Shown here in pieces: positions 1 through 64,000 of a DNA stretch of 64,000 bases; positions within the stretch are counted from its first letter, which is position 1, and each line of letters opens with the position of its first letter. The position numbers were made by a program, and so were the translations under genes. The notes beneath the pieces were generated by a model. It worked only from the letters and a program-made list of their open reading frames with translations. It searched no databases and was not told the origin of the DNA. Where the stretch lies: assembly GCF_041248615.1 (NCBI RefSeq), contig NZ_CP158426.1; one strand, written 5' to 3'. The DNA is from Escherichia coli. GTDB lineage: Bacteria > Pseudomonadota > Gammaproteobacteria > Enterobacterales > Enterobacteriaceae.

Positions 1-856
1 GCACGGCGCTTTCCGTTTGCGGGAAGCGCGACATGCCGTCGATCAACTGCCGCGCCTTTTCCTGCTGTACCGCCATCTGCACACGCTGCTGATTAATGCT
101 TTCTAACGTCTGAGAAATCCCCGCTCCGCCCTGTTGCAGGCTTTGCACTAAGCGGTCCGCCTGCGACGGTTCGGCAAAGGTTTTTAGTGGCATAAACGCT
201 GATTTATCACCATCGGTGCGCACGCTTAGGGTGCTTTCAATGTTGGGCCACTGTTTTTCAGTGGTGGAGAAACTTATACCATCGGCGTTTTGATGCATCT
301 GCACGCCCACGCGGCGCAGGGCGTTGGTCAGCCGCGTTTGATACTGCGCGGCGCTGTCATCCTCAGACAGCATCACCGCCGAAAGCTGAGTCTGCCGCCC
401 GTCAGAGACGCTGAACATCCGCGTTCCCGGCGTGGGATTGTGTACCAGATTCGCCAGATCCGGCGAGTGAAAGCTCACCCGCGCTTCCCCCTGCAACACT
501 GGCTGCAACTGGCGGTCCACCGCACCGCCGGAAAGCGCGGTGCGTTTGTCCAGCATCTGCATCAGCGCCGTACTCTGCGCCTGCCCGCCCTTACGCTGGC
601 TGTGACGGTAATCGAGCAACTGCTGCTCCAGTTGCCCGAGATAATGATCCGCCTGCTGCAACGTGGTGAGCTGGTCGTTAAGCTGCACGCTGTAACGCTG
701 CGGGCGAGTGGTAATCAGCGGCGAGGCCGGATATTCACTCGCCGTCGCCGGGAGTTTTTGCCGCACCGCCTGAGTGGGCGCAACGGTTGACGACGATACC
801 GCAGCGCTATGCGCGCCGCCGGTGGTGAGTGACGAAGAAGTAAGTCCGACCTGCAT
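1..856 (-). CDS. Flag-2 cluster protein, partial (5' part only; gene continues past window start); family not recognised
   Basis: My own translation of the minus strand gives an open frame from ATG at 856 (AGGAG 4 nt upstream, directly after the lfgL stop) to position 1; absent from ORF track because no stop lies in the window; Gln-rich product. Confidence 0.45.
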   Translation of the reverse strand, partial: MQVGLTSSSLTTGGAHSAAVSSSTVAPTQAVRQKLPATASEYPASPLITTRPQRYSVQLNDQLTTLQQADHYLGQLEQQLLDYRHSQRKGGQAQSTALMQMLDKRTALSGGAVDRQLQPVLQGEARVSFHSPDLANLVHNPTPGTRMFSVSDGRQTQLSAVMLSEDDSAAQYQTRLTNALRRVGVQMHQNADGISFSTTEKQWPNIESTLSVRTDGDKSAFMPLKTFAEPSQADRLVQSLQQGGAGISQTLESINQQRVQMAVQQEKARQLIDGMSRFPQTESAV

Positions 857-872
857 ACTGCTCCTGAAAGAG

Positions 873-1802
873 TTAGAGAACGCTGAATAAATTCAACTCA
901 CTCACTTTCGAGTAAGTCTTGAGGGTAGCTTCCATTGCTACTTCCAGTCCGGTAAAGGTGATCGACGCCGGGCCGTAATCGAGATCCTGTAATGAACCAA
1001 TCAACTCATCATTAGAAGTAGAGATATCGGTCTGCGCATCGCTCAGCATCGACATGGTGTTCTGCGTCTCGCCGAGCGACGCAATCGAGGCGTTGAGGTC
1101 GTCCGAGGCGGTGTCCACCACGTTAACTGCGTTCTGAATATCGCTCTGCACCTGCGGATCGGCCGGGTCAACGTTTGGGTCTTGCAACTCCTGCGACAGG
1201 GTATTCAGTGTGTTGAGCACATCTAAATTGCTGCCGAAGAAATCGCTCGCCGCCACGTTGGTATCCACTTCCACGCCGTTCGACACCGTGGTCTGGCGGT
1301 GGTCGCTGTTGCCCTGATAGCTGTAGCTGTCGGTCACGCCATCGCCGTCATCGTCCACCGCCACAATCGGCGGCTGATCGTTGATGGTACCGCCAAACAC
1401 GTAATGCCCGTCTTCGTCCTGATAGTTCAGCGCCGCGACCATTGATTCGGTGAGCGACTCAATATCCTGCCCGAGACTTGCGAGCGAATCGGCGGTATTG
1501 GTACCATTCGCCGCTTCCAGCAGGTCGTCGCGCACCGCCAGCAGGCTGTTGTTGACGCCATCAAGAATTGATTCCTGCTGACTTAACCCCGCCGACGCGG
1601 AGTCGATATTGCTCTGATACTGCTCAATCGCCGACTGTTGGCGGTTCAACTGGGTGATGCGCGTGGCGGCGATCGGGTCATCCGACGGCTGCAAAATCTG
1701 CTTGCCGGTTGCCATCTGCTCGACCACATGCGCCAGATCGCCGGAGAGATTATTAAAACTTTGCGTCATCGAGACGTAGGTTTGTTGGGTGGTTACTCGC
1801 AT
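873..1802 (-). CDS. lfgL: Flagellar hook-filament junction protein FlgL-like (hook-associated protein 3)
   Basis: N-terminus MRVTTQQTY..PSDDPIAA matches FlgL/flagellin N-domain pattern; start moved to ATG at 1802 (GGGAG 9 nt upstream), ORF-track start 1826 would overlap flgK. Confidence 0.85.
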   Translation of the reverse strand: MRVTTQQTYVSMTQSFNNLSGDLAHVVEQMATGKQILQPSDDPIAATRITQLNRQQSAIEQYQSNIDSASAGLSQQESILDGVNNSLLAVRDDLLEAANGTNTADSLASLGQDIESLTESMVAALNYQDEDGHYVFGGTINDQPPIVAVDDDGDGVTDSYSYQGNSDHRQTTVSNGVEVDTNVAASDFFGSNLDVLNTLNTLSQELQDPNVDPADPQVQSDIQNAVNVVDTASDDLNASIASLGETQNTMSMLSDAQTDISTSNDELIGSLQDLDYGPASITFTGLEVAMEATLKTYSKVSELNLFSVL

Positions 1803-1816
1803 TTTCGCGCTCCCGC

Positions 1817-3193
1817 TTAGCTGCACATTTCCAGCACCGAATCGAAAATCTCGGCCCCGGCGGAAATGACTTTCAGATTGGCTTCATAAATTTGTTGATA
1901 GGTGATCAGGTTAACCGCCTCTTCGTCCATGCTGACGCCGCTGACGCTGCTCTGCTGGTTTTGCGCTGCGGAATAGACATTGGACGCGGCATCGACTTCC
2001 GTCTGGTTTTGCTGGCTGTAAATGCCGATATTGCTGATGATTGACGAGCACGCCTGCCCGACCGTCACGCTGCCGAGGTTGGCTATTTCCAGCGGTTCGG
2101 TGGAGATATTGATCAGCGCCTGGAGGTTGTCGCTGTTGCCGCTTTCGTCCGGCGAACTGGAGAACGCCAGCTCATCGGCGGTGATATCCGGGTTAACGGT
2201 CAGCGGGCCATCGGCGTTGCTGGCGTCATAAATAAACAGCGGCTCGCCGGGGTTACCGTTGAGATCGTAGCCCTGCGCCAGCTGGTTGTTAACCGCATCG
2301 GCGAACTGCGACGCCATACTGTTGATGGTGTCGGTCAGCGGCGTCAGCACGTCGTTTTGATAATCAAACAGTGCGCCTAATGAACCGCCGGTGTCGGTAG
2401 TCATCGTCGAGGTGGTGCCAGCGAAAGTCAGCGACATGGTCGGCGTGCCGTCGGCGTTGGTTTCCAGCGCGATGGTCGAGCTTTGCTGCCCGCTCACCAG
2501 CGGTTGACCGTTTTTCAGGGTAACGTTGTAGTTGCCCTGGTCGTCGATATTGACCTGCACATCCATCATCCCGCTGAGTTCTTCCACCATCTGGTCGCGG
2601 GCGTCGTACAGCGCGGAGGCGTTATCGCCGTTGGCTTCGGCCTGAGCGATTTGCTGGTTATAGCTGGCGATGCCGCTGGTGAGCGTGTTGATTTGCGACA
2701 CCATCGCCTGCTGCTGGCTGATGATTTCCGTGCTTTGCGAGTCGATGTAATCCAGCGTGTTGTCGATACGCAGCGACAGCGCCCCGGCTTCGCTGATCAC
2801 CTGCTCGCGCAGGGCGGAATCATCAGGGCTGGTGGTCGCTTCGTTAAGGGCGGCGAAGAAGTTATCGAACCCGCCGCTCAGGCTGCTGTTATCGTCGCTC
2901 AGTACCGCTTCCAGTTGCGTGAGATACCCCTGCTGGGTGCTGTAATAGCCGTAATCGCTGGCGGCATACCACACCTGATTCACCTGATACTGGTTAGAGA
3001 CGCGGCGAATGCTGTCGACCTGCACGCCGTTACCGGCGCTGTTTGGCGAACCGCCGCTGGCACCGATGGTGCTGATCTCCGCCACCTGACGGGTGTAGCC
3101 CGTGGTCATGGCGTTGGCGGTGTTTTGCGCCGTGACGTTCAGCTCCACCTGCGCGGTTGATGCCCCGCTGTAGCCGATGTTAATCATGTCCAT
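1817..3193 (-). CDS. lfgK: Flagellar hook-associated protein 1 FlgK-like
   Basis: 458 aa; conserved FlgK N-terminus (NTANAMTTGYTRQ) and C-terminus (SGVSMDEEAVNLITYQQIYEANLKVI). Confidence 0.9.
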   Translation of the reverse strand: MDMINIGYSGASTAQVELNVTAQNTANAMTTGYTRQVAEISTIGASGGSPNSAGNGVQVDSIRRVSNQYQVNQVWYAASDYGYYSTQQGYLTQLEAVLSDDNSSLSGGFDNFFAALNEATTSPDDSALREQVISEAGALSLRIDNTLDYIDSQSTEIISQQQAMVSQINTLTSGIASYNQQIAQAEANGDNASALYDARDQMVEELSGMMDVQVNIDDQGNYNVTLKNGQPLVSGQQSSTIALETNADGTPTMSLTFAGTTSTMTTDTGGSLGALFDYQNDVLTPLTDTINSMASQFADAVNNQLAQGYDLNGNPGEPLFIYDASNADGPLTVNPDITADELAFSSSPDESGNSDNLQALINISTEPLEIANLGSVTVGQACSSIISNIGIYSQQNQTEVDAASNVYSAAQNQQSSVSGVSMDEEAVNLITYQQIYEANLKVISAGAEIFDSVLEMCS

Positions 3194-3269
3194 GTTGGAT
3201 CCTTACCGGTAAATCGTGCCGGTTAAAAGCGGCGTTAGGTTGGGGATTCTTAAGTTCCTTAAACCGGGT

Positions 3270-3352
3270 GCCGGATGCGGCGTGAACGCCTTATCCGGCC
3301 TACATATGGGCGACTCGTAGGCCTGATAAGACGCGCCAGCATCGCATCAGGC
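3270..3352. repeat. REP/BIME element (two inverted REP units)
   Basis: gccggatgcggcgtgaacgccttatccggcctaca followed by inverted copy gtaggcctgataagacgcgccagcatcgcatcaggc in the flgK-flgJ intergenic. Confidence 0.7.
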
Positions 3353-3368
3353 ACCGAACGTCGGAGCC

Positions 3369-3668
3369 TCATTTATGCTTCGGCGATAACTGCTTCACAA
3401 TCATCGCCGCGATCCCAATCCCGTGCTGCTGCGCTAGGGTGTTACACAACTCATCGTCATAAAACCCCTGCATCATGCGCACCGAATCGCTGTTAAATGG
3501 GTTATCTTTCGAATCAAACAACTCGTTGGTTTTACGCATCTCTTTGAGCATGTTGCGTAAAAAAATCGCCTCAAACTGTTCCGCGGCCTGCCTGATATCA
3601 TTGGCCTGAACCTTCGGCCCCATTAACGCATCGCTGCCGTCAATCCCGCCACTGGCATTCACTTTCAT
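3369..3668 (-). CDS. lfgJ: FlgJ-like rod-binding protein (short, N-terminal rod-binding domain only; no muramidase domain)
   Basis: 99 aa; AAEQFEAIFLRNMLKEMRKT motif typical of FlgJ N-domain; ATGA overlap with flgI. Confidence 0.7.
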   Translation of the reverse strand: MKVNASGGIDGSDALMGPKVQANDIRQAAEQFEAIFLRNMLKEMRKTNELFDSKDNPFNSDSVRMMQGFYDDELCNTLAQQHGIGIAAMIVKQLSPKHK

Positions 3669-4783
3669 CAGATCACCTCCAGGTCGGCATCCAGCGCGCC
3701 CGCTTCATGCAGCGCCTGCAAAATCGACATAATGTCGTCCGGCGTCGCGCCTAAACTGTTCAGCGCATTGACCAGCGTTTTCAGGCTGCTCGACTCCGGC
3801 AAACTCACCACGCCAGGGCGCGCATGATTCACCGCGATATTACTCTGCGGCGTTACCGCCGTGCGCCCGCCCGCAAAGGCATTCGGCTGGCTGACGTTGC
3901 TGGTTTCGTTAATCGAAACGGTCAAACTACCGTGCGACACCGCCGCCGCGTGTAGCGCAACGCCATCGCCCATCACCACCGTGCCGGTACGCGAGTTAAA
4001 CACCACGCGAGCGCGGATTTTCTCCGCCTGCACCTGCACATCGTCCAGTTGCGACATAAACGCCACCCGCGCACCGGGGCTGGTAGGCGCGCGCACGGTG
4101 ACGTTGGTGGAACTCTGCGCCGTGGCAATGCCGCCAAACGAGGCGTTGATCGCCGCTGCAATATTATTGGCATCTTTAAACGACGGGCGTTTCAGATTGA
4201 GCGTGATGGTATCGCCCATCTGAAAATCGCTGGGGATCTCACGCTCCACCGTTGCGCCGTTGGGAATTAACCCGGCGGTCGGCGTGTTAACCGTCACGCT
4301 GGAACCGCTGGCCCCGGTGGCGTTCATCCCGCCCACCACCACGCTGCCCTGCGCGAGGGCATAAACTTCGCCATCCGCGCCGTGCAACTGCGTCAGCAAC
4401 AAAGTGCCGCCACGAATACTTTTCGCATCGCCAATCGACGAAACGGTGACATCAATGGTCTGCCCGCGCGAGTACATCGGCGGCAGCGTGGCGCTCACCG
4501 CCACCGCGGCGACGTTTTTCACCTTCGGGTCGATTTTATTCGGCAACTGCACGCCAAACTGGCGCAGCATATTGGTGATGGTCTGGTTAGTGAATTTGAC
4601 CTGGTTTTTATCGCCCGTACCGTCGAGGCCTACCACCAGGCTGTAGCCCACCAGTTGGTTTTCACGCACGCCCTGTACGTTGACCAACGACTCCAGCGAT
4701 TGCGCCAGCGCCACACCGGGCAGCGCCAGGCTTACGGCGATCGCTGCGGCCTTTATCCAGTTTTGCATTGCACTCTCCGGCAT
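3668..4783 (-). CDS. lfgI: Flagellar P-ring protein FlgI
   Basis: 371 aa, signal peptide, strong FlgI pattern ([12 protein letters not shown]...). Confidence 0.9.
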
Positions 4784-5448
4784 TAAATCGGGAACAGAGG
4801 ATGGTTAAACAGCCGCGTCAGCCAGCCTGCGGCGTTGGCGTCGCTTAACGCGCCGCGTCCGGCATAGGAGATACGGGCGTCGGCGATCCGCTGGGAGGAA
4901 ACCGAGTTGTCGTTCTGAATATCGTCGGCGCGTACCAGGCCGCTTAAGCGGATGTACTCATCGCCCTGGTTGAGGGTCAGCCATTTTTCGCCGCGAATTT
5001 CCAGGATGCCGTTGGGCTGCACCGCATGGACGGAAACGGTGATCTCCCCGCGCAGGCTGTTCTGCTGCTGGGAAGTGGCGCTGCCGTCAAAGTCGCGGTT
5101 GGCATCGATGGAGCCGGAAAGCTTATCTTTGGTGTGACCAAAAATGGTCGGTGCGCCGATGTCGACGGTGTTGTTTTTACCGAAGTTGGTTTTCGCCTGT
5201 TTGCTCGACTGGGTGGATTCTTCGAGGATCACCGTCAGGATATCGCCCACGCGGTAAGCCCGCCGATCGGCGGTGAGCGACCAGTTGTAGCCGGTTTCAA
5301 ACACGCCCCCGGCACGCCCGTCTGCCGGAGGCGGTGCTTCGGTTTTCGGTGGCGCAAAGTATGCGTCGTCTTTTTTGACCAGAATGGCCTGCGATTCACA
5401 CCCGCTAAGCAGGGGAAGCAGCGCCACCAGCCAGAGATAATTTTTCAC
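4783..5448 (-). CDS. lfgH: Flagellar L-ring lipoprotein FlgH
   Basis: Lipobox LLSGC; start moved to GTG at 5448 ([17 protein letters not shown]); the ORF-track N-terminal extension runs into a REP repeat. Confidence 0.85.
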
Positions 5449-5484
5449 GTTCTGCCTGTTTAAATACAGTGAGTTATGCGCTTT

Positions 5485-5530
5485 TGTAGGTCGGATAAGA
5501 CGCGTCAGCGTCGCATCCGACATTTCGGCC
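5485..5530. repeat. REP element
   Basis: tgtaggtcggataagacgcgtcagcgtcgcatccgac, REP-like palindrome between flgG and flgH. Confidence 0.6.
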
Positions 5531-6316
5531 TTACAGCGTCTGGCTGATGTACTGCAACATATCGTCCGCCGCCGACACCATTTTGGCGTTCATCTCGTAA
5601 GCGCGTTGCACCGTAATCATCGCCACCATTTCGTTGACGATATCCACGTTCGAGCCTTCCAGCGCATTGTCCTGCAAGGTGCCAAGCCCATCTTCGCCCG
5701 GTACGCCTTCGGTCGGCTGACCGCTGGCAGCGGTTTCCAGATAGAGGTTGTCGCCTTCAGCGGAAAGCCCCGCCGGGTTGGCGAAGTTCACCAGCGTCAG
5801 TTGCCCTAACTCAGTCACGTCGCTGTCGCCGGGTAAGATCGCTGTCACCGTGCCGTCCTCACCAAACGCAACATTCGTCGCCCCCGCCGGAACGTCGATT
5901 TCCGGCTGTAACGGCAAGCCTTGCGAGTTGGTCAGCACGCCGTCGGCGTTCACCTGCAAGTTGCCGTCGCGGGTATAGGCGATATCGCCGTTGGCCTTTT
6001 GCACCTGCAAAAACCCCTGCCCCATAATGGCGACATTCATCGCGTTGTCGGTGGTTTCGACGTTGCCTTCGGTGAAGGTTTTCTGAGTGCCAACAATGCG
6101 CACGCCGCTACCGAATTGCAGCCCGGTCGGCATGATGTTGTTCTGGTCGAGCATCGCGCCCGGCGCTTCCTGGGTCTGGTAGAACAGATCCTGAAACATC
6201 ACCCGGTCGCGCTTGAAGCCGGTGGTGTTAACGTTGGCGATGTTGTTGGCAATCGCGCTCATTTCAGCATCCTGCGCCGAGAGGCCGGTTTTGCTGATCC
6301 ATAATGCTGCGTTCAT
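5531..6316 (-). CDS. lfgG: Flagellar distal rod protein FlgG
   Basis: 261 aa; conserved rod N-terminus (ANNIANVNTTGFKRDR) and C-terminus (LEGSNVDIVNEMVAMITVQRAYEMNAK). Confidence 0.9.
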   Translation of the reverse strand: MNAALWISKTGLSAQDAEMSAIANNIANVNTTGFKRDRVMFQDLFYQTQEAPGAMLDQNNIMPTGLQFGSGVRIVGTQKTFTEGNVETTDNAMNVAIMGQGFLQVQKANGDIAYTRDGNLQVNADGVLTNSQGLPLQPEIDVPAGATNVAFGEDGTVTAILPGDSDVTELGQLTLVNFANPAGLSAEGDNLYLETAASGQPTEGVPGEDGLGTLQDNALEGSNVDIVNEMVAMITVQRAYEMNAKMVSAADDMLQYISQTL

Positions 6317-6342
6317 GGTGGTTTATTCCCTGGTGTCTGTTA

Positions 6343-7080
6343 TCACGAGCCGCGCAATAAGCGGTTGCCCGCGTCGCTGATATCTTCGGCGGTTTTCATC
6401 ATCTTGATCTGCGCTTCAAACTGGCGGTTCATGGCGATGGACGACATCATCTCGCTCACCGCCGAGACGTTACTGCCCTCCAGAAAACCGCCGCTAACTT
6501 TGATGTTTTCATCACGCTGGGCCGGAACGCCGTCGGCAGTTATCAGCATCCCTTCAGGATTTTTCGCCAGGTTAGCGACAGGAATATCCACCAGCTTCAG
6601 GCGGTCGATATCCATGGTTGCAGTCACGTCGCCGTCATCGGGCGTCACCGACAGCGTGCCGTCGCTGCCAAACGAAGCAATGGCGTTCGGCGGCAGAATG
6701 ATCGGGCCGTTATCCCCCAGCACCAGATTGCCGTCGATGGTCAGTTGCCCCTGGTCGTCCTGCTGAATGTTGCCGTTGCGGGTATACACTTCGTTGCCGT
6801 TTTTATCCTGCACCGCAATGTAACCCGCGCCCTGAATCGCCACGTCCAGCGGGCGTTCGGTTTTCTCCGCTACACCCGTGCTGTCGTTCACGCCGCTGGC
6901 CCCTTCCTGCGCCATATAGCGCGTGTCGAAGCCGCCGCCTTTCACCTTGTCGTTGGTCGCCATCGCCATGTCGGCGCGAAAACCGTTGGTGTTGACGTTC
7001 GCCAGGTTGTTGGCGCTAATCTGCTGCTCGTACAGGGTCTGAGAAGCACCGCTCAGGGCGGTATAAATCAGGCGGTCCAT
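6343..7080 (-). CDS. lfgF: Flagellar proximal rod protein FlgF
   Basis: 245 aa; rod-family N- and C-terminal motifs; gene order flgE-flgF-flgG. Confidence 0.85.
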   Translation of the reverse strand: MDRLIYTALSGASQTLYEQQISANNLANVNTNGFRADMAMATNDKVKGGGFDTRYMAQEGASGVNDSTGVAEKTERPLDVAIQGAGYIAVQDKNGNEVYTRNGNIQQDDQGQLTIDGNLVLGDNGPIILPPNAIASFGSDGTLSVTPDDGDVTATMDIDRLKLVDIPVANLAKNPEGMLITADGVPAQRDENIKVSGGFLEGSNVSAVSEMMSSIAMNRQFEAQIKMMKTAEDISDAGNRLLRGS

Positions 7081-8282
7081 TACATTGCCTGGAACAGCGC
7101 GTCATCGAGCTGCGTGCTGGTGGCGATAACTTTGGTGTTGGCCTGATAGTTACGCTGGGCGGTCATCAGGTTGACCAGTTCGCTGGTGATATCGACGTTA
7201 GAGCTTTCGAGCACGCCCGACGATAGCGTGCCGCAGGTGCCGGAGCCGGGAACGCCAATCAGCGGGGTGCCGGATTCCCCGGTTTGTACCCACGCGGTGC
7301 CGCTCACCGCTTCGAGTCCGTTTTCATTCGGGAAAGTCGCCAGCACCACCTGGCCCTGCAACATGCGCTCGCCGTTGCTGTAGGTGGCGTAAACTTTGCC
7401 ATCGTCATCGACCTGCACACCGTTTTGCGTTGCGGAGGCGTAGCCGTTGGCGGCGTTGGTGGTGACCGAAAATTCAGAGCCGTATTGCGTACAGGTGGAG
7501 TAATCGACGGTTAAGTCGATGGGTGCGGCGGCGTCGGTCTGAAACTCAATGGTCTGTGGCGTGGTTGGCGAGGTCAGCTTCCCGGTGTTCGGGTCGAAGG
7601 TTAATGTCGTCGCCGGAACGCCAGTCTGCTGCTGACCGTCGAAGGTGTACTGCACTTCCCAGGTGTTGTCGCTGGTTTTGGTGAAATACTGGCATACCGA
7701 GTGTTCGTTACCTAATGAGTCATATACCGTGGTGGTGTAGCTGTCGGTATACGAGCTGCTGTTGGTCGCGTCGAACGGTACGGTTGTACGGTCTATAGCC
7801 GCATCGCTGGCATCGAAGTTAGCGGTAAAGGTCAGGCTGCTGCTGGCCTGCGCCGGGATATTGCCGGTTTTGATCTGGATATCGGTGACCGTACCGGTTT
7901 GCAGAGTGCCCGTGTCATCGACCGGATAACCCTGTAAATAAGCGCCCGAGGCGTTGACAATATAGCCGTTTTTGTCGGTTTCAAACGATCCGGCGCGGGT
8001 ATAAGAAATGTTGCCCGCGCTGTCGCAGGTAACAAAAAAGCCGTCGTTGTTAATCGCCAGATCCAGCGCGTTACCGGTGGAGACCAGCGAACCGCCGCGC
8101 GAAATACTTTGCGCGGTGCCTGCCACGCTGACGCCCATCGCCTGACTTCCGGCATACATGGCTGAAAACTGGGTGGTCATCGACTTATAGCCTACCGTTC
8201 CGGCGTTGGCGATGTTGTTACTGATCCCGTCGAGCTGTTCGTTAACGGCATTCAGCCCCGTTGCGGCAATTTCATAACTCAT
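7080..8282 (-). CDS. lfgE: Flagellar hook protein FlgE
   Basis: 400 aa; hook-family termini (ISNNIANAGTVGYK ... LESSNVDITSELVNLMTAQRNYQANTKVI). Confidence 0.9.
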   Translation of the reverse strand: MSYEIAATGLNAVNEQLDGISNNIANAGTVGYKSMTTQFSAMYAGSQAMGVSVAGTAQSISRGGSLVSTGNALDLAINNDGFFVTCDSAGNISYTRAGSFETDKNGYIVNASGAYLQGYPVDDTGTLQTGTVTDIQIKTGNIPAQASSSLTFTANFDASDAAIDRTTVPFDATNSSSYTDSYTTTVYDSLGNEHSVCQYFTKTSDNTWEVQYTFDGQQQTGVPATTLTFDPNTGKLTSPTTPQTIEFQTDAAAPIDLTVDYSTCTQYGSEFSVTTNAANGYASATQNGVQVDDDGKVYATYSNGERMLQGQVVLATFPNENGLEAVSGTAWVQTGESGTPLIGVPGSGTCGTLSSGVLESSNVDITSELVNLMTAQRNYQANTKVIATSTQLDDALFQAM

Positions 8283-8329
8283 TGTTTCTTCCTGTTAATT
8301 CAAATTTTGACAGCGTGCCCGTTGTTTTG

Positions 8330-8410
8330 CCGGATGCGGCGTGAACGCCTTATCCGGCCTACAAAACCATGCAGTTTCATGTAGGCCTGATAAGCGAAGC
8401 GCATCAGGCA
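8330..8410. repeat. REP/BIME element (two inverted REP units)
   Basis: gccggatgcggcgtgaacgccttatccggcctaca ... tgtaggcctgataagcgaagcgcatcaggc between flgE and flgD. Confidence 0.7.
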
Positions 8411-8425
8411 ATTTGGCACCGGACA

Positions 8426-9139
8426 TCACGCCACATCACTGTCGGCATCGGGTACGCCAAACTGGCTAATCATGGTGAACGGCACTTCGCCCACGCCTGC
8501 AACATTGAGCACCGGAGAGCTGCCGTCGAGCGGGATGCGCACATCTTCCACTTCGCCGGAGACTTCAATCGGCACCTCTTCTTCCCCGGTGTTGGTGACC
8601 ACCGAGACGTCGTAATCGCCCGGCGGGATACCGTAATCCGCCGGATTAATCGAGAAATCGACCTGGCCTGGCCCGACGGACGAACTGCCTTCCGGGATCA
8701 GCGACACCGTATAGTCATCGCCTGCGGCATCGGTAAAGTGGAGATCGGCGGTGGTACAGGCGTCGTCAAGCGTGGCGCGACCATTAATGGTCTGGTCGCT
8801 CACCTGCAAGGCGGTGGTCTGCACCATAATGTCGTCACCCACCAGGTTGCCGAGCGCCATCACCTGAATGTTGCTCATCAGCACCGCGTTGGTGTTGGCC
8901 TGCACACTCATCTCTTCCATCATCGCCACCTGCGCCATCGAAGAAAGCTGGTCGATATATTCGGTGGCGTCAGTCGGGTCGGTCGGGTCCTGGTTTTGGA
9001 TCTCAGCGACAAACAGCGTCAGGAAAGTATCAACGGGCGAGCTATCGCTGCTACTTTGCGTGTCGCTGGCCGCCACGTTGTTGCTTTCCGCCGTGGCGGT
9101 CGGCTGCGGCGATTGCGCATTCAGCGCCAGGGTATTCAT
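8426..9139 (-). CDS. lfgD: Flagellar hook assembly/capping protein FlgD
   Basis: 237 aa; FlgD-like central motif (FLTLFVAEIQNQDPTDP); position between flgC and flgE. Confidence 0.85.
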   Translation of the reverse strand: MNTLALNAQSPQPTATAESNNVAASDTQSSSDSSPVDTFLTLFVAEIQNQDPTDPTDATEYIDQLSSMAQVAMMEEMSVQANTNAVLMSNIQVMALGNLVGDDIMVQTTALQVSDQTINGRATLDDACTTADLHFTDAAGDDYTVSLIPEGSSSVGPGQVDFSINPADYGIPPGDYDVSVVTNTGEEEVPIEVSGEVEDVRIPLDGSSPVLNVAGVGEVPFTMISQFGVPDADSDVA

Positions 9140-9570
9140 CAGGCTTCTCCCAGTTTCAGCAGGCTTTGCTGCATACTTTTCACGTTGTTGAGCACATCGA
9201 CATTGGTTTCAAAATCGCGCGAGGCCGACATCATGTCCGCCATCTGTTCCACCACGTTGACGTCGGGATACCAGACATCCCCGTTAGCATCGGCGAGCGG
9301 CGAATGCGGTTCATAGCGTTTCACCGCCCCGCCGGTTTGCAGCACGTCCTGCACCTGCACGCTGGCACCATCAATGGCATGGCGATGCGTTCCCGCCAGC
9401 AAGCTGTGGTGATACACCGCCGCAAACACCGGGCTGCGCGCTTTATACGCCTGCGCCTCGCTGCCGGCAGGTGCATTGGCATTCGCCAGGTTACTGGCAA
9501 CGGTATTCAGACGTAGCGTTTGCGCCGTCATCGCCGAGCCGGAAATCTGATAGATATCAGTAAATGACAT
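9139..9570 (-). CDS. lfgC: Flagellar rod protein FlgC
   Basis: 143 aa; MSFTDIYQISGSAMTAQ..NLANANA.. typical FlgC. Confidence 0.9.
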   Translation of the reverse strand: MSFTDIYQISGSAMTAQTLRLNTVASNLANANAPAGSEAQAYKARSPVFAAVYHHSLLAGTHRHAIDGASVQVQDVLQTGGAVKRYEPHSPLADANGDVWYPDVNVVEQMADMMSASRDFETNVDVLNNVKSMQQSLLKLGEA

Positions 9571-9572
9571 GC

Positions 9573-9908
9573 TTATTTCCCTTCAATGGCCTCTCTGATG
9601 CCGCTGATTTGCAGATTCAGAAAGGTCAGACTGCTTTGATAATCCATACTATTTTGTGAAAACCGCGCCTGTTCGCTGTTTAGTTCCACGGTGTTGCCAT
9701 CTTCCGACGGCTGCATCGGCACGCGGTACTGGACATCCACCGCCGCGTTATTTGCCCGTTGCATCTCCCTGGCAAAATCAATATCTTTAGCCTTGAAATT
9801 TGGCGTATCGACGTTCGCCAGATTCGCAGTCAGTAGCTCGGTCCTCTCAAGACGTAACTTCACTGCCTGCGGATGCACTCCCAATGCCTGTTGAAAACTG
9901 ATCCCCAT
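9573..9908 (-). CDS. lfgB: Flagellar rod protein FlgB
   Basis: FlgB motif LLTANLANVDTPNFKAKDIDF; start moved to ATG at 9908 because the ORF-track start 9938 lies upstream of the transcription start implied by the sigma-54 promoter. Confidence 0.85.
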   Translation of the reverse strand: MGISFQQALGVHPQAVKLRLERTELLTANLANVDTPNFKAKDIDFAREMQRANNAAVDVQYRVPMQPSEDGNTVELNSEQARFSQNSMDYQSSLTFLNLQISGIREAIEGK

Positions 9909-9944
9909 TTCCTGCGTCACTCCTGCTTCAATCCGCATACGCTA

Positions 9945-9960
9945 AGCAATCGCCGTGCCA
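9945..9960 (-). promoter_or_regulatory. sigma-54 (-24/-12) promoter for the lfgB operon
   Basis: Minus strand reads TGGCACGGCGATTGCT, a full match to TGGCACG-N4-TTGCW. Confidence 0.6.
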
Positions 9961-9989
9961 TTTTTTAAGTCACTGATGAGAAAGGGTTT

Positions 9990-10727
9990 ATGAGTTTTCA
10001 ATTTTGCAGGCGGAAGTTGTTCTTCCTCCTGGTGCTGGCCTTACCGGGCTACGCCGCCGTCCACCCCGTGCAACACAGCGCGCGGGAACAAGTCAACGCC
10101 CAGGTGCTGAATGCCGCGAGCCAGGAAATTGAATCGATGGCGCAGCAACGGCAGTGGCATGACTATCGCTACACCTTTAAGGTCTACATTCCCTCGCAGA
10201 TTGCGACCGCCGCCCCCTGTGCGACAACACCCGGCGTTACGCTCACTTCGCCTGCGGACATCGCCCTCAACCGGATGAACTTCACCGTCAGTTGCCCGCA
10301 AAGCTGGCAGATGAACGTGGCGGTGCGCCCGGATGTACTGGTGCCCGTGGTGATGACAAAGTCACTGGTTGCCCGCGATACGCCGCTCACGGCGAATGAT
10401 GTGGAGTTGAAGCCCTACAACTTCAGCGCCCAGCGGCGGGATGTGTTGATGGAGCTCGATGACGCAATTGGTTTAAGCAGTAAGCACGCGTTGCAACCGG
10501 GCAGGCCCATCACCAAAGAAGAGCTGGTTTCGCCAGTGCTGGTCGAACGCGATCAGCCGGTGATGATTGTTTACCAGAGCGCGGGGATCACCGCCTCGAT
10601 GCCCGGCGTGGCGCTGAAAAATGGCCGCAAAGGCGAGATGGTGAAAGTACGTAACGCAAGCAGCCAGCGGGTCATCAGCGCGATGGTGGCAGAAAGCGGC
10701 GTGGTGACGACGGTAAGCGCGGAGTAA
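9990..10727 (+). CDS. lfgA: Flagellar P-ring assembly chaperone FlgA-like
   Basis: 245 aa, signal peptide, divergent from flgB as in flagellar loci; moderate family resemblance. Confidence 0.75.
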   Translation: MSFQFCRRKLFFLLVLALPGYAAVHPVQHSAREQVNAQVLNAASQEIESMAQQRQWHDYRYTFKVYIPSQIATAAPCATTPGVTLTSPADIALNRMNFTVSCPQSWQMNVAVRPDVLVPVVMTKSLVARDTPLTANDVELKPYNFSAQRRDVLMELDDAIGLSSKHALQPGRPITKEELVSPVLVERDQPVMIVYQSAGITASMPGVALKNGRKGEMVKVRNASSQRVISAMVAESGVVTTVSAE

Positions 10728-10914
10728 TTTGCTGTAATACCGCGTAGCATATGTATGACTAGCTCCCAATATTCTGACTTTCTGACAAATTTCATTGTGT
10801 ATTTTGGATAATTATTGAGCACTCAATCACTACTGTTTAAATATCCAGATGATAACTATTTCATCTGGGTCAAATGAGTGATATTGTATCACCAATAAGA
10901 CCTACGGGGGTGCT

Positions 10915-12339
10915 ATGTCTGAATTTGAATTGCTCGTGAAAGATCTTCTTTTAAAATCAGAAGAAGACGAGAAAAAGCGACAAGAAAAAGATCGAGAATT
11001 AATTTCAAAGGTTCTTGAAATCTATGATCAAAAATATGTTGCAGAACTCCTACGAAAAGTAGGAAAAAATGAATGGAGCAGAGAAACACTTAACCGTTGG
11101 ATAAATGGTAAGTGTAACCCTAAACAATTAACTTCTGCTGAGGAAACTTTACTTCGAAAGATGCTCCCAGAACCTCCCGAACATCATCCTAACTATACAT
11201 TTCGTTTTATTGATTTATTCGCAGGGATTGGTGGTATTCGTAAAGGCTTCGAAAATATTGGTGGGCAGTGTGTTTTTACTAGCGAATGGAATAAAGAAGC
11301 GGTAAGAACCTACAAAGCTAATTGGTTTAATGATGAACTAAATCATAAATTTAATCTTGATATACGAGAAGTCACTTTAAGTGATAGAGATGATGTTTCC
11401 GAAATGGAAGCCTATAATCATATAGACAAAAATATTCCAGATCATGATGTCCTTCTGGCCGGTTTTCCATGTCAACCCTTTAGTCTGGCTGGGGTAAGCA
11501 AGAAAAATTCTCTGGGGCGTGCACATGGTTTTGAATGTGAGGCACAAGGAACACTATTTTTTGATGTCGCTCGAATTATTAAATCAAAAAAACCAGCTAT
11601 TTTTGTGCTTGAGAATGTGAAGAACCTTAAAAGTCATGATAAAGGTAAGACTTTTAAAGTCATCATGGAAACACTCAATGAATTAGGGTATGAAGTCGCC
11701 GATGCTGGTGTGACTGGCTCAGATGATCCTAAAATTATAGATGGAAAACATTTTTTACCCCAACATCGTGAGCGTATAGTGTTGGTAGGATTTCGTAGGG
11801 ATCTAAATATTCACAAGGATTTCACGTTACGAAATATTAACCGCTTTTACCCTCAAAACAGGCCAACATTTGGTGAATTATTAGATCATGATGTTGACGA
11901 CAAATATATTTTGACTCCAAGGTTATGGGAATATCTTTACAATTATGCAAAAAAACATGCAGCAAAAGGAAATGGATTTGGTTTTGGTTTAGTGGATCCT
12001 AAAAATCCAGATAGTATCGCACGAACGCTGTCTGCTCGTTACCATAAAGATGGCTCTGAAATACTGATCGATCGTGGCTGGGATAAGGCTGTCGGTGAAA
12101 TCGATTTTAGTAATCCAGCGAATCAAGAGAATCGACCAAGAAGACTGACACCTCATGAATGTGCCAGGTTAATGGGTTTTGAAAAACCAGGGGGAAGACC
12201 TTTTAGAATACCTGTATCAGATACTCAAGCTTATAGACAATTTGGGAACTCAGTTGTTGTGCCAGTATTTGAAGCTGTAGCAAGATTACTAGAACCGTAC
12301 ATACAAAAGGCTGTCAGCATGCAAGTTATTAACGATTAA
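10915..12339 (+). CDS. DNA cytosine-5 methyltransferase, Dcm/M.EcoRII family (predicted CCWGG specificity)
   Basis: 474 aa; motif I FAGIGG, motif IV PCQPFS, ENV, QFGNSV; near-collinear with M.EcoRII/Dcm as recalled; gene is AT-rich unlike flanks. Confidence 0.9.
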
Positions 12340-12362
12340 TAATAATTAACTTTCACTATTGT

Positions 12363-12386
12363 GAGGCCTTTTTTATTAAAGGCCTC
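12363..12386. terminator. Hairpin between convergent methyltransferase and endonuclease genes (candidate bidirectional terminator)
   Basis: gaggccttt-tttatt-aaaggcctc perfect 9-bp stem in AT-rich context. Confidence 0.4.
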
Positions 12387-12426
12387 TAAATATATAATCA
12401 TAAGTTATTATAAGTATACTTTTATA

Positions 12427-13632
12427 TTATACAAAATCTTCATACAGCGTTATTAACTGTGTGATAAAACCCTCTAACGTTAATAATCCCTCCCTGATTT
12501 CCTCCGGATATTTTTTATGAAGAGGGGAAGGTACAACCAAGGTGACACCTTCAGCTCTCATTTCGTTAAATTGAGCAACTGAGACACCCTCTTGTAAGGT
12601 AAACAAATATATTTTGTTGATTTTATTTGCTTCATTGAGTGCCTGACGCCACCGATCCTTACATGTTGTTTTTACAGCAAGCATACGGAGTTTTTCTCTT
12701 GGAAAGTGATCATCATGGTAAGCTGCCGCTGATGGAAAAAGAAAATCGGGTTTCTTTTTTCCTTCAGTAATACATTGAGTAGCAAAATGATGCAGTCCAT
12801 GCTCAATAAAAATTTGCTCAAGATGTAGCTCCAGTGATTTCCCGGCTCGAGATTTTCTTCGATTACTAACAGAGTTAGCCATAGCTATAAAATCATCTAC
12901 AGAACCAAACCCTTGACGGATGATGTCCAGTACGTGAATTTCTTCAACCATTAGAAAGAGATCATATTCAATACGGCGGCGTTCTAAAAGTTGGTCATCT
13001 GGACTGGTTACGCCTGTTGGGTAATAACCCGCAGCATATTGAATAATCTCTAAGCCAGAAGGAAAGCTATGTTTCCAGCTTTCCGGAATAACATATTCCT
13101 TTTGAGAGATTTTTGGCCTTGATGCGAGTACACCAAGTATTTCACTGGCAGGCCCAAACATTAAAGTTCCAGGAATGATCTCCCCAATAGCTGATTCCAG
13201 TACATCCTCTTCTTCTGGGCTAACACAAACCCATACATCAACACTTTTGCTGTCTCTCCCTGGCTCATGTTCAAACGCAAGCACAGACAAAGCACCTGTA
13301 TTTTCCGGATCCTGTAGGGGACTGCCAGCCCCCCACCGAGTGATGCGTTTTTCATTTCTTGTTTGCCCGAAATACTTATTATTGTAGTAAATAGCGCGAA
13401 CCTCACTGTCTACACATTCATGAGAGGAATAAGTTGCGCGCAATAAAACCGAAGGATTTTTTTCTGACGTATGATCTATAGATGGGAAAAGTTCAGCGAC
13501 GATACCAGAAGGGATATATACCCCCACTTGATGCCCTCCTGTTGCACCAGTGTCGTTTGCTGAAAGACGTTTAATATAGAGATAGTTGTTACCACCGACC
13601 TTATCAAGCAGCCAATCTTGTAATCCTGACAT
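12427..13632 (-). CDS. Type II restriction endonuclease, EcoRII-like
   Basis: 401 aa; N-terminal YIKRLSANDTGATGGHQVGVYIPSGI and overall layout match EcoRII as recalled; convergent with the MTase; AT-rich. Confidence 0.75.
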   Translation of the reverse strand: MSGLQDWLLDKVGGNNYLYIKRLSANDTGATGGHQVGVYIPSGIVAELFPSIDHTSEKNPSVLLRATYSSHECVDSEVRAIYYNNKYFGQTRNEKRITRWGAGSPLQDPENTGALSVLAFEHEPGRDSKSVDVWVCVSPEEEDVLESAIGEIIPGTLMFGPASEILGVLASRPKISQKEYVIPESWKHSFPSGLEIIQYAAGYYPTGVTSPDDQLLERRRIEYDLFLMVEEIHVLDIIRQGFGSVDDFIAMANSVSNRRKSRAGKSLELHLEQIFIEHGLHHFATQCITEGKKKPDFLFPSAAAYHDDHFPREKLRMLAVKTTCKDRWRQALNEANKINKIYLFTLQEGVSVAQFNEMRAEGVTLVVPSPLHKKYPEEIREGLLTLEGFITQLITLYEDFV

Positions 13633-13804
13633 AAGACATCCTTATTTTTGCATAGTATCCGATTCAGATTTTTCCACATATCCATCAGAACGACCAGAAC
13701 CAACATATCTGAACAAAAAGTAAATATGCGATAACGATTAAAGTTTTGCCGCCTGTTAACCGCTTTACCGGAGTAACCCACCTAAATACCGAGACGAGGT
13801 TGCG

Positions 13805-14080
13805 ATGAAAATCACCCCGACTATGCCAGGCAATCGCCCGACAGTCACAACGGCAGGCTCCAGCCAGCCGCGCAAAGGCACGGCGACCACCACGACGCTA
13901 AGCGCCGACGACATTACCCAGGCGGGATTGCAGTCTGCCCAGCAAACACTGAACGACCAGCAAGAGAGCGATATCGACAGCGATAAAGTGGCGCAAATGC
14001 AGGCGATGCTGGCCTCCGGCAGCCTGCAAGTGGACACCGAACAGTTAGCCAGCGACATGCTGAGTTTTTTCCAGAACTAA
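13805..14080 (+). CDS. lfgM: Anti-sigma-28 factor FlgM-like
   Basis: 91 aa; C-terminal pattern (IDSDKVAQMQAMLASGSLQVDTEQLASDML) typical of FlgM. Confidence 0.8.
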   Translation: MKITPTMPGNRPTVTTAGSSQPRKGTATTTTLSADDITQAGLQSAQQTLNDQQESDIDSDKVAQMQAMLASGSLQVDTEQLASDMLSFFQN

Positions 14081-14092
14081 GAGGCCGATGAA

Positions 14093-14521
14093 GTGAGTAT
14101 CCGGTTACAACAGGTGAAGGCGTTGTTGCAGGGAATTCGTGACGATGACGCGCTGTATGATTCCCTGCGCGAACTTCTCCAGCGTCAGCGGATCTGCATG
14201 ATTCGCCGCGCCAGCGAAGAGCTGCTGGCGGTAAACGAGGAGATAACCCATCACTATGAGCAGTTGCATGGGCATAGCCATCAGCGGCACAGCCTGCTGA
14301 AAATGCTTAATGTCAGTGTAAATCGTGACGGTCTGGCGCAGGTTTTTGCCTGGCTTCCGGCGGTACAAAAAGCGGCAGCACAACAGTTGTGGCAACGCCT
14401 TGAGCAAAAAGCGGAACGCTGCAAAGCCTACAACGACAAAAACGGCGAGCTGTTGATTCGCCAGTATGAATTTATTCAGTCTTTTTTAGGTAGCGAAGCA
14501 GATTTTCTCTATCAGGAATAA
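14093..14521 (+). CDS. lfgN: Flagellar export chaperone FlgN-like
   Basis: 142 aa helical protein directly downstream of flgM; weak but consistent family resemblance. Confidence 0.65.
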   Translation: MSIRLQQVKALLQGIRDDDALYDSLRELLQRQRICMIRRASEELLAVNEEITHHYEQLHGHSHQRHSLLKMLNVSVNRDGLAQVFAWLPAVQKAAAQQLWQRLEQKAERCKAYNDKNGELLIRQYEFIQSFLGSEADFLYQE

Positions 14522-14597
14522 CGCGAATACCTTCCCCATAGCGGAAATGGATTTTCCGCCTGATTCACAATCCTTTGTTTTTGATTATAAAAATTCC

Positions 14598-14613
14598 CGG
14601 CACGCTTATTGCA
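14598..14613 (+). promoter_or_regulatory. sigma-54 (-24/-12) promoter upstream of hypothetical/glycosyltransferase operon
   Basis: cGGCACGcttaTTGCA, 15/16 match to TGGCACG-N4-TTGCA, 35 nt upstream of ATG at 14648. Confidence 0.55.
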
Positions 14614-14647
14614 CATTCCGCAAAGTAATAAAGACTGGAAGCCACCT

Positions 14648-15580
14648 ATGAGTTTTATTGAATGTTACGAACCGGAATACGTGCGCAATTTTATGACGCA
14701 ATATCCCGATTCGCCTTTGTACATCCGCAAGGTGTGGAAAAACGAGATTCGCCAGAGCCTGATGCTGACAGAGCCAGAAAGCTGCGAAGCGGTGCTCAAC
14801 GATGCCAGGGCCTTTGATTTACAGCTCACCTACCGCCCGGCGGAAGATAATGCCGCAGAACTCTCCGCGCGCGATGCGATAGTAAACCAGGTCATTTTGA
14901 GCACCCTTACGCTCCCCGATTTACCCCCGGAGCTTTCACTGTACGCCGTCGGGATTTTGCTCTCCCGCGCCAGCAAAATGCCGGGCAGAGACGGAGATAT
15001 TCTTGCCCGCTTGACGACGCTGCCACAGGCGCTGGCCGATCATGCACAAAAAGGCACGCTACAGGCACAGTTCGCCCAGCTGCCGCCCGTGCCACAGCTG
15101 GCGCGCCAGTTGATGACGCTGCTCGGCAGTTGTGCGTTTGACTGGTCGATTCTGCCGGAAAGCCCGCGCAAAACTTCGCTGCCGTTGCAGATGCCTTTGC
15201 TGGCGCTACATGACGCCAACAGCGAAGCCCTGTTACAACAGCAGCTTCAGGCACAGTGGCAAACCACCTGGCAACAGCATTTTGCCACCGCGCCCTGGAT
15301 GATGCGTAACTGGCTGATTTACCGCGTTTACCATGAGGTGATTGGGCAGGCAGACGGAGCAGATTATTGCCCGCTGGTGTGCGATTTTTATCTTATCCGC
15401 ACGTTAATCAGTTTATGGACGCTGGATGGTTCTCCGCTGCGACAGGAGGATATTTTCGCCCTCTTTGCCATGTTTGAACGCTGGCGAGCCAGTGAAAATG
15501 CTGTGCTGATTCGCCAACAAATTCAGGCTGAACGTTCCGCAGATCCCCTGCTTTATGCGTTTTCACTGCTGTCTTGCTAA
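14648..15580 (+). CDS. Hypothetical protein (Flag-2 associated, family not recognised)
   Basis: Long ORF with ATG at 14648 downstream of the sigma-54 promoter; ORF-track start 14609 is a TTG inside the promoter. Confidence 0.6.
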   Translation: MSFIECYEPEYVRNFMTQYPDSPLYIRKVWKNEIRQSLMLTEPESCEAVLNDARAFDLQLTYRPAEDNAAELSARDAIVNQVILSTLTLPDLPPELSLYAVGILLSRASKMPGRDGDILARLTTLPQALADHAQKGTLQAQFAQLPPVPQLARQLMTLLGSCAFDWSILPESPRKTSLPLQMPLLALHDANSEALLQQQLQAQWQTTWQQHFATAPWMMRNWLIYRVYHEVIGQADGADYCPLVCDFYLIRTLISLWTLDGSPLRQEDIFALFAMFERWRASENAVLIRQQIQAERSADPLLYAFSLLSC

Positions 15581-15626
15581 CGCTTTTTGGCCGGTTTTCC
15601 CGGCCTTATCGACTTCGTAAACTATC

Positions 15627-18092
15627 ATGCAAACCCTCATCAAAACACTCGCCACCCAGCGCGAAAAACCGTTCGTCAGCGTCGTCACGCCCACATGGAA
15701 CCGTAGCGCATTCCTGCCGTACCTGCTCTATATGTACCGCTATCAGGACTACCCGGCAGACCGCCGCGAACTGGTCATCCTCGACGACTCGCCGCAAAGC
15801 CATCAGCACATCATCGACCGTTTGACCGATGGCACGCCGGAAGCCTTTAACATCCGCTACATCCATCATCAGGAAAGACTGCCGCTGGGCAAAAAACGCA
15901 ACATGCTCAATGAACTGGCAGTGGGGGAATATATCCTCTGCATGGATGACGACGACTACTACCCGGCAGATAAAATCTCTTACACCATCGCCATAATGCA
16001 AAAACACCGGGCGCTCATCTCCGGTTCCGACCAGATCCCCATCTGGTACAGCCACATCAATCGCATCTTCCAAAGCCGCAGCTTTGGCTCACATAACATC
16101 CTCAACGGCACCTTTTGCTATCACCGTAACTACCTGAAAAAGCACCGTTACGACGATGATTGTAATTTAGGCGAAGAGAAAAGTTTCACCAACAATTTCA
16201 GCGTTAACCCGCTACAACTGCCCGGCGAGCGCACGATTTTGTGTATCTCGCATAGCCACAACACCTTTGATAAAGACTTTATTCTCGGGGCCAGCACGCC
16301 AGTAAACGCGGCGCTTACGGATATCGTCCGCGATCCGCTGCTCCGCAACGCCTATCTGAGTCTGCATAACGCCACTCATCACCAGGCGATCAACCATCAG
16401 GCGATCGATCAGGTCGTACTGATCAATCTGGATAAACGCCCGGATCGCTTACAACAGATCCGTGAAGAACTGGCATTGCTGCATATTCCACCTGAGAAGA
16501 TCACCCGCCTTGCCGCCAGTGAAGATCAAAACGGCCAACGGGGACGACGCCAGTCGCACTTGCAGGCGCTGCGCCTGGCGCAACAGCACGGCTGGCAAAA
16601 CTACCTGCTGCTGGAAGATGACGCGGTTATTCTCAAGCAGGAAAAACATATTCAGGTACTGAACACGCTGCTGGCGAGCCTGGCGAAAATTCCCTGGCAG
16701 GTGATGATCCTTGGCGGCGAAATTTCGCAGGGAACGATGCTAAAAAGTTTGCCGGGGCTGGTGCACGCGCGGGACTGCCGCAAGGTGTGCGCTTATCTGG
16801 TGAACAGCCGCTACTACCCGCAACTGGCGCAGCAGATGAGCAACGATGAGCACTCGCTGGAAGAGTGCTGGCAGCCGCTGCTACACGCCGACAAATGGCT
16901 GGCCTGTTACCCGAGCCTTTGTTACCAGCGACCGGGCTTTAGTGATATCGAGAAAAAAACGACTGACAACATTGCTCACTATTTCAATAAGTTACCCGTA
17001 GCCACCAAGCCATCTACATTACCCATCGCCGATACCATCGGCTTTTTTATGGAAACCTCATTCCACTACGCGCTCTACCGCCCAATCATCACCGCTCTGC
17101 AGGCGCAGGGGCAGAGCTGTACGCTGGTGATCAATGACCGCGTATTTAAACCATTTCTGGATGAAATGCTGGCGACGCTAAAAAGCATTGACGATCCGCA
17201 GCTCAAAGGTATGCGCTTATCTGAAATGCAGGCGCACGGTCAGCGGGTAAAATGCCTGGTCAGCCCCTATCACACGCCCGCGCTCAGTGGCCTGGCAGCG
17301 GTGAACGTCCGCGCCATGTACGGCTTAGCCAAAGAGGCGTGGAACCACGCCGACTGGAATCGTTTTTACCAACGCATTTTGTGTTATAGCCACTACAGCC
17401 AGCAGACACTGGCGCATTTCGGTAGCGCAAAAGTGGTCGGCAATCCACGTTTCGACGCCTGGCATAACGGCACGTTTGCCCGCACTCTGCCGGAAAATAT
17501 TCAACCCGATTCCCGTAAACCTACGGTGCTCTACGCCCCCACGTTTGGCGCATTAAGCTCCCTGCCCCACTGGGCAGAAAAATTGGGGCGCTTAAGCGGT
17601 GATGTGAACCTGATTTGCAAACTGCACCACGGCACCTGCTCGCGCCCGGAAGAAGCTGCATCGCTGGCACTGGCGCGCAGGCATTTAAAACAGCGCACCG
17701 ACTCCGCCCGCCACACGCTGGCGCTACTGGCAAAGGCCGATTACGTGCTGACCGATAACAGCGGCTTTATTTTCGATGCTATCCACGTTGATAAGCGGGT
17801 GATCCTGCTCGACTTTCCGGGCATGAGTGAATTACTCGAAGGCGAGAAAAGCTACTCCACGCCGGAGAGCGCCGATCAGCAAATCCGCGAAATATTGCCG
17901 GTGGCTCATGATATGGCAGAGTTGCGTTACTTGTTGTCAGAGGCGTTTGACTGGGGGGCGGTGCAGGCGCGGCTTACGAAGATTCGTCATCACTATTGCG
18001 ATGCGTTTATGGATGGCAAGGCGGGAGAACGGGCGGCGATGGTGATTGTGGAGGCGCTGGCGGACAAGGAATCGTCAGGGATATGTCGATAA
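15627..18092 (+). CDS. Multidomain glycosyltransferase: N-terminal GT2-like, central GT25-like, C-terminal CDP-glycerol glycerophosphotransferase (TagB/TagF)-like
   Basis: 821 aa; GT2-type start (VSVVTPTWNRSAF..DD..DDDD), GT25-like VLINLDKRPDRL, TagF-like VLYAPTFG and LHHGT motifs. Confidence 0.75.
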   Translation: MQTLIKTLATQREKPFVSVVTPTWNRSAFLPYLLYMYRYQDYPADRRELVILDDSPQSHQHIIDRLTDGTPEAFNIRYIHHQERLPLGKKRNMLNELAVGEYILCMDDDDYYPADKISYTIAIMQKHRALISGSDQIPIWYSHINRIFQSRSFGSHNILNGTFCYHRNYLKKHRYDDDCNLGEEKSFTNNFSVNPLQLPGERTILCISHSHNTFDKDFILGASTPVNAALTDIVRDPLLRNAYLSLHNATHHQAINHQAIDQVVLINLDKRPDRLQQIREELALLHIPPEKITRLAASEDQNGQRGRRQSHLQALRLAQQHGWQNYLLLEDDAVILKQEKHIQVLNTLLASLAKIPWQVMILGGEISQGTMLKSLPGLVHARDCRKVCAYLVNSRYYPQLAQQMSNDEHSLEECWQPLLHADKWLACYPSLCYQRPGFSDIEKKTTDNIAHYFNKLPVATKPSTLPIADTIGFFMETSFHYALYRPIITALQAQGQSCTLVINDRVFKPFLDEMLATLKSIDDPQLKGMRLSEMQAHGQRVKCLVSPYHTPALSGLAAVNVRAMYGLAKEAWNHADWNRFYQRILCYSHYSQQTLAHFGSAKVVGNPRFDAWHNGTFARTLPENIQPDSRKPTVLYAPTFGALSSLPHWAEKLGRLSGDVNLICKLHHGTCSRPEEAASLALARRHLKQRTDSARHTLALLAKADYVLTDNSGFIFDAIHVDKRVILLDFPGMSELLEGEKSYSTPESADQQIREILPVAHDMAELRYLLSEAFDWGAVQARLTKIRHHYCDAFMDGKAGERAAMVIVEALADKESSGICR

Positions 18093-18184
18093 AATTCGAT
18101 TTTTTAAACATGTCGTTGGAATACGTTTATGCCATCGACATGTTTTAGGGATATGTCGAAAAAACGCGATTATTTAAACATATT
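18078..18184. repeat. Imperfect direct repeat pair (~38 bp) with internal hairpin at a convergent gene junction
   Basis: gggatatgtcga(t/a)aaaa..cgatt.tttaaacat twice; inverted arms aaacatgtcg / cgacatgttt. Confidence 0.3.
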
Positions 18185-18236
18185 TAACATAGCCAAACGG
18201 CAGACGGCATCATCTTCTCTCACTACGGGAATTAAA

Positions 18237-18641
18237 TCAGTAGGTGGCTGATTTACCCCTAATCACCTCAATAATCCCCGTCGTCGATACCGACGGCGTA
18301 CGGGGAAAATAGACCACCTCACAGACACACGAGAAATCGTCAAACTTCCCTGCCCAGTCATCACCCATCACTAAAATATCCGCACCGTACCCCCGCAAAT
18401 ACTCCGCTTTCTGCTCCAGCGATTCCTCCAGAAATACGCCATCCACGCACGCCAGCCCGGCGATAATCGCCATGCGGTCATCCTGATGGTAAACCGGTGC
18501 CCTGCCCTTTTTGGCGATGTTCAGGGCGTCGGACGATACGCCGACCAGCAGCCGCTCGCCCAGCTTGCGGGCGCGTTGTAAAAGGCGCAGATGACCGACG
18601 TGAAACACATCGAAGGTGCCGAAGGTGATGACCGTTTTCAT
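18237..18641 (-). CDS. Glycerol-3-phosphate cytidylyltransferase (TagD-like)
   Basis: MKTVITFGTFDVFHVGHLRLL (HxGH), DDWAG, EVVYFPRTPSVSTT, near-collinear with TagD as recalled; start set to ATG 18641 (GGAG upstream, abuts fliJ stop). Confidence 0.8.
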   Translation of the reverse strand: MKTVITFGTFDVFHVGHLRLLQRARKLGERLLVGVSSDALNIAKKGRAPVYHQDDRMAIIAGLACVDGVFLEESLEQKAEYLRGYGADILVMGDDWAGKFDDFSCVCEVVYFPRTPSVSTTGIIEVIRGKSATY

Positions 18642-18643
18642 CG

Positions 18644-19078
18644 CTACTCCGCTAATTTGTGCCGCAACCAGCACTGAACGGCGATGTCATCCACCGCTTT
18701 CTGCGCTTTCGCCGTGGCGCTTTCCTGCTGCTCGCGGCGTTTGTCGTCCAGCGTCAGGGCCACCACTTTCTCTTCGCACGCCGCCGCCGTCAGGTTTTTC
18801 TGCATTCGCGTGGCTTTGATGTTAGCCAGCGTTTTTTCCTGTTCCTGCCAGGCGATTACCTTGCGCAAAGTACCTTTGTAGCCGCTGACATTTTTCAGCG
18901 ATTCCACCGATGCCGCCGCGCCCGCAGACGTTTTCTCCACCAGGTAGCCTAATGCTTTGATATTGTTGTCATAGCCCGCACAAATCTGTTTTTGCTTTGC
19001 CAGCTCGACGGTTTTGTCTTTGACCGATTTATCCCGCAGGCGCTGCAACTGCGCCAGGGTGTCGATGATTTGTCGCAT
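18644..19078 (-). CDS. lfiJ: Flagellar export protein FliJ-like
   Basis: 144 aa coiled-coil protein immediately downstream of fliI. Confidence 0.7.
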   Translation of the reverse strand: MRQIIDTLAQLQRLRDKSVKDKTVELAKQKQICAGYDNNIKALGYLVEKTSAGAAASVESLKNVSGYKGTLRKVIAWQEQEKTLANIKATRMQKNLTAAACEEKVVALTLDDKRREQQESATAKAQKAVDDIAVQCWLRHKLAE

Positions 19079-19080
19079 AG

Positions 19081-20418
19081 TTACTGTTCTGCCTTTTTGG
19101 CACCAGGAAAGAGAATTTGCAGGCGGCTTTGCACCAGTTCCAGGGAGGCGGGTTCGCGCATCTCCTGGCGCAAAAACCGCTCGATAGCCGGGAACATTTT
19201 CACCGCTTTGTCGACGCTGGCGTCGGCACCTGCCACGTAGCCGCCGAGTGGGATCAGCGGTTTGATCTCCATATAGGCGACGTAGTTTTGCTTTAACGCG
19301 CGGGCAGATTGCTGATGTTCCAGGCTGGTCACCTGGTTCATGCAGCGGCTGATCGACTGGCCGATATCAATGGCCGGATAGAGCCCCGCTTCCGCCAGTT
19401 TGCGGGTTAATACGATATGCCCGTCCAGCACCGCACGGGCGCAGTCGACAATCGGATCTTGCTGGTCGTCGCCTTCCGCCAGCACGGTGTAGATAGCGGT
19501 CATCGATCCCGCGCTTTCGCTGTTGCCTGCGCTCTCGACCAGTTTGGGGATCATGCCGAATGCCGATGGCGGATAGCCTTTGGTGGCGGGTGGTTCGCCG
19601 AGCGAGAGGGCGATTTCCCGCTGCGCCATCGCGTAGCGGGTCAGGGAATCCACCAGCAGTAAAACGTGATGCCCGCGGTCGCGAAACCAGGCGGCGATGG
19701 AGTGGCACAGTTCGGTGGCTTTCAGGCGCATCAGCGGCGATTCATCGGCGGGGGCGACAACGACGATAGACTTCGCCAGCCCGTCCGCGCCCAGCGAGTG
19801 GTCGATAAACTCTTTCACTTCGCGCCCGCGTTCGCCAATCAGCCCAACCACCACGATATCGGCTTTGGTCTGGCGGGTGATCATCCCCAGCAGCACGCTT
19901 TTCCCGACGCCGCTGCCCGCCATCAGCCCGACGCGCTGGCCTTTGCCGATGGTCAGTAGGCCGTTGATCGCTTTCACGCCCACGTCCAGCGGTTCGTCCA
20001 CTGAACGGCGGGTTAAGGGATTGACCGACGGCGGCAGCGGCGGCAGAAGGTCGTTGCCGTTCAGGCGGCCTTTGCCATCCAGCGGTTCGCCGAGGCCATT
20101 CACCACGCGGCCTAACCAGCTTTCGCCAATCAGGATGTCGTGGGCTTTTTCTTCCGGGAAGACGCGCGCCCCCGCCATCAGGCCGACCGGCTGTTTAAAG
20201 GGCATTAAGTAGGTGATGTCGCGGTTAAAGCCCACGGCCTGCGCGTCGATAAGCGTGTGATTGGCGCTTTCGATGCGGCACAGCTGCCCGGTCATTAGCG
20301 GGCAGCCGACACTCTCCAGCAGGATGCCGTTTAGGCGCACCAGCCGCCCGGCGACGCGGGCCAGCGGGATCGACTCCAGCGAGCGCAGCGCGTTATCGAA
20401 AGCGGAAAAATCACTCAC
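19081..20418 (-). CDS. lfiI: Flagellum-specific ATPase FliI
   Basis: 445 aa; Walker A GSGVGKS, F1/FliI-type ATPase core. Confidence 0.95.
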   Translation of the reverse strand: MSDFSAFDNALRSLESIPLARVAGRLVRLNGILLESVGCPLMTGQLCRIESANHTLIDAQAVGFNRDITYLMPFKQPVGLMAGARVFPEEKAHDILIGESWLGRVVNGLGEPLDGKGRLNGNDLLPPLPPSVNPLTRRSVDEPLDVGVKAINGLLTIGKGQRVGLMAGSGVGKSVLLGMITRQTKADIVVVGLIGERGREVKEFIDHSLGADGLAKSIVVVAPADESPLMRLKATELCHSIAAWFRDRGHHVLLLVDSLTRYAMAQREIALSLGEPPATKGYPPSAFGMIPKLVESAGNSESAGSMTAIYTVLAEGDDQQDPIVDCARAVLDGHIVLTRKLAEAGLYPAIDIGQSISRCMNQVTSLEHQQSARALKQNYVAYMEIKPLIPLGGYVAGADASVDKAVKMFPAIERFLRQEMREPASLELVQSRLQILFPGAKKAEQ

Positions 20419-21121
20419 CCTGAGACTCCGGCGTGAGTGTTTCTTTCAGTGCGGTCATGCATTGTTCCAGGCGATGCTCGCAGCCGATATCCAGTTCAGA
20501 TTTGTCGGTGATCACCCGGCATTCGCCCGGCGGCAGATCCGGCGTAGGCGTCAGCCCCCATTCACTGACCTTTTCCGGTACCGCGTCGCGCAGGCGGTTA
20601 AACTCTTCTGTACTCAGCATCACTCGCAGGGTCTCCGGCATCGCCGGGAAGGCCGCCAGCGCCTCTTCCACCAGCGCCAGTAACTGCGTCGGTTGCAGCG
20701 CCAGTTCGCAGCGGATCACCTGGCGGGTGACTTTTTCCACCAGTTGCAGCAAATCTTCCCGCTGTTTACGTTCGATATGGGCGAGGAAATCGTTCACTTT
20801 ACCGGTGATGGCTTCCAGCGGCTGCGCCGCCTCAACAAACTGTTTGCGCCCTTCCTGCTGCCCGGCGAGGCTGCCTTCGGTGTAACCCTGGCGTCGCCCC
20901 TCGGCAAAACCTTGCTGATGACCTTCGCTAAAGCCCTGTTCCTGGCCTTCGGTCATTCCCTGAGCAAACCCTTTTTGCAGCCCTTCCTGAAAACCGTCCA
21001 TCAGCTGGCGCTGGTAATCGGCGGCGCTAATGCTGGCGGTGAGCGGTTCTCCGGTCACCGCACGCTGGCGCGGCGGAAAACGGTGCAGGCGATAGCGCCC
21101 GCGCAGTGTTTCAATGGTCAT
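20411..21121 (-). CDS. lfiH: Flagellar assembly protein FliH
   Basis: 236 aa; Gln/Glu-rich repeat region and position between fliG and fliI. Confidence 0.8.
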   Translation of the reverse strand: MTIETLRGRYRLHRFPPRQRAVTGEPLTASISAADYQRQLMDGFQEGLQKGFAQGMTEGQEQGFSEGHQQGFAEGRRQGYTEGSLAGQQEGRKQFVEAAQPLEAITGKVNDFLAHIERKQREDLLQLVEKVTRQVIRCELALQPTQLLALVEEALAAFPAMPETLRVMLSTEEFNRLRDAVPEKVSEWGLTPTPDLPPGECRVITDKSELDIGCEHRLEQCMTALKETLTPESQGE

Positions 21122-21124
21122 GGG

Positions 21125-22135
21125 TTACTCCGCCGTCTGTTCCGCAAAGAGCTGTAGCTGAATTTCGCCCGCCTCTTCCAGTTCACGGGCGATGCCCATG
21201 ATTTCGCGGCGGATCTGTTCGATACGGCTGACCGGCACCGGCCCCAGGCGCGCGGTGATCGCTTCCAGTTGCTGCGCCTGACGTTTTGGCATTACCGCGT
21301 AAATCGAGCGGCGCAACAGGGCTTCGGTGCCTTTCAGCGCCACCGCCCAGTCTTCCATCGGCACTTCGTCGAGCAGACGTCGACGCACCTCTTCGTTCTG
21401 GCGGCTGAGGATAAAGAAGTCGTACATCTCATCCTGAAGCTGCTCCAGCACGTCCTCGTCGCGCTCGCGCATCTGGTCGAGGATCACCTGCTGGTTACCC
21501 TGGAAGCGGTTGACGATATCCGCCGCCTGTTTGATGCCTTTCACCTTCGAGCCGTGTTCAGAGAGCACCGACAGACCGCGTTCGATCAGCCTGTCCAGTT
21601 CATCCACCACGTCGCGGTTGACGTCGTTGAGTTTCGCCACCCGATAGAGAATTTCGTTTTGCACTGATTCGTTGAGATACGAGAGCACCGCCGCCGAGAT
21701 TTCCGGCGTCAGAAACGCGAGGAACACCGCCTGCAATTGCAGATGTTCTTCGGAGATCAGCATCGCCAGCTGGCGTGGTTCCACCCATTGCAGGCGCGCC
21801 ATCCGCGAGCGGATCTCATCGCCATAAATGCCGTTGATCACGCTGCTGGCGATCTCGGTGCCGAGGGCTTTGTTGAGAATGCCCTGCAACATGGATCGCG
21901 ACGCACCGTTGATCCCGCTCTGCTCCCTGAATTCATCAAAGAAGTTGTTGATCACTTTGCGCGCCATGCTGGTTTTAACGCCGGAAAGCCGCGCCATGTT
22001 TTCGCTCAGGCGCACCACTTCTTCGCGGCTGAGTTTTTGCATCACCGTCGCCGCCGCTTCTTCGCCAAGGCACAGCAGCAGGATCGCCGCCTGTTCCAGG
22101 TAGCTGTTGCTCTTATTTGTTGTCAATTCGCTCAT
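21125..22135 (-). CDS. lfiG: Flagellar motor switch protein FliG
   Basis: 336 aa; FliG family pattern throughout. Confidence 0.9.
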   Translation of the reverse strand: MSELTTNKSNSYLEQAAILLLCLGEEAAATVMQKLSREEVVRLSENMARLSGVKTSMARKVINNFFDEFREQSGINGASRSMLQGILNKALGTEIASSVINGIYGDEIRSRMARLQWVEPRQLAMLISEEHLQLQAVFLAFLTPEISAAVLSYLNESVQNEILYRVAKLNDVNRDVVDELDRLIERGLSVLSEHGSKVKGIKQAADIVNRFQGNQQVILDQMRERDEDVLEQLQDEMYDFFILSRQNEEVRRRLLDEVPMEDWAVALKGTEALLRRSIYAVMPKRQAQQLEAITARLGPVPVSRIEQIRREIMGIARELEEAGEIQLQLFAEQTAE

Positions 22136-23759
22136 TGCTGGTGATCCATTGTCTGAGAACTTCGGCTACGCGATCGGTGTCGCTCATGGCCAGTTTTTGC
22201 AGGAACTCGAGTTTTACTTCCAGGCCGGAACTCTGAGACGGCAGGCTGTCATCGCCGGGCAGCGACGGCAGATCGACGTTTTTGCGCTCCTCTTCCGGCA
22301 TGGCAATCCACGGTTCGCTGACGGCTTCCGGTTCTGGTGTGATAACCGGCGCACGCACCGCCATCAGGCGTTTCATTACCGGGCGCACCACAAAGAACAG
22401 CAACAACAGAGCCAGCAGGCCGCAACCAATCAGCCGCACCCAGGCCAGCACGCTGTCATCTTTCCACAGCGGGATCACCGGTTCGACCGGAGCCACCTGC
22501 GGCACAAAGTTCAGCAGCGATAAGGTGAGATTGTCTCCACGTTGCACGTCGATCCCGGCAGCATTGTTCAGCAATGCGGTAAGCTGCGTGGTCTGCTCCG
22601 GCTTCCAGTTTTTCAGCGCCGGAGCGTTTTGATTGAGCACCACCGCCACGTTAAGGCGTTTCACCGCAAATCCGGGATGCTGAATATGCTGGACGCTGCG
22701 GTCGTAAGAGTAATCGCGCTTGCTTTCGCTGTGTTTGGATAACGCTTCCGGCGAGCGATTTTCTTCCGTACCGTTGGTCATCTGATTCGCCGCAACGGGC
22801 GGACGGTTGCTGAGCGAGCCGGGTACGCCCATCGCCACCTGATTAGTGTCGCTGTCCAGCACGTTTTCTTCGCGGTTGATTTTCGGCGTGTCGCCGTAGT
22901 GTTCCTGGGTTTCGTCGATGGTGCTGAGATCGAGATCCGGCATCACGCTGACGCGGTAATTCCCGCTGCCGACCAGCGAATCCAGCACGTTCGCCACGCT
23001 GGCGCGGGTTTTGTCCTGGATGTCTTTGAGGATCTGATCGCGTTTACGGGTTGCGGCAGAAACCGCCTCGCCTGCGCCAATGCCGTCGGTCAGCAGATTT
23101 CCCGCCTGATCGACGACGCTAACTTTGCTGGCGTGCAGCCCCGGAATGCTGCCGGACACCAGATGCACAATGGCGTTCACCTGGTCCATATTCAGCTTCG
23201 CGCCGTAGTGCAGGCGCACCACCACCGAGGCGCTGTTTTGCGGCTCATCGCTGACCACAAACGAACTTTCTTCGTTAAGCGCCAGATGCACCCGCGCACT
23301 CTCCACCGCGTCCAGCGACATAATGCTCTGCGCCAGCTCCCCTTCGAGGCTGCGTTTGTAGCGCACGTTCTGCACGAACTGGCTGCTGCCGAGCACTTCG
23401 TCTTTGTCCATCAGCTCGTAGCCGCTGGGCAATATCGCCTGCACGCCTTTGGCGGCAAGGGTCATGCGCGTTTTCGACAGTTCATCTTCCGGCACCAGAA
23501 TTTGCCCGCTCTGCGGGTCAATGCGGTAGCTGAGCTTTTCACCGTCCAGCACGGTGACAATCTGCGACACGGGCAGATTTTCCTGGCGTCCGTAGAGCGA
23601 GACGTAGCCGCGATTACCGGTCCACAGCACACTAACGATAATCGCCGTCGCCGCAACGGCAAGCCCCACTCCCGCCATCAATGCCCAGCGTTTGTTATCT
23701 GCAAGACGCAGTCGAAACGCCGGAAACGCCTGGGTTAACTTCTTTATTTGTGCATTCAT
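22113..23759 (-). CDS. lfiF: Flagellar MS-ring protein FliF
   Basis: 548 aa with N- and C-proximal transmembrane segments. Confidence 0.9.
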   Translation of the reverse strand: MNAQIKKLTQAFPAFRLRLADNKRWALMAGVGLAVAATAIIVSVLWTGNRGYVSLYGRQENLPVSQIVTVLDGEKLSYRIDPQSGQILVPEDELSKTRMTLAAKGVQAILPSGYELMDKDEVLGSSQFVQNVRYKRSLEGELAQSIMSLDAVESARVHLALNEESSFVVSDEPQNSASVVVRLHYGAKLNMDQVNAIVHLVSGSIPGLHASKVSVVDQAGNLLTDGIGAGEAVSAATRKRDQILKDIQDKTRASVANVLDSLVGSGNYRVSVMPDLDLSTIDETQEHYGDTPKINREENVLDSDTNQVAMGVPGSLSNRPPVAANQMTNGTEENRSPEALSKHSESKRDYSYDRSVQHIQHPGFAVKRLNVAVVLNQNAPALKNWKPEQTTQLTALLNNAAGIDVQRGDNLTLSLLNFVPQVAPVEPVIPLWKDDSVLAWVRLIGCGLLALLLLFFVVRPVMKRLMAVRAPVITPEPEAVSEPWIAMPEEERKNVDLPSLPGDDSLPSQSSGLEVKLEFLQKLAMSDTDRVAEVLRQWITSNERIDNK

Positions 23760-23763
23760 AGGG

Positions 23764-24105
23764 TTAGATCGACATACTCATCAGATCGTTAAATCCGGTG
23801 GCGATTTTGTTGCGCACCTGCACCAGCGCGGAGAAAGAGAGCGACGCCTGCTGGCTGGCGATCATCGCACCTGCTAAATCATCACTTTTGCCCGTGTCGA
23901 TAGCTGTTTGCTGCTGCTCCGCCACCTGCTGGAACTGGTCAACGTGACCGAGCGCGCCGGACATAATGCGGTTAAACGAAACGTCCGGGTCGGTGGAACT
24001 GAAGGCCATGGCGGGCAGCACCGGTGCCTGGGCGTTGGCCTGCATCCGCTGCACGTCCTGCATGATTTGCGCCTGCATGGTGCTGTTGATTGTGGTAATG
24101 CTCAT
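23764..24105 (-). CDS. lfiE: Flagellar hook-basal body protein FliE
   Basis: 113 aa; C-terminal ASLSFSALVQVRNK typical of FliE. Confidence 0.75.
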   Translation of the reverse strand: MSITTINSTMQAQIMQDVQRMQANAQAPVLPAMAFSSTDPDVSFNRIMSGALGHVDQFQQVAEQQQTAIDTGKSDDLAGAMIASQQASLSFSALVQVRNKIATGFNDLMSMSI

Positions 24106-24119
24106 TTTTAACTTCCGGG

Positions 24120-25106
24120 TCAGGAGAAAACTTCGATACCTTGCTTGCGCATGGAGGCCAGTCGATAGCGCAGTGCGCGCGGGGTAATGCCTAACAGGTC
24201 GGCAATTTTGCTGCGGTTGCCCTGATATTTACGCATCAGGTCGGCGATATATTGATACTGGGCGCTACGTCCGGCCTGGCCTAAATCGCTGGTTTCCGCA
24301 ACAGATACGGAGGGCTGAACAGGCCATTGCAGTTCACTGTGATCGGCAACGTCTATTTCCGGCAGGCCTAAGGCATCCGGGAAAATCACGCCGTCGCGAT
24401 TTAAAATCATTCCACGCTGAATGGCGTTCTCCAGCTGGCGCACGTTGCCGGGCCAGCGGTAATTGAGCAGCGCCCGGCGAGTAGATTCTGAAAGGGTGAT
24501 ATTTTTCACCAGCACTGTGGAGTATTTTTTAATAAATGACTCTGCCAGCGGGATAATATCGTTCAGGCGTTCACGCAGCGGCGGCATGGTAATAGGAATA
24601 ACCGCCAGACGATAATAGAGATCTTCACGAAAACGCCCGGCGGCGACTTCCTGCTCAAGGTTTTTATTGGTGCAGGCAATCAGGCGAAAATTGAGTTTAA
24701 TTTGTCGGTTACTGCCTAATCGCTCAACCTGCTGTTCCTGCAATACGCGTAATATTTTGGCCTGTAGCGCCAGCGGCATATCGCCAATTTCATCGAGCAA
24801 TAAGGTGCCGTTATTCGCCAGTTCCATTTTTCCTGGCACGCTGGCAATTGCGCCGGTAAATGCGCCTTTGTCGTAGCCAAATAAGGTAGATTCCAGCATG
24901 TTTTCCGGGATCGCCGCGCAGTTCACGCCGATATAGGGCGCGTTATCATTTTCACCAAAGGCTACGGTGTGAATATATTTCGCCACGCATTCTTTGCCCG
25001 CGCCGGTTTCGCCCTGAATGAGCACCGGCACGTTAAATGCGGCGACACGCTTTGCCAGAGTAAAAGCGTTAATGCTGGAAGCGGCAGTTGCAATAAGTTC
25101 AGACAT
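24120..25106 (-). CDS. lafK: sigma-54-dependent transcriptional activator (LafK-like), no N-terminal receiver domain
   Basis: 328 aa; Walker A GETGAGKE, GAFTGA sigma-54 contact motif, C-terminal HTH. Confidence 0.9.
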   Translation of the reverse strand: MSELIATAASSINAFTLAKRVAAFNVPVLIQGETGAGKECVAKYIHTVAFGENDNAPYIGVNCAAIPENMLESTLFGYDKGAFTGAIASVPGKMELANNGTLLLDEIGDMPLALQAKILRVLQEQQVERLGSNRQIKLNFRLIACTNKNLEQEVAAGRFREDLYYRLAVIPITMPPLRERLNDIIPLAESFIKKYSTVLVKNITLSESTRRALLNYRWPGNVRQLENAIQRGMILNRDGVIFPDALGLPEIDVADHSELQWPVQPSVSVAETSDLGQAGRSAQYQYIADLMRKYQGNRSKIADLLGITPRALRYRLASMRKQGIEVFS

Positions 25107-25261
25107 AGGGTGAACGATATAAGTAGCGACAGAAAACAGGATGTTCTGAAGCGTATCACCGGCGGGATTAACAAGTTCGAATTAAACGATAATAAAAATA
25201 TTATTTGATGGTAAACAATTAGTTAGATATTAATACTGTTAATTTGGACATCTGTGATGCC

Positions 25262-25303
25262 CCCTCACCCTAACCCTCTCCCCGGATGGGGCGAGGGGAC
25301 AGA
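25262..25303. repeat. GC-rich imperfect palindromic intergenic repeat (copy A)
   Basis: cccctcaccctaaccctctccccggatggggcgaggggacag; reverse complement shares ctgtcccctcgcccc..ggggagaggg with the copy at 31735. Confidence 0.35.
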
Positions 25304-25478
25304 CCGCAGACTGATTGGCGAAAATCACTCCCATTAAGCAATTAATCGATTAATTATTTTTTCATCCTATTAATAATTTGCCCCTTTCACTCCCCCTCTA
25401 TTTAATACCTCACCTTGTGTCACTGCCTGATTTGCGTGCACAAAATCGCCCATACCATTACAGCAGAGAAAGTAAGCC

Positions 25479-26330
25479 ATGCTGAAGTACAGTAAAACGC
25501 CAGGCATCTTTAAATTAGAAGGTAATCGGCTCGGACGCCCCTACCATCGCCTGCCGACCCTGTTCACGGGGAATTTTGACGTGATTGATTCGCATCTTGG
25601 CAGCTACTTTCTCAAAAAGCATCGCAGCAATATCACCTTAAAAAAGATTGGCTGCGAAATGGATATCATTAATAAAAACGCCGAGCTGATGGTTTCCCAG
25701 GTCGGGCATCTGGCGTTTGATATTGATCGCTCCTTGCTGTTAATGCTGCTGGGCAATTTTTATGGTCTGGAGTCGTCTCTTGAAGAGGCGAAAGACCATA
25801 ATGGCCTGCCGACCAAAACCGAAACGCGGTTAAAGAACCGCCTCGCGCTGGATATCTGTACGCTGATTTTTAATCTGCAAACCTCCGGTATTGCGCTGAA
25901 ATTAAAGCTGGATAGCAGCACGGTGATTACCCACTGGGCGTATCAATTAACCTTTACCCTCGCGGGTGATGAAGAGAGCAGTTTTCGTATTTTGCTCGAC
26001 GACGCCCATACCGATTTTATTTTAAATCTGATCCGCCACAGCGAGCACAGTAAACCGCAGCAGGTGGCGAAATCCGTTAATAAACCGGCCCTGATTAAAG
26101 AAATCATCCGCTCCCTGCCGTTGACTCTGAACGTCAAAATCGCCGAGCTGTCGCTGAATGTCGCGGATCTCACGCAGATAAAAGCCGGGGATATTTTACC
26201 CATCTCGCTGGGAGAAACGTTCCCGGTGGCGATTGGGCAATCTGAATTATTTAGCGCCCTGATTGTGGAAGACAAAGACAAACTGTTTTTGTCGGAGCTG
26301 GCGGGCAAAAATGAGAATAGCCATGAGTAA
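25479..26330 (+). CDS. lfiM: Flagellar motor switch protein FliM-like
   Basis: 283 aa; position upstream of fliN; moderate family resemblance. Confidence 0.75.
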   Translation: MLKYSKTPGIFKLEGNRLGRPYHRLPTLFTGNFDVIDSHLGSYFLKKHRSNITLKKIGCEMDIINKNAELMVSQVGHLAFDIDRSLLLMLLGNFYGLESSLEEAKDHNGLPTKTETRLKNRLALDICTLIFNLQTSGIALKLKLDSSTVITHWAYQLTFTLAGDEESSFRILLDDAHTDFILNLIRHSEHSKPQQVAKSVNKPALIKEIIRSLPLTLNVKIAELSLNVADLTQIKAGDILPISLGETFPVAIGQSELFSALIVEDKDKLFLSELAGKNENSHE

Positions 26331-26694
26331 GCAAGAAGATATTTTAGCCGGGGATTTTGGCCTCACCGATGAAGTTGCGCCTGTCGCGAAATCCGCCGAC
26401 GCTGAAACGCTGGTCACCCGCCTGGAAGACCGCTTTTCCGACTCGATGACGCTGCTGAAACGCATTCCGGTGACCTTAACGCTGGAAGTGTCGTCGGTGG
26501 AAATTATGTTAGCCGACCTGCTTAACATCGACGACGACACGGTGATTGAGCTGGATAAGCTCGCCGGGGAGCCGCTGGATATCAAAGTGAACAATATCCT
26601 GCTGGGCAAAGCGGAAGTGGTGGTGGTCAACGAGAAGTACGGCCTGCGCGTGCTGGAGTTTAACACCCGCGATATCAACGACCTGGCACCATGA
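26323..26694 (+). CDS. lfiN: Flagellar motor switch protein FliN
   Basis: SpoA-type C-terminus (LDIKVNNILLGKAEVVVVNEKYGLRVLE); ATG at 26323 overlaps fliM stop; alternative start 26311. Confidence 0.85.
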   Translation: MSKQEDILAGDFGLTDEVAPVAKSADAETLVTRLEDRFSDSMTLLKRIPVTLTLEVSSVEIMLADLLNIDDDTVIELDKLAGEPLDIKVNNILLGKAEVVVVNEKYGLRVLEFNTRDINDLAP

Positions 26695-27443
26695 AACGCC
26701 GCACTCAACTGACGCTGGGCCTTGGGCTGCTGGCGCTTGCGCCGCTGGCGTTGGCCCAGGGGGGCGATATTGCGCTGCTTAACGTGGTCACCCACGGCAA
26801 CACTCAGGAGTACAGCGTCAAAATCCAGGTTCTGATTCTGATGACCCTCGTCGGTTTGCTGCCGACGATGGTGCTGATGATGACCTGCTTTACGCGCTTT
26901 ATTATCGTGCTGTCGCTGCTGCGCCAGGCGCTGGGGCTGCAACAAACGCCGCCAAACCGTATTCTGATTGGCATTGCGCTCTCCCTCACCATGCTGGTGA
27001 TGCGCCCTATCTGGCTCAATATTTACGACCACGCGGTGGTGCCGTTCGAAAACGATCGGATTACGCTGACCGATGCGTTAAGCACCGCCGCGACGCCGCT
27101 GAAACGCTTTATGCTGGCGCAGACCGACAAAAAAGCGATGGCGCAAATCATGACCATCGGCGGCGCAAAGGGCAATGCCGCCGACCAGGATCTCTCGATT
27201 GTGGTGCCCGCCTATGTGTTGAGCGAGCTGAAAACGGCCTTCCAGATTGGCTTTATGATTTACATCCCGTTTCTGGTTATCGACCTGATTGTCGCCAGCG
27301 TATTGATGGCGATGGGGATGATGATGCTGTCGCCGCTGATTGTTTCGCTGCCCTTTAAACTGATGCTGTTTGTGCTGATCGACGGCTGGTCGCTGACAAT
27401 CGGTACGCTCACCACCAGCATTCGCGGGCTGGGGCTGGGCTGA
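26691..27443 (+). CDS. lfiP: Flagellar export apparatus protein FliP
   Basis: 250 aa; signal peptide plus conserved FliP membrane core. Confidence 0.9.
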   Translation: MKRRTQLTLGLGLLALAPLALAQGGDIALLNVVTHGNTQEYSVKIQVLILMTLVGLLPTMVLMMTCFTRFIIVLSLLRQALGLQQTPPNRILIGIALSLTMLVMRPIWLNIYDHAVVPFENDRITLTDALSTAATPLKRFMLAQTDKKAMAQIMTIGGAKGNAADQDLSIVVPAYVLSELKTAFQIGFMIYIPFLVIDLIVASVLMAMGMMMLSPLIVSLPFKLMLFVLIDGWSLTIGTLTTSIRGLGLG

Positions 27444-27445
27444 TT

Positions 27446-27718
27446 ATGTTGACCGTAGACGTAGCCGCCGACATTGTCGCCAGCGGCATTAAAGTGGTGA
27501 TTTTACTGGTTTCGGTACTGGTAGTGCCAAGCTTGCTGGTTGGCCTGCTGGTGAGCGTGTTCCAGGCGGTGACGCAGATTAACGAACAGACCCTGAGTTT
27601 TTTGCCGAGGCTGATTGTCACGCTGGTGGTGCTGGGCGTGTGCGGTAAATGGATGATTATCCAGTTGCATGATCTGTGCATTCATCTGTTTACCCAGGCC
27701 GCCCTGCTGGTGCATTAA
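27446..27718 (+). CDS. lfiQ: Flagellar export apparatus protein FliQ
   Basis: 90 aa, two-TM FliQ pattern. Confidence 0.9.
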   Translation: MLTVDVAADIVASGIKVVILLVSVLVVPSLLVGLLVSVFQAVTQINEQTLSFLPRLIVTLVVLGVCGKWMIIQLHDLCIHLFTQAALLVH

Positions 27719-27719
27719 G

Positions 27720-28502
27720 ATGCGCACAAGCGACGTTACGCAACTGATGGATCTGGCGCTGGGGCTGTGGTTTCCCTTCGTGCGCATTATGGCGTTTCTG
27801 CGCTATGTGCCGGTGCTGGATAACAGCGCCCTGACCGTGCGCGTGCGGATTATTTTGTCGCTGGCGCTGGCAATCATCATCACGCCGTTGATCCCCCATC
27901 CCATTCCCCACGATCTGCTTTCACTCAACAGCCTGATCCTGACGGTGGAGCAAATTTTATGGGGCATGTTGTTCGGGCTGATGTTTCAGTTTCTGTTTCT
28001 CGCGCTACAACTGGCCGGACAAATTCTCTCGTTCAATATGGGGATGAGCATGGCGGTGATGAACGACCCGAGCAGCGGCGCATCGACCACCGTGCTGGCG
28101 GAGTTAATCAACGTCTATGCGATCCTGCTGTTTTTTGCCATGGACGGGCATCTGCTGCTGGTAAGCGTGCTGTATAAGGGCTTCACCTACTGGCCGATTG
28201 GCAACGCGCTGCATCCGCAAACCCTGCGCACCATCGCGCTGGCCTTTAGCTGGGTGCTGGCGTCCGCATCACTGCTGGCGCTGCCGACCACCTTCATCAT
28301 GCTGATTGTGCAGGGCTGCTTTGGCCTGCTCAACCGCATCGCGCCGCCGCTGAACCTCTTTTCGCTCGGCTTTCCCATCAACATGCTGGCGGGGCTGGTT
28401 TGCTTTGCCACCCTGCTCTACAACCTGCCGGATCACTATCTGCATCTGGCGAATTTTGTGTTGCAGCAACTCGACGCGCTGAAAGGTCACTATGGCGGAT
28501 AG
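27720..28502 (+). CDS. lfiR: Flagellar export apparatus protein FliR
   Basis: Multi-TM; start set to ATG 27720 immediately after fliQ stop. Confidence 0.85.
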   Translation: MRTSDVTQLMDLALGLWFPFVRIMAFLRYVPVLDNSALTVRVRIILSLALAIIITPLIPHPIPHDLLSLNSLILTVEQILWGMLFGLMFQFLFLALQLAGQILSFNMGMSMAVMNDPSSGASTTVLAELINVYAILLFFAMDGHLLLVSVLYKGFTYWPIGNALHPQTLRTIALAFSWVLASASLLALPTTFIMLIVQGCFGLLNRIAPPLNLFSLGFPINMLAGLVCFATLLYNLPDHYLHLANFVLQQLDALKGHYGG

Positions 28503-29631
28503 CAGCAGCGAAGAAAAAACAGAGAAACCCTCGGCGCAAAAGCTGCGTAAAGCGCGTGAAGAGGGGCAACTGCCGCGCTCGAAGGATATGGGGCTGGCAG
28601 CGAGCCTGTTTGCGGCGTTTGTGGTGATCTCCAGCAGCTTCCCGTGGTATGCCGATTTTGTGCGCGAGAGTTTTATCAGCGTGCATCAGTACGCGCAGGA
28701 GATTAATAACCCGCAGGTGATCGGTCAGTTTCTGCGCCACCACCTGTTAATTCTCGGCAAGTTTATCCTTACGTTGCTGCCGATGCCCGCCGCCGCGCTG
28801 CTCTCTTCGCTGGTGCCGGGCGGCTGGCTGTTTCTGCCGAAAAAAATCCTCCCGGATTTCAGCAAAATTAGCCCGTTAAAAGGCATTGGGCGTCTGTTTT
28901 CCAGTGAACATCTGGCGGAAACGGGAAAGATGACGGTGAAGTCTGCCGTGGTGCTGGTGATGCTGTGGGTAAGCCTGCGCAATAACTTTGCCGCCTTTCT
29001 CGGCCTGCAGGCGCTGCCGTTCAAACTGGCGATGAATGACGGTTTGTCGCTCTACGCCAGCGTGATGCGCAACTTTGTCATCCTGTTTATTTTCTTTGCG
29101 CTTCTCGACGTGCCGCTGGCGAAAGCCCTGTTCACCAAAGGGCTGAAGATGACCAAACAAGAACTGAAAGAAGAGTACAAAAATCAGGAAGGCAAGCCGG
29201 AAGTGAAGGCGCGCGTGCGGCGGCTGCAACGGCAGCTGGCGATGGGGCAAATTCGCAAAGTGGTGCCAAAGGCCAACGTGGTGATCACCAACCCGACCCA
29301 CTACGCCGTGGCGTTGCAGTATGACCAGTCGCGTGCCGCCGCGCCGTTTGTGGTGGCGAAAGGCACCGATGAAATCGCCCTCTATATTCGCCAGGTCGCT
29401 GCTGAAAGTCAGGTGGAAGTGGTCGAGTTCCCGCGGCTGGCGCGCTCGGTTTACTACACCACTCAGGTGAATCAGCAAATTCCTTTTCAGCTTTACCGGG
29501 CTATCGCCCACGTTCTGACCTACGTCCTGCAAATGAAACACTGGCGCGAGGGCGCACAGCCGCGCCCGGCCCTGAACAGACATATTTCCATTCCCAAAGA
29601 GGTGCTTAAACTGGATGGCGAAAACAACTAA
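28492..29631 (+). CDS. lfhB: Flagellar export apparatus protein FlhB
   Basis: 379 aa; N-terminus EKTEKPSAQKLRKAREEGQLPRS typical of FlhB; NPTH autocleavage motif present. Confidence 0.9.
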   Translation: MADSSSEEKTEKPSAQKLRKAREEGQLPRSKDMGLAASLFAAFVVISSSFPWYADFVRESFISVHQYAQEINNPQVIGQFLRHHLLILGKFILTLLPMPAAALLSSLVPGGWLFLPKKILPDFSKISPLKGIGRLFSSEHLAETGKMTVKSAVVLVMLWVSLRNNFAAFLGLQALPFKLAMNDGLSLYASVMRNFVILFIFFALLDVPLAKALFTKGLKMTKQELKEEYKNQEGKPEVKARVRRLQRQLAMGQIRKVVPKANVVITNPTHYAVALQYDQSRAAAPFVVAKGTDEIALYIRQVAAESQVEVVEFPRLARSVYYTTQVNQQIPFQLYRAIAHVLTYVLQMKHWREGAQPRPALNRHISIPKEVLKLDGENN

Positions 29632-31708
29632 ATCGTTCCTCGCGCTGCTGCGCGGCGGCAATCTCGGCGTGCCGCTGGTGATCCTGTGTATTCTGGCGAT
29701 GGTTATTCTGCCGCTGCCGCCTGCGTTGCTGGATATTCTGTTCACCTTCAACATTGTGCTGGCGGTGATGGTGCTGCTGGTGGCCGTGTCGGCGAAACGT
29801 CCGCTGGAATTCAGCCTGTTCCCGACCATTTTGCTGATCACCACCTTAATGCGCCTGACGCTCAACGTTGCTTCTACGCGCGTGGTGTTGCTGCACGGGC
29901 ATCTCGGCGCGGGCGCGGCGGGTAAGGTGATTGAGTCATTTGGTCAGGTGGTGATTGGCGGCAACTTTGTCGTCGGCTTCGTGGTGTTTATCATCCTGAT
30001 GATCATCAACTTTATCGTCGTCACCAAAGGGGCCGAGCGTATTTCCGAGGTTTCTGCCCGCTTTACCCTGGACGCGATGCCCGGCAAACAGATGGCGATT
30101 GACGCCGATCTTAACGCCGGGTTGATCAACCAGGCGCAGGCGCAAACCCGGCGTAAAGATGTTGCCAGCGAGGCCGATTTCTACGGCGCAATGGACGGGG
30201 CATCGAAGTTTGTGCGCGGGGATGCCATCGCCGGGATGATGATTCTGGCGATCAACCTGATCGGCGGCGTCTGTATCGGGATCTTCAAATACAACCTGAG
30301 CGCCGATGCCGCCTTCCAGCAATATGTGCTGATGACCATCGGCGACGGCCTGGTGGCGCAGATCCCGTCCCTGCTGCTTTCCACCGCGGCGGCGATTATC
30401 GTCACCCGCGTCAGCGACAACGGCGATATTGCCCATGACGTGCGTAACCAGTTGCTGGCAAGCCCGTCGGTGCTCTACACCGCCACCGGGATCATGTTTG
30501 TGCTGGCGGTTGTGCCGGGGATGCCGCATCTGCCGTTTTTGCTGTTCAGCGCCCTGCTTGGTTTTACCGGCTGGCGGATGAGCAAACGCCCGCAGGCGGC
30601 GGAGGCGGAAGAGAAAAGCCTCGAAACACTGACCCGAACCATCACCGAAACCAGCGAGCAACAGGTCAGTTGGGAAACTATTCCGCTGATCGAGCCCATC
30701 AGCTTAAGCCTCGGCTACAAGCTGGTGGCGCTGGTGGACAAAGCACAGGGTAACCCGCTCACCCAGCGGATTCGCGGCGTGCGGCAGGTGATTTCTGACG
30801 GTAACGGCGTGCTGCTGCCGGAGATCCGCATTCGGGAAAACTTCCGCCTCAAGCCCAGCCAGTACGCCATTTTCATCAATGGCATTAAGGCTGATGAAGC
30901 GGATATTCCGGCGGATAAACTGATGGCCCTGCCCTCCAGCGAAACCTACGGCGAGATTGACGGCGTGCTGGGGAACGACCCGGCGTACGGGATGCCGGTG
31001 ACCTGGATCCAGCCCGCGCAGAAAGCGAAAGCGCTGAATATGGGGTATCAGGTGATCGACAGCGCCAGCGTGATTGCCACCCATGTGAACAAGATTGTCC
31101 GCAGCTATATTCCTGATTTGTTTAACTATGATGACATCACGCAGTTGCATAACCGTTTGTCGTCGATGGCACCGCGCCTGGCGGAAGATTTGAGCGCGGC
31201 GCTCAATTACAGCCAATTGCTGAAAGTGTACCGGGCGCTGCTGACCGAAGGCGTTTCCCTGCGCGATATTGTCACCATCGCCACCGTGCTGGTCGCCAGT
31301 AGCACAGTGACCAAAGATCATATCCTGCTGGCGGCCGATGTGCGCCTGGCATTGCGGCGCAGCATTACCCATCCGTTCGTTCGCAAGCAGGAGCTGACGG
31401 TGTATACGCTGAATAATGAGCTGGAAAATCTGCTCACCAACGTGGTGAATCAGGCGCAACAGGGCGGGAAAGTGATGCTCGACAGCGTGCCGGTCGATCC
31501 GAATATGCTCAACCAGTTCCAGAGTACGATGCCGCAGGTAAAAGAGCAGATGAAAGCGGCGGGGAAAGACCCGGTGCTGCTGGTGCCGCCGCAGTTGCGT
31601 CCTTTGCTGGCGCGTTATGCAAGGTTGTTTGCGCCGGGGCTGCATGTGCTGTCGTATAACGAAGTGCCGGACGAGCTGGAGTTGAAGATTATGGGGGCGT
31701 TGAGTTGA
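29615..31708 (+). CDS. lfhA: Flagellar export apparatus protein FlhA
   Basis: 697 aa; FlhA N-terminal TM domain and FHIPEP motif region. Confidence 0.95.
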   Translation: MAKTTKSFLALLRGGNLGVPLVILCILAMVILPLPPALLDILFTFNIVLAVMVLLVAVSAKRPLEFSLFPTILLITTLMRLTLNVASTRVVLLHGHLGAGAAGKVIESFGQVVIGGNFVVGFVVFIILMIINFIVVTKGAERISEVSARFTLDAMPGKQMAIDADLNAGLINQAQAQTRRKDVASEADFYGAMDGASKFVRGDAIAGMMILAINLIGGVCIGIFKYNLSADAAFQQYVLMTIGDGLVAQIPSLLLSTAAAIIVTRVSDNGDIAHDVRNQLLASPSVLYTATGIMFVLAVVPGMPHLPFLLFSALLGFTGWRMSKRPQAAEAEEKSLETLTRTITETSEQQVSWETIPLIEPISLSLGYKLVALVDKAQGNPLTQRIRGVRQVISDGNGVLLPEIRIRENFRLKPSQYAIFINGIKADEADIPADKLMALPSSETYGEIDGVLGNDPAYGMPVTWIQPAQKAKALNMGYQVIDSASVIATHVNKIVRSYIPDLFNYDDITQLHNRLSSMAPRLAEDLSAALNYSQLLKVYRALLTEGVSLRDIVTIATVLVASSTVTKDHILLAADVRLALRRSITHPFVRKQELTVYTLNNELENLLTNVVNQAQQGGKVMLDSVPVDPNMLNQFQSTMPQVKEQMKAAGKDPVLLVPPQLRPLLARYARLFAPGLHVLSYNEVPDELELKIMGALS

Positions 31709-31734
31709 TGGGGGAGACTATATAAGGTCTCGGA

Positions 31735-31764
31735 CTGTCCCCTCGCCCCTTTGGGGAGAGGGAG
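31735..31764. repeat. GC-rich imperfect palindromic intergenic repeat (copy B, inverted relative to copy A)
   Basis: ctgtcccctcgcccctttggggagagggag downstream of lfhA. Confidence 0.35.
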
Positions 31765-31805
31765 AAAAACGTGTACGACTTTAACTTTTTCGCAGTATTG
31801 CCGTC

Positions 31806-32564
31806 CTACAAAATCGTCTCTTCCGTCAAAATCCTGCGCGCGCCTAAAAAATGATCCTGCCAGAAAGGTTCAGCTAACCGACTTACCCGAATGGTTTCCC
31901 CGGTGCGCGGCGACTCGATAAACTGACCGTCTCCCAGATACACGCCCATATGATCGGCAATCTCGCGGCTGTGGATATGGAAAAACAGCAAATCTCCCCG
32001 GCGCAGGTCGTTGTTCGCCACAATCGTTGCCCGATGGTAGTGATACATCTCATTGGCCGTGCGCGGGAGCTTCGCCTCGAGGATCTTGTTGTAGGCATAA
32101 AAAACCAACCCGCTACAGTCGAAGCCTTGATCGGGCCGCGTGCCGCCCCAGACGTAAGGCTTGCCAAGCTGCTGCTCCAGGCGGTGAATCGCCACTTCGG
32201 TGATGTTGTGTAGATGGTCGCTGCTTAAGAAATGGTTGTTCTCCGCCAGCGCCTGCCAGCGTCTGTCACTTGCCTTGAGCGGCGCAGGAAACCATTCTGG
32301 ATGCTGTTTTATCTGTTCGCGGTTGTGCTGGCGCAGCGCCTTTCTGCTTTCGGCATTGCCTTCCACAATATAGCTGGCCTGTTTTTTCAGATGGGTTTGG
32401 TACTGTTTTAATAAACGCGCACGGTTTTGCATCCGCTGGCGGGCGGCGTAGCTGAAAGAGATATGTGATGTGGTGGCGCTGGCGAGTAAAGGGAGCAAAA
32501 CGCATAACGAAAACACGCCTGGATGCAGAAATCTGCCGTGAAAGAACGAAGACATGAAGGACAT
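31806..32564 (-). CDS. yafL: NlpC/P60 family peptidase YafL
   Basis: 252 aa; catalytic Cys context GFDCSGLV; near-identical to E. coli YafL as recalled. Confidence 0.85.
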   Translation of the reverse strand: MSFMSSFFHGRFLHPGVFSLCVLLPLLASATTSHISFSYAARQRMQNRARLLKQYQTHLKKQASYIVEGNAESRKALRQHNREQIKQHPEWFPAPLKASDRRWQALAENNHFLSSDHLHNITEVAIHRLEQQLGKPYVWGGTRPDQGFDCSGLVFYAYNKILEAKLPRTANEMYHYHRATIVANNDLRRGDLLFFHIHSREIADHMGVYLGDGQFIESPRTGETIRVSRLAEPFWQDHFLGARRILTEETIL

Positions 32565-32855
32565 AAACCGGCTGAATGAAGGTGAGAATTTTAAAAGACC
32601 AGAGGAGTAAACGGGATTATTAATTGCTTATTTGCATATTACTATTGAGGTTTCATAATCTTAGGAAATAAATGATACATGCGCTTTTCGGACTAATGAA
32701 AACTGCCCCTGTGCTAAATTTGTAAACCCTGCGCCGACAGGCTTGCGTAAAACTCTTTTGGTGATAATGTGAGCCTTCCAAATCCAGACTATTCCGATTT
32801 GGGATCCATTTTGCCGTCCTGGCGTGTGTAACCGTTTTATCAAGGAATAAGCAGT

Positions 32856-33596
32856 ATGCGTAAAATCGCATTAATTCTTGCGATGTTGTTGATCCCGTGC
32901 GTTTCGTTTGCCGGTTTGCTGGGCAGCAGTAGCTCGACCACGCCAGTGAGCAAAGAGTATAAGCAGCAGTTGATGGGATCCCCTGTCTACATCCAGATCT
33001 TCAAGGAAGAACGTACGCTCGATCTCTACGTCAAAATGGGCGAGCAATATCAACTGCTCGACAGCTATAAAATCTGTAAATATTCCGGCGGCTTGGGGCC
33101 AAAACAGCGTCAGGGCGATTTCAAAAGCCCGGAAGGGTTTTATAGCGTCCAGCGTAATCAGTTAAAACCAGACAGCCGTTACTACAAAGCGATTAATATT
33201 GGATTCCCCAATGCCTATGACCGTGCGCATGGTTATGAAGGGAAATACCTGATGATCCACGGTGATTGTGTTTCCATCGGCTGCTACGCAATGACCAATC
33301 AGGGTATTGATGAGATCTTCCAGTTCGTTACTGGTGCGCTGGTGTTTGGTCAGCCGAGCGTGCAAGTGAGTATTTACCCGTTCCGCATGACCGACGCCAA
33401 TATGAAGCGCCATAAATATTCCAACTTTAAGGACTTCTGGGAGCAGCTGAAGCCAGGTTACGACTACTTTGAGCAAACCCGTAAGCCACCGACCGTTTCT
33501 GTGGTCAATGGTCGTTACGTGGTCAGCAAGCCGTTAAGCCACGAAGTTGTGCAACCACAGCTGGCATCAAACTACACGCTCCCCGAGGCAAAATAA
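32856..33596 (+). CDS. yafK: L,D-transpeptidase family protein YafK
   Basis: 246 aa; YkuD-type [14 protein letters not shown]; matches E. coli YafK; 30-bp convergent overlap with yafJ as in K-12. Confidence 0.9.
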
Positions 33597-34334
33597 GCGC
33601 CATTCGCCTGGCATAATCTTTTGCCAGGTTTCATTGCCCGTCAGCGGCTGTGTCGCAATCACCGTGACCACATCATTCGGTGTGGTCTGCGAGCTGAAGT
33701 CGATTTCCACATCCTGATCCAGCAACGTTGCCACGCCAAACGGCGCACGACGGGTGATCCAGTGTAAATTAGTCGAGCAATACGCCATCACATAGCGCCC
33801 GTCAGAAAGCAACATGTTGAAAACGCCCTTCTGCCGCAGTTCATCCGCCAGTGAGGCGATATATTTAAATACCGCCGCCATATTGCCCGGTGTGCGCGGG
33901 TAACGCTGCGTTAATTTATGCAGGAGCCAGCAGAAGGCTTTTTCGCTATCGGTTTCACCGACCGGGCGGAAGTTGCCGGTTTCCAGTGATTTGTACCCCG
34001 TCAGTTGCCCGTTATGGGCATAAGTCCAGTTGCGTCCCCATAACTCGCGGGTAAACGGGTGAGTATTTTCCAGCGCCACCTCGCCCCGATTCGCCTGGCG
34101 AATATGAGCCACCACCGAACAGGATTTTATCGGGTAGTCCTGGACAAGTTTGGCGATGGGGGAATTAAAGCTGGGTTGTGGATCTTTAAATGTGCGACAG
34201 CCTTTACCTTCGTAAAAGGTAATGCCCCAGCCATCTTTATGTGGCCCGGTTCCACCACCACGCTGCACCAGACCGGTGAAACTAAAGCAGATATCGGTAG
34301 GGACGTTGGCGCTCATCCCGAGCAATTCGCACAT
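33567..34334 (-). CDS. yafJ: Class II glutamine amidotransferase YafJ
   Basis: Start set to MCELLGM (Cys2 nucleophile), matching E. coli YafJ; ORF-track start is 27 nt upstream. Confidence 0.9.
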
Positions 34335-34411
34335 GGGTAACCTCCACAACAGCGGGAGCACATGGCCCCCGGCGAAGATTGATTTAAGAATTTTCAGGCC
34401 GGATGCGGCGT

Positions 34412-35168
<757 letters not shown>

Positions 35169-35272
35169 ATCAGCATACTTGTCCTTAGCCTTCTGCAGTG
35201 ACAGCTGGTAGTACAGCGTGCTTCTGGCCAGCCCTGCAGCCTTTAACAGGTCAGACTGGCAGTGTCCGCACC

Positions 35273-35803
35273 TCAGGCTCCGGATGACTTTCGTTTTTTC
35301 TCCAGCTCCTGGCGCTTTTTTTCCAGGAGATGCTCCTGCATGGCTTTCAGATATGCATTTTCTGCGCGAAGATAACGCAGCTCATTCTTCATCTCTTCCG
35401 GCGTCATGTTTGCCTCGTTTTCATGGGTATCATCAGAACGGGTCATGCTTTTCTCCTTCCTGCGCCTGATAAAGGCCTCATTACCAGATTTGCGGTAGCC
35501 TTTTATCCAGTTTTTAACCGTGTTGTGGCTGGGAATGTTAAACCGGGCAGCTACCCGGGGTAGAGACTCAGAATGCCCGAGAGCATAAAGAACCACGCAA
35601 AGTTTATCTTCAGGAGAATAGCTACGCTTGTGTCTGCAATCCAGTGCCCGAGGACCGTGAAGAAGAAAAAGATTAATCCAGTGTGAGAGGCTGGTGTGAG
35701 AAAGTTGAAAGAGTTTTGCCGTAGAAATGATGCCTGCATGACCAGCCAGGTAATGATTTACAGCGGCAAGTTTTACTTCAAATGAATGTTTCATAAACTG
35801 CAC
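35273..35803 (-). CDS. IS3-family transposase OrfA (HTH/leucine zipper)
   Basis: 176 aa; HTH and C-terminal leucine zipper typical of IS3 OrfA. Confidence 0.85.
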   Translation of the reverse strand: MQFMKHSFEVKLAAVNHYLAGHAGIISTAKLFQLSHTSLSHWINLFLLHGPRALDCRHKRSYSPEDKLCVVLYALGHSESLPRVAARFNIPSHNTVKNWIKGYRKSGNEAFIRRRKEKSMTRSDDTHENEANMTPEEMKNELRYLRAENAYLKAMQEHLLEKKRQELEKKRKSSGA

Positions 35804-35874
35804 CTTCAGATGTCAGATTATGTCCAACATTTGGGGTGCAGTTCAGTAAACGTCTTATCCGGCCTACGCCAGAC

Positions 35875-36453
35875 TTACTTAACCATCTCTTTTTCAATCA
35901 ACTGGATCAGGATATGGATCACTTTAATGTGAATCTCCTGAATGCGGTCGGCATAACCAAAGTGCGGTACGCGAATTTCGATATCCGCCGTGCCAGCCAT
36001 TTTGCCGCCATCTTTACCGGTCAAGGTGATCACTTTCATCCCCTTCTCACGCGCCGCTGCGATCGCTTTGATCACGTTTGCAGAGTTACCGGAGGTAGAG
36101 ATCCCCAGCAGTACATCGCCTTCGCGACCTACCGCTTCAACGTAACGGGAGAAAATATCATTGAAACCAAAATCGTTACCGACGCAGGAAATATGACTAA
36201 CGTCAGAAATGGCAATCGCCGGGTAGCCCGGACGGTTTTCACGGTAGCGACCGGTCAACTCTTCGGCAAAGTGCATAGCGTCGCAATGGGAGCCGCCGTT
36301 GCCGCAGGAAAGCACTTTGCCACCAGCTTTAAAGCTGTCTGCTAACAGGACCGCCGCGCGCTGAATGGCGTGAATATTGGCGTCATCTTTTAAAAAGTTA
36401 GCCAGCGTTTCCGCCGCTTCGTTCAGTTCGTTACGAATAAGATCCTGGTACAT
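35875..36453 (-). CDS. gmhA: Phosphoheptose isomerase GmhA
   Basis: [17 protein letters not shown]... identical in pattern to E. coli GmhA (192 aa); ORF-track start 36615 is a spurious upstream extension. Confidence 0.95.
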
Positions 36454-36692
36454 GAGGATATCCTTCAGCATAAATGTAATAGACAAAATGCAGTGTACCG
36501 GATACCGCCAAAAGCGAGAAGTACGGGCAGGTGCTATGACCAGGACTTTTTGACCTGAAGTGCGGATAAAAACAGCAACAATGTGAGCTTTGTTGTAATT
36601 ATATTGTAAACACATTGCTAAATGTTTTTACATCCACTACAACCATATCATCACAAGTGGTCAGACCTCCTACAAGTAAGGGGCTTTTCGTT

Positions 36693-39137
36693 ATGATGAT
36701 TTTGAGTATTCTCGCTACGGTTGTCCTGCTCGGCGCGTTGTTCTATCACCGCGTGAGCTTATTTATCAGCAGTCTGATTTTGCTCGCCTGGACAGCCGCC
36801 CTCGGCGTTGCTGGTCTGTGGTCGGCGTGGGTACTGGTGCCTCTGGCCATTATCCTCGTGCCATTTAACCTTACGCCTATGCGTAAGTCGATGATTTCCG
36901 CGCCGGTATTTCGCGGTTTCCGTAAGGTGATGCCGCCGATGTCGCGCACTGAGAAAGAAGCGATTGATGCGGGCACCACCTGGTGGGAAGGCGATTTGTT
37001 CCAGGGCAAGCCGGACTGGAAAAAGCTGCATAACTATCCGCAGCCGCGCCTGACCGCAGAAGAGCAAGCGTTTCTCGACGGCCCGGTAGAAGAAGCCTGC
37101 CGGATGGCGAATGATTTCCAGATTACTCATGAGCTGGCTGATTTGCCGCCGGAGTTGTGGGCGTACCTTAAAGAGCATCGTTTCTTCGCGATGATCATCA
37201 AAAAAGAGTACGGCGGGCTGGAGTTCTCGGCTTATGCCCAGTCTCGCGTGCTGCAAAAACTCTCCGGCGTGAGCGGGATCCTGGCGATTACCGTCGGCGT
37301 GCCAAACTCATTAGGCCCGGGTGAGCTACTGCAACATTACGGCACTGACGAGCAGAAAGATCACTATCTGCCGCGTCTGGCGCGTGGTCAGGAAATCCCT
37401 TGCTTTGCACTGACCAGCCCGGAAGCGGGTTCCGATGCGGGCGCGATTCCGGATACCGGGATTGTCTGCATGGGCGAATGGCTGGGCCAGCAGGTGCTGG
37501 GCATGCGTCTGACCTGGAACAAGCGTTACATTACGCTGGCACCGATTGCGACTGTGCTTGGCCTGGCGTTTAAACTCTCCGACCCGGAAAAACTGCTGGG
37601 TGGCGCAGAAGATTTAGGTATTACCTGTGCGCTGATCCCGACCACCACGCCGGGCGTGGAAATTGGTCGTCGCCATTTCCCGCTGAACGTACCGTTCCAG
37701 AACGGACCGACGCGCGGTAAAGATGTCTTCGTACCGATCGATTACATTATCGGCGGACCAAAAATGGCCGGGCAAGGCTGGCGGATGCTGGTGGAGTGCC
37801 TCTCGGTAGGCCGCGGTATCACCCTGCCTTCCAACTCAACCGGCGGCGTGAAATCGGTAGCGCTGGCAACGGGTGCGTATGCGCACATCCGCCGTCAGTT
37901 CAAAATCTCTATTGGTAAGATGGAAGGGATTGAAGAGCCGCTGGCGCGTATTGCCGGAAACGCTTATGTAATGGATGCTGCGGCATCGCTGATTACCTAC
38001 GGCATTATGCTCGGTGAAAAACCTGCCGTGCTGTCGGCTATCGTTAAGTATCACTGTACCCACCGCGGGCAGCAGTCGATTATTGATGCGATGGATATCA
38101 CTGGTGGTAAAGGCATTATGCTCGGGCAAAGCAACTTCCTGGCCCGTGCTTACCAGGGCGCACCGATTGCCATCACCGTTGAAGGGGCCAACATTCTGAC
38201 CCGTAGCATGATGATCTTCGGTCAGGGGGCGATTCGTTGCCATCCGTACGTGCTGGAAGAGATGGAAGCGGCGAAGAACAATGACGTAAACGCGTTCGAT
38301 AAACTGCTGTTCAAACATATCGGTCACGTCGGTAGCAACAAAGTTCGCAGCTTCTGGCTGGGCCTGACGCGCGGTTTAACCAGCAGCACGCCAACCGGCG
38401 ATGCCACTAAACGCTACTATCAGCACCTGAACCGCCTGAGCGCCAACCTCGCCCTGCTTTCTGATGTCTCGATGGCTGTGCTGGGCGGCAGCCTGAAACG
38501 TCGCGAGCGTATCTCGGCACGTCTGGGGGATATTTTAAGCCAGCTTTACCTCGCCTCTGCCGTTCTGAAGCGTTATGACGACGAAGGCCGTAATGAAGCC
38601 GACCTGCCGCTGGTGCACTGGGGCGTACAGGATGCGCTGTATCAGGCAGAACAGGCGATGGACGATTTACTGCAAAACTTCCCGAACCGCGTGGTTGCCG
38701 GGCTGCTGAATGTGGTGATCTTCCCGACCGGACGTCATTATCTGGCACCGTCTGACAAGCTGGATCATAAAGTGGCGAAGATTTTACAAGTGCCGAACGC
38801 CACTCGTTCACGTATTGGTCGCGGTCAGTACCTGACGCCAAGCGAGCATAACCCGGTTGGTTTACTGGAAGAGGCGCTGGTGGATGTGATTGCCGCCGAC
38901 CCGATTCATCAGCGGATCTGTAAAGAGCTGGGTAAAAATCTGCCATTTACCCGTCTGGATGAACTGGCGCACAACGCGCTGGCGAAGGGGCTGATTGATA
39001 AAGATGAAGCCGCTATTCTGGTGAAAGCTGAAGAAAGCCGTCTGCGCAGTATTAACGTTGATGACTTTGATCCGGAAGAGCTGGCGACGAAGCCGGTAAA
39101 GTTGCCGGAGAAAGTGCGGAAAGTTGAAGCCGCGTAA
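36693..39137 (+). CDS. fadE: Acyl-CoA dehydrogenase FadE
   Basis: 814 aa from [20 protein letters not shown], matching E. coli FadE. Confidence 0.95.
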
Positions 39138-39144
39138 TTGAATA

Positions 39145-39170
39145 ACGGAGCCGAAAGGCTCCGTTTCTTT
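39145..39170 (+). terminator. Rho-independent terminator after fadE (may also serve convergent ivy)
   Basis: acggagcc-gaaa-ggctccgt hairpin followed by TTCTTT. Confidence 0.6.
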
Positions 39171-39179
39171 ATCCGCTAA

Positions 39180-39653
39180 TTATTTAAAATTAAAGCCATC
39201 CGGATGGTTTTCCAGGCTGCCGGTCAACGCCGCGAACAGCACCGTTTTACCATCAATCGAAAGCGCATCGTTCACATTCAACCAGGTGAGTTTCTCTTGC
39301 GACGTTTTCTCATCAATAGTCGAGAATAGCCCCGTCATCTGATTAGATTTCGCGGACCACATCACAGCGATACGTTGCGAGCCACAATCATGCGGTTTGC
39401 ACGCGCTCATCACCTGATACGTCTCATCTCCCAACGTTACGGTTTGTGCGGGAGTATAAGTACCGCCTTTCATCACCCATGCAGGTAGCTTATGCCCTTG
39501 CACCATCTGATTAAACGCAGCTTTGGTGGTTTCGCCCTTTGCAAGGCTGCTAATGGTTAAATCATCCTGCGCCATTGCACTGGTGGCGATGACCAGAGCG
39601 GCAACTGTCGTTATTGCCTTAAACATCATTCCTCCCGAGCTTATCCTGCCCAT
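39180..39653 (-). CDS. ivy: Inhibitor of vertebrate lysozyme Ivy
   Basis: 157 aa; MGRISSGGMMFKAITTVAALVIATSAMA signal and CKPHDC motif, matches E. coli Ivy. Confidence 0.95.
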   Translation of the reverse strand: MGRISSGGMMFKAITTVAALVIATSAMAQDDLTISSLAKGETTKAAFNQMVQGHKLPAWVMKGGTYTPAQTVTLGDETYQVMSACKPHDCGSQRIAVMWSAKSNQMTGLFSTIDEKTSQEKLTWLNVNDALSIDGKTVLFAALTGSLENHPDGFNFK

Positions 39654-39806
39654 GTTATTAACCTCCTAAAGCCTGGCGATAACACGATAATTTGCAAATC
39701 AGATATTTCCAATATCAGCATTTGTTATCAATTTATTCTGCGCTAAGGCAACTGCCTGATAAGGTGTTAGAGTTATAAAACCCTTCGCATAAAGGAGTTG
39801 TACACC

Positions 39807-40577
39807 GTGTCTGGTTTGAAGATTACGCTTTTACAGCAACCACTGGTGTGGATGGATGGTCCTGCCAACCTGCGTCATTTTGATCGTCAACTGGAAGGTA
39901 TTACCGGACGCGATGTGATCGTTCTACCGGAGATGTTTACCAGCGGCTTTGCCATGGAAGCGGCAGCTTCGTCGCTAGCACAAGATGACGTAGTGAACTG
40001 GATGACAGCCAAAGCGCAGCAGTGCAATGCGCTGATTGCAGGCAGTGTTGCATTACAAACGGAGTCTGGTTCGGTTAACCGCTTTTTGCTGGTTGAGCCG
40101 GGCGGCACGGTACATTTTTATGATAAGCGTCATCTGTTCCGCATGGCAGATGAGCATCTACATTATAAAGCGGGCAATGCGCGAGTGATTGTGGAATGGC
40201 GCGGCTGGCGTATTTTGCCGCTGGTGTGCTACGACTTACGTTTTCCGGTGTGGTCGCGCAATCTCAACGATTATGACCTCGCCATCTACGTTGCCAACTG
40301 GCCTGCTCCGCGCTCTCTGCACTGGCAGGCATTGCTGACGGCCCGCGCGATTGAGAATCAGGCGTATGTGGCGGGATGCAATCGCGTCGGCAGCGATGGC
40401 AACGGCTGCCATTATCGCGGTGACAGCCGGGTGATTAATCCACAGGGCGAGATTATCGCTACTGCCGACGCGCATCAGGCAACGCGCATTGATGCGGAGC
40501 TGTCGATGGTGGCATTGCGGGAATATAGAGAAAAGTTTCCGGCATGGCGGGATGCGGATGAGTTTAGGTTGTGGTGA
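39807..40577 (+). CDS. yafV: Nitrilase-superfamily omega-amidase YafV
   Basis: Start set to GTG 39807 (AAGGAG 9 nt upstream); catalytic Cys context LPLVCYDLRFP; matches E. coli YafV. Confidence 0.9.
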   Translation: MSGLKITLLQQPLVWMDGPANLRHFDRQLEGITGRDVIVLPEMFTSGFAMEAAASSLAQDDVVNWMTAKAQQCNALIAGSVALQTESGSVNRFLLVEPGGTVHFYDKRHLFRMADEHLHYKAGNARVIVEWRGWRILPLVCYDLRFPVWSRNLNDYDLAIYVANWPAPRSLHWQALLTARAIENQAYVAGCNRVGSDGNGCHYRGDSRVINPQGEIIATADAHQATRIDAELSMVALREYREKFPAWRDADEFRLW

Positions 40578-40671
40578 GTGGGTGTTGTGTTTAGGGGCGG
40601 GGTAAGACTACGGGTCAGGGCAAGATTACGAAAGCCCGGAGCCTGTCCATCATTCTGTGTAAATGCCTTTC

Positions 40672-40990
40672 TCAGAAGTGACCGTCAAGGCGGTCACCGA
40701 ACTCGATAATAAAGCGACTCTTCCCTATCCGCCAGTCCTGAAGTGGCATCGTCCATTTTTGCGACGCTGACTGGAAAGCCAGCCACACCACTTTTTTCAC
40801 CGACTCATCTGTCGGGAACACTTTCCGTTTCTTTATCGCATGTGTGATGATGCTATTCAGCGATTCGATTGCGTTAGTGGTGTAGATAACCTTGCGGATC
40901 GCCTCCGGGTACACGAAGAATGTGGCAACATTCGGCCAGTTTGCCCGCCAGCTGCGACTTATCTGCGGGTACCGTGCATCCCATTCCTTC
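40672..40990 (-). pseudogene. IS256-family (mutator-type) transposase, C-terminal fragment only
   Basis: Encodes ..ANWPNVATFFVYPEAIRKVIYTTNAIESLN...KWTMPLQDWR.. which matches only the last ~105 aa of IS256-like transposases. Confidence 0.6.
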
Positions 40991-41001
40991 CCAGGGAAAG
41001 A

Positions 41002-42119
41002 TTACGAAAGCCCGCTCCCCGCAAGGACTGACGCCAGATAGTTTCTGTCCATGGCTGCTTTTCGCATCTTACGTCTTAACCCTGCCTTGAATACCTTATC
41101 ATTCGTCAAAATATTAATAGCGATGTGCCGTATCCCTGAAAATAATTCTGCTGCATTTCCTCTTCTTATTTTGCAGTCGTCTTCATTCATTACCACGTCC
41201 AGACGCCAGTGCAGCTTATTCTCCACGTGCCAGTGGTTTCGGATTGCTGTGGCGAACTTCTCTGCGGTTAAATCAGCAGAACTAATATAATATCTGACCG
41301 TCATTTCTGGCTCTTTCTTTTGTTCTGCTATTATTGACCGAAAGGAGACTGCCACGCATAATTTCTTCAGACCTTTCCATTCAAACGTGAAATCAATAAG
41401 TTCATCAGGGACATCGCAAACAATGTGAAGACGGATTTCTTCTCTGCCGTGACTCTTTTCACTCATTGCGTAACTGTCATGCTCTGGATTATTTAATTCT
41501 TTCAGCGGAAATTCTCGAAGGCTTTATTTAGCCGCCCCTGGTTTCCTTTTACAGCGAATAAATAATCACCTCCCTGTTTTTGTATCTTCTCTGCAATATC
41601 TTTCTGGCAACCCATCGCATCAGTTGTGATGATTTTTCCTTTAATATCCAGCATGTTAAGAAGTTCTGGGATAGCTGTAATTTCATTGGATTTCTCATCC
41701 GTCCTGATCTGTCCGATGACCAGACTGTGCATTGTTGAGAACGCACTAATGACATGAATCGCTCCCTTGCGGCGACTCTTGTCATAAGAATGCCGGAGTG
41801 TTTTTCCATCAATTGCGATGACGTCTTTATCATCTGAAGTATGGCAATCTCGCATCCAGTTAATAAAGCACTCGTGAAATTTTGCAGGACTGATACAGGA
41901 TACAACTCTGGCGATGGTATCGTGAACAGGAATACCATTTTCAAAATCACCGTATTGTTTTAAAAAATCGAGATGTGTTTCCCCAAAATCCTCTATATCT
42001 TCCCAACCTTCCGCACCCGAAATAACAGCACAAATAGTCAACAGTAGAATATCCGATAATTTATGTTCCACTTTCCAGGCTTGTCTGTAATCGGGGATAA
42101 TAGAAATATGCCCCATCAA
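41002..42119 (-). pseudogene. ISAs1-family (H-repeat-associated) transposase, frameshifted
   Basis: Two ORFs (41502-42119 and 41002-41466) cover N- and C-terminal parts; reading continues in another frame across 41466-41505 ([15 protein letters not shown]), showing a small deletion near KAFE|NF. Confidence 0.75.
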
Positions 42120-42306
42120 TTTTTTAAGTTCTATTTTGTTCTCCTTAATTATGTAAGGAGTATTTGATCATGTATAAGCAATAAAAAACAGCTTTAGGTA
42201 ATGAGGAATATCTCAATTTTTAAGCATAAAATGCGAATTGTTTAGTACAAAAAAGCAGCGTTACGTGATCTTTCCCTGCACTTCACCCTAACTTTAATTT
42301 AACTTC

Positions 42307-42346
42307 AAGAAGTATTAAGGCCTCAATAGCGAACTTAATACTTCTT
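42307..42346 (-). terminator. AT-rich hairpin downstream of Rhs immunity gene (weak terminator candidate)
   Basis: aagaagtattaag-N14-cttaatacttctt perfect 13-bp inverted repeat. Confidence 0.3.
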
Positions 42347-42354
42347 AAAGAATA

Positions 42355-42732
42355 TCACTCCTGACCAAAATCTTTCCACACTAATGCATGAGACTTTGAT
42401 TTATCACCCAAAAATTTACTTACATCTTTCCAAAGTAAAGAATTGCTATCGGTCGCAGTGACTATTGCCTCTATAAGCCCTGTAGCTACAACTGTGGCCA
42501 ATTCATCATCAATCGAGACCATACCATCTTCGACATGTTTAAATATTTTTTCTCTTTCAATATCACCCATTTCATAAAAATTTTTTACAATCGTTTTTCC
42601 AATCTGAGAGAACAACATAACCACCGGTGGAGTTTCTGGATGCCAGTATTCATTAGCTAATGAGACTGTCTCAGACAAAACAGTGGAAAACGATGCCATT
42701 TTTTCTATATAATTAGCAATATATTGGTTCAT
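42355..42732 (-). CDS. Putative immunity protein for the Rhs C-terminal toxin
   Basis: 125 aa AT-rich ORF immediately downstream of the rhs stop; family not recognised. Confidence 0.55.
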   Translation of the reverse strand: MNQYIANYIEKMASFSTVLSETVSLANEYWHPETPPVVMLFSQIGKTIVKNFYEMGDIEREKIFKHVEDGMVSIDDELATVVATGLIEAIVTATDSNSLLWKDVSKFLGDKSKSHALVWKDFGQE

Positions 42733-45700
42733 TACTTGCCTCCCAAAGCATTCTGTAAATCCTGAAGAACGTTTTCTGCTGCTGCTCGATCCCCTGGAGA
42801 TGCTGTTGGATTCTTATCCAACCAATCCTGTAAAGCCCTTGTATAATCCTGTGCTTTCAATACATGTCCTCTACCACCAACTTTTTCACCTGTGGCCAAT
42901 TCATAACGAACAGCATCTGCTGTGCTTCCACTTCCTACTTTTGCATTTGGCCGATAAAGATCGTCTATAATATTTTTCAAATTTGAATCTGTAACGTCAG
43001 GTTTTCCCATCTTCTGTCGCAATTCATCTTTATACCGTTCATGCTGCATACGATCTCTTGCGCTATTCTCATCTTCTGGTCCCCATCCTCCCGGGCTTCC
43101 CGTACTGCCACCACCCAGGCAGTTCTTCTCTTCCTCCGTCAAATCCTTCCCGACATTTGGATTCTCTTTTGATGAATCATCATTTCCAAACACGCTGGAA
43201 AAAGCACCATAGGGATCTCGCCAGAATTCCATTTGACTTTGTGCATTTAATAATTCGGCTTCACCCTGCATCTCCATACTTTTCTCAATCGCGTCCCCAA
43301 CAGCCTCGCGATTGTTGTATATTATTATACCACCACCAATAACCACCGTACCGACTGCCGCACCGACTAACATCCCCGGAGGGCCTCCTACCGAACCGAT
43401 CTCTGTACCTACTTCAGAACCAGTTCCCATGGCAGTTAATGCTCCTGCGCCCAACGCCGCACTTAATCCCAGCGGATCCAGCCGTTGCACCGGGTTCAGT
43501 GGATACGCATACAGGTTCCATCCCCCCTTCAGCCCAATCGGATCCTGGGTGATATACCTCCCCTGTAGCGGGTCATAGTACCGGTGACGGTTGTAGTACA
43601 GCCCCGACTCCTCATCATACTGCTGCCCCGGCAGACGGAGTGACTGTTGAAGGTGCTGCGTGCTTTCCTCTCCCAGCAGGTTTCCCCACTCGTCATACTC
43701 CCCGCGCCACGCCGTTTCCCCTTCCGGGCTGATAAGCGCCTGCGGCAGCCCACGGTGGTCACAGTGGTAAAGATGAAGTTTCCTCTCCGGGATGTATTCC
43801 GCCTCCAGTTGCGCCGCCATCTGTTCCGCCGTCAACCCACACTGTGCAAGCCACTGCTGGCTTTCTTCACTCACGCTGCCCTGCCGCAGTTCCCGCTCCA
43901 GCCTCCCCAGCATCACCGCCAGCTCCGCCGGTAGCGTCACACCCGTGTCCTCCTGCAACACCTCCGCCAGGCTACGGTGCCGCGCCTTCGCCTGTTCGCC
44001 ATTCTCTGTTTCGATTCTCAGGAGCGGCGTGAAGCTCCCCGGCTGGTATACCGTCTGGATACGCGTGGTGTCGGTCTGTACCGTCGTCAGCCTGTCGCCG
44101 TCCCACCCGTACCAGGTCACCTCCGGTTTACGCGACAGCGACATCCACCCCGTCAGGTCACGCTCCCGCCGCCACACCCGTTTTCCCGTCCGGCGGCCCA
44201 GCGGGTCATAGAGGTAGCGGCTCTCCACCTGTGGCTCGCCGTGCTGTATCCGCGTGTAGAACACCAGGCGGTGCTGGCTGTCGTAATGGTAGTGGTGCGT
44301 CCGCTCGTCGTGCATCCGTATCACCCCTTCCGGGATACGGTCCGTCTTCTCCGCCAGCCTGCCGTATTCATCGTAGCGGTAGACATAGTGCGCATCTTCC
44401 GTGATGCGGTTATCCGGCCACGCCGTGAAGGTGCTGTCCGGGTGCAGTTCCGGGTCCGGCAGCCGGTTTCCTGCCGGGTCCGTCGCATACGGGATATCAA
44501 TGTCCAGGTTCGCTGCCGTGGTGTGGACGCCCGTCAGCCTTCCCGTGTCGCTGTAACGGTACTCCCGGCTCTCCTGCGGGCCGCTGATGCGAATTAGCTG
44601 TCCGTTGTCGTTCCAGTCGTAGTCACGGTCAAGCTGCGGAAGGTTCAGGTGCCTGCTCCGGAGCTGGCCGCTGGTATTCCAGGCGGTGGCAAGCTCATAT
44701 GCCTCCCCGCCGAAGCTGCGGGCCGTCTCACGGTGCAGCCGGTCCCGCGTGTACTCGACCAGTGGCGTACCACCCAGCTTCATTCCCGCAAGATAACCGC
44801 TGCCATACGTCAGCCACTCCACCGGCGGCAGACCGTCCGGCTCCTGACGGGTCGCCAGCCCCTGTTCGCTGTACGCGTGCTTCGTCTCATGCTCCCACAG
44901 CATCTCCCCCGTCTCCGGGTTCTCCACCGTCTGCCGTTCGCCCGTCAGGCGGCCTTTATCGTCGTGGCCGTAGTGGACCGCCACACGGTGGCCTTCGCTG
45001 ATATGGCTGATTTCTGTCAGCCAGCCGTGCTCATCATACTGCCACTGCTCCGCCGGGTCGCCGTTCACCGTCCGGTGCGTGATGCGGTCCGACGCATCGT
45101 AATGCCAGAGGGTGATAAGCCCCTCATCTTCACTCTGCGTGAGTTTTCCGGTCAGGTCATAGTGGTAACGTTGCGTCCGCCCGTCAAAGCCGCGCTGCTC
45201 CGTCAGCCTGTCCACCGGGTCATACCGGAACGTGGACTGGCTGCCGTTCTCGTTGGTCAGCACGGTGGTGCGACCGGCGGCGTCATACCCCATGCTGCGC
45301 GTCAGTCCGCCTTCCGTCACACTCACCGGACGCCCGCGTTTATCATATTCGATGGTGCTGCGTTTACCGTCCGGTGATATCGTCGCTGTCAGGTCGCCTG
45401 CGGTGCTGTACTCATAACGGGTTTCACGCCCCTGCGCATCCTTCTGACTGACCAGTTGGCCACGCGGGTTATAACTGCTGTAAGTGCTGATGCCTTCTTC
45501 CCGGTGAACGGCGATTTGTTGACCGTACCGGTCATACTCATACCGCGTCGTGTACCCCGAGCAGTCCGTAAACGCCTGAAGCTGACCGTACCGGTTTCGC
45601 GTTATTCTCCGCATCACCCCGGTTCCGTCTTCCACCGCGCCGGGCAGGCTACTGCGGGGGGAGTCATAAAACCAGCGCGTAATGTTACCGTTGCGCGAGA

Positions 45701-47231
45701 TCTCTTCCGCCAGCCTGCCCTGACGGTCATATTTCCGGCTGCTGCGCAGCCCGTCCGGGTACGTCACTGACGTCAGTTGCAACTGGTTGTTGTAACCATA
45801 CCGTACCGTCCTGCCGTCCGGAAGTATCACTGAAGTCAGCTTTCCAGACGCCATATGCAGCCGATACTCCGTCCGCCGTCCCGCCGCATCCGTCTGCGCC
45901 TTCAGCCTCCCCGCCTCATCATACTCGCTGCGGGTGATGCTCCCGTCCGCATGTTCCTTCTTCACCACCCGCTTCAGGCCACCTTCGCCTTCCGTGTACA
46001 GCACCTCCCGCCTGTTCAGGCTGTCCGTGATGATTACCCGGCTCTCTCCGTACTCAAAGCGGTAGTCCAGCCCCTCCGGGTTGACCTGCTCCGTCACCCG
46101 GCCGGTATCATCATACCGGTAGCGGCTCTCCGGCCTCCCCGCATAATGGTGCGCCACCATCCGCCCGGCGTGCGCCACATCATAAGTAACCCCGCGCACC
46201 TGCGTCCCGCTGCGGTCATACACCGCCCGCAGTTCTCCGCTGGCCGTGTACGTGTAGCGCGCCAGCGGCGCAGTCGGCTGTTCATCCGGGTATGCCGGGT
46301 CGTGTGTCAGCCACACCGCCTCCAGCCGGATACCGTTATCGGCACCGTATTCTGTACCGACGGGCAGCGTATCGGGGAAAACCTGAGAAGAGGAAACAGA
46401 ACGGGGACCGGCAGGGGAAGATAAGGAAGACTCGCGCTGTTTACGGGACGCTTCCGCCCGCTGTGACTGTGTGGTCAGCGCCAGGTGAAAACAGCGGCCC
46501 GCGCCGTCCGTCACCCTGGTGATTTCACCAGCCAGTTCGCCTGCGGCCTCGCGGTGGAAAGTCAGTGAACGCCCGAAGCCGTCCACCACGCCCGTCAGCA
46601 CCCGGTATGCGGGTGGCTCCGGCGGCAACACCTCGTCCACCCCCGGCACCCGCTCCGGCCAGCCGAGTACCAGCCACTGCCCGGTTGTGCTGACAGCCAT
46701 CATATAGGTGTGTGGACTCAGGCGGACCGCTTCCGGCAACGCCCGCCAGAGCCGGGCCAGCGGGTGGCCTTTCTGCTGTTTCAGCACCCCGCCCCGCGCC
46801 AGCCAGAACGACTCGCTGCGGCTGTAGCTTATCTCGCCGGGAAACAGCGGCTCAAAGTGAATGCTCCTGCCGCCGCTGTCGTTGAGTATCAGGCCTTCAT
46901 CGCGTATCTGTAAGCGGATATCGAAGGGGGCTTTCCAGCCGGGACCAAACACCCCCACCGGCGCGGGCGTCCTGGTCCGGTAGCTGCTGTAGGCGCGGAA
47001 AAGAACAAACGGCAGCGGGCCGGACAGTGCCAGGTCGGTTTCAGCAGGCAGCACCTTCGCTCCCAGCAGCGGGTTTACCGGATTACCCTTCTGCTCCTCT
47101 ATCGGGCTGTTGGGACATACCGAACAGGCCACACCGGTTGGCGCACCTATCAGCACCCCTGCTGAACCCTGCACAATATCCAGTCCCTTGCGGGTCATGT
47201 CACCCTGCCGCGCCGCCGGTTTTCCACCCAT
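42732..47231 (-). CDS. rhs: PAAR-domain Rhs repeat protein with polymorphic C-terminal toxin domain (T6SS effector)
   Basis: 1499 aa; N-terminal [15 protein letters not shown] motif, YD repeats, DPxGL demarcation (RLDPLGL) then ~243-aa tip; tip (42735-43463) is markedly AT-rich relative to the core. Confidence 0.9.
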
Positions 47232-47306
47232 GAATCAATTCCTTCTGCTTTTAATATGGTTTATCTGGTCACTGCACCAGTTCCGTTTTAATTTTTTGCA
47301 CCTGAC

Positions 47307-49448
47307 TCAAAATTGCCGCATATCCGGCATTCCGGGGGGTAAATCTTTCGGCACAGGCGCATCCGGTACAGGTTGTGTGGCACCACAGTTCCAGTTAATC
47401 ACCGGCGCATCACCGTTCACATCCGACTCTCCTTCCAGATGAATGTGCGTACCATTGAGAAATATGCTTCCGTCCTTCGTCAGCACCAACCTTGCCTTAC
47501 CGCAGCAGAGTTCCAGATGCTCACCGGCAGAATAAACTGCTGTTTGTCCGGTGTTTTCCTTCATCGTCTTGCCCACCGAGAAGGTGACGTTATTCCCTAC
47601 ATTGACGCTGTAGCCCATTCCCACCATCAGTGATTTATGCAGCCCTACCTGTGAGGACTGCAACAACGCCACCGAGGTATTCATGATGCCGCCTACCGTC
47701 GTCTGGTAAGCCACGCCCACCGTCAGCGCACGAATGATCCCCACCTTTTCAACCTGGTTTGAACCCACTTTGACAATCTGGTTGCTGCCTACCGTTTCCA
47801 CCTGGTTGACACCAACCGTCTGTATCTGATTAACGCCAATGTTCTGGATCTGGTTATTGGTAACGGTGATCGCCTGGTTGTTACCTATTTTTTCGGCATG
47901 GTTGTTTATCACATCCGTGGTGCGGTTATTCAGCACCTCGGTGTTCATGTTCTTCTGCGCGTGGATGTAGACCTGTTCTTTCCCTGTCGCATCGTCAAAC
48001 TTCAGTTCATTAAACCCGCTGCCCTTATAGGTTTTCGAACGAATGGTCATCTGCGTCTTTGTTCCCGGCAGGCTGCCGGGGGTGCGGTTTTCCTGGTGGT
48101 AGGTACGCCCCATAATAATCGGCTGGTCCGGATCGCCGTTGAGGAAGTCCACAATGACTTCCTGACCCACACGCGGTATCGCCAGGTTGCCAAAGCCGGT
48201 GCCTGCCCACGCCTGTGCCACACGGATCCAGCATGAACTGTCCTGGTTTGACGGGTTATAGCGGTCCCAGTTAAATTTCACCCGCACGCGGCCATGTTCA
48301 TCACAGAAGATTTCTTCTCCTGCCGGTCCCGTCACGACGGCGCTCTGCGGGCCGTCCACCAGCGGTTTCAGCAACGGCTGTGGCCGCCATGTTCTGTCTG
48401 CCGGTATTACCGCAAAGTGGTTATTCAGCGTGGTACCTGAACCCCTGCGTCCCGGCACCGCCTGCGGCTGCTCGCCGTGCAGTTCACTTGCCACCACCTG
48501 CCATTCCCGGTTCAGGTTCGCCTGCGGATGCCCCGTCAGCGCAATTCGCCGTCCCGGCCATATCTCCGGCGAACGGCTTGTTCCGCGCGCCACTTCTGCG
48601 TTGTTTCGCCAGCCATCCATCTGCCAGCAGGCAAAGTTCTGCCCGTGGGCACCCTTGAAACGTCCGGGGTAGTCATACACTTCATACTGTGTGCGCTGGT
48701 AATCCTGGTGCTGGCCTTCCTGATCAAAACGCCCTGCCCAGCCGGGTCGTTTAAAGGTGTAGTCTTTGGTCACCACGGAAGATGGGCGGATTTGTGCGCT
48801 GTAGAGGAACTGGCTGATGCATAGGGTGCTCACCTCGGTACGGGTGTTCGGATTCCAGGGGATCTCAAAGGACTCCGGCAGATAACGCACGGTGTCGCAC
48901 AGGACCAGGCTCTGGTCGGTACTTTTTTGCGCGTGCTCCTCATAAAAGAAGATGCCTTCCTCCGCCGCCATCCGGCACAGGAAATCGTAATCGGTTTCGC
49001 CGTACTGGACACAAAACTCACGGGAAGGATGCGGCTCGCTGAACAGCGGACTCCACTCGGTCACCCCGTTTTCTTTCAGGATCGTCGCGAGTATGCTTTC
49101 GATGTCCTCATTCTGGAAGATACGGAAGTTCTGGCGCAGCCCTGTGCGCCACAGCGGTGGGCACACCTTCATGCTGTACAGCATCTGGTTTTTGTCGTTC
49201 TCCCCCAGTTCAAACCAGGTCACCACACCTTTCACCCGGCGCTGTACGTCATCGCCCTGCCATACCGTCAGGTAGGCCATTTTGTCCAGCACCTGCGCAA
49301 ATTCAAGGGAGAGAAACTGCTGGCTGACCAGAGAGAGATCGAGGGAAAAGAGCGAAGAGAGTGACTGGTTCAGATGAAAGGAGACCACCGCAAACGCGTC
49401 CGGTGGCAGGCCGTCCACTTCCAGCGTGAAACGTAATCCGGTTGACAT
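47307..49448 (-). CDS. vgrG: T6SS spike protein VgrG (TssI)
   Basis: 713 aa; gp27/gp5-like VgrG pattern, position between hcp and PAAR-rhs; GGAGG RBS. Confidence 0.9.
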   Translation of the reverse strand: MSTGLRFTLEVDGLPPDAFAVVSFHLNQSLSSLFSLDLSLVSQQFLSLEFAQVLDKMAYLTVWQGDDVQRRVKGVVTWFELGENDKNQMLYSMKVCPPLWRTGLRQNFRIFQNEDIESILATILKENGVTEWSPLFSEPHPSREFCVQYGETDYDFLCRMAAEEGIFFYEEHAQKSTDQSLVLCDTVRYLPESFEIPWNPNTRTEVSTLCISQFLYSAQIRPSSVVTKDYTFKRPGWAGRFDQEGQHQDYQRTQYEVYDYPGRFKGAHGQNFACWQMDGWRNNAEVARGTSRSPEIWPGRRIALTGHPQANLNREWQVVASELHGEQPQAVPGRRGSGTTLNNHFAVIPADRTWRPQPLLKPLVDGPQSAVVTGPAGEEIFCDEHGRVRVKFNWDRYNPSNQDSSCWIRVAQAWAGTGFGNLAIPRVGQEVIVDFLNGDPDQPIIMGRTYHQENRTPGSLPGTKTQMTIRSKTYKGSGFNELKFDDATGKEQVYIHAQKNMNTEVLNNRTTDVINNHAEKIGNNQAITVTNNQIQNIGVNQIQTVGVNQVETVGSNQIVKVGSNQVEKVGIIRALTVGVAYQTTVGGIMNTSVALLQSSQVGLHKSLMVGMGYSVNVGNNVTFSVGKTMKENTGQTAVYSAGEHLELCCGKARLVLTKDGSIFLNGTHIHLEGESDVNGDAPVINWNCGATQPVPDAPVPKDLPPGMPDMRQF

Positions 49449-49607
49449 AGCAACCTCCGGGTTTAAGGAAAAACAGACAGTTCGCTGTTAAAGCGGCTGT
49501 AACAGTACAGTGTTACGCTTGCGTTCAGGCACGCTACCGCCGAAGTTTCCGGCATCCGCCATCTCCCGTGAACGTAACCCCTTACTGACAACCTTTCTTT
49601 TTACGGC

Positions 49608-49647
49608 GTAATACAAAAACAGCATCCGGCCTAATAGCCGGATGCTG
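49608..49647 (-). terminator. Rho-independent terminator/attenuator just downstream of hcp
   Basis: GC-rich hairpin cagcatccggc-ctaata-gccggatgctg followed on the minus strand by TTTTTGTATT, about 10 nt after the hcp stop. Confidence 0.6.
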
Positions 49648-49657
49648 TTGGCTTAAC

Positions 49658-50176
49658 TTATGCTTCCAGCGGTGCGCGCCAGTCGTCGGCACCGGAGGTG
49701 CCAGACTTGACGTGTTCCCACTCTATTTTGCGGTAGGCCAGTGAAACTTCGAGCAACTGGGTGAACTCGCGTTTCGCCGGATCCTGGCAATGCGGCATAT
49801 GCAGTTTCATATCGACAATCGTCGAATCGGTCAGGCGGGTGGTGAAATAATGCTCCTGTTTGCCTTCCACAGAGGTACGCCACCAGTGAAGTTCAGTGGT
49901 TGGCAGCATTTCGCCGGAGGCCAGTGCGTTGTACATCAGCGGAACAGCTTTGTTCAGCGCCACGGTAAAAATGAACGGCTTGTGAGCACGCTGACCCGCA
50001 GGCTGGCCGGACTGAGGATCGGTCGGGACAGTAACGTTATGCAGGAATTCCTGCACCAGCATCTCGTCTTCGTGCCCCTGCACATAGATGTTGCCGACAG
50101 AATCAGCGGTAAATGCACCTGCAGTAATATTTCCCTGGGTCTGACCAGTGATGGAGATATAACACGGTGTTGGCAT
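49658..50176 (-). CDS. hcp: T6SS tube protein Hcp (TssD)
   Basis: 172 aa; Hcp family pattern. Confidence 0.9.
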   Translation of the reverse strand: MPTPCYISITGQTQGNITAGAFTADSVGNIYVQGHEDEMLVQEFLHNVTVPTDPQSGQPAGQRAHKPFIFTVALNKAVPLMYNALASGEMLPTTELHWWRTSVEGKQEHYFTTRLTDSTIVDMKLHMPHCQDPAKREFTQLLEVSLAYRKIEWEHVKSGTSGADDWRAPLEA

Positions 50177-50474
50177 TTGTAAACTCCTTGTTAACGTGGT
50201 TAATTACTACTTACAATGACCTGCCGTTAATCCCAGACAGGCAGATGCAGCTCACTTCACGGAACCGCATCATTTTTCAGTATTTTTTACATACAAACCG
50301 AGCTAGAATTTACGGTTGTCGTAAAAACTATTTTTAAAATCATTAAATCTCTTATTCAGCAATAAGTTAATAATATATATCTGGATAACCATACCCAACT
50401 ATTCAAAGTCCGTATTGCCTCCATAAAATGGCCAAAGCTGAATCATGAATAAATATTGTATTTATCCTTTCTGA

Positions 50475-50491
50475 ATTATCATTTTGATAAT
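50475..50491. promoter_or_regulatory. Candidate Fur-like palindrome in T6SS divergent control region
   Basis: ATTATCATTTTGATAAT perfect palindrome containing GATAAT/ATTATC hexamers; spacing is non-canonical. Confidence 0.25.
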
Positions 50492-50872
50492 TTTTGAGAT
50501 ATTCCTTAAAAATACCCACTTAATCAATCACAAAACAAATATATAAACAAGCAATCATCAGATTAGCTTATGTTTAATGAAATTATTATATAATTCAATA
50601 AGTTACATAAAAACTCTATATTTAAATTATTGCCATAATACACCTGACGCGAATTTCGAAGGTTCACACAATCTATTTAACGCTTGCAGAATACCTCTCT
50701 TTACGATCGATAAAAAGTCCTTTTCTTATTTATTTTGAAGCGTAGAATGCGGGGTGATGAAGGAGTGGTGATTTTATTTTCACCGCCATTAGGGCGGCAT
50801 TGCCGATATTTTTTTGCGGTACAAATATGCCGTGTTCATGGCCTGTACGAGATAACATGACGGATCACTTTT

Positions 50873-51373
50873 ATGAGCAAAAAATTTGAAGGCAGCGTCG
50901 CGCCTCGCGAGCGTATAAATATATCCTATGTCCCGAAGACGGACGGCCAGACGGCTGAAGTGGAGCTTCCGCTTAACATGCTCGTTGTCGGCGATACCGG
51001 AAATACGCAGGAGACATCCCCACTGGATGAACGTCAGGCAGTTTCCGTTAACAAGCACAATTTCGGTGCGGTGATGGCTGAAGCAGCCATTGGCCTCAAT
51101 TTTACCGTCCCCGCCACGCTGAAGGGAAGCACAACGGACGATGAACTGAATGTGGCGCTGAATATCAAGTCACTGGATGATTTTTCACCGGACAGCGTGG
51201 CCCGGCAGGTTCCGGAAGTTAATAAATTGCTGGAATTGCGTGAAGCACTGACTGCGCTGAAGGGGCCGATGGGCAACCTTCCGGCATTCCGTACCCAGCT
51301 CCAGGCATTGCTGGAAAATGAGGAGTCCCGCGAGCAGTTGCTCAAAGAAATCGGCCAAGTGAGTGGGAAATAA
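50873..51373 (+). CDS. tssB: T6SS sheath small subunit TssB
   Basis: 166 aa; TssB/VipA family pattern; first gene after the AT-rich region. Confidence 0.9.
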   Translation: MSKKFEGSVAPRERINISYVPKTDGQTAEVELPLNMLVVGDTGNTQETSPLDERQAVSVNKHNFGAVMAEAAIGLNFTVPATLKGSTTDDELNVALNIKSLDDFSPDSVARQVPEVNKLLELREALTALKGPMGNLPAFRTQLQALLENEESREQLLKEIGQVSGK

Positions 51374-51407
51374 CCACCACTATTTCATTAAACAGGGTTA
51401 TCCAGAC

Positions 51408-51632
51408 ATGGCGGCACACAAAAATATCTCCGGGAAAAACCCCCTCTCTGACGAAGACATTTTGCAGGCGGTTTACCGGGTATGTTTCAGCCCGTCCGGT
51501 GAAATCAACCGGGATGGCGTGGATGCGCTGATTACAACACTGGATCGCCGTATCAGTGATCTATTGGATGAGATTATCCATTTTTGTGAGTTTCAGCAGA
51601 GCGCGTCGCACTGGCAGCGCGTACTTCACTGA
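51408..51632 (+). CDS. Short ORF resembling a diverged N-terminal segment of TssC (paralogous fragment)
   Basis: 74 aa from ATG 51408; VDALITTLDRRISDLLDEIIHFCEFQQSASHWQ aligns with VDSMIADIDERISRQMDVIIHAPAFQQVESFWR of the adjacent full-length TssC. Confidence 0.45.
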   Translation: MAAHKNISGKNPLSDEDILQAVYRVCFSPSGEINRDGVDALITTLDRRISDLLDEIIHFCEFQQSASHWQRVLH

Positions 51633-51682
51633 TGGCGAAAAGCCGGTTTCAGAAACACAGCTAAAACAGAAGGATTTTCAGT

Positions 51683-53158
51683 ATGTCTTTACAGGAAGAG
51701 GAACTCGTTTCCAGTCATGCCGGGCAGCCTGAGCAGGCATCGTCGCTGCTTGATCAAATCATGGCACAGACCCGTATTCAGCCCGGTTCGGAAGGTTATG
51801 ACGTTGCCCGCCAGGGTGTGACAGCCTTTATTGCCAGCATCCTGCAATCCACTGCATCTGCCGAACCGGTCAATAAACTGGCCGTGGACAGCATGATTGC
51901 AGATATTGATGAACGCATCAGCCGCCAGATGGATGTCATCATCCATGCGCCTGCCTTTCAGCAGGTCGAGTCGTTCTGGCGCTCACTGAAAACCATGGTG
52001 GATCGCGTTGATTTCCGTGAAAACATCAAGGTCAACGTGCTTCATGTCACCAAGCAGGAACTTCTGGAAGACTTTGAGTTTGCGCCAGAAATTATTCAGT
52101 CCGGATTTTATAAGCACGTTTATTCGTCCGGTTTCGGACAGTTTGGCGGTGAACCCATCGCTGCCGTGCTGGGCGCTTATGAGTTCAAAAATACCGCGCC
52201 TGACATGAAACTGCTGCAATACGTCAGTGCCGTGGGCGCAATGGCGCACGCACCGTTCCTGTCCTCCGTTTCCCCGGAGTTTATGGGGCTGAACTCGTGG
52301 ACCGAACTGCCTAATATCAAAGATCTTTATGCCATCTTTGAAGGTCCGGCCTACACCAAATGGCGCGCCCTGCGAGACTCGGAAGATTCGCGCTATATAG
52401 GGCTTACGGCACCCCGCTTCCTGCTTCGCCAGCCTTATTCACCAACAGATAACCCTGTTAAGAACTTTAACTATCACGAAGATGTCAGCCGGAACCACGA
52501 AGATTATCTGTGGGGTAATACGGCCTGGATGCTGGCGTGCAATGTCGCAGACAGTTTTGCCAAATACCGCTGGTGTCCAAATATCATCGGTCCGCAAAGC
52601 GGCGGCGCAGTGAAAGATCTGCCGGTGCATCTGTTCGAAACGATGGGTCAGATTCAGGCCAAAATCCCAACCGAGGTGCTGGTCACCGATCGCCGCGAAT
52701 TTGAACTGGCTGAAGAGGGTTTTATCACCCTTACCATGCGTAAAGACTCTGATAATGCAGCCTTTTTCTCTGCAAACTCGGTACAAAAACCGAAGCACTT
52801 TCCGGGCAAAGACGCAGAAACCAACTATAAGTTGGGTACGCAGCTTCCTTATCTCTTCATCATCAATCGGTTAGCGCACTACATCAAGGTGTTGCAGCGT
52901 GAACAACTGGGGTCATGGAAAGAAAGGAGCGACTTAGAGAGGGAGCTTAATACCTGGATCCGTCAGTATGTTGCCGACCAGGAAAACCCGCCTGCGGACG
53001 TGCGCAGCCGCAAGCCTCTGCGTGCTGCCAGAGTTGAGGTTATGGATGTGGAAGGCGAACCCGGCTGGTACCAGGTCGCGCTGAGCGTGCGGCCCCATTT
53101 TAAATTTATGGGGGCAAACTTTGAGCTTTCCCTGGTTGGCCGGTTAGACAGGGAGTAA
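51683..53158 (+). CDS. tssC: T6SS sheath large subunit TssC
   Basis: 491 aa; TssC/VipB pattern throughout. Confidence 0.95.
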   Translation: MSLQEEELVSSHAGQPEQASSLLDQIMAQTRIQPGSEGYDVARQGVTAFIASILQSTASAEPVNKLAVDSMIADIDERISRQMDVIIHAPAFQQVESFWRSLKTMVDRVDFRENIKVNVLHVTKQELLEDFEFAPEIIQSGFYKHVYSSGFGQFGGEPIAAVLGAYEFKNTAPDMKLLQYVSAVGAMAHAPFLSSVSPEFMGLNSWTELPNIKDLYAIFEGPAYTKWRALRDSEDSRYIGLTAPRFLLRQPYSPTDNPVKNFNYHEDVSRNHEDYLWGNTAWMLACNVADSFAKYRWCPNIIGPQSGGAVKDLPVHLFETMGQIQAKIPTEVLVTDRREFELAEEGFITLTMRKDSDNAAFFSANSVQKPKHFPGKDAETNYKLGTQLPYLFIINRLAHYIKVLQREQLGSWKERSDLERELNTWIRQYVADQENPPADVRSRKPLRAARVEVMDVEGEPGWYQVALSVRPHFKFMGANFELSLVGRLDRE

Positions 53159-53164
53159 CACGCC

Positions 53165-53578
53165 ATGATACCGGATCGGGAAAGAACCACAGGTTCTCTT
53201 TTTGAGCGTATGGAAGCCTCACCGGCCAGAAACTGGCAAGGAAGCAGTATTCATGCGCTCAGGCAGTCCATTCGCCAGAACCTGCGAAACATTCTTAATA
53301 CCCGATCCGGTAGTTGCCGGGGTGCGCCTGAACTGGGCATTGATGAACCTGAAGGGGCTGAAAACTTCCGCGAATCAATGAGTCTGGCCATCGCGCAATG
53401 TATAGAACGCTATGAACCCCGGATCTCACACGCTGAAGTGCAGGCTGTGGTTTCATCCGCCGCCAGCCCGCTGGATATGACGTTTCGTATTACAGCCTGG
53501 GTGACATTTAACGAAACGCATGAGGTGCTTGAATTTGATATGGCACCGAATGGCAGCCAGCATTACCGGGTGGACTGA
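53165..53578 (+). CDS. tssE: T6SS baseplate protein TssE (gp25-like)
   Basis: 137 aa; position and gp25-like pattern. Confidence 0.85.
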   Translation: MIPDRERTTGSLFERMEASPARNWQGSSIHALRQSIRQNLRNILNTRSGSCRGAPELGIDEPEGAENFRESMSLAIAQCIERYEPRISHAEVQAVVSSAASPLDMTFRITAWVTFNETHEVLEFDMAPNGSQHYRVD

Positions 53579-53581
53579 CAA

Positions 53582-55432
53582 ATGGAATTTGAAGAACGCT
53601 ATTTCCGGGAAGAACTCGATTACCTGCGCCAGCTTAGCAAGCTGCTGGCAACGGAAAAACCCCATCTGGCCCGCTTCCTGGCCGAAAAAGATGCAGATCC
53701 GGATATTGAACGCCTGCTGGAAGGGGTGGCTTTTCTTACCGGCAATCTCCGCCAGAAAATTGAGGATGAATTCCCAGAACTGACGCACGGGCTTATTAAG
53801 ATGCTATGGCCTAATTACCTGCGTCCGGTTCCGGCAATGACCCTTATTGAATATACGCCGGATATGGATAAGTCTTCTGTACCGGTGTTAATCCCCCGTA
53901 ATGAGCAGTTTACAACCAACGCCGGGGAAATCAGAGTTGATGAAGTGCTGCCCTCTGATGCTAAAAAGGAGGAGCCTCCTCCCTGTACCTTCACCCTCTG
54001 CCGGGATATCTGGCTGCTGCCCGTTCGCCTGGAGCAGATTGAAAACCGCAGTACGACCCGTAATGGTGTTATCAACATCACCTTTTCGGTCGCACCGGGA
54101 ACGGACTTCCGCACGCTGGATCTGAACAAACTTCGCTTCTGGCTCGGCAATGACGACAACTATACCCGTGACCAGCTTTATTTATGGTTCTGTGAATACT
54201 TGCAGGGTGCCGACCTGACTGTGGGTGAACAGCATATTCGCCTGCCTGAGTTTATGCTGAAAGCTGTCGGTTTTGAGCCGCAGGATGCCATGCTGCCCTG
54301 GCCGAAAAACGTCCACAGCGGCTACCGGATCCTTCAGGAGTATTTCTGTTACCCCGATGCGTTTCTCTTTTTTGATCTTTGTGGTTGTCCGGCTTTGCCT
54401 GACGGATTGCAGGCGGAATTCTTTACCCTGCAACTGCGTTTTTCGCGCCCTTTGCCCGTGGACATCCGGCTGCGCCGCGATTCCCTGCGCCTGTATTGCG
54501 CACCTGCCATTAATTTATTTATCCACCATGCAGAAGCCATCACGCTGGACAACCGGCGGGCAGACTATCCGCTGGTTCCCAGCCGCCATTACCCACAACA
54601 TTACGATGTATTTTCCGTTAACAGTGTGGTGAGCCAGGTCCAGGATATGTTCAGGAAAAAAGATCTGGGGCGTCCTGTTTCGACGCAGGCCGCGCGCCAG
54701 TGGCCAGCCTTTGAAAGTTTCAGCCATCAGATGGAATACAGCCGGAAGCGGGAAGTGGTGTACTGGCATCACCGGACCAAAACATCCCTGTTCCATCGCG
54801 GCTTTGATCATACTCTTGCCTTTATACATGCTGATGGCAGTTATCCGTCAGATGAATCTCTGCTCAGTAATGAAGTGGTTTCGGTATCGCTGACCTGTAC
54901 CAACCGTGAGCTTCCGTCACAAATTCGTTCCGGCGATATCACCGGCACAACCGGTAAAAATGCGGCTGTTGCTTCATTTCGCAACATTACCCGCCCGACG
55001 CAACCACTCTGGCCGGTCATTGATGGCAGCCTGCACTGGTCCCTACTCTCCGCCATGAACCTGAATTATCTGTCATTACTGGATACGGACGCGCTGAAGC
55101 AGGTCATCGCCAACTTTGATCGCCACGCAATCCATCATCCGCAGACGGCGCGGCTGTCACAACAAAAGCTGGATGCCATTGAGCGTCTGGAGACTCGCCC
55201 TGTCGACCGCCTGTTTACGGGCATTCCCGTCCGGGGGCTGGCCTCCACGCTGTATCTGCACCCGGAGCCGTTTGTCTGTGAAGGGGAAATGTATCTGCTC
55301 GGTACGGTGCTTTCGCATTTTCTGTCGCTGTACGCCAGCGTTAACTCATTCCACATGCTGACCGTTGTGAACACAGAAAGCCAGGAGACATGGAAATGGA
55401 CGGAAAGAACCGGGCAGCATCCTCTTATCTGA
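53582..55432 (+). CDS. tssF: T6SS baseplate protein TssF
   Basis: 616 aa; N-terminus MEFEERYFREELDYLRQL typical of TssF. Confidence 0.9.
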   Translation: MEFEERYFREELDYLRQLSKLLATEKPHLARFLAEKDADPDIERLLEGVAFLTGNLRQKIEDEFPELTHGLIKMLWPNYLRPVPAMTLIEYTPDMDKSSVPVLIPRNEQFTTNAGEIRVDEVLPSDAKKEEPPPCTFTLCRDIWLLPVRLEQIENRSTTRNGVINITFSVAPGTDFRTLDLNKLRFWLGNDDNYTRDQLYLWFCEYLQGADLTVGEQHIRLPEFMLKAVGFEPQDAMLPWPKNVHSGYRILQEYFCYPDAFLFFDLCGCPALPDGLQAEFFTLQLRFSRPLPVDIRLRRDSLRLYCAPAINLFIHHAEAITLDNRRADYPLVPSRHYPQHYDVFSVNSVVSQVQDMFRKKDLGRPVSTQAARQWPAFESFSHQMEYSRKREVVYWHHRTKTSLFHRGFDHTLAFIHADGSYPSDESLLSNEVVSVSLTCTNRELPSQIRSGDITGTTGKNAAVASFRNITRPTQPLWPVIDGSLHWSLLSAMNLNYLSLLDTDALKQVIANFDRHAIHHPQTARLSQQKLDAIERLETRPVDRLFTGIPVRGLASTLYLHPEPFVCEGEMYLLGTVLSHFLSLYASVNSFHMLTVVNTESQETWKWTERTGQHPLI

Positions 55433-56478
55433 GTCCGGGAAATCCCCCGGCAGATAAAGAGCAGAATGATCCGCTGGCACAGGTTTTTCATAACGCCTGC
55501 TCTTACAATTTTTTTGCGATGGCGGAGCTGTTGCACCGCCTGGCACAGGGTGAAAAGGGGACGCCGGAATTATCCCTGCGCGACGATCCGGCACAGGAAA
55601 CCCTGCGTTTCAGCGCCGATGCCAGCCTTGCGTTTCCCCTGAGTGATATCAGTGCGCTGAAACGGGATACGTCAGGGGCATTCAGGATGACCACTACCTT
55701 TATGGGGTTACAGGGGAGCCAGTCGCCTCTCCCCGGTTATTACCTCGATCACCTGGCCTGGAAAGCGGTACATGAACAAAGTCCGGTAGGTGATTTTCTG
55801 GATATGTTCAGCCACCGCCTGACCCAGTTTGTCTGGCATATCTGGCGTAAGTACCGCTATCACATCAGTTTTCGTAACGGCGGTGTGGATGCGTTCTCGC
55901 AGCGCATGTACTCCCTTGTTGGGCTGGGCCACCGCCAGCTTCGCGATAAGCTGGCGATTAATCACAGCAAAATGCTGGCGTATTCCGGGATCCTGGCAAA
56001 TCCGGGACGATCCCCGGAAATAATCTGCGGTCTGGTGTCCCACTGTTTTGATTTGTCAGACGTGACGCTGCAAAACTGGCAACGTCGCAAGGTGGATATT
56101 GAACCGGATCAGCAAAATAGCCTGGGGAGTTATTCACTTAAAAATGGCGAAAAACTGGCAGGAAGATCGGTACTGGGCAACTTTGTTCTGGGTACACGGG
56201 TGCCCGATCTCAGCGGAAAATTCCAGCTCAGTATTACCAGCCTGACCCGAAAACAGTTCCTCTCTTTTCTGCCGTCCGGCGAAAACTTCCTGCCACTGAC
56301 GATGTTTGTGTCCTTCATCCTGCGCGATCAGCTTGCCTGGGACTTACATCTGGGGCTGGCGCCGGAGCAGGTGGGCGCAATGCGCCTGGGCGATAACAAA
56401 AGTGCGCTGCTGGGCTGGACCAGCTTCCTCGGCACACCGGAAGAACGACCTTCAGTCACCATCAGGGTACGGTCGTAA
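55396..56478 (+). CDS. tssG: T6SS baseplate protein TssG
   Basis: Overlaps tssF end; ATG 55396 preferred (AGGAG 8 nt upstream). Confidence 0.85.
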   Translation: MDGKNRAASSYLSPGNPPADKEQNDPLAQVFHNACSYNFFAMAELLHRLAQGEKGTPELSLRDDPAQETLRFSADASLAFPLSDISALKRDTSGAFRMTTTFMGLQGSQSPLPGYYLDHLAWKAVHEQSPVGDFLDMFSHRLTQFVWHIWRKYRYHISFRNGGVDAFSQRMYSLVGLGHRQLRDKLAINHSKMLAYSGILANPGRSPEIICGLVSHCFDLSDVTLQNWQRRKVDIEPDQQNSLGSYSLKNGEKLAGRSVLGNFVLGTRVPDLSGKFQLSITSLTRKQFLSFLPSGENFLPLTMFVSFILRDQLAWDLHLGLAPEQVGAMRLGDNKSALLGWTSFLGTPEERPSVTIRVRS

Positions 56479-56481
56479 ATT

Positions 56482-57783
56482 ATGATAATCACGGAGCAGA
56501 ATATGCCGGAAGAGAAACTACAGACGCTTTCATTGCAGGTCATTAACGGCAGTGAGCTGGAAAGCGGGCGGGCGGCGCGCTGTCTGTTCACACAGCAGGG
56601 AAATGTCGGCCATGGCCCCGAATGCCACTGGTCGGTACAGGATCGTCAGCAGAGCATTCCGGCTCAGGCTTTTACCGTTATCCTGCACGATGGCACATTT
56701 TGTCTGCGCCCGCAGACGGCACAACTGTGGCTGAACCAAGCAAAAGTCACAGCAACATCAGACCTGATACAGCTGCGCCAGGGCGATGAGATCCAGATAG
56801 GGCGTCTGATGGTGAGGGTTCATCTGAACCGGGGAGATATCCCCCATTACGATGAGGAAATGGCCACTCCCGAAACCATCGTCACCAATCGCGATATGCT
56901 CACGGATACCCTGCTGTCAACGGAGGGTGCGCCACACTATCCGGGAATGACTCACCGGCATCAGCTTGCAGACACCGTGGTAAACGGTTTTTCTGCCGAT
57001 CCACTCCAGGCTCTTCAGTCCGAAAGCCTGATTACCACGGGCGATCCGCTTTCAGGCATTGCGGCTGTCCGGCCATCGGCACCGCTGTCCGATCCGGCAA
57101 GTAATGGGGGGATCAATACGCCGTTTATGGATCTGCCGCCCATTTATGCCAGCCCCGGCGATCGTAATGATGACGTCTCTGTGGCAGAAATGGCGCAACG
57201 CCACCTTGCGGTCACCCCCTTACTGCGCGGTCTCGGCGGTTCGCTTACCGTGAGCAATTCCGACGATGCGGATGATTTTCTGGAAGAGGCCGGACGAACG
57301 TTACAGGCCGCAATAAAAGGTCTGCTCGATTTGCAGCAACAGCGTAACAGCCTCTCAGACAAACATTTGCGCCCGCTGGAAGATAACCCGCTGCGCCTGA
57401 ACATGGATTACGCCACCGCGCTCGACGTGATGTTTGCCGAAGGTAAAAGTCCGGTACATCTGGCGGCTCCCGCCGCTGTCAGTGAAAGCCTGCGCAATGT
57501 CCGCCACCACGAAGAAGCTAACCGGGCAGCGATTGTGGAGTCGCTTCGTGTCCTGCTGGATGCTTTCTCACCACAAAATCTGCTGCGCCGCTTTGTGCAG
57601 TACCGCCGCAGCCATGAACTGCGCCAGCCGCTGGATGATGCCGGAGCATGGCAAATGTACAGCCATTATTACGAAGAACTGGCCTCCGATCGCCAGCAGG
57701 GGTTTGAGATGCTGTTTAACGAGGTCTACGCCCAGGTCTATGACCGGGTGCTTCGTGAAAAACAGCGGGAGCCGGAAGCATGA
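56482..57783 (+). CDS. tagH: T6SS FHA-domain protein TagH
   Basis: 433 aa; N-terminal FHA-like domain, long low-complexity C-terminal region. Confidence 0.8.
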   Translation: MIITEQNMPEEKLQTLSLQVINGSELESGRAARCLFTQQGNVGHGPECHWSVQDRQQSIPAQAFTVILHDGTFCLRPQTAQLWLNQAKVTATSDLIQLRQGDEIQIGRLMVRVHLNRGDIPHYDEEMATPETIVTNRDMLTDTLLSTEGAPHYPGMTHRHQLADTVVNGFSADPLQALQSESLITTGDPLSGIAAVRPSAPLSDPASNGGINTPFMDLPPIYASPGDRNDDVSVAEMAQRHLAVTPLLRGLGGSLTVSNSDDADDFLEEAGRTLQAAIKGLLDLQQQRNSLSDKHLRPLEDNPLRLNMDYATALDVMFAEGKSPVHLAAPAAVSESLRNVRHHEEANRAAIVESLRVLLDAFSPQNLLRRFVQYRRSHELRQPLDDAGAWQMYSHYYEELASDRQQGFEMLFNEVYAQVYDRVLREKQREPEA

Positions 57784-58304
57784 ACAGGAAGGCGTTTCTG
57801 GCCTGCGTGCTGATGTGCGTCATATTAACCGGCTGCGAAACGGCGAAAAAAATCAGCGAGGTGATCAAAAACCCGGATATCCAGGTCGGGAGCCTGAAGG
57901 AGCAACCTTCGGAAATAACCGTCACCCTGCTGACCGAACCGGACACAAATACCAATGCGGAGGGTGAATCAGCCGCCGTGGATGTGCAACTGGTGTACCT
58001 GACTGACGACTCAAAATTGCTGGCAGCCGACTATGACCAGATAGCCAGTACGCCGCTACCGGATGTGCTGGGTAAAAACTATATCGACCACCAGGATTTC
58101 AACCTGTTGCCGGACACCATCAAAACCCTGCCGCCGGTAAAGCTGGATGAGAAAACGCAGTTTATTGGTGTCGTGGCCTATTTCTCCGATGACCAGGCCA
58201 CTGAATGGAAACAAATCGAGACGGTGGAAGGAACCGGCCACCATTACCGCCTGCTGGTGCATGTACGTCAAAGCAGCATCGAAATGAAAAAAGAGGATGA
58301 ATAA
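57780..58304 (+). CDS. tssJ: T6SS outer-membrane lipoprotein TssJ
   Basis: 174 aa; lipobox LTGC. Confidence 0.85.
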   Translation: MNRKAFLACVLMCVILTGCETAKKISEVIKNPDIQVGSLKEQPSEITVTLLTEPDTNTNAEGESAAVDVQLVYLTDDSKLLAADYDQIASTPLPDVLGKNYIDHQDFNLLPDTIKTLPPVKLDEKTQFIGVVAYFSDDQATEWKQIETVEGTGHHYRLLVHVRQSSIEMKKEDE

Positions 58305-58306
58305 TT

Positions 58307-59638
58307 ATGGCAACCACCCGCAACAAGGTGATGTGGCAGGAAGGGATGCTGATGCGCCCACACCATTTCCAGCAACAGCAGCGTTACAACGACTACCTGG
58401 ATAACCAGCGTTTCCGGGCCATGAATGATTTATCCTGGGGATTTACCGAACTCACCCTCAACAATGAACTGCTGGCGCAGGGTAAGATCATGATTGACAG
58501 CGCGTCAGGCACACTGCCCGACGGCACCGTCTTTTCTATCCCCGACCAGGACGCACTGCCCGATCCGCTGCACCCGCAACATTTTCCGGACGAAAGAAGC
58601 CGCAATATTTACCTCGCTCTGCCGGTCGCCAGTGATGTGAGAAATGAAATCAGCGACGGGCGGCGAATCGGGCGTTACCGGCTGAATTATGCCGATGTCC
58701 GGGATCTGCATTCAGAAGAAGGTGACGCGCGAACACTGACGCTGGGTCAACTGACGCCGCGCATTATGAGCGGTGCAGAAGATATGAGCGCCTATATTAC
58801 GCTCCCGCTTTGCCGTATCAGCGATCGCCATGCCGACGGCTCCCTGACGCTGGATGACGATTTTATCCCCTCCTGCCAGAATATTCAGGTCAGTAAGAAA
58901 CTGCGTGTTTATCTCAAAGAGGTACAGGGGGCCATTGGCGGACGGGCAAGCGATCTGGCAAACCGCATTGGCTCTCCGGCGCAGAGCGGCATCGCGGATG
59001 TGGCGGAATTTATGATGTTGCAGTTACTTAACCGTAACCAGACCCGGTTTACCCATCGCGCTCGTCGATCCCAGCTCCACCCAGAAGATTTCTACCTTGA
59101 TCTTGCCGGGTTGCTGGGTGAACTGATGACCTTTACCGAGCCGTCGCGCCTGCCCTGCCCGCTTGATGTGTATGATCATCATGACCTGACCAAAACATTT
59201 AAAACGCTGTTACCGGAAGTCAAACGGGCGCTGCATACCGTACTGTCGCCAAGAGCCGTTAATCTGCCGCTGCATCTGCGTGACGGTATCTGGCAGGCCG
59301 ATATCCATGACACAGAACTGCTGCAATCTGCCACCTTTGTGCTGGCCGTGGCGGCAAACATGCCGGTCGATCAGATCCAGCGCCAGTTTATCCAGCAGTC
59401 GAAAATTTCCTCGCCGGAAAAAATCCGCAATATGGTCAGTGTGCAGATACCCGGCATTCCATTGCGTGCCCTGATGGTGGCTCCCCGCCAGCTTCCTTAC
59501 CATTCCGGGTTCAGCTATTTCGAACTCGACAAGAGCGGCCAGGCCTGGACAGAAATGGCTGCCGCCGGGGCCGTTGCACTGCATGTATCCGGCAGTTTCC
59601 CGGATCTGAACATGCAACTGTGGGCGATAAGAGGGTAA
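58307..59638 (+). CDS. tssK: T6SS baseplate protein TssK
   Basis: 443 aa; N-terminus KVMWQEGMLMRPHHFQQQQRY typical of TssK. Confidence 0.9.
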   Translation: MATTRNKVMWQEGMLMRPHHFQQQQRYNDYLDNQRFRAMNDLSWGFTELTLNNELLAQGKIMIDSASGTLPDGTVFSIPDQDALPDPLHPQHFPDERSRNIYLALPVASDVRNEISDGRRIGRYRLNYADVRDLHSEEGDARTLTLGQLTPRIMSGAEDMSAYITLPLCRISDRHADGSLTLDDDFIPSCQNIQVSKKLRVYLKEVQGAIGGRASDLANRIGSPAQSGIADVAEFMMLQLLNRNQTRFTHRARRSQLHPEDFYLDLAGLLGELMTFTEPSRLPCPLDVYDHHDLTKTFKTLLPEVKRALHTVLSPRAVNLPLHLRDGIWQADIHDTELLQSATFVLAVAANMPVDQIQRQFIQQSKISSPEKIRNMVSVQIPGIPLRALMVAPRQLPYHSGFSYFELDKSGQAWTEMAAAGAVALHVSGSFPDLNMQLWAIRG

Positions 59639-59642
59639 GACG

Positions 59643-60404
59643 ATGGATGAGGGGTCACTGTCTCTGCCACCATTTACCGGACACCACGAAAAAAGCCAGC
59701 GCGACTATCATCTCGCGCTTCGTGGCAACAGCCTGAATCCGATGATCGACGCAGCCACGCCGCTCCTCGGTATGGTGATGCGCCTTTCAACCATGAACAG
59801 TCAGACGATGCCGGAGCATCTTTTTGCTCAGGTGGTGACGGATGTTCAGGCCGTGGAGCAACTGCTTCAGGAGCAGGGCTACGAACCGGGCGTGATTATC
59901 TCGTTTCGCTACATCCTCTGCACGTTTATTGATGAAGCGGCGCTCGGTAACGGCTGGTCGAACAAGAACGAGTGGATCAAGCAGTCATTGCTGGTCCATT
60001 TCCACAACGAAGCCTGGGGTGGAGAGAAAGTTTTCATCCTGCTGGAGCGCCTGATCCGTGAACCCAAACGTTACCAGGATCTGCTGGAATTTCTCTGGCT
60101 CTGTTTTTCTCTGGGATTTCGCGGGCGCTACAAAGTGGCAGCACAGGATCAGGGGGAATTTGAGCAGATCTACCGCCGCCTGTACCACGTCCTGCATAAA
60201 CTACGCGGCGATGCCCCTTTCCCGCTGTTACACCAGGACAAAAAAACCCAGGGCGGGCGTTATCAGCTCATCAGTCGCCTGACCATTAAACATATTTTTT
60301 GTGGTGGCGTTGTCGTGCTGGCGTTGTTTTACCTGTTCTATCTGTTGCGGTTGGACAGCCAGACGCAGGACATCCTGCACCAGCTAAACAAATTACTTCG
60401 ATAA
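59643..60404 (+). CDS. tssL: T6SS membrane protein TssL (DotU-like, no peptidoglycan-binding extension)
   Basis: 253 aa; cytoplasmic DotU-like domain plus single C-terminal TM helix. Confidence 0.85.
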   Translation: MDEGSLSLPPFTGHHEKSQRDYHLALRGNSLNPMIDAATPLLGMVMRLSTMNSQTMPEHLFAQVVTDVQAVEQLLQEQGYEPGVIISFRYILCTFIDEAALGNGWSNKNEWIKQSLLVHFHNEAWGGEKVFILLERLIREPKRYQDLLEFLWLCFSLGFRGRYKVAAQDQGEFEQIYRRLYHVLHKLRGDAPFPLLHQDKKTQGGRYQLISRLTIKHIFCGGVVVLALFYLFYLLRLDSQTQDILHQLNKLLR

Positions 60405-60412
60405 GGACGTTT

Positions 60413-63232
60413 ATGATCCAGATTGATCTTCCCACGCTGGTAAAACGGCTTAACCTGTTCTCCCGCCAGGCGCTGGAGATGGCCGCCTCTGAATGTATGA
60501 GCCAGCAGGCAGCGGAAATTACCGTCAGCCATGTGCTTATTCAGATGCTCGCCATGCCACGCAGCGACCTGCGGGTTATTACCCGCCAGGGCGATATTGG
60601 CATGGAAGAGTTGCGCCAGGCGCTGACGGTGGAGAACTACACAACTGCCCGTTCTGCGGACAGCTACCCGGCATTTTCCCCGATGCTGGTTGAGTGGCTG
60701 AAAGAGGGCTGGCTGCTGGCGTCGGCTGAGATGCAGCACAGCGAATTGCGTGGCGGCGTGTTGCTGCTGGCCCTGCTGCATTCGCCGCTGCGTTATATAC
60801 CGCCTGCTGCCGCCCGGTTGTTGACCGGCATTAACCGTGACCGTCTGCAACAGGACTTTGTACAGTGGACACAGGAGTCGGCGGAATCAGTCGTGCCGGA
60901 TGCAGACGGTAAAGTCGCAGGCACACTGACGGACGCTGCTGACACCCTGCTTGCCCGCTACGCCAAAAACATGACCGCAGACGCCCGTAACGGCAGGCTT
61001 GACCCGGTACTGTGCCGCGACCACGAAATCGACCTGATGATCGACATTCTCTGCCGCCGCCGCAAGAACAACCCGGTGGTGGTGGGCGAAGCAGGCGTGG
61101 GTAAAAGTGCCTTAATCGAAGGGCTGGCGCTGCGCATCGTGGCAGGCCAGGTGCCGGACAAACTGAAAAACACCGATATCATGACCCTTGACCTAGGCGC
61201 ATTGCAGGCCGGGGCGTCGGTGAAGGGCGAATTCGAAAAACGCTTCAAGGGGCTGATGGCGGAGGTCATTTCCTCTCCGGTGCCGGTCATTCTGTTTATT
61301 GACGAAGCACATACCCTGATTGGCGCGGGCAACCAGCAGGGCGGGCTGGATATCTCCAACCTGCTCAAACCGGCGCTGGCGCGCGGCGAACTGAAAACCA
61401 TCGCCGCCACCACCTGGAGCGAATACAAAAAATACTTCGAGAAAGATGCCGCCCTGTCGCGCCGCTTCCAGCTGGTGAAGGTCAGCGAACCCAACGCCGC
61501 CGAAGCCACCATTATTCTGCGTGGTCTGTCGGCGGTCTATGAACAGTCTCACGGCGTGCTGATTGATGATGACGCCTTGCAGGCCGCAGCAACGCTGAGC
61601 GAACGTTATCTCTCCGGGCGTCAGTTGCCGGACAAAGCCATTGATGTGCTGGATACCGCCTGCGCCCGCGTCGCCATTAACCTTTCCTCGCCGCCGAAGC
61701 AAATCTCGGCGCTGACCACTCTGAGCCACCAGCAGGAGGCGGAAATTCGCCAGCTTGAGCGCGAGCTTCGCATCGGGCTGCGTACCAACACCTCACGGAT
61801 GACCGAGGTGCTGGTGCAGTACGATGAAACGCTGACGGCGCTGGATGAACTGGAAGCGGCCTGGCATCAGCAGCAGGCGCTGGTCCGGGAGATTATCGCG
61901 CTGCGCCAGCAGTTGCTGGGCGTGGCAGAAGACGATGCGGCGTCGTTGCCGGACGCAGATGCCGCGGAGGATACGCCGCCAGAGTCAGAGTCAGAGTCAG
62001 AGTCAGAGTCAGAGTCAGAGTCAGAGTCAGAGTCAGAGTCAGAGTCAGAACAGGATAATACCGGTGCCGTACCGGCTGATGAGGCCGACAGAGAACAGCC
62101 GGAAGAGACCGCTGAAACAGTTTCCCCGGTACAGCGGCTGGCCCAGCTCACTGCCGAACTGGACGCCCTGCATAACGACCGGTTGCTGGTCTCCCCGCAC
62201 GTCGATAAAAAACAGATTGCGGCGGTGATTGCCGAATGGACCGGCGTGCCGCTCAACCGCCTGTCGCAGAATGAAATGTCGGTCATCACCGACCTGCCGA
62301 AATTGCTGGGCGACACCATCAAAGGCCAAGACCTGGCGATTGCCAGCCTGCATAAGCATCTACTGACCGCACGCGCCGACCTGCGTCTTCCGGGACGCCC
62401 GCTCGGTGCGTTCCTGCTGGCTGGCCCCAGCGGTGTGGGTAAAACCGAAACCGTCCTGCAACTGGCAGAGCTGCTCTACGGCGGTCGCCAGTACCTGACC
62501 ACCATCAATATGTCCGAATTCCAGGAGAAACACACCGTCTCGCGGCTGATTGGTTCGCCTCCGGGCTACGTTGGCTACGGTGAAGGCGGCGTACTGACCG
62601 AAGCGATTCGCCAGAAACCCTACTCGGTAGTACTGCTCGATGAAGTGGAAAAAGCGCACCCGGATGTGCTCAACCTGTTCTACCAGTCGTTCGATAAGGG
62701 CGAAATGGCAGACGGTGAAGGCCGCCTGATTGACTGCAAAAATATCGTCTTCTTCCTGACGTCCAACCTCGGCTACCAGGTAATAGTCGAGCACGCCGAT
62801 GACCCGGAAACCATGCAGGAAGAACTGTATCCGGTGCTGGCCGACTTCTTCAAACCTGCCCTGCTGGCGCGTATGGAAGTGGTGCCGTATCTGCCGCTGT
62901 CGAAAGAGACGCTCGCCACCATTATCGCCGGAAAACTGGCCCGTCTGGATAACGTGCTGCGCAGTCGCTTTGGTGCAGAAGTGGTCATTGAACCGGAAGT
63001 GACGGACGAAATCATGAGCCGCGTCACCCGCGCGGAAAACGGCGCGAGGATGCTGGAATCGGTCATCGATGGCGACATGCTACCGCCGCTCTCGCTGCTG
63101 CTGTTGCAGAAAATGGCGGCTAACACGGCGATTGCCCGGATTCGGTTGTCGGCGGTGGACGACGCATTTACGGCAGACGTGGAAGATGCTCAGAACGACG
63201 AGTCCGTCACAAAGGATGAAACGGTTTTATGA
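60413..63232 (+). CDS. clpV: T6SS AAA+ ATPase ClpV (TssH) carrying an internal (Glu-Ser)11 repeat
   Basis: Two AAA+ modules (GEAGVGKS, GPSGVGKT Walker A); start set to ATG 60413 (AAGGA upstream, just after tssL stop). Confidence 0.95.
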   Translation: MIQIDLPTLVKRLNLFSRQALEMAASECMSQQAAEITVSHVLIQMLAMPRSDLRVITRQGDIGMEELRQALTVENYTTARSADSYPAFSPMLVEWLKEGWLLASAEMQHSELRGGVLLLALLHSPLRYIPPAAARLLTGINRDRLQQDFVQWTQESAESVVPDADGKVAGTLTDAADTLLARYAKNMTADARNGRLDPVLCRDHEIDLMIDILCRRRKNNPVVVGEAGVGKSALIEGLALRIVAGQVPDKLKNTDIMTLDLGALQAGASVKGEFEKRFKGLMAEVISSPVPVILFIDEAHTLIGAGNQQGGLDISNLLKPALARGELKTIAATTWSEYKKYFEKDAALSRRFQLVKVSEPNAAEATIILRGLSAVYEQSHGVLIDDDALQAAATLSERYLSGRQLPDKAIDVLDTACARVAINLSSPPKQISALTTLSHQQEAEIRQLERELRIGLRTNTSRMTEVLVQYDETLTALDELEAAWHQQQALVREIIALRQQLLGVAEDDAASLPDADAAEDTPPESESESESESESESESESESESEQDNTGAVPADEADREQPEETAETVSPVQRLAQLTAELDALHNDRLLVSPHVDKKQIAAVIAEWTGVPLNRLSQNEMSVITDLPKLLGDTIKGQDLAIASLHKHLLTARADLRLPGRPLGAFLLAGPSGVGKTETVLQLAELLYGGRQYLTTINMSEFQEKHTVSRLIGSPPGYVGYGEGGVLTEAIRQKPYSVVLLDEVEKAHPDVLNLFYQSFDKGEMADGEGRLIDCKNIVFFLTSNLGYQVIVEHADDPETMQEELYPVLADFFKPALLARMEVVPYLPLSKETLATIIAGKLARLDNVLRSRFGAEVVIEPEVTDEIMSRVTRAENGARMLESVIDGDMLPPLSLLLLQKMAANTAIARIRLSAVDDAFTADVEDAQNDESVTKDETVL
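61982..62047 (+). repeat. Perfect hexanucleotide tandem repeat (GAGTCA)x11, in frame within clpV
   Basis: Eleven consecutive GAGTCA units counted directly; translated as ESESES... Confidence 0.95.
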
Positions 63233-63972
63233 GCAGGTTGCGCGTTTTCCGGCAGACAGGATGGTTTATCGCGGGCCTGATGACGGGCTTACCCGCCACT
63301 GCCGCGCCCGCAGAAACATCGTCAATGGCCGGTGTGGCGGTCGCCGTCGCCACCACGACCCCGCCGGATGCGACAGCCACGTCACAGGCCATGCAGTCCT
63401 GTCAGCGGGAGTCCGCGGCGCTGGAGCGGCTTGACTGCTATGACCGCCTGCTGGCACCGCTGTCCCCGTCAGGGTTTGACGGGGCGCTGGTCAAAGCCGG
63501 TTTTGTGGGCGAGGCCTGGACCCGCGCCACAGAGCAGGAAAAACGCCGCGAGGGCAACACCACAGAACTGCTGGTGACGCAGGTGCCGGGGGAGCGCCCG
63601 ACGGTGGTGATAACCACCCCGGCTATCGGCCATGTTCCGCCGCGCCCGGTGCTGATGTTCAGTTGCGTGGACAATATCACCCGGATGCAGGTGGCGCTGA
63701 TGCACCCTCTGGATGTCCATGATATCGCCGTCACTCTGAATGCCGACAGCCGGGCATTGCGTAGCCACTGGTTTGTGCGCGAGAACGGCACCCTGCTGGA
63801 GTCCAGCCGGGGGCTGTCCGGGATTGATGAAATTAAGCAACTGTTCGGCGCAAAAACGCTGACAGTGGATACCGGCGCAGATAACGCCGCAGGAAAGCTG
63901 ACCTTTAACATTGACGGGCTGGCAAGGGCGATTGCCCCCCTGCGCGTTGCCTGCCACTGGGCGGGAGAATAA
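63229..63972 (+). CDS. T6SS-associated exported protein (family not firmly assigned)
   Basis: 247 aa; start overlaps clpV stop (ATGA); N-terminal hydrophobic signal-like segment. Confidence 0.5.
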   Translation: MSRLRVFRQTGWFIAGLMTGLPATAAPAETSSMAGVAVAVATTTPPDATATSQAMQSCQRESAALERLDCYDRLLAPLSPSGFDGALVKAGFVGEAWTRATEQEKRREGNTTELLVTQVPGERPTVVITTPAIGHVPPRPVLMFSCVDNITRMQVALMHPLDVHDIAVTLNADSRALRSHWFVRENGTLLESSRGLSGIDEIKQLFGAKTLTVDTGADNAAGKLTFNIDGLARAIAPLRVACHWAGE

Positions 63973-64000
63973 AAATATGGCAATGGACTTACGCGATCCG

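Follow-up and report, generated by a model that had tools for sequence, protein, structure and literature searches.

GC-rich palindromes flanking the lfiM-lfhA operon of Escherichia coli belong to the BoxC repeat family and lie in intergenic hot spots of cassette exchange

Results

Two members of the BoxC family flank the lfiM-lfhA operon

Analysing a 64 kb stretch of Escherichia coli DNA (hereafter the window), we find that the two GC-rich imperfect palindromes bordering the lfiM-lfhA operon, U on the lfiM side and D on the lfhA side, are members of the BoxC family, also described as PIT elements or TMECO triplex motifs. We hold this assignment to an already known repeat family with high confidence. 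U lies on the minus strand, 176 nt 5′ of lfiM (25260-25302), and D on the plus strand, 27 nt 3′ of lfhA (31735-31762). The initial annotation had reported inverted copies of a GC-rich palindrome on both sides of this operon, and we recover both of them there, in the gene context it had given. It had further suggested that they belong to a dispersed intergenic repeat family; that family is BoxC, with a median of 14 places per genome and sequences identical to published K-12 copies.

Both sites are intergenic. U sits between a divergently oriented gene for a sigma-54 activator, the lafK homologue (24120-25106, minus strand), whose start is about 155 nt away, and lfiM (25479-26330, plus strand). 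It is upstream of both divergent genes and thus in no 3′ end. D sits in the 97-nt spacer between the convergent lfhA (29615-31708, plus strand) and yafL (31806-32564, minus strand), beginning 27 nt past the lfhA stop and about 44 nt past the yafL stop. The plus-strand sequence of U is CCCCCTCACCCTAACCCTCTCCCCGGATGGGGCGAGGGGACAG (reverse complement, CTGTCCCCTCGCCCCATCCGGGGAGAGGGTTAGGGTGAGGGGG), and that of D is CTGTCCCCTCGCCCCTTTGGGGAGAGGG. In a repeat search, their inverted arms (25281-25306 and 31731-31756) extend over 26 nt with 85% complementarity, and the longest exact stretch in common is 15 nt.

Short repeats of this family are already documented at many places in E. coli genomes (Holder et al. 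2015, Nucleic Acids Res 43:10126, PMC4666352), and that study cites the BoxC descriptions of the 1990s and the PIT studies of the Maher laboratory. Its consensus has three blocks, CCCTCNCCC N3-6 GGGNGAGGG N3 GGGNGAGGG: a C-rich block, a near-complement that forms a hairpin with it, and a second G-rich block (PMC4666352). Loop 2 reads TTA in type A and CCG in type B units, and where two units lie close together in inverted orientation, one is always an A and the other a B; 23 copies were reported in MG1655 (PMC4666352). The features that we recognise in the window are as follows.

25260-25302, minus strand: U, a complete type A BoxC/TMECO unit carrying a single mismatch in its stem (exact three-block consensus match; alignable with the type A copies of K-12, PMC4666352, Table 1); layout 5′ flank CTGT, block 1 CCCCTCGCCCC, loop ATCC, block 2 GGGGAGAGGG, loop TTA, block 3 GGGTGAGGGGG
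25288-25297, minus strand: U block 1, C-rich, CCCTCGCCCC (sequence and consensus match)
25274-25283, minus strand: U block 2, G-rich, GGGGAGAGGG, pairing with block 1 with one G.A mismatch (sequence, consensus match and folds)
25271-25273, minus strand: U loop 2, TTA, which defines type A (typing per PMC4666352)
25260-25270, minus strand: U block 3, GGGTGAGGGGG, again G-rich; corresponds to the third strand of the triplex described in vitro
31735-31762, plus strand: D, a BoxC remnant with type A 5′ flank CTGT, block 1 CCCCTCGCCCC, loop TTT and block 2 GGGGAGAGGG
31763-31771, plus strand: AGAAAAACG, complementary to TTTTCY, the usual 5′ flank of type B units (K-12 and L002 flank comparison, deletion mapping)
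25226-25349, no strand: variable cassette of the lafK-lfiM intergenic region, which carries U (alignment)
31716-31800, no strand: variable segment of the lfhA-yafL intergenic region, which carries D (matches to its flanks alone in most genomes)

The three-block consensus is matched exactly by U (25262-25297, minus strand), with 0.00 matches expected by chance. The two-block pattern CCCTCNCCC N3-6 GGGNGAGGG occurs in the window at U and D only (0.00 expected), and these two sites also account for both occurrences of GGGGCGAGGGGA and both of GGGGAGAGGG in the 64 kb (0.30 and 0.07 matches in shuffles). D consists of blocks 1 and 2 alone; it fits the two-block pattern and not the three-block consensus, and without block 3 only the hairpin remains. 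U and D are therefore not equivalent copies, having three blocks and two. Across an alignment that includes five type A copies from K-12, the core did not vary. Compared with the listed K-12 copies, U differs in loop 1 (ATCC) only, and D is identical to nt 1-23 of K-12 copies 7, 11, 15 and 3 (PMC4666352, Table 1).

Searching Rfam over 24900-32100 with permissive filters, we obtained no family above threshold, and nothing at D. The eukaryotic element Antizyme_FSE scored 25.6 bits at U, below its threshold of 40, and was treated as spurious.

The isolated G-rich strand of BoxC forms an intrastrand purine-motif triplex in vitro, as CD and NMR showed for oligonucleotides of types A and B, both mismatched and mismatch-free; a stable triplex was not seen in vivo (PMC4666352). 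The folding model that we used covers Watson-Crick and G-U pairs only.

BoxC is dispersed through nearly all E. coli genomes

Scanning 5,426 complete E. coli genomes, we located 69,007 BoxC places in 5,407 of them, with a median of 14 and a maximum of 26 per genome. Nearly all are chromosomal (25 of the 69,007 are plasmid-borne), and among the matches listed genome-wide there was no annotated feature under BoxC. A genome-wide motif search and conservation across strains had been proposed as checks in the initial annotation. The dispersal was borne out, and conservation at the two sites was not: U is present in 57 of 1,284 genomes and BoxC at the D site in 127 genomes.

Both flanking intergenic regions exchange cassettes among strains

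The lafK-lfiM intergenic region occurs in 1,284 genomes. U was counted as present where at least 80% of the intergenic query was covered, and the genomes outside the 57 match the two flanks only, about 386 nt apart. The 120 nt on each side of the U cassette are conserved, and most Flag-2-positive strains hold a REP-pair cassette of about 140 nt in place of U (the REPs were seen in EC416 and strain 042).

At the lfhA-yafL query, most genomes match only positions 1-156 and 242-401 (31560-31715 and 31801-31960 of the window). The 127 genomes with BoxC there comprise about 21 with an intact pair and about 106 with a collapsed form. In place of the segment that holds D in the window, other strains carry the full A+B BoxC pair, REP arrays, REP-rayT-REP or hicB. 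In strain 042, the reference for Flag-2, REP elements occupy both sites and rayT is present at the D site as well. In K-12, Flag-2 is deleted and rayT occupies the lfhA-yafL site; the U and D loci are absent and so fall outside the 23 listed K-12 copies. D-site BoxC alleles are also found in records with an FlhA feature that lacks the gene name flhA. In the Flag-2-deleted K-12, YDC107 and THO-006, which have other D-site alleles, a bare FlhA label sits on a truncated lfhA pseudogene; the pseudogene reading comes from these three records, and the FlhA labels of the BoxC-allele records from a listing.

The K-12 BoxC locus tauD-hemB, taken as a control, is also polymorphic. BoxC is kept there in 3,593/5,417 genomes, and the alternative allele has a different hairpin instead. 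At U, D and tauD-hemB the alleles differ by whole-cassette replacement, and we saw no empty-site allele with clean insertion boundaries at any of the three. Both operon-flanking regions are hot spots at which cassettes are swapped among strains. In the comparison of operon boundaries among Flag-2 strains, also proposed in the initial annotation, U and D occur in a minority of strains. The local instability does hold: both sites are multi-allelic and D itself appears to be a deletion remnant.

D is probably the deletion remnant of an inverted A+B pair

In strain CFIAFB20140388, the site allelic to D carries two full BoxC units, so D is a truncated member of the family. The full D-site allele consists of a type A unit (TTA), a 15-nt spacer and an inverted type B unit (CCG). 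In the L002 double unit at this site, the type A unit equals K-12 copies 7, 11 and 15, and the type B unit equals copy 3 (PMC4666352, Table 1). As single-stranded DNA, the intact pair folds into a 34-bp stem (−45.4 kcal/mol, z = −8.8).

Ancestrally, the D site would have carried this inverted pair of A and B units, which together form a nearly perfect palindrome some 100 bp long. D would then have arisen by loss of 64 nt between two direct repeats, GGGGAGAGGG and GGGGCGAGGG, at a 5-nt microhomology (GAGGG), probably through replication slippage across the palindrome. Removing 64 nt from the L002 double unit gives the window allele save for one T in a T run, and six equivalent placements of the deletion share GAGGG. 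The stretch AGAAAAACG (31763-31771) is probably the outer flank of the lost B unit, now abutting the A-unit hairpin and marking the deletion junction. The reading of D as a deletion remnant of an A+B pair takes its polarity from parsimony and from the recurrent A+B architecture. A collapse of paired sites to a stem-loop has been described as the "palindrome effect" (Holder et al., PMC4666352). With intact and collapsed alleles both sampled, the D locus is a clear case in nature of a BoxC double unit becoming a hairpin.

Comparison with REP elements, MITEs and terminators

U and D show no difference in kind from BoxC/PIT/TMECO elements. The consensus, the A and B loops, the inverted A+B pairing, the intergenic multi-copy chromosomal setting, the collapse from pair to hairpin and the locus polymorphism are all the same; D, unlike full members, no longer fits the three-block definition.

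REP/BIME elements with RAYT (rayT, formerly yafM) are also short, GC-rich, imperfect palindromes that are dispersed and intergenic, and in other E. coli strains they occupy exactly the U and D sites. The REP sequence (roughly GCCGGATGCGGCGTGAACGCCTTATCCGGCCTAC) is, however, unrelated to BoxC and has no third G-rich block. U and D lack the REP consensus palindrome with its conserved GTAG/CTAC end and share no sequence with the REPs found at the same sites. The stretch CCGTCCTAC adjoining yafL was considered as a REP remnant and set aside as suggestive only, since 5 of its 9 bases overlap the yafL stop and last codon.

Like MITEs, BoxC in its paired form consists of long inverted repeats at the two ends with a short spacer between them. 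For BoxC, however, no target-site duplication or cognate transposase is identified, and its alleles differ by cassette replacement rather than insertion against an empty site. No dedicated transposase is known for BoxC, and no mobility genes lie near the K-12 BoxC sites (Holder et al., PMC4666352). Intrinsic terminators resemble D in having a GC-rich hairpin shortly past a stop codon but, unlike D, are followed by a T run.

Possible functions of U and D

We considered whether D, and perhaps U, serves as a generic RNA 3′ hairpin that protects lfhA mRNA, yafL mRNA or both from 3′-5′ exonucleases, or damps read-through between these convergent genes, in a REP/BIME-like manner. REP arrays can stabilise upstream mRNA. 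Performing the RNA folding that the initial annotation had called for, we find that the U and D hairpins are stable as RNA and that a 9-bp GC-rich hairpin is kept on both strands of the lfhA-yafL spacer. D is close to both stops, no other terminator-like site was found in this spacer, and the REP arrays in other alleles of the D site would fit selection for some hairpin there; the different hairpin in the alternative tauD-hemB allele points the same way. However, there is no T/U run on either strand (the sequence that follows the hairpins reads AGAAAAAC on the plus strand, GACAGTCC on the minus), and the whole-spacer folds are ordinary for their composition (z = −1.0 and −2.2). BoxC is at the D site in 127 genomes only, and U is in no 3′ end. 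In earlier work of the Maher laboratory cited by Holder et al. (PMC4666352), PIT elements showed neither promoter nor terminator activity and left RNA polymerase unaffected. We therefore consider a generic 3′ hairpin role unlikely.

The narrower proposal of the initial annotation, that the repeats act as terminators, did not hold up. Scanning 24900-32100 for terminators gave nine candidates, none at U or D and no more than in shuffles; no T run follows the hairpin at either copy, and the published PIT tests were negative (PMC4666352). A promoter scan found nothing at either copy, with counts no higher than in shuffles.

A second idea is that BoxC and REP/RAYT are alternative occupants of the same intergenic landing pads. 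Its basis is that at both sites other strains have REP pairs, REP arrays or rayT as alleles of the BoxC cassette, and we regard it as quite improbable. If the landing pads were shared, BoxC might be spread or exchanged by the single-strand, hairpin-targeting process that moves REPs, or both might be drawn to fragile sites. K-12 carries rayT and not BoxC at lfhA-yafL, and therefore the K-12 survey of Holder et al. could not have shown a link with REP. The replacement of BoxC, REP/BIME, rayT and a toxin-antitoxin gene by one another at the two hot spots may help studies of repeat turnover in E. coli.

U could also be a structure-forming or protein-binding regulatory DNA element of the lafK/lfiM control region, acting in sigma-54-dependent expression. 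Its location 5′ of both genes (about 155 nt from the lafK start, 176 nt from lfiM) and its stable structure (z about −4) would suit such a role. Yet about 96% of the genomes with this intergenic region hold a REP-pair cassette there between conserved flanks. Allowing up to 2 mismatches, we found no sigma-54 consensus in 25107-25478, and the window as a whole gave fewer matches than shuffles did. The family is not associated with a gene class or with start-codon distance (Holder et al., PMC4666352). We give this regulatory role very little credence.

The initial annotation had also raised the possibility of recombination substrates bracketing the operon, so that inverted U and D would switch or rearrange lfiM-lfhA as a block. 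The inverted orientation at the two operon boundaries agrees with this, as does the association of BoxC with genomic variability (PMC4666352). The evidence against it is that the copies have at most 15 exact bases in common. In E. coli, roughly 23-27 bp are required for RecA-dependent exchange. Searching with a synthetic query for the predicted inversion junction at ≥80% coverage, we found it in 0/5,426 genomes, and the U flanks lie about 386 nt apart on one strand in 1,284 genomes, with only 9 more places than records. One or both copies are, moreover, absent from most Flag-2 loci. Recombination between the copies is largely refuted, and we attach next to no probability to it. Finally, a chance match of GC-rich low-complexity sequence, favoured by the short match length and nothing else, is refuted by the 0.00 matches expected from shuffles and the recurrence of the unit about 14 times per genome.

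As BoxC members, U and D carry, we infer, no role specific to the flagellar export operon. The sole effect supported for U and D is the one published for the family, namely structure-prone DNA associated with raised local rearrangement. U and D are not conserved parts of the Flag-2 export-gate operon and are unfit for annotation as a terminator or regulatory boundary, with little consequence for flagellar biology.

The motif outside enterobacteria

The motif is present far outside the enterobacteria: a contig scan gave at least 120 stretches with it, which for the loci examined belong to three organisms. A tblastn search of 1.07 Mb of motif-bearing loci in other phyla gave no RayT-like transposase. 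Conservation of the BoxC block sequences in distant phyla suggests that the motif is more than neutral filler. In Mitsuaria chitosanitabida, the same motif appears as divergent pairs with GAAGA...TCTTC bounds and variable interiors.

Two BoxC elements lie on either side of the lfiM-lfhA operon

The window carries the Flag-2 (lateral flagella) locus on a segment of the E. coli chromosome, and NZ_OW967178.1 is 100% identical to it across 7 kb. We confirmed that inverted GC-rich copies stand on either side of the lfiM-lfhA flagellar export operon, as the initial annotation had proposed.

BoxC copies flanking the operon (sequences read on the plus strand)
25260-25302, minus strand: upstream copy, U, CCCCCTCACCCTAACCCTCTCCCCGGATGGGGCGAGGGGACAG; in the spacer of 372 nt that separates lfiM from the divergent sigma-54 activator gene (lafK homologue)
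31735-31762, plus strand: downstream copy, D, CTGTCCCCTCGCCCCTTTGGGGAGAGGG; in the spacer of 97 nt that separates the convergent genes lfhA and yafL

Reverse-complemented, the right-hand two thirds of U give D, the loop excepted. A repeat search of the window paired the two as inverted arms of 26 nt with 85% complementarity. The 12-mer GGGGCGAGGGGA and the 10-mer GGGGAGAGGG are found nowhere else in the 64 kb (0.30 and 0.07 matches in shuffles, respectively).

Both copies are members of a family named first BoxC, next PIT element, and then TMECO by Holder et al. 2015 (PMC4666352), with the consensus CCCTCNCCC N3-6 GGGNGAGGG N3 GGGNGAGGG (PMC4666352). At 25262-25297 on the minus strand, U fits this consensus without deviation (0.00 expected by chance). 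Its loop 2 is TTA and its block 1/block 2 stem contains a single G.A mismatch, which puts U in the "type A mm" class, the commonest type in K-12 (PMC4666352). D matches the consensus in its first two blocks only, and membership was established for both copies by direct comparison with K-12 type A copies. Aligning U, D, the type A unit of strain CFIAFB20140388 and five K-12 type A copies, we find an invariant core and about 15 nt on the 5' side that are less alike.

The suggestion of a dispersed intergenic repeat family was borne out. Using the 43-nt U unit as query, we located 69,007 places; of 5,426 complete E. coli genomes, 5,407 had at least one (median 14 and maximum 26 per genome). Only 25 of these places are plasmid-borne, and among the matches listed none has an annotated feature under it. 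The finding is already known in kind; both loci are missing from the K-12 list because K-12 does not have them. U and D are not REP/BIME elements. Rfam placed neither in a family; a subthreshold match to the eukaryotic Antizyme frameshift element over U (25255-25312; 25.6 bits, threshold 40) is, almost certainly, an artefact caused by a GC-rich hairpin.

D as a probable deletion remnant

In the 7-kb alignment, several sequences closely related to the window carry 63 extra bases, and in CFIAFB20140388 these map to the D site. There, a complete type A unit is separated by a 15-nt spacer from a complete, inverted type B unit, the units being identical to K-12 copies 7/11/15 and copy 3 (Table 1, PMC4666352). 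Removal of 64 nt from the CFIAFB20140388 sequence yields that of the window, a single T in a T run being the only difference. The deletion has six equivalent placements with the common microhomology GAGGG, which sits within the direct repeats GGGGAGAGGG and GGGGCGAGGG (9/10 matching). The type A 5' flank CGGACTGTC is kept to the left of D, and the complement of the type B 5' flank, AGAAAAACG, to the right; both flank types are seen again at K-12 copies. Judged from these sequences, D is the remnant of an A+B double unit after deletion. Paired BoxC sites collapse to a stem-loop likewise (Holder et al., PMC4666352).

As single-stranded DNA, the intact A+B pair is predicted to form a 34-bp stem (-45.4 kcal/mol, z = -8.8) and D to fold at -9 kcal/mol (z = -1.7). 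When replication slips across a long palindrome, the classical result is a deletion between short direct repeats, and such slippage would have produced the D deletion. The pair is retained in about 21 complete genomes and the collapsed form occurs in about 106, as read from row order among the 127 genomes covering at least 80% of the query.

Few strains have BoxC at both sites

The operon was found in 1,289 of 5,426 E. coli genomes, in agreement with 24 of 100 strains in De Maayer et al. (PMC6993521). Conservation of the flanking elements across strains did not hold up. The lafK-lfiM spacer is covered to at least 80% in only 57 of 1,284 genomes; in the others just the two spacer ends match, about 386 nt apart, and the genomes read have a REP-pair cassette in place of 25226-25349. 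At the D site, BoxC in either form is present in only 127 genomes. Therefore at most 57 genomes have BoxC on both sides, about 1% of all and 4% of Flag-2 carriers. In E. coli 042, the Flag-2 reference strain, the U site is occupied by REP pairs and the D site by rayT with REPs; the 50 kb examined contained no BoxC motif.

A swappable cassette makes up the middle of the lafK-lfiM spacer (25226-25349; 410-560 in comparison locus L003, 45912-46298 in L133). It consists of BoxC with unique flanks in 57 genomes and, in the other 1,230 or so, of REP pairs that come in at least two arrangements; roughly 120 nt at either outer side of the spacer are conserved. The lfhA-yafL spacer (31704-31805; compared with L002, from CFIAFB20140388, and L004, L005, L006 and L133) is a multi-allelic hot spot. 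Its alleles are the BoxC A+B pair, the collapsed BoxC hairpin, REP arrays, REP-rayT-REP (K-12, 042) and the hicB antitoxin gene, and the last two codons and stop codon of lfhA vary with the cassette. A second small hairpin, GAGAC-TATATAAG-GTCTC (31714-31733), between the lfhA stop codon and D, is part of the BoxC-bearing cassette and is not in the REP, rayT or hicB alleles. Beside yafL, CCGTCCTAC (31801-31809) equals the end of the K-12 REP at the same place and contains the yafL stop codon; it may be a leftover of an earlier REP, but coding sequence constrains 5 of its 9 bases.

The K-12 BoxC locus tauD-hemB (L129, L134 and L135 for the locus and its alleles) is likewise polymorphic, being kept in 3,593 of 5,417 genomes. 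In an alternative allele, the whole 106-nt spacer is replaced by an unrelated 39 nt that forms a hairpin of its own, ATGCCGGGTT-GGAT-AACCCGGCAT; in a third, 51 nt are inserted immediately 5' of the BoxC unit. The frlR-yhfS locus is polymorphic too. Between yafL and dpaA, K-12 has the dinJ-yafQ toxin-antitoxin pair (L004, 3256-4161) and the window merely a 291-nt spacer (32565-32855). In some close relatives the 7.0-kb query stretches over 7.39-7.69 kb, with extra annotated features, which implies an insertion of about 0.4-0.7 kb in or beside the operon.

No operon-specific role is apparent for U and D

The best-supported reading is that U and D are ordinary BoxC elements in two intergenic hot spots, without an operon-specific role. 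The only evidenced effect is the local instability described for BoxC, of which D is an example. The main rival, a generic 3'-hairpin effect stabilising mRNA, has the predicted stability of both RNA hairpins in its favour, and D sits in two 3' regions without other terminator-like structure; we nevertheless consider it rather unlikely. Regulation of the neighbouring genes by U is unlikely, since about 96% of carriers hold a different cassette between the conserved flanks; no sigma-54 consensus was found in the lafK-lfiM spacer.

The interpretation in the initial annotation was partly supported: it was right about a repeat family, and its recombination and terminator proposals were not borne out. 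Recombination between U and D would invert the operon; their longest exact identity is 15 nt, a synthetic inversion-junction query was covered to at least 80% in 0 of 5,426 genomes, and in practically every carrier the flanks of U still lie together on a single strand. An intrinsic terminator identity was rejected, as T runs are absent after both hairpins on both strands and a terminator scan flagged neither copy; earlier experiments on these elements likewise detected neither promoter nor terminator activity, nor any effect on RNA polymerase (Holder et al., PMC4666352).

Allelism with REP/rayT and the motif beyond E. coli

The least ordinary finding is the allelism of BoxC with REP elements and rayT, seen at both sites. 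Holder et al. state that mobility genes were never found near BoxC sites (PMC4666352); theirs was a survey of K-12 sites, to which this allelism was invisible. Two sites make no rule, and a mechanistic link between BoxC and REP/rayT is improbable.

Among the matches listed, Mitsuaria chitosanitabida (L015-L126), a Methylomirabilota MAG (L007-L014) and a Contendobacter MAG (L022-L024) are rich in the three-block motif, its block sequences unchanged. Its presence in unrelated bacteria is consistent with the more than 260 genomes reported (PMC4666352). No RayT homologue was found near the motif in 1.07 Mb of loci from other phyla. The Mitsuaria loci examined contain at least 150 matches. The units there often form divergent pairs with GAAGA...TCTTC ends around interiors that vary and are sometimes tandemly repeated, and they look MITE-like.

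Follow-up and report, generated by a model that had tools for sequence, protein, structure and literature searches.

The lfhA-yafL-yafK locus of an Escherichia coli with an undeleted Flag-2 cluster: a REP-free spacer at the rayT site and a dinJ-yafQ-less allele

The locus and its Flag-2 cluster

The DNA analysed is a stretch of 64,000 nucleotides (64 kb) from Escherichia coli, called the window below. The part of interest runs from lfhA, the last Flag-2 gene in the window, through yafL to yafK, and is composed of the following features.

29615-31708, plus strand: lfhA, the Flag-2 FlhA homolog, 697 aa (open reading frame; RefSeq flhA, WP_001589733.1)
31709-31805: lfhA-yafL spacer, 97 bp, REP-free (sequence; REP and alignment comparisons)
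31714-31731: hairpin GAGAC-N8-GTCTC, just past the lfhA stop codon (sequence; RNA fold)
31737-31762: apparently collapsed GC-rich palindrome GTCCCCTCGCCCC-TTT-GGGGAGAGGG (one exact site in the window)
31806-32564, minus strand: yafL, NlpC/P60 (C40 peptidase), 252 aa from the longest start (open reading frame; RefSeq WP_000093873.1, starting at 32555 instead of 32564)
32495-32715: allele-specific segment of the dinJ-yafQ-less haplotype (alignment; boundaries on the yafL side approximate)
32716-32855: 140 bp upstream of yafK, present in both alleles (100% identical to K-12)
32856-33596, plus strand: yafK/dpaA (open reading frame; RefSeq WP_001225679.1, common to 042 and many others)

The two spacers, of 97 bp and of 291 bp (32565-32855), had been put at "about 100 bp" and "~290 bp" in a first-pass annotation made from the sequence alone, and the K-12 gene order given there agrees with the MG1655 annotation, dpaA(yafK)-yafQ-dinJ-yafL-rayT-lfhA'(pseudogene)-lafU'(pseudogene)-dinB. 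Its statement that rayT and dinJ-yafQ are missing from their K-12 positions holds over the whole window. Searched by tblastn, the whole 64 kb yielded no homolog of RayT, DinJ, YafQ or HicA/HicB (best E = 0.46; E > 2 for both DinJ and YafQ, E > 1 for HicA/HicB), and blastn with a word size of 7 recovers DNA of the K-12 slots just at 32716-32855, plus REP copies elsewhere. REPs lie at 3270, at 8329, and in the flanks of IS1397; none falls within 31709-32855. The same searches reveal no homolog hidden in the intergenic spaces, a possibility that the first-pass annotation had raised.

Over the 1,701 bp queried, the window and the E. coli NRZ14408 chromosome (NZ_LT599825.1) agree at every position (100%), with window positions equal to NZ_LT599825.1 positions minus 4,195,545. 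The haplotype is real yet ordinary, its exact sequence being present in many RefSeq genomes.

The window begins within Flag-2 and contains ~31.7 kb of the cluster, from lfgL to lfhA, while lafA ... lafU lie upstream of it. The lfhA gene is collinear with that of EAEC 042 over all 2094 bp, with the same length and 96.3% DNA identity, in keeping with the full-length lfhA and undeleted Flag-2 initially described; the K-12 gene aligns to it only from base 382 onward. In NZ_LT599825.1, Flag-2 clusters 1-3 are all annotated (lfhAB-lfiRQPNM-lafK-lfiEFGHIJ; lfgNMABCDEFGHIJKL; lafWZABCDEFSTU), and no gene is flagged as a pseudogene in the RefSeq annotation from lafU to lfhA (~40.5 kb). The description "intact Flag-2" is thus correct as annotated for that record, of which the window itself holds a part, and from its gene content Flag-2 in this strain is in the undeleted state. 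Such strains, having no annotated Flag-2 defect (lfgC is intact, unlike in 042), may be used for testing Flag-2 function. The flhB/lfhA-5' block is present in about 1,270 of 5,426 complete E. coli genomes (~23%), which agrees with the published count of Flag-2 in 24/100 E. coli, the remaining strains having the lfhA-lafU scar (PMC6993521). The last 600 bp of the window lfhA are identical to those of strain B19695, in which the slot is of the hicAB type. An apparent excess of conservation in the last ~85 bp of lfhA was dismissed, the mismatch counts there being like those elsewhere in the gene when other E. coli alleles are compared.

The closest described arrangement is the EAEC 042 Flag-2 locus (NC_017626.1), for which Ren et al. 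2005 is cited as the reference study in PMC6993521. Both have a full-length lfhA next to yafL, the same order lfhAB-lfiRQPNM-lafK-lfiEFGHIJ and onward, and the same YafL, DpaA, and YafJ protein accessions; dinJ-yafQ is absent from both, and the 042 yafL-yafK spacer (300 bp) is the same allele. Unlike the window, however, 042 carries rayT with four to five flanking BIME units in the 1112 bp between lfhA and yafL, and its lfgC is frameshifted. The window alone of the two has an EcoRII/Dcm cargo between lfgA and lfgM and an IS1397 next to yafJ. K-12 MG1655 shares the backbone genes and their order as well as the 140 bp upstream of yafK, but differs by the lfhA-lafU deletion scar, by rayT with BIMEs (896 bp), by dinJ-yafQ, and by another YafL N-terminus.

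Allele states of the two slots across E. coli

The dinJ-yafQ-less form of the yafL-yafK spacer occurs in 2082 of the 5,426 genomes (38%), EAEC 042 and ST131 included, and the 291-bp spacer is 96-100% identical to its counterparts in other genomes. Window positions 32495-32715, comprising the first ~23 codons of yafL and 151 bp of spacer, are without a K-12 counterpart. In their place K-12 has a different yafL 5' end, dinJ-yafQ (~836 bp), and 16-21 bp following yafQ; genomes with dinJ-yafQ align to the window from 32716 onward and again inside yafL. As judged from these alignments, the difference is a replacement of a segment that includes the first ~23-26 yafL codons, and not a clean insertion or deletion. 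YafL is 92.5% identical to the K-12 protein over residues ~12-252, with a different N-terminus, and the yafL-yafK region differs from that of 042 at 10 of 1295 positions (99.2% identity). A published reconstruction places yafQ-dinJ in every E/B1/A-lineage genome and, within the second main lineage (FGB2), in phylogroup F only, and treats the pair as a gain (PMC6896753); the absence of the pair here and in 042 fits this distribution. A degenerate-pattern scan of genome contigs for yafL gave 20 matches, 3 of them relevant, with E. albertii, E. fergusonii, and the E. coli representative not among them. Strain P276M, an 83% identity match considered as an outgroup, was rejected, its locus being of K-12 type and full of frameshifts.

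The lfhA-yafL slot shows several states among the 5,426 complete genomes. The full-length 297-bp junction made of the lfhA end, the REP-free spacer, and the yafL end is found in 126 of them (2.3%). The majority (3575, or 66%) carry rayT, at 3589 places in 3582 records, so that rayT is effectively a single-copy gene. A hicAB module occupies the slot in 1367 genomes (25%), and yet another state is a REP array without a gene, as in GPEC606 (274 bp, three REP pairs). In the rayT alleles, REP/BIME arrays fill the slot, reaching the lfhA stop codon in K-12 or coming within ~15 bp of it in 042, and extending to the yafL stop codon. Beyond E. coli, rayT sits at the same locus in the cryptic-clade Escherichia MOD1-EC7003 and in Pseudocitrobacter faecalis; the occupied allele is therefore also old, both alleles being old, and the E. 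coli common ancestor may well have had rayT.

These counts make it scarcely conceivable that the missing content is an artefact of assembly or annotation, in which a REPtron or a toxin-antitoxin module would have been collapsed or missed. REP/BIME arrays are indeed hard to assemble, and one related record (TR01, see the last section) looks chimeric, but 126 genomes that were finished independently share the identical junction and 2082 share the dinJ-yafQ-less spacer, while a 598-bp query covering the junction and the yafL-yafK slot is 100% identical in four records.

The E. coli without RAYT fall into at least three molecular classes, with hicAB, with REPs only, or with the REP-free spacer in the slot. 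Such strains make up about a third of complete genomes (PMC8049555) and have fewer REPINs (PMC8049555; bioRxiv 10.1101/2021.07.10.451892); in the corresponding studies (Park et al. 2021; Bertels & Rainey) the absence is treated as loss and the locus is not described. The window resembles these strains in having no rayT at its sole usual locus. Most of them prove here to have hicAB in the slot and some a REP-only scar, whereas the 2.3% with a REP-free spacer do not look like losses. The three classes bear on studies that model REP/REPIN decay from RAYT absence. Since rayT is almost always single-copy and at the lfhA-yafL locus, the genome to which the window belongs probably has no RAYT at all, in which case a smaller REP population would be expected, as reported for RAYT-less E. 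coli, with roughly 140 REP/REPIN copies in place of 200 predicted from Park et al.

Whether Flag-2 and the two slots vary together was assessed with chimeric queries. The first joined 2,228 bp of fliR-flhB-lfhA 5' (deleted in K-12) to the 297-bp junction and to random filler, so that with an E-value filter a coverage of 80% is possible only if both real parts are present and adjacent. The Flag-2 block or the REP-free junction is present in 1,379 genomes and both in 17, a lower bound because genomes with a long spacer (e.g., PCN033) are split into two alignments under this filter. With a second query, 39 of the 126 genomes were seen to combine the REP-free junction with the dinJ-yafQ-less allele. 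As every intact-Flag-2 example inspected carries the dinJ-yafQ-less allele, 39 is also the ceiling for REP-free junctions beside an intact lfhA. Most other sampled genomes with this junction have the K-12-type Flag-2 deletion and dinJ-yafQ. Under independence, ~29 genomes would combine Flag-2 with the REP-free spacer, against at least 17 and, on the assumption just given, at most 39 observed; there is no sign of an association between the two in the 5,426 genomes. The combinations seen in individual strains are listed here.

042: Flag-2 and rayT, dinJ-yafQ absent
Ecol_881 and HCM-24C-3: Flag-2 deletion (lafU/lfhA' scar), REP-free spacer, and dinJ-yafQ
B19695: Flag-2 deletion and hicAB, dinJ-yafQ absent
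A2: Flag-2 deletion and rayT, dinJ-yafQ absent
K-12: Flag-2 deletion scar, rayT, and dinJ-yafQ
PCN033: intact lfhA and long REP-free spacer, rayT and dinJ-yafQ absent

With most combinations of the three states seen directly, they are independent polymorphisms, and the K-12 arrangement (scar, rayT, and dinJ-yafQ) is one among many. An empty slot is no mark of the undeleted state, since most genomes with the REP-free spacer are Flag-2-deleted and 042 has rayT. Accordingly, the description of the locus as an undeleted Flag-2 with a different accessory content is sound, but the "therefore" that had tied one to the other is not, the accessory content being independent of the undeleted state.

Publications already cover how common Flag-2 is and its deletion scar, the strains without RAYT, and how dinJ-yafQ is distributed over the phylogroups. 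What is added here is small: the census of slot occupants, the lack of linkage among the three states, and the interpretation of the REP-free spacer as a probable unoccupied allele with a collapsed palindrome. The practical value is limited; a variable segment that is often described from K-12 alone receives a correct reading.

Structure of the REP-free spacer

The 97-bp spacer is composed of the small hairpin, the GC-rich palindrome, and then ~43 bp up to the yafL stop codon. The first-pass annotation noted no REP-associated transposase between lfhA and yafL, which is right, but the slot is not simply empty, as it holds a conserved spacer with an apparently collapsed palindrome. It aligns with the spacers of Ecol_881, PCN033, MB53, and Pseudocitrobacter vendiensis, and these REP-free spacers are homologous. 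The GAGAC-N8-GTCTC hairpin is invariant among those aligned. The segment ~31719-31773 also matches dispersed copies of an intergenic repeat, which has a median of 4 sites in each genome, the melA-melR spacer being one of them. Small GC-rich palindromes dispersed between the genes of enterobacteria are named "Box C", a name to be taken as a lead only. The window palindrome is like them in being a GC-rich imperfect palindrome with a CCCTC...GAGGG motif and a few dispersed intergenic copies per genome; a literature search for the published Box C consensus returned unrelated papers and nothing useful.

PCN033 and P. vendiensis share with the window a REP- and gene-free spacer whose sides are identical or nearly so, and in PCN033 lfhA is likewise intact, but unlike the window they keep the full palindrome. 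This long form measures ~161-163 bp, with a central 64-66 bp that is absent from the window, and makes up an almost perfect palindrome (about -91 kcal/mol, z = -10.5). On either side of the extra segment stands one of two 10-bp direct repeats, GGGGAGAGGG and GGGGCGAGGG; the window has retained the former and Ecol_881 the latter, a pattern that apparently fits slippage or collapse of an unstable palindrome.

The spacer is far better conserved than its flanks. Compared with Ecol_881, it differs at 1 of 97 positions, as against 76 mismatches per 1500 bp in the flanks, and MB53 is a further case of a homologous REP-free spacer set in diverged flanks. Against P. vendiensis, 54/54 and 42/43 positions are identical on either side of the extra 66 bp, although identity in lfhA and yafL is no more than 90-93%. 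In MB53, two tandem copies of the spacer enclose a relic of a diverged lfhA 3' end, which suggests that the spacer is native to the end of lfhA.

Such conservation may be taken to mean that the spacers hide something, either what is left of a degenerated rayT or dinJ-yafQ or else a functional substitute for them in the form of a small RNA or protein, a reading that we find highly doubtful. In its favor, the 97-bp spacer has its single mismatch despite a flank divergence of 5-9%, the 291-bp spacer is also well conserved (96-100%), and the minus strand of the former folds somewhat better than shuffled sequences (z = -2.6). However, tblastn with the five proteins and blastn at word size 7 detect nothing beyond the 140 bp shared with K-12. 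Rfam assigns neither spacer to a family, its one sub-threshold chance match being Antizyme_FSE (20 bits vs a cut-off of 40, E = 0.23). The 291 bp have mechanical open reading frames, which overlap with the start of yafK, and two divergent promoters suffice for the conservation of that spacer, in which a promoter scan gave 2 weak sites not above the shuffle background; the same scan gave nothing in the 97-bp spacer. By consensus scan, no canonical intrinsic terminator was found in either spacer, the hairpins of 31709-31805 being without a T-run on either strand. The 97-bp spacer would most likely have a structural role, with hairpins ending two convergent transcripts.

Unoccupied allele or deletion of rayT

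Taken together with the census, the anatomy of the spacer makes it likely that the haplotype consists of three freely recombining polymorphisms lying side by side, and that its REP-free spacer is an unoccupied allele and not the scar of a rayT deletion. Flag-2 is undeleted in this haplotype, and the spacer would be the native 3' flank of lfhA, with its small hairpin followed by the GC-rich palindromic repeat. It would represent the unoccupied form of a site that elsewhere holds rayT with its REP/BIME arrays (the "REPtron") or hicAB. The central ~64-66 bp of the repeat would have been lost, apparently by slippage between its two direct repeats, and the lineage would either have kept the REP-free allele or have regained it through homologous recombination; the yafL-yafK spacer is the dinJ-yafQ-less allele. 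The flanks are mosaic, the lfhA end being identical to that of the hicAB-type B19695 and yafL/yafK 99.2% identical to those of EAEC 042.

The alternative is a secondary loss, in which an ancestral rayT REPtron was removed from this lineage by recombination between flanking REPs, or by precise excision through RayT in the manner of IS200/IS605, leaving 97 bp. It agrees with the published view that some E. coli "have lost the RAYT gene" (bioRxiv 10.1101/2021.07.10.451892), with rayT being the majority state (66%) and standing at the same locus in cryptic-clade Escherichia and P. faecalis, and with its presence in 042, the closest relative of the right flank. Nevertheless, it seems unlikely. The spacer has neither REPs nor REP fragments, while the demonstrable deletion allele, that of GPEC606, retains three REP pairs. 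Moreover, REP-free spacers from diverged strains and from another genus line up collinearly with it, among them those with the complete palindrome, which a deletion could not have rebuilt. Finally, the K-12 and 042 arrays reach or nearly reach both stop codons, and an excision could not restore 97 bp from them. The direction of change, from an unoccupied or from an occupied site, is what we infer from these comparisons. In 042, a 9-base remnant, CCTTTGGGG, follows the lfhA stop codon and is suggestive only.

The REP-free spacer is also a candidate for the ancestral sequence at the rayT locus. In a stronger version, the GC-rich palindrome would be the target at which the enterobacterial rayT REPtron integrates, and the spacer would preserve that site as it was before integration, maintained in Escherichia and Pseudocitrobacter as a polymorphism that is old and either balanced or exchanged horizontally; this is a rather improbable proposal.

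A separate observation concerns the O157:H7 record TR01 (GCF_003722195.1), in which rayT appears inserted between flanks of the REP-free spacer. It was considered as proof of such an insertion and was then downgraded, as the assembly is probably chimeric. Between its rayT and that of ordinary O157 there are 0/498 mismatches, and its flanks are identical to those of the unrelated MB53 (yafL 0/750). An N stands beside the junction, which is absent from all other genomes, and ordinary O157 (Z1504) is without spacer flanks of the TR01 type. Should the TR01 allele be real, the REPtron would still be able to enter such an empty site as a unit, and TR01 would provide a natural before/after pair for the fixation of a "domesticated" RAYT at one locus.

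Flanks of the lfhA-yafL slot

The slot between lfhA and yafL, which holds rayT with REP/BIME arrays, hicAB, or a REP-free spacer depending on the strain, has flanks of different affinity in the window. The last 600 bp of lfhA (31109-31708) are identical to those of strain B19695, in which Flag-2 is deleted and hicAB is present, while the yafL side is nearest to EAEC 042 and not to B19695. By these sequence matches, the slot is a recombination breakpoint. Corresponding loci from other genomes are:

L014, Pseudocitrobacter faecalis, 2468-6053: lfhA-(rayT)-yafL block
L030, P. vendiensis, 1792-2926: lfhA-(rayT)-yafL block
L035, E. coli MB53, 2571-2891: REP-free spacer of 321 bp
L008, E. coli O157:H7 TR01, 2510-3328: apparently chimeric rayT locus

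In the two Pseudocitrobacter species, the block shows 90-94% identity to E. coli DNA, about as close as a cryptic Escherichia clade, and is not adjoined by yafK/yafJ in either. This suggests that yafL moves together with the Flag-2 end, as a block exchanged between genera. The slot carries rayT in one species and a REP-free spacer in the other. The MB53 spacer consists of two tandem copies of a hairpin-plus-palindrome unit, separated by what is left of the 3' end of a diverged lfhA (...GCTGGCATTGAAAATTATGGGAGCAGTGAGTTGA). In TR01, rayT is identical to that of ordinary O157, including the internal stop, and the flanks are identical to those of the unrelated strain MB53. The locus also has a garbled REP sequence, with an N adjoining the junction. 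It looks chimeric, and is an artefact of assembly or else a rare genuine insertion of the REPtron (rayT and its flanking REP/BIME arrays) into an empty site.

On the other side of yafL, its first ~23-26 codons (signal-peptide region; window 32495-32564) are wholly unlike between strains with and without dinJ-yafQ, YafL starting with MSFMSSFFHGRFLHPGVFSLCVLLPLLA... in the window and MSLPSIPSFVLSGLLLICLPFSSFA... in K-12. This toxin-antitoxin polymorphism therefore alters the YafL N-terminus and the promoter as well.

REPs and IS1397

3270-3299: perfect canonical REP, intergenic, within Flag-2
8329-8358: perfect canonical REP, intergenic, within Flag-2
34446-35803: IS1397, IS3 family (RefSeq annotation)

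The two intergenic REPs indicate that REPs colonised the Flag-2 cluster, even though the genome probably lacks rayT. Between yafJ and gmhA, a site occupied by a three-REP BIME in both K-12 and 042, IS1397 interrupts a REP loop in the window (34398-34413 and 35846-35867: GCCGGATGCGGCGTAA / IS / TAAACGTCTTATCCGGC, with TAA at either side). IS1397 has a reported target preference for REP loops, and this placement fits it.

Flag-2 and neighbouring cargo

9139-9570: lfgC (flgC homolog), intact
10915-13632: DNA cytosine methyltransferase and type II restriction endonuclease, between lfgA and lfgM, within Flag-2
~38800-52000: ISAs1-family transposase remnants, Rhs core protein, VgrG, Hcp and tssB/tssC, downstream of fadE/ivy/yafV (RefSeq annotation)

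The methyltransferase-endonuclease pair, which is absent from EAEC 042, is the EcoRII/Dcm cargo that 21 Flag-2 loci of Escherichia were reported to carry (PMC6993521). The lfgC gene is intact in the window but frameshifted in 042. The cluster may be functional, since none of its genes is flagged as a pseudogene in the matching RefSeq record (NZ_LT599825.1). Finally, a T6SS cluster borders the same region in the window and in 042, with different cargo.

Follow-up and report, generated by a model that had tools for sequence, protein, structure and literature searches.

The region analysed here is a 64-kb stretch of Escherichia coli chromosome (the window), in which the core genes fadE (36615-39137), ivy (39180-39653, minus strand) and yafV (39807-40577, plus strand) lead up to the Rhs end of a type VI secretion system (T6SS) island. 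The last core gene ahead of the island, yafV, encodes 2-oxoglutaramate amidase, as indicated by a match to the Pfam family CN_hydrolase (E = 5e-33) and by the RefSeq label in the complete genome NZ_OW967178. On the island side lies a gene for an Rhs core protein of 1499 aa (42732-47231, minus strand), followed by VgrG. Directly downstream of the Rhs gene, and overlapping it, is a small ORF (42355-42732, minus strand) that we presume to be an immunity gene; its match to Pfam DUF7674 is weak and sub-threshold (20.7 bits against a cut-off of 27). The interval between yafV and this ORF is filled by pieces of two insertion sequence (IS) families, the ISAs1-family H-repeat (H-rpt) and an IS256-family element, and is very probably a non-functional nest of IS remnants at the point where yafV meets the Rhs end of the aspV T6SS island.

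NZ_OW967178 is 100% identical to the window across 40400-42400 and supplies an annotated gene order for the surroundings: yafV, transposase (incomplete), ISAs1 family transposase (frameshifted), hypothetical protein (the immunity-like ORF), RHS core protein, VgrG, Hcp, tssB...tssM, ykfM, a yafT-like gene, tRNA-Asp and dnaQ. The IS debris accordingly lies between yafV, a core gene, and the Rhs/VgrG end of the island, whose opposite end is at tRNA-Asp, and the reading of the debris as the yafV-proximal boundary of the T6SS island, put forward in an earlier note on this DNA, is borne out by the run of genes from yafV through Rhs and T6SS to tRNA-Asp. The aspV type VI secretion island itself has already been described (PMC2808357), and an Rhs element is listed in the b0215-b0221 interval of E. 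coli W (PMC3032704). We additionally observed an inverted repeat (42303-42350; 17-nt arms, 94% complementary, 14-nt loop) in the gap that separates the left end of the H-rpt from the stop of the ORF following rhs; it may be a transcription terminator of the rhs operon. A simple terminator scan made no terminator call at this repeat. The promoter and terminator scan of 40400-42800 as a whole stayed at background, with 7 sites resembling promoters (4.8 expected) and 3 resembling terminators (2.0 expected).

Insertion-sequence remnants between yafV and rhs

The layering of the interval is most easily read from a 17-mer, AAGATTACGAAAGCCCG, of which the 64-kb window holds exactly two copies (40622-40638 and 40998-41014). 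Both sites had been given in the earlier note and both are exact; the 17-mer has no match in 100 dinucleotide-preserving shuffles, and 0 copies are expected by chance. Its length had been understated, as the similarity really spans 23 nt, a single mismatch included (CAGGGCAAGATTACGAAAGCCCG at 40616-40638 versus CAGGGAAAG... at 40992-41014). The second copy indeed encodes the C terminus of an ISAs1-type transposase: the last codons and the stop (41002-41004) fall within 40998-41014, and the protein ends ...AGSGLS*. Because this copy also pairs, as an inverted repeat, with 42254-42278, the 23-nt repeat can be assigned to the terminal inverted repeats of a 1287-bp element; by sequence, it belongs to an H-rpt of the ISEc1 type (ISAs1 family), of which it forms the right terminal inverted repeat.

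The first copy had been called an orphan H-repeat tail, and comparison with ISEc1 upholds this. An intact 1291-bp ISEc1 in another genome (L011) starts with CAGGGCAAGATTACGAAAGCCCG; because the orphan (40616-40638, plus strand) is identical to this right end in 23 of 23 positions, it is a genuine H-rpt right end, comprising nt 1-23 of the element and cut off by the end of the IS256-type element. In strain 19KM1776, this tail is longer and measures 57 nt.

The two copies stand immediately on either side of the IS256 fragment, the arrangement expected of a duplication, and might thus be taken for a chance match or for a target-site duplication left by a single insertion of the IS256 piece. We consider this extremely improbable. 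The 17-mer is absent from all shuffled sequences, and the 23 nt are exactly the terminal repeat of ISEc1 and pair with the other end of the element. The length is also wrong for a duplication, the one clear ISEc1 duplication seen in this comparison being 10 bp and those made by IS256-family elements 8-9 bp, not 23. Finally, the IS256 piece is truncated, retains one end only and could not have transposed alone. The genuine H-rpt end is the reading that we retain.

The earlier note had further counted an 'atggacag' upstream of the tail as sequence shared by the two H-repeat copies. This extension of the H-rpt homology was rejected: the motif (40643-40650) corresponds to nt 5-12 of the IS256 terminus and therefore lies inside the IS256 terminal repeat, which is found in unrelated contexts, and its offset from the repeat differs between the two places (5 nt versus 30 nt). 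From its position, the match is coincidental.

Printed junction sequences of other strains drew attention to another short element on the yafV side. A 15-nt relic, CGGGGTAAGACTACG (40598-40612, plus strand), lies 3 nt ahead of the orphan end and matches the canonical H-rpt right end, CAGGGCAAGATTACG, in 12 of 15 positions. It equals the first 15 nt of a degenerate H-rpt end found at the same distance from yafV in SMN013SH2, WG5::PA8 and LHM10-1; 13 of its 15 positions match K-12, where its alignment with K-12-type junctions is ambiguous. The relic may be a third, older H-rpt end in the stack, of ambiguous orthology.

Sandwiched between the two 23-nt copies, 40639-40991 (minus strand) is the terminal 353 bp of an IS256-family element that measures 1313 bp at full length elsewhere, as identified by Pfam, alignment and RefSeq. 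The fragment keeps an intact outer terminal repeat (GAGCCTGTCCATC...), and its pseudo-CDS (40672-40989) holds the last ~105 transposase codons in a frame with no internal stop, matching Transposase_mut (PF00872) with E = 3e-18 over profile positions 299-377 of 379; this agrees with the earlier description of the interval as containing only the end of an IS256-family transposase. With 353 of 1313 bp present, about 960 bp are missing, and RefSeq labels the fragment 'transposase, incomplete, missing N-terminus'. Its inner boundary is ambiguous by 1 nt, the C at 40992 fitting either element.

The outer boundary of the fragment is a genuine IS terminus. In alignments with two plasmid copies, homology sets in precisely at 40639 (GAGCCTGTCC...), and the DNA outside this point is unrelated; at the inner side, the homologous sequence of the plasmid copies carries on beyond 40991, where the window changes to the H-rpt end. 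The same onset of homology, at GAGCCTGT..., is seen in pH9, in pECC-1470, at a second Rhs locus and in LHM10-1, with different flanks in each, and the terminus GAGCCTGTCCATC recurs in unrelated contexts. LHM10-1 carries a full-length, 1313-bp IS256-family element with matching inverted ends and this same outer terminus. The 1313-bp copies thus share their terminal repeat with the window fragment, which retains their last 353 bp only. Every other copy examined, including those that RefSeq labels IS256 family, is 95-96% identical to the fragment, and the Transposase_mut C terminus with its YTTNAIESLN motif is shared with IS1414 and with unnamed IS256-family elements on E. coli plasmids and chromosomes; to IS1414 itself, the identity is just about 83%. 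At a different Rhs locus (L012, NZ_CP195454.1, 3001-4796; L015, NZ_CP019273.1), we observed about 505 bp of the same IS256-type element abutting an H-rpt left end in the opposite orientation. Because the two elements abut at this second Rhs locus as well, IS256-type and H-rpt sequences are repeatedly seen joined within Rhs elements.

Next to the fragment lies a complete ISAs1-family H-rpt of the ISEc1 type (40992-42278, minus strand, 1287 bp), recognised by its inverted repeats and by global alignment to the 1291-bp ISEc1. The terminal inverted repeats have 25-nt arms (40992-41016 and 42254-42278) that are 80% complementary. Against a copy that RefSeq labels 'ISAs1-like element ISEc1 family transposase', 43 of about 1290 alignment columns differ, the divergent left-end indel region included, corresponding to about 97% nucleotide identity with RefSeq-annotated intact ISEc1. 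Terminal repeats, the 1.29-kb size and the DDE_Tnp_1_assoc plus DDE_Tnp_1 architecture are those of H-rpt/ISEc1 in the ISAs1 family; the copy occupies the same chromosomal place beside yafV as yafF of K-12 and is Rhs-associated, like the H-rpts described for Rhs elements (PMC3032704). It departs from canonical ISEc1 in a 4-bp frameshift, an ATA in place of the ATG start, the lack of a target-site duplication, a mosaic sequence and a left terminal repeat of a variant type (AGCAGCGTTACGTGATCTTTCCCTG) that is common to a few other copies at the locus.

No target-site duplication surrounds the complete H-rpt, its flanks CATTCCTTCC and CACTTCACCC being different. A genuine ISEc1 insertion makes a duplication of 10 bp; the window copy must therefore have been rearranged later, and its membership in the family stands. 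The duplication was observed in strain 13E0725 (L008, NZ_CP020092.1, 3379-4688), where an ISEc1 copy is nested in a different ISAs1-family element and bounded by a perfect 10-bp direct repeat, TGTTTAACGC, which is sequence evidence of genuine H-rpt/ISEc1 transposition.

The mosaic divides the element into two parts. From 40992 to 41552, it is 0.4% diverged from canonical ISEc1 at another locus; from 41553 to 42253, the divergence is 3.6%, and the adjoining variant left terminal repeat is common to other copies at the yafV locus. The left half is nearest to the 19KM1776 copy at this locus (2.4% divergence). The contrast between the two parts is significant (Fisher p = 4e-5) and shows sequence exchange between H-rpt copies of two lineages. 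Nucleotide 6 of the complete H-rpt is A, as in the MEI003 copy and thus of the resident type, and C in the canonical element; because the right end is of the resident type at this position, a gene-conversion patch would account for the mosaic just as well as a crossover between two H-rpt copies that made the deletion.

The H-rpt transposase pseudogene

The transposase gene of the complete H-rpt is a pseudogene (41002-42134, minus strand), split into two ORFs (41502-42119 and 41002-41466) by a 4-bp deletion between 41513 and 41514. Both parts are recognisable as transposase: the first matches DDE_Tnp_1_assoc (PF13808, E = 8e-34) and DDE_Tnp_1 (PF01609, E = 2e-17), the second the C-terminal part of PF01609. 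In comparison with the intact 1291-bp ISEc1, the missing 4 bp turn ...NKAFEEKFPLKE... into ...NKAFENFR*, and RefSeq labels the gene 'frameshifted' in the 100% identical genome, so the element lacks the intact frame of an autonomous one. The frameshift that the earlier note had reported in the main H-repeat gene is thus confirmed.

Could the frameshift, or perhaps the whole junction, be an artefact of sequencing or assembly? The deletion does fall in a stretch rich in A/T homopolymers (AAATTTTTCC), but a loss of 4 bp is atypical of homopolymer error. The deleted sequence recurs in 102 independently assembled complete genomes (at least 99% identity over 91 bp), with the undeleted form as the next identity class after these 102 records, and the junction itself is present in 245-259 complete genomes. 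We give an artefact practically no credence; as the same deleted sequence is found in 102 records, the frameshift is real. Its age is a separate matter. The sister genome EC16 has the same junction, with 9 differences in 2.4 kb, lacks the deletion and is annotated with an intact transposase; the open ISEc1 transposase of the sister lineage is WP_024192499.1. Because EC16 keeps the frame open behind the same junction, the frameshift is a recent event within the sublineage and not, as the earlier note had placed it, part of the old layered record. In the window lineage and in EC16 alike, the codon at the canonical start position is ATA instead of ATG (T at 42132, plus strand), and the 'intact' status of the EC16 copy may, given this start, be optimistic. 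An in-frame ATG is seen six codons downstream of the ATA.

Alleles of the yafV junction across E. coli

A large proportion of E. coli carries an ISAs1-family H-rpt beside yafV: in 30 of 60 rows, sampled at even spacing from a ranking of 5,790 matching records, an ISAs1 transposase is the neighbour of yafV and the IS256 piece is absent. The junction of the orphan end with IS256 is found in 259 of 5,426 complete E. coli genomes, and 245 genomes have the window allele with both junctions (at least 80% coverage of 40400-41300). In this allele, a tail of 23 nt is followed by 353 bp of IS256 and then by the full H-rpt. Genome comparison reveals at least five structural alleles at the yafV junction. 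In MEI003 and 2012C-4221, the tail is likewise 23 nt, followed by 8 nt of IS256 and a full H-rpt; in 19KM1776 (about 5 genomes), a tail of 57 nt precedes 77 nt of IS256 and an intact H-rpt; and in LHM10-1 and 6EVA (about 9 genomes), a K-12-type tail of 40 nt precedes the full 1313-bp IS256, followed by DNA other than H-rpt. K-12 has lost the island (gene order aspV-yafT-ykfM-yafU-yafF-yafV) and retains 280 bp of this H-rpt in the same place, the pseudogene yafF, which shows 6 differences relative to the copy in the window. One end of the K-12 island deletion was observed inside the H-rpt, at about nt 290 (L005 2247-2879 versus window 41003-41282), where yafF is joined to yafU/ykfM. The H-rpt left junction (42278/42279) has a different left flank in every allele examined; with the left flanks differing in all alleles, it is the IS ends that are fixed and the joined DNA that varies, and the left junction does not tell the models of origin apart.

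The IS256 end meets the right end of the H-rpt at nt 23, 40 or 57 (window 40638/40639; L016 ~4609/4610; L013 ~2575/2576), at a spacing of exactly 17 nt and in one orientation, and the nt-57 join falls within CTGT|CCAT, a motif similar to the IS256 terminus GAGCCTGTCCAT. This spacing and resemblance could be coincidence or a target preference. Two IS256 terminus variants, CCATC and TTTACC, occur at these junctions. The IS fragments have diverged by 4-5%, against 0.6-2.7% for the yafV coding sequence, which is compatible with old, vertically inherited debris.

These alleles bear on the question of whether the pieces came together once or several times. Tails of 23, 40 and 57 nt and two terminus variants may reflect independent insertions and not nested deletions from one event. 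Taken further, this would mean repeated independent insertion guided by preference, with IS256 favouring the H-rpt right end (nt 23, 40 and 57) and H-rpt favouring IS256 (at nt 8, 77, 353 and about 505). Such a history gains weight from the three distinct tail/IS256 junctions in constant orientation, the two terminus variants, the terminus-like CTGT|CCAT at the 19KM1776 join and the different Rhs locus at which an H-rpt left end stands in opposite orientation against the interior of the same IS256-type element. Against it, target-site duplications survive around none of the copies; MEI003 shares the tail-23 junction with a shorter IS256 stump, most simply explained by deletion from a window-like state; and a fragment divergence of 4-5% versus 1-3% for yafV fits one old vertical insertion. 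On balance we think repeated independent insertion unlikely, if credible enough to be kept in mind. A broader version of the idea, in which the yafV border is a site where the two ISs repeatedly target each other's ends and is thus more than passive debris, strikes us as rather improbable. If it were true, the supposedly inactive H-rpt/ISEc1 would still be transposing, and deletions anchored at its ends would be eroding the T6SS/Rhs island as in K-12.

Proposed succession of insertions and deletions

We favour a non-functional nest of remnants built up by successive insertions and deletions, and the comparison of genomes, with its five or more structural alleles, supports the layered history that the earlier note had proposed. 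Its fixed points are the junctions: the intact outer terminus of IS256 directly follows an orphan H-rpt end of 23 nt, and the 353-bp remainder of IS256 runs without a gap into nucleotide 1 of a complete H-rpt. From these we infer the sequence of events and, for its third step, the mechanism. An H-rpt would first have come to lie beside yafV, the ancestral state suggested by the sampled rows with an ISAs1 transposase next to yafV and by the yafF remnant of K-12, and an IS256-family element would then have transposed into the right end of this H-rpt. In the third step, a complete H-rpt end would have been joined to the IS256 interior in one of two ways: a second H-rpt transposed into IS256 and then recombined homologously with what was left of the first, or the transposase made an adjacent deletion starting at the H-rpt end. 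By either route, about 960 bp of IS256 and the rest of the first H-rpt would have been removed. The surviving H-rpt would later have swapped sequence with another ISEc1 copy, giving the mosaic, and a recent 4-bp deletion in the sublineage would have broken the transposase.

Flush joins at H-rpt nucleotide 1 in three alleles argue for transposase action over random breakage in the third step. The intermediate predicted by this scheme, in which a full IS256 would split one H-rpt in two and be bordered by an 8-9-bp duplication, occurs in no genome examined. Searching for it with a chimeric query, composed of the window junction and the continuation of the IS256 element, retrieved the LHM10-1-type genomes, in which a full IS256 lies beside yafV with DNA other than H-rpt on its far side; no target-site duplication surrounds the full IS256 in LHM10-1.

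Features of this kind are known: each component can be placed in an established family, and both pseudogenes are already present in the RefSeq annotation. Nested IS 'graveyard' clusters are commonplace at genomic-island borders, and adjacent deletions anchored at IS ends are known. The yafV border shows the same pattern as such clusters, with IS ends conserved and the joined DNA varying by strain. Nor does it differ in kind from IS-end-anchored deletions: in K-12, the island is entirely gone, and one end of the deletion lies within the H-rpt. That the flush deletions here were transposase-mediated is suggested by the junction positions only. No present function is expected of the nest, which is probably a scar of past events on which further recombination can act.

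Taken alone, the arrangement has little significance. It is a stable structural marker, with the recent 4-bp deletion as a sub-marker, of a single E. coli lineage accounting for about 4.5-4.8% of the complete genomes, and it documents how ISs have reshaped the Rhs end of the aspV T6SS island, which was finally lost as in K-12. For the H-rpt family, transposition is stated as not observed in a genome paper (PMC3032704); in contrast, the 10-bp duplication and the joins flush with nucleotide 1 are sequence-level evidence that H-rpt/ISEc1 elements have transposed.

What the first reader, a model, noticed from the sequence alone, without database searches (positions are those of the whole stretch)
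42355..47231. PAAR-Rhs effector with AT-rich C-terminal toxin tip of unrecognised family and adjacent immunity gene
hcp-vgrG-PAAR-rhs-immunity is a classic T6SS effector cassette. The Rhs core ends at RLDPLGL; the following ~243-aa tip (42735-43463) and the 125-aa downstream ORF are AT-rich, as expected for a horizontally exchanged toxin/immunity pair. The tip starts with a Gly-rich hydrophobic stretch, and I could not place its C-terminal region (..[31 protein letters not shown]..) in a toxin family from memory.
Basis: partly seen in the sequence, partly recalled or inferred. Interest (0 to 1): 0.6.

Follow-up and report, generated by a model that had tools for sequence, protein, structure and literature searches.

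The report
Rhs effector with unclassified toxin tip
This is an ordinary E. coli type VI secretion "Rhs" weapon gene, but the last ~110 amino acids are a small helical toxin domain that no database names, although it is widespread across bacteria and always sits next to the same family of antidote gene.

Summary
On the minus strand, hcp (49658-50176), vgrG (47307-49448), a 1499-aa Rhs gene (42732-47231) and a 125-aa ORF (42355-42732, start overlapping the Rhs stop) form an E. coli T6SS effector cassette. The Rhs core ends at [12 protein letters not shown] falls from 63% in the core to 42% in the toxin and 35% in the immunity gene.

The 243-aa tip has three parts:
- an N-module with one transmembrane-like Gly-rich segment;
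- a conserved joint ([17 protein letters not shown]), also found in CdiA-CT of UPEC536;
- a ~110-aa five-helix toxin domain.

The toxin domain has no Pfam, NCBIfam or PDB sequence match. It nevertheless defines a large family of 2198 clusters at 50% identity, fused to CdiA/VENN, Rhs, PAAR, WXG100-like, HINT and TG modules across many phyla. In all 8 genomic contexts examined, a homologue of the 125-aa ORF (Pfam DUF7674) follows it.

This is a new toxin family inside a well-known kind of system. Interest is moderate.

The parts
49658..50176 (-). hcp (TssD tube protein), 172 aa
   Evidence: TIGR03344 E 1.7e-61; annotated as Hcp in the identical RefSeq locus
47307..49448 (-). vgrG (TssI spike), 713 aa
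   Evidence: TIGR03361 E 5e-188; RefSeq annotation
42732..47231 (-). Rhs effector gene, 1499 aa (stop codon included)
   Evidence: ORF list and translation; NF041261 RHS_core 2492 bits over residues 1-1256
47088..47231 (-). N-terminal 48 residues carrying a single PAAR motif (GKPAARQGD). Pfam does not detect a PAAR domain here.
   Evidence: Sequence; no PF05488 hit at E<=10
46854..47087 (-). DUF6531 domain (Rhs residues 49-126)
   Evidence: PF20148 E 3e-17
43464..43493 (-). [10 protein letters not shown] (PxxxxDPxGL), the end of the Rhs core and the expected self-cleavage site that frees the tip
   Evidence: Translation; TIGR03696 Rhs_assc_core covers 1179-1256. That cleavage occurs is inferred from what is known of Rhs/Tc proteins.
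43185..43463 (-). Tip N-module (tip residues 1-93): Gly-rich hydrophobic region followed by helical region. It is swappable and independent of the toxin.
   Evidence: The same module occurs at ~93.5% DNA identity on an orphan tip with a different toxin and a DUF3969 immunity gene in hundreds of other E. coli genomes (P0015). No Pfam hit.
43317..43373 (-). Transmembrane-like segment [19 protein letters not shown] (tip residues 31-49)
   Evidence: Kyte-Doolittle 19-residue mean of 2.11
43071..43184 (-). Conserved joint or linker (tip residues 94-131: [38 protein letters not shown])
   Evidence: phmmer match to the pre-toxin linker of CdiA-CT UPEC536 (5j43, 5j5v, 8zyc), E ~1e-5. The joint is shared by CdiA and Rhs tips with other N-modules and other toxins.
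42735..43070 (-). Toxin domain (tip residues 132-243, Rhs residues 1388-1499): five-helix domain of an unannotated family. Invariant residues (domain numbering) are P24 L31 G46 G48 S49 R55 E57 H69 K72 W83 A97.
   Evidence: Homologues at 52-77% identity from many phyla; 2198 clusters at 50% identity with E<=1e-3; AF2 pLDDT 93.8; no Pfam, NCBIfam or PDB sequence match
42355..42732 (-). Immunity gene, 125 aa, acidic (pI 4.8), DUF7674 family. Its start overlaps the Rhs stop (TAATG).
   Evidence: PF24722 E 5.7e-4; homologous genes follow the toxin domain in 8 of 8 contexts; pI; overlap; fused toxin-linker-immunity AF2 model has pTM 0.79
42297..42350 (-). 17-bp stem-loop just after the immunity stop codon. 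It may be a transcript end or a stabiliser.
   Evidence: RNA fold -21.5 kcal/mol, z -4.28, 0 of 200 shuffles as stable. There is no U-tract, and the terminator scan does not call it.

Best explanation
This is a T6SS-delivered Rhs effector. Its encapsulated, self-cleaved C-terminal tip is a three-part cargo:
1. an N-module with one transmembrane-like Gly-rich segment;
2. a conserved flexible joint shared with enterobacterial CdiA-CT regions;
3. a ~110-aa, five-helix toxin domain from a large family that no database names.

The 125-aa downstream gene (DUF7674 family) encodes the cognate immunity protein, which binds and blocks the toxin in the producer.

Proposed mechanism (inferred):
- After T6SS firing, the tip is released from the Rhs shell at PxxxxDPxGL.
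- The hydrophobic N-module and joint carry the toxin domain across the target's inner membrane, in the way CdiA-CT entry domains do.
- The toxin acts in the cytoplasm, most likely on nucleic acid. My best single guess is an RNA/tRNA endonuclease using the invariant His (Rhs H1456) with R1442, E1444 and K1459, loosely like the Ntox28 tRNase of CdiA-UPEC536 but without its CysK-binding tail.

Shown: the gene anatomy, the modularity, the size of the family, the toxin/immunity synteny and the absence of database matches. Inferred: secretion, cleavage, membrane translocation, the cytoplasmic site of action and the enzymatic activity.

Sub-confidences:
- effector/immunity pair of an unannotated family: ~0.9;
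- cytoplasmic target: ~0.7;
- nucleic-acid target: ~0.5;
- RNase specifically: ~0.35.
For: **Cassette and boundaries**
- The ORFs, core boundary and neighbouring genes are established.
- The tip and immunity gene are compositionally foreign and translationally coupled.

**Modularity**
- The same N-module occurs with a different toxin and a DUF3969 immunity gene.
- The same toxin occurs with other N-modules and with the UPEC536-type CdiA entry domain (P0001, P0002, P0061, P0007).
- Immunity therefore tracks the C-terminal domain, which places the toxic activity there.

**Toxin family**
- Members share 52-77% identity with many invariant polar residues.
- The family has 2198 clusters at 50% identity.
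- Members are fused to PT-VENN, Fil_haemagg, DUF637, RHS, PAAR, WXG100_2, PT-HINT and PT-TG. They occur in Proteobacteria, Actinobacteria, Planctomycetes, Firmicutes and Bdellovibrio.

**Immunity**
- Homologues lie immediately downstream in 8 of 8 contexts.
- A fused AF2 model has pTM 0.79 with both domains confident.

**Nucleic-acid lead**
- Toxin domains have a median pI of 9.4, while the eight intact immunity proteins have pI 4.3-5.5.
- Foldseek against AFDB50 links to a 'Bacterial toxin 28 domain-containing protein' at 44% identity over 87 columns, E 1e-6.
- From the shared joint to the C-terminus both domains are 105 aa long. Both have a GG..H motif at the start of the long helix (my alignment).
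- The UPEC536 mechanism and its FtsH-dependent entry are taken from PMC11724271 and PMC11630599 Table 2.
Against: **No activity is demonstrated.**

**Homology to Ntox28 is not supported by sequence.**
- The Pfam PF15605 model gives no hit even at E<=10.
- hhalign between the two families gives probability 0.5%.
- hmmsearch is insignificant.
- Foldseek against PDB finds nothing (best E 1.3).

**Defining Ntox28 features are missing.**
- The UPEC536 catalytic Asp and Trp have no clear counterparts.
- The C-terminal GYGI tail is missing.
- The immunity family differs: DUF7674 here, CdiI_3 there.

**Other weak points**
- The E. coli copy of the toxin is itself neutral (pI 7.0).
- The invariant GSGST loop could equally suit a nucleotide- or phosphate-binding enzyme.
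- The translocation role of the N-module rests on hydropathy and analogy only.
- The fused-chain AF2 model used 7 paired sequences, and no contact or PAE readout was available.
Confidence: 0.55

Rival explanations
1. The toxin domain is simply a divergent member of the known Ntox28 family. That would make it a tRNA anticodon-loop nuclease like CdiA-CT UPEC536 that has lost CysK dependence, so the tip is already explained.
For: - AFDB50 hit to a 'Bacterial toxin 28 domain-containing protein' at 44% identity.
- The same upstream joint, with phmmer alignments running on into helix 1.
- The same 105-aa length and a similar NP...AL.G C-terminal pattern.
- In one hmmsearch alignment the family's invariant His aligns with the UPEC536 catalytic His, but at only 3.6 bits.
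Against: - No PF15605 hit at E<=10 for the query or for any of 144 family members scanned.
- hhalign probability 0.5%.
- The family profile finds no CdiA chain in PDB.
- D155 and W176 equivalents are not conserved.
- There is no GYGI tail.
- The immunity family differs: CdiI_3 versus DUF7674.
Confidence: 0.25
2. The domain is an enzyme with a non-nuclease target. Candidates include a nucleotide/NAD(P)-consuming or phosphotransfer enzyme, or a protein-modifying enzyme acting on a universally conserved cytoplasmic factor. Such a target could explain why the toxin is so conserved.
For: - An invariant GSGST loop with R, E, H and K nearby could bind phosphate.
- Toxins are 52-77% identical across phyla while immunities are only 16-34% identical. 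This suggests tight constraint from a conserved substrate or partner.
- No nuclease family is detected by any method.
Against: - No similarity to any known ART, NADase, kinase, Fic or (p)ppApp synthetase fold or HMM.
- The domain is very small and all-helical.
- The basic-toxin/acidic-immunity pattern is more typical of nucleic-acid-binding toxins.
Confidence: 0.25
3. The real toxin is the Gly-rich hydrophobic N-part of the tip, acting as a pore former or ionophore like Tse5-CT or the CDI ionophores. On this reading the C-terminal helical domain is an accessory or immunity-docking domain.
For: - A transmembrane-like, Gly-zipper-like segment at tip residues 31-49.
- Gly-zipper ionophoric CdiA-CTs and the Rhs pore-former Tse5 are known (PMC11630599).
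Against: - The N-module is found with a different C-terminal domain and a different immunity family, DUF3969.
- The C-terminal domain is found without this N-module on CdiA, PAAR and WXG100 carriers, always with DUF7674.
- Immunity therefore follows the C-terminal domain.
- The immunity protein is soluble and acidic, not a membrane protein.
Confidence: 0.05

Closest known systems
CdiA-CT of uropathogenic E. coli 536 (Ntox28, PF15605) with CdiI (CdiI_3) and CysK; PDB 5J43, 5J5V, 8ZYC
   Same: - The cargo is bipartite: an N-terminal delivery part, then a Gly/Pro-rich joint (NPNIGKDLT.AEK.ELGGSGSG), then a small all-helical toxin about 105 aa long from the joint to the C-terminus.
- The toxin is basic.
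- A GG..H motif opens the long helix.
   Different: - No HMM or profile-profile similarity in the toxin domain.
- The model has five helices with an extra GSGST loop, rather than four.
- There is no C-terminal GYGI CysK-binding tail.
- D155, K170 and W176 have no clear counterparts.
- The immunity family is DUF7674, not CdiI_3.
- The carrier is a T6SS Rhs protein, not a T5SS CdiA.
- The N-module is unrelated to the UPEC536 (FtsH-type) entry domain upstream of the joint.
E. coli T6SS Rhs-CT effectors (Rhs-CT1 to CT10 of Ma et al. 2017, as reviewed in PMC6730261) and the K-12-type 'RHS element core protein' family
   Same: - The same core (NF041261 above cut-off).
- The same vgrG-rhs-immunity layout next to a T6SS cluster.
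- A polymorphic AT-rich tip with an ISAs1/H-repeat remnant downstream.
   Different: The named Rhs-CT classes are defined by Pfam toxin domains such as MPTase4, REase-3 and Toxin_55. This tip has none, so it would fall in their 'unknown' clan. No eagR/DUF1795 gene lies between vgrG and rhs, where the gap is only 75 bp.
CdiA-CT cytoplasm-entry domains (PMC11630599, PMC9424206)
   Same: The entry part and toxin part recombine independently. A hydrophobic or helical N-part precedes a nuclease-type toxin. The joint sequence is shared with the 536 class.
   Different: Here the arrangement sits inside an Rhs shell delivered by T6SS. Only the joint is similar in sequence, not the entry domain itself. 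No receptor is known, and the entry function is untested.

Membership tests
Rhs (YD-repeat) T6SS effector / RHS element core protein | RHS core HMM above the curated cut-off | tested here: met
   NF041261 scores 2492.5 bits against a cut-off of 2000, over residues 1-1256. There are also 7 YD repeats and RHS_repeat hits.
Rhs (YD-repeat) T6SS effector / RHS element core protein | C-terminal Rhs-associated core ending in PxxxxDPxGL, followed by a variable tip | tested here: met
   TIGR03696 covers 1179-1256. [10 protein letters not shown] is present. Only 267 of 5426 genomes carry this tip, whereas 4841 match the core end.
Rhs (YD-repeat) T6SS effector / RHS element core protein | Linkage to vgrG, hcp and a T6SS cluster | tested here: met
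Rhs (YD-repeat) T6SS effector / RHS element core protein | N-terminal PAAR domain (PF05488), as implied by 'PAAR-Rhs' | tested here: not met
   No PAAR_motif hit at E<=10. Only one literal PAAR motif is present in residues 1-48.
Rhs (YD-repeat) T6SS effector / RHS element core protein | T6SS-dependent export and self-cleavage | not testable with these tools
   Needs secretion assays and immunoblots.
Polymorphic toxin domain with cognate immunity | The same C-terminal domain is fused to unrelated delivery modules | tested here: met
   Fusions to PT-VENN, Fil_haemagg_2, DUF637, RHS, PAAR, WXG100_2, PT-HINT, PT-TG and ALF, plus CpnT-like and T7SS-signal carriers.
Polymorphic toxin domain with cognate immunity | A conserved small gene lies immediately downstream | tested here: met
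   8 of 8 contexts carry homologous proteins of 121-158 aa.
Polymorphic toxin domain with cognate immunity | Toxicity, and neutralisation by the immunity protein | not testable with these tools
   There is only an indirect hint: the fused AF2 model has pTM 0.79.
Ntox28 (PF15605; CdiA-CT UPEC536 tRNase) | Match to the Pfam model | tested here: not met
   No hit at E<=10 for the tip, nor for 82 + 62 family members scanned individually.
Ntox28 (PF15605; CdiA-CT UPEC536 tRNase) | Profile-profile homology to bona fide Ntox28 sequences | tested here: not met
   hhalign probability 0.5%; hmmsearch best score 4.1 bits.
Ntox28 (PF15605; CdiA-CT UPEC536 tRNase) | Same fold as 5J43 chain F | tested here: inconclusive
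- Foldseek against PDB finds nothing.
- An AFDB50 link exists to a protein named for toxin 28 at 44% identity.
Ntox28 (PF15605; CdiA-CT UPEC536 tRNase) | Catalytic D155, K170, W176 and H178 (PMC11724271) | tested here: inconclusive
   An invariant His preceded by GG can be aligned to GGYWDH178. No conserved Trp or Asp counterpart is seen. This is a manual alignment only.
Ntox28 (PF15605; CdiA-CT UPEC536 tRNase) | C-terminal G(Y/H)GI tail that inserts into CysK | tested here: not met
   The tip ends ...NALGGK and the family consensus is ...NALxGx. Ntox28 members end in GYGI or GHGI.
Ntox28 (PF15605; CdiA-CT UPEC536 tRNase) | Cognate immunity of the CdiI_3 family (PF18616) | tested here: not met
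   Ntox28 loci carry CdiI_3. This family carries DUF7674.
DUF7674 (PF24722), for the 125-aa ORF | Match to the Pfam model | tested here: inconclusive
   E 5.7e-4, 20.4 bits, residues 24-119. This is weak on its own.
DUF7674 (PF24722), for the 125-aa ORF | Alignable homology to proteins that carry the DUF7674 annotation | tested here: met
   Shared W.PE.PP, F..(I/V)E and A(V/I)(A/T)TG(L/F)(I/L)E blocks with the DUF7674-annotated neighbours of distant toxin homologues.
CdiA-CT cytoplasm-entry domain, UPEC536 (FtsH) class | Sequence similarity across the entry domain | tested here: not met
   Only tip residues 94-168 (the joint and the first toxin helix) align to CdiA-CT residues 96-165. Tip residues 1-93 have no match. 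By contrast the CdiA homologue P0007 aligns to the 536 entry domain over its residues 100-245.

The most novel reading that the evidence does not exclude
The ~110-aa domain founds an uncharacterised toxin superfamily whose activity is not that of any known polymorphic toxin. It would not be an Ntox28-type tRNase. Its unusual conservation (52-77% identity from E. coli to Planctomycetes and Actinobacteria, while its immunity proteins drift to 16-34%) would reflect a tight fit to a universally conserved cytoplasmic target. The joint shared with CdiA-CTs would mark a common inner-membrane import route used by both T5SS and T6SS cargo.
Probability: 0.3. Interest if true: 0.65.

Novelty: new member of a known kind. 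Interest (0 to 1): 0.42.

Why it matters
- **An unnamed toxin in common strains:** about 5% of complete E. coli genomes carry this exact toxin/immunity pair at a T6SS locus (267 of 5426). The carriers listed include human clinical, animal and water isolates.
- **A large family with no name:** the same small domain is deployed by T5SS, T6SS and T7SS-type carriers in many phyla. Yet it has no Pfam or NCBIfam model, no structure and, as far as my searches reach, no paper.
- **A tractable target:** the domain is short, models with high confidence, and has a compact set of invariant polar residues to mutate. It is a good candidate for finding a new toxic activity, or a CysK-independent branch of the Ntox28 fold.
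- **A function for DUF7674:** characterising the pair would assign a role to this Pfam family of unknown function.
- **A delivery question:** the N-module/joint/toxin layout inside an Rhs shell offers a direct test of whether T6SS Rhs cargo uses CdiA-like entry modules to cross the inner membrane.

Tried and rejected
- **Pfam, NCBIfam, PADLOC and PHROGs on the tip:** nothing meaningful. There were only Gly-rich low-complexity hits such as PDC-M09A (E 7.7e-4) and phrog_16692.
- **PDB sequence searches:** tried with the tip, with two family profiles and with the immunity profile. The only real hit was the CdiA-CT linker. The rest were chance-level (eL29 at E 0.078, DnaJB2 at E 0.1).
- **Foldseek against PDB:** no hit with E<=0.001.
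- **Ntox28 homology:** tested by collecting UPEC536 relatives, aligning them and running hhalign and hmmsearch. Both were negative. I could not retrieve the bridging AFDB entry A0A0X8D552 to inspect it.
- **Levy-lab 'PT1-PT9' toxins:** checked whether this domain is one of them. PT1 and PT7 have solved structures, and the family profile finds no matching PDB chain. The motif strings are absent from the one held supplement. PT3 and PT9 cannot be excluded by sequence.
- **Literature:** full-text searches for motif strings ([19 protein letters not shown] and others) and for 'DUF7674' returned no papers.
- **Immunity homologue search by word index:** this found only close enterobacterial relatives. 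The distant homologues were found through synteny instead.
- **Pore-former reading of the Gly-rich N-part:** rejected because immunity tracks the C-terminal domain (against 22, 23, 59, 73-78).
- **Terminator scan:** it did not call the stem-loop after the immunity gene. A direct fold showed it.
- **tRNA scan of the window:** no tRNA gene, so no aspV-type insertion site is visible here.

Full report
**1. What is there**

The window is E. coli chromosome. The 1.4 kb around the tip is 100% identical to many complete genomes, such as strain 7/2.

In those genomes the annotated order is as follows:
- fadE, ivy, yafV;
- transposase remnants;
- a hypothetical protein;
- 'RHS element core protein';
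- VgrG and Hcp;
- then, diverging, tssB, tssC, tssE, tssF and tssG.

In the window, all on the minus strand:

| Gene | Coordinates | Size | Evidence |
|---|---|---|---|
| hcp | 49658-50176 | 172 aa | TIGR03344, E 1.7e-61 |
| vgrG | 47307-49448 | 713 aa | TIGR03361, E 5e-188 |
| rhs | 42732-47231 | 1499 aa | |
| small ORF | 42355-42732 | 125 aa | |

NCBIfam RHS_core covers Rhs residues 1-1256 at 2492 bits (cut-off 2000). The Rhs-associated core domain ends at 1256, at [10 protein letters not shown].

GC drops stepwise:

| Region | GC | GC3 |
|---|---|---|
| Rhs core | 0.631 | 0.756 |
| Tip N-part and joint | ~0.505 | 0.41-0.45 |
| Last 112 codons (toxin) | 0.423 | 0.268 |
| 125-aa ORF | 0.354 | 0.294 |

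The Rhs stop and the ORF start overlap as TAATG. A 17-bp stem-loop follows the ORF.

One correction is needed. Pfam sees DUF6531 and RHS repeats but no PAAR domain. The N-terminus carries only one PAAR motif.

**2. The tip is composite**

phmmer against PDB sequences matched tip residues 94-168 to the CdiA-CT of UPEC536 (5j43, 5j5v, 8zyc; E ~1e-5). The match lies in the linker that precedes that toxin, not in its catalytic domain.

The database search and the retrieved sequences show recombination on both sides of this joint ([23 protein letters not shown]):
- P0015 and similar proteins have the same N-part and joint but a different C-terminal domain.
- P0001 (E. coli), P0002 (Salmonella salamae) and the CdiA proteins P0061 and P0007 have other N-parts, including the UPEC536-type entry domain, in front of the same C-terminal domain.

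At the DNA level the N-part occurs in 945 E. coli genomes, but only 268 of them have the full tip. In strain H14 the N-part sits on a 150-aa orphan tip followed by a DUF3969 gene.

The N-part contains one strongly hydrophobic Gly-rich segment, [19 protein letters not shown], with a Kyte-Doolittle mean of 2.11.

Immunity changes with the C-terminal domain, not with the N-part. I therefore place the toxic activity in the last ~110 residues. I read the N-part plus joint as a delivery or translocation module, by analogy with the bipartite CdiA-CT organisation described in PMC11630599 and PMC9424206. That role is inferred, not shown.

**3. The toxin domain**

*Sequence conservation.* The last 112 residues have homologues at 52-77% identity from very different sources. 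These include Dickeya, Erwinia, Yersinia, Vibrio, Gilliamella, a Rhodopirellula MAG, a Clostridia MAG and many metagenomes.

Invariant residues in a 50-sequence alignment are P24, L31, G46, G48, S49, R55, E57, H69, K72, W83 and A97. Near-invariant residues are R18, Y39, R40, S47, T50, T60, G61, N87, P88, D94, R95, E99, N100 and D104.

*Family size.* A profile search of 1.84 billion representatives found 2198 proteins at E<=1e-3, 1374 at E<=1e-10 and 270 at E<=1e-30.

*Carriers.* Members carry PT-VENN, Fil_haemagg_2, DUF637, RHS, TEN_YD-shell, PAAR, WXG100_2, PT-HINT, PT-TG and ALF modules. AFDB relatives add CpnT-like and T7SS-signal carriers in Actinobacteria, Planctomycetes, Bdellovibrio, Paenibacillus, Neisseria, Xanthomonas and Acinetobacter. 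This is the signature of a polymorphic toxin domain used by T5SS, T6SS and T7SS.

*Database matches.* None of the following matches the domain:
- Pfam;
- NCBIfam;
- PADLOC and PHROGs;
- PDB sequences.

*Structure.* AlphaFold2 with 82 sequences gives a confident five-helix model (pLDDT 93.8, pTM 0.85). The invariant GSGST sits in the loop between helices 2 and 3, and the invariant His at the start of helix 4. Foldseek finds no PDB relative (best E 1.3).

**4. The Ntox28 lead, and why I do not file the domain there**

I recovered the UPEC536 toxin sequence. From the shared joint to the C-terminus both domains are 105 aa long. Both have GG two to four residues before a His that opens the long helix (GGYWDH178 against GGRGH), and both end in NP....A....AL.G-like helices.

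According to PMC11724271 the UPEC536 enzyme behaves as follows:
- it cleaves the tRNA anticodon loop using Mg2+ bound by D155, with W176 and H178;
- it is only active on CysK, which it binds through its GYGI tail.

Against membership:
- The Pfam Ntox28 model does not hit the tip or any of 144 relatives.
- hhalign between the two family alignments gives probability 0.5%.
- hmmsearch is at noise level.
- The GYGI tail is absent.
- The Asp and Trp have no clear equivalents.
- Ntox28 loci carry CdiI_3 immunity genes, not DUF7674.

Several defining features were tested and not met. I therefore treat Ntox28 as 'may work like', not 'is a member of'.

**5. The immunity gene**

On its own the 125-aa ORF gives only a weak DUF7674 hit (E 5.7e-4) and few word-index homologues.

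Synteny settles it. Downstream of distant toxin homologues there is always a small gene:

| Context | Downstream gene |
|---|---|
| Planctomycete-like contigs | DUF7674, 132 aa (an uncalled copy in L002) |
| Rhs locus L005 | DUF7674 |
| WXG100 locus L006 | DUF7674 (weak) |
| 2634-aa CdiA, L011 | 121 aa |
| Erwinia CdiA orphan, L013 | 124 aa |
| PAAR protein, L014 | 124 aa |

All of these align with the E. coli ORF through shared W.PE.PP, F..(I/V)E and A(V/I)(A/T)TG(L/F)(I/L)E blocks.

They are only 16-34% identical to the E. coli protein where the toxins are 52-77% identical. All eight intact proteins in the alignment (including the E. coli ORF) are acidic (pI 4.3-5.5), while toxin domains are mostly basic (median pI 9.4, though the E. 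coli copy is 7.0).

A fused toxin-(GGGGS)6-immunity model built on seven paired sequences gave pTM 0.79. Both domains were confident and only the linker was disordered. This is consistent with a defined complex, but no contact map was available.

**6. Most likely mechanism**

I think the following sequence is most likely. All of these steps are inferred.
1. The Rhs protein rides the VgrG spike.
2. The tip is enclosed in the YD shell and cut at DPLGL.
3. After delivery, the hydrophobic N-module and joint take the toxin across the inner membrane.
4. The toxin acts in the cytoplasm and is blocked in kin cells by the DUF7674 protein.

For the activity, the points in favour of a nucleic-acid target are these:
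- the basic-toxin/acidic-immunity pattern;
- the R, E, H and K invariants;
- the delivery modules shared with CDI nucleases;
- the weak Ntox28 fold resemblance.

Together these make an RNA-directed endonuclease my best single guess (~0.35), and a nucleic-acid target ~0.5. A nucleotide-binding or other enzymatic activity using the GSGST loop is a serious rival (~0.25). A pore-forming role for the N-part is unlikely (~0.05).

**7. Novelty and value**

The system is a textbook kind. What is new is the toxin family, which is large, highly conserved and unnamed, and the assignment of DUF7674 as its immunity partner.

I found no paper mentioning it. Searches for DUF7674 and for motif strings returned nothing. 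E. coli Rhs-CT classes are defined by Pfam toxin domains, which this tip lacks. [quoted passage not shown]

My literature access is incomplete, so prior description elsewhere cannot be excluded. Moderate interest is the appropriate score. It is a good bench target but not a conceptual surprise.

Noticed in passing
window 43071-43184 (-): The joint [24 protein letters not shown] is shared between T6SS Rhs tips and T5SS CdiA-CT regions (UPEC536, Yersinia, Erwinia, Pantoea, Serratia). Recombination breakpoints fall on both sides of it. It looks like a common splice point, or a functional linker, for enterobacterial polymorphic toxins.
   Followed up: partly
toxin 42735-43070 and immunity 42355-42732 (-); loci L003, L005, L006, L011, L013, L014: The toxin domain is far more conserved than its immunity protein (52-77% against 16-34% identity to the E. 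coli copies). This is the reverse of what one might expect for an arms-race pair and is not explained.
   Followed up: partly
window 47088-47231 (-): Pfam detects no PAAR domain at the Rhs N-terminus, only one PAAR motif in 48 residues before DUF6531. No Eag/DUF1795 chaperone gene lies in the 75-bp vgrG-rhs gap. How this Rhs docks on VgrG is not obvious from sequence.
   Followed up: partly
window 42297-42350 (-): There is a 17-bp perfect-stem hairpin right after the immunity stop codon (-21.5 kcal/mol, z -4.3) with no U-tract.
   Followed up: yes
window 40672-42119 (-): Decayed insertion-sequence genes lie between yafV and the immunity gene: an ISAs1/H-repeat transposase split over two ORFs, plus a partial transposase. 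They mark the edge of the Rhs element and are annotated as pseudogenes in RefSeq.
   Followed up: partly
window ~50200-50800: A very AT-rich spacer (GC 0.25-0.36) separates the divergent hcp and tssB genes. It is probably the shared regulatory region of the T6SS cluster.
   Followed up: no
toxin family profile A2, positions 3-59: The profile gives a sub-threshold match (E 0.078) to eukaryotic ribosomal protein eL29 (N..H...K..R..+KP......D..+R.N.K...GT..A+R). This is most likely chance or composition.
   Followed up: no
L010 (E. coli H14) 4020-4932: An orphan 150-aa Rhs tip shares the N-module and joint but carries a different, also unannotated, C-terminal domain followed by a DUF3969 gene. 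The N-module occurs without the full tip in roughly 680 of the 5426 complete E. coli genomes (945 matching minus 268 full), in the sampled rows on this kind of 'hypothetical protein'.
   Followed up: partly
L001 21209-21433 (window about 51400-51630, +): RefSeq annotates a small 74-aa hypothetical gene between tssB and tssC.
   Followed up: no
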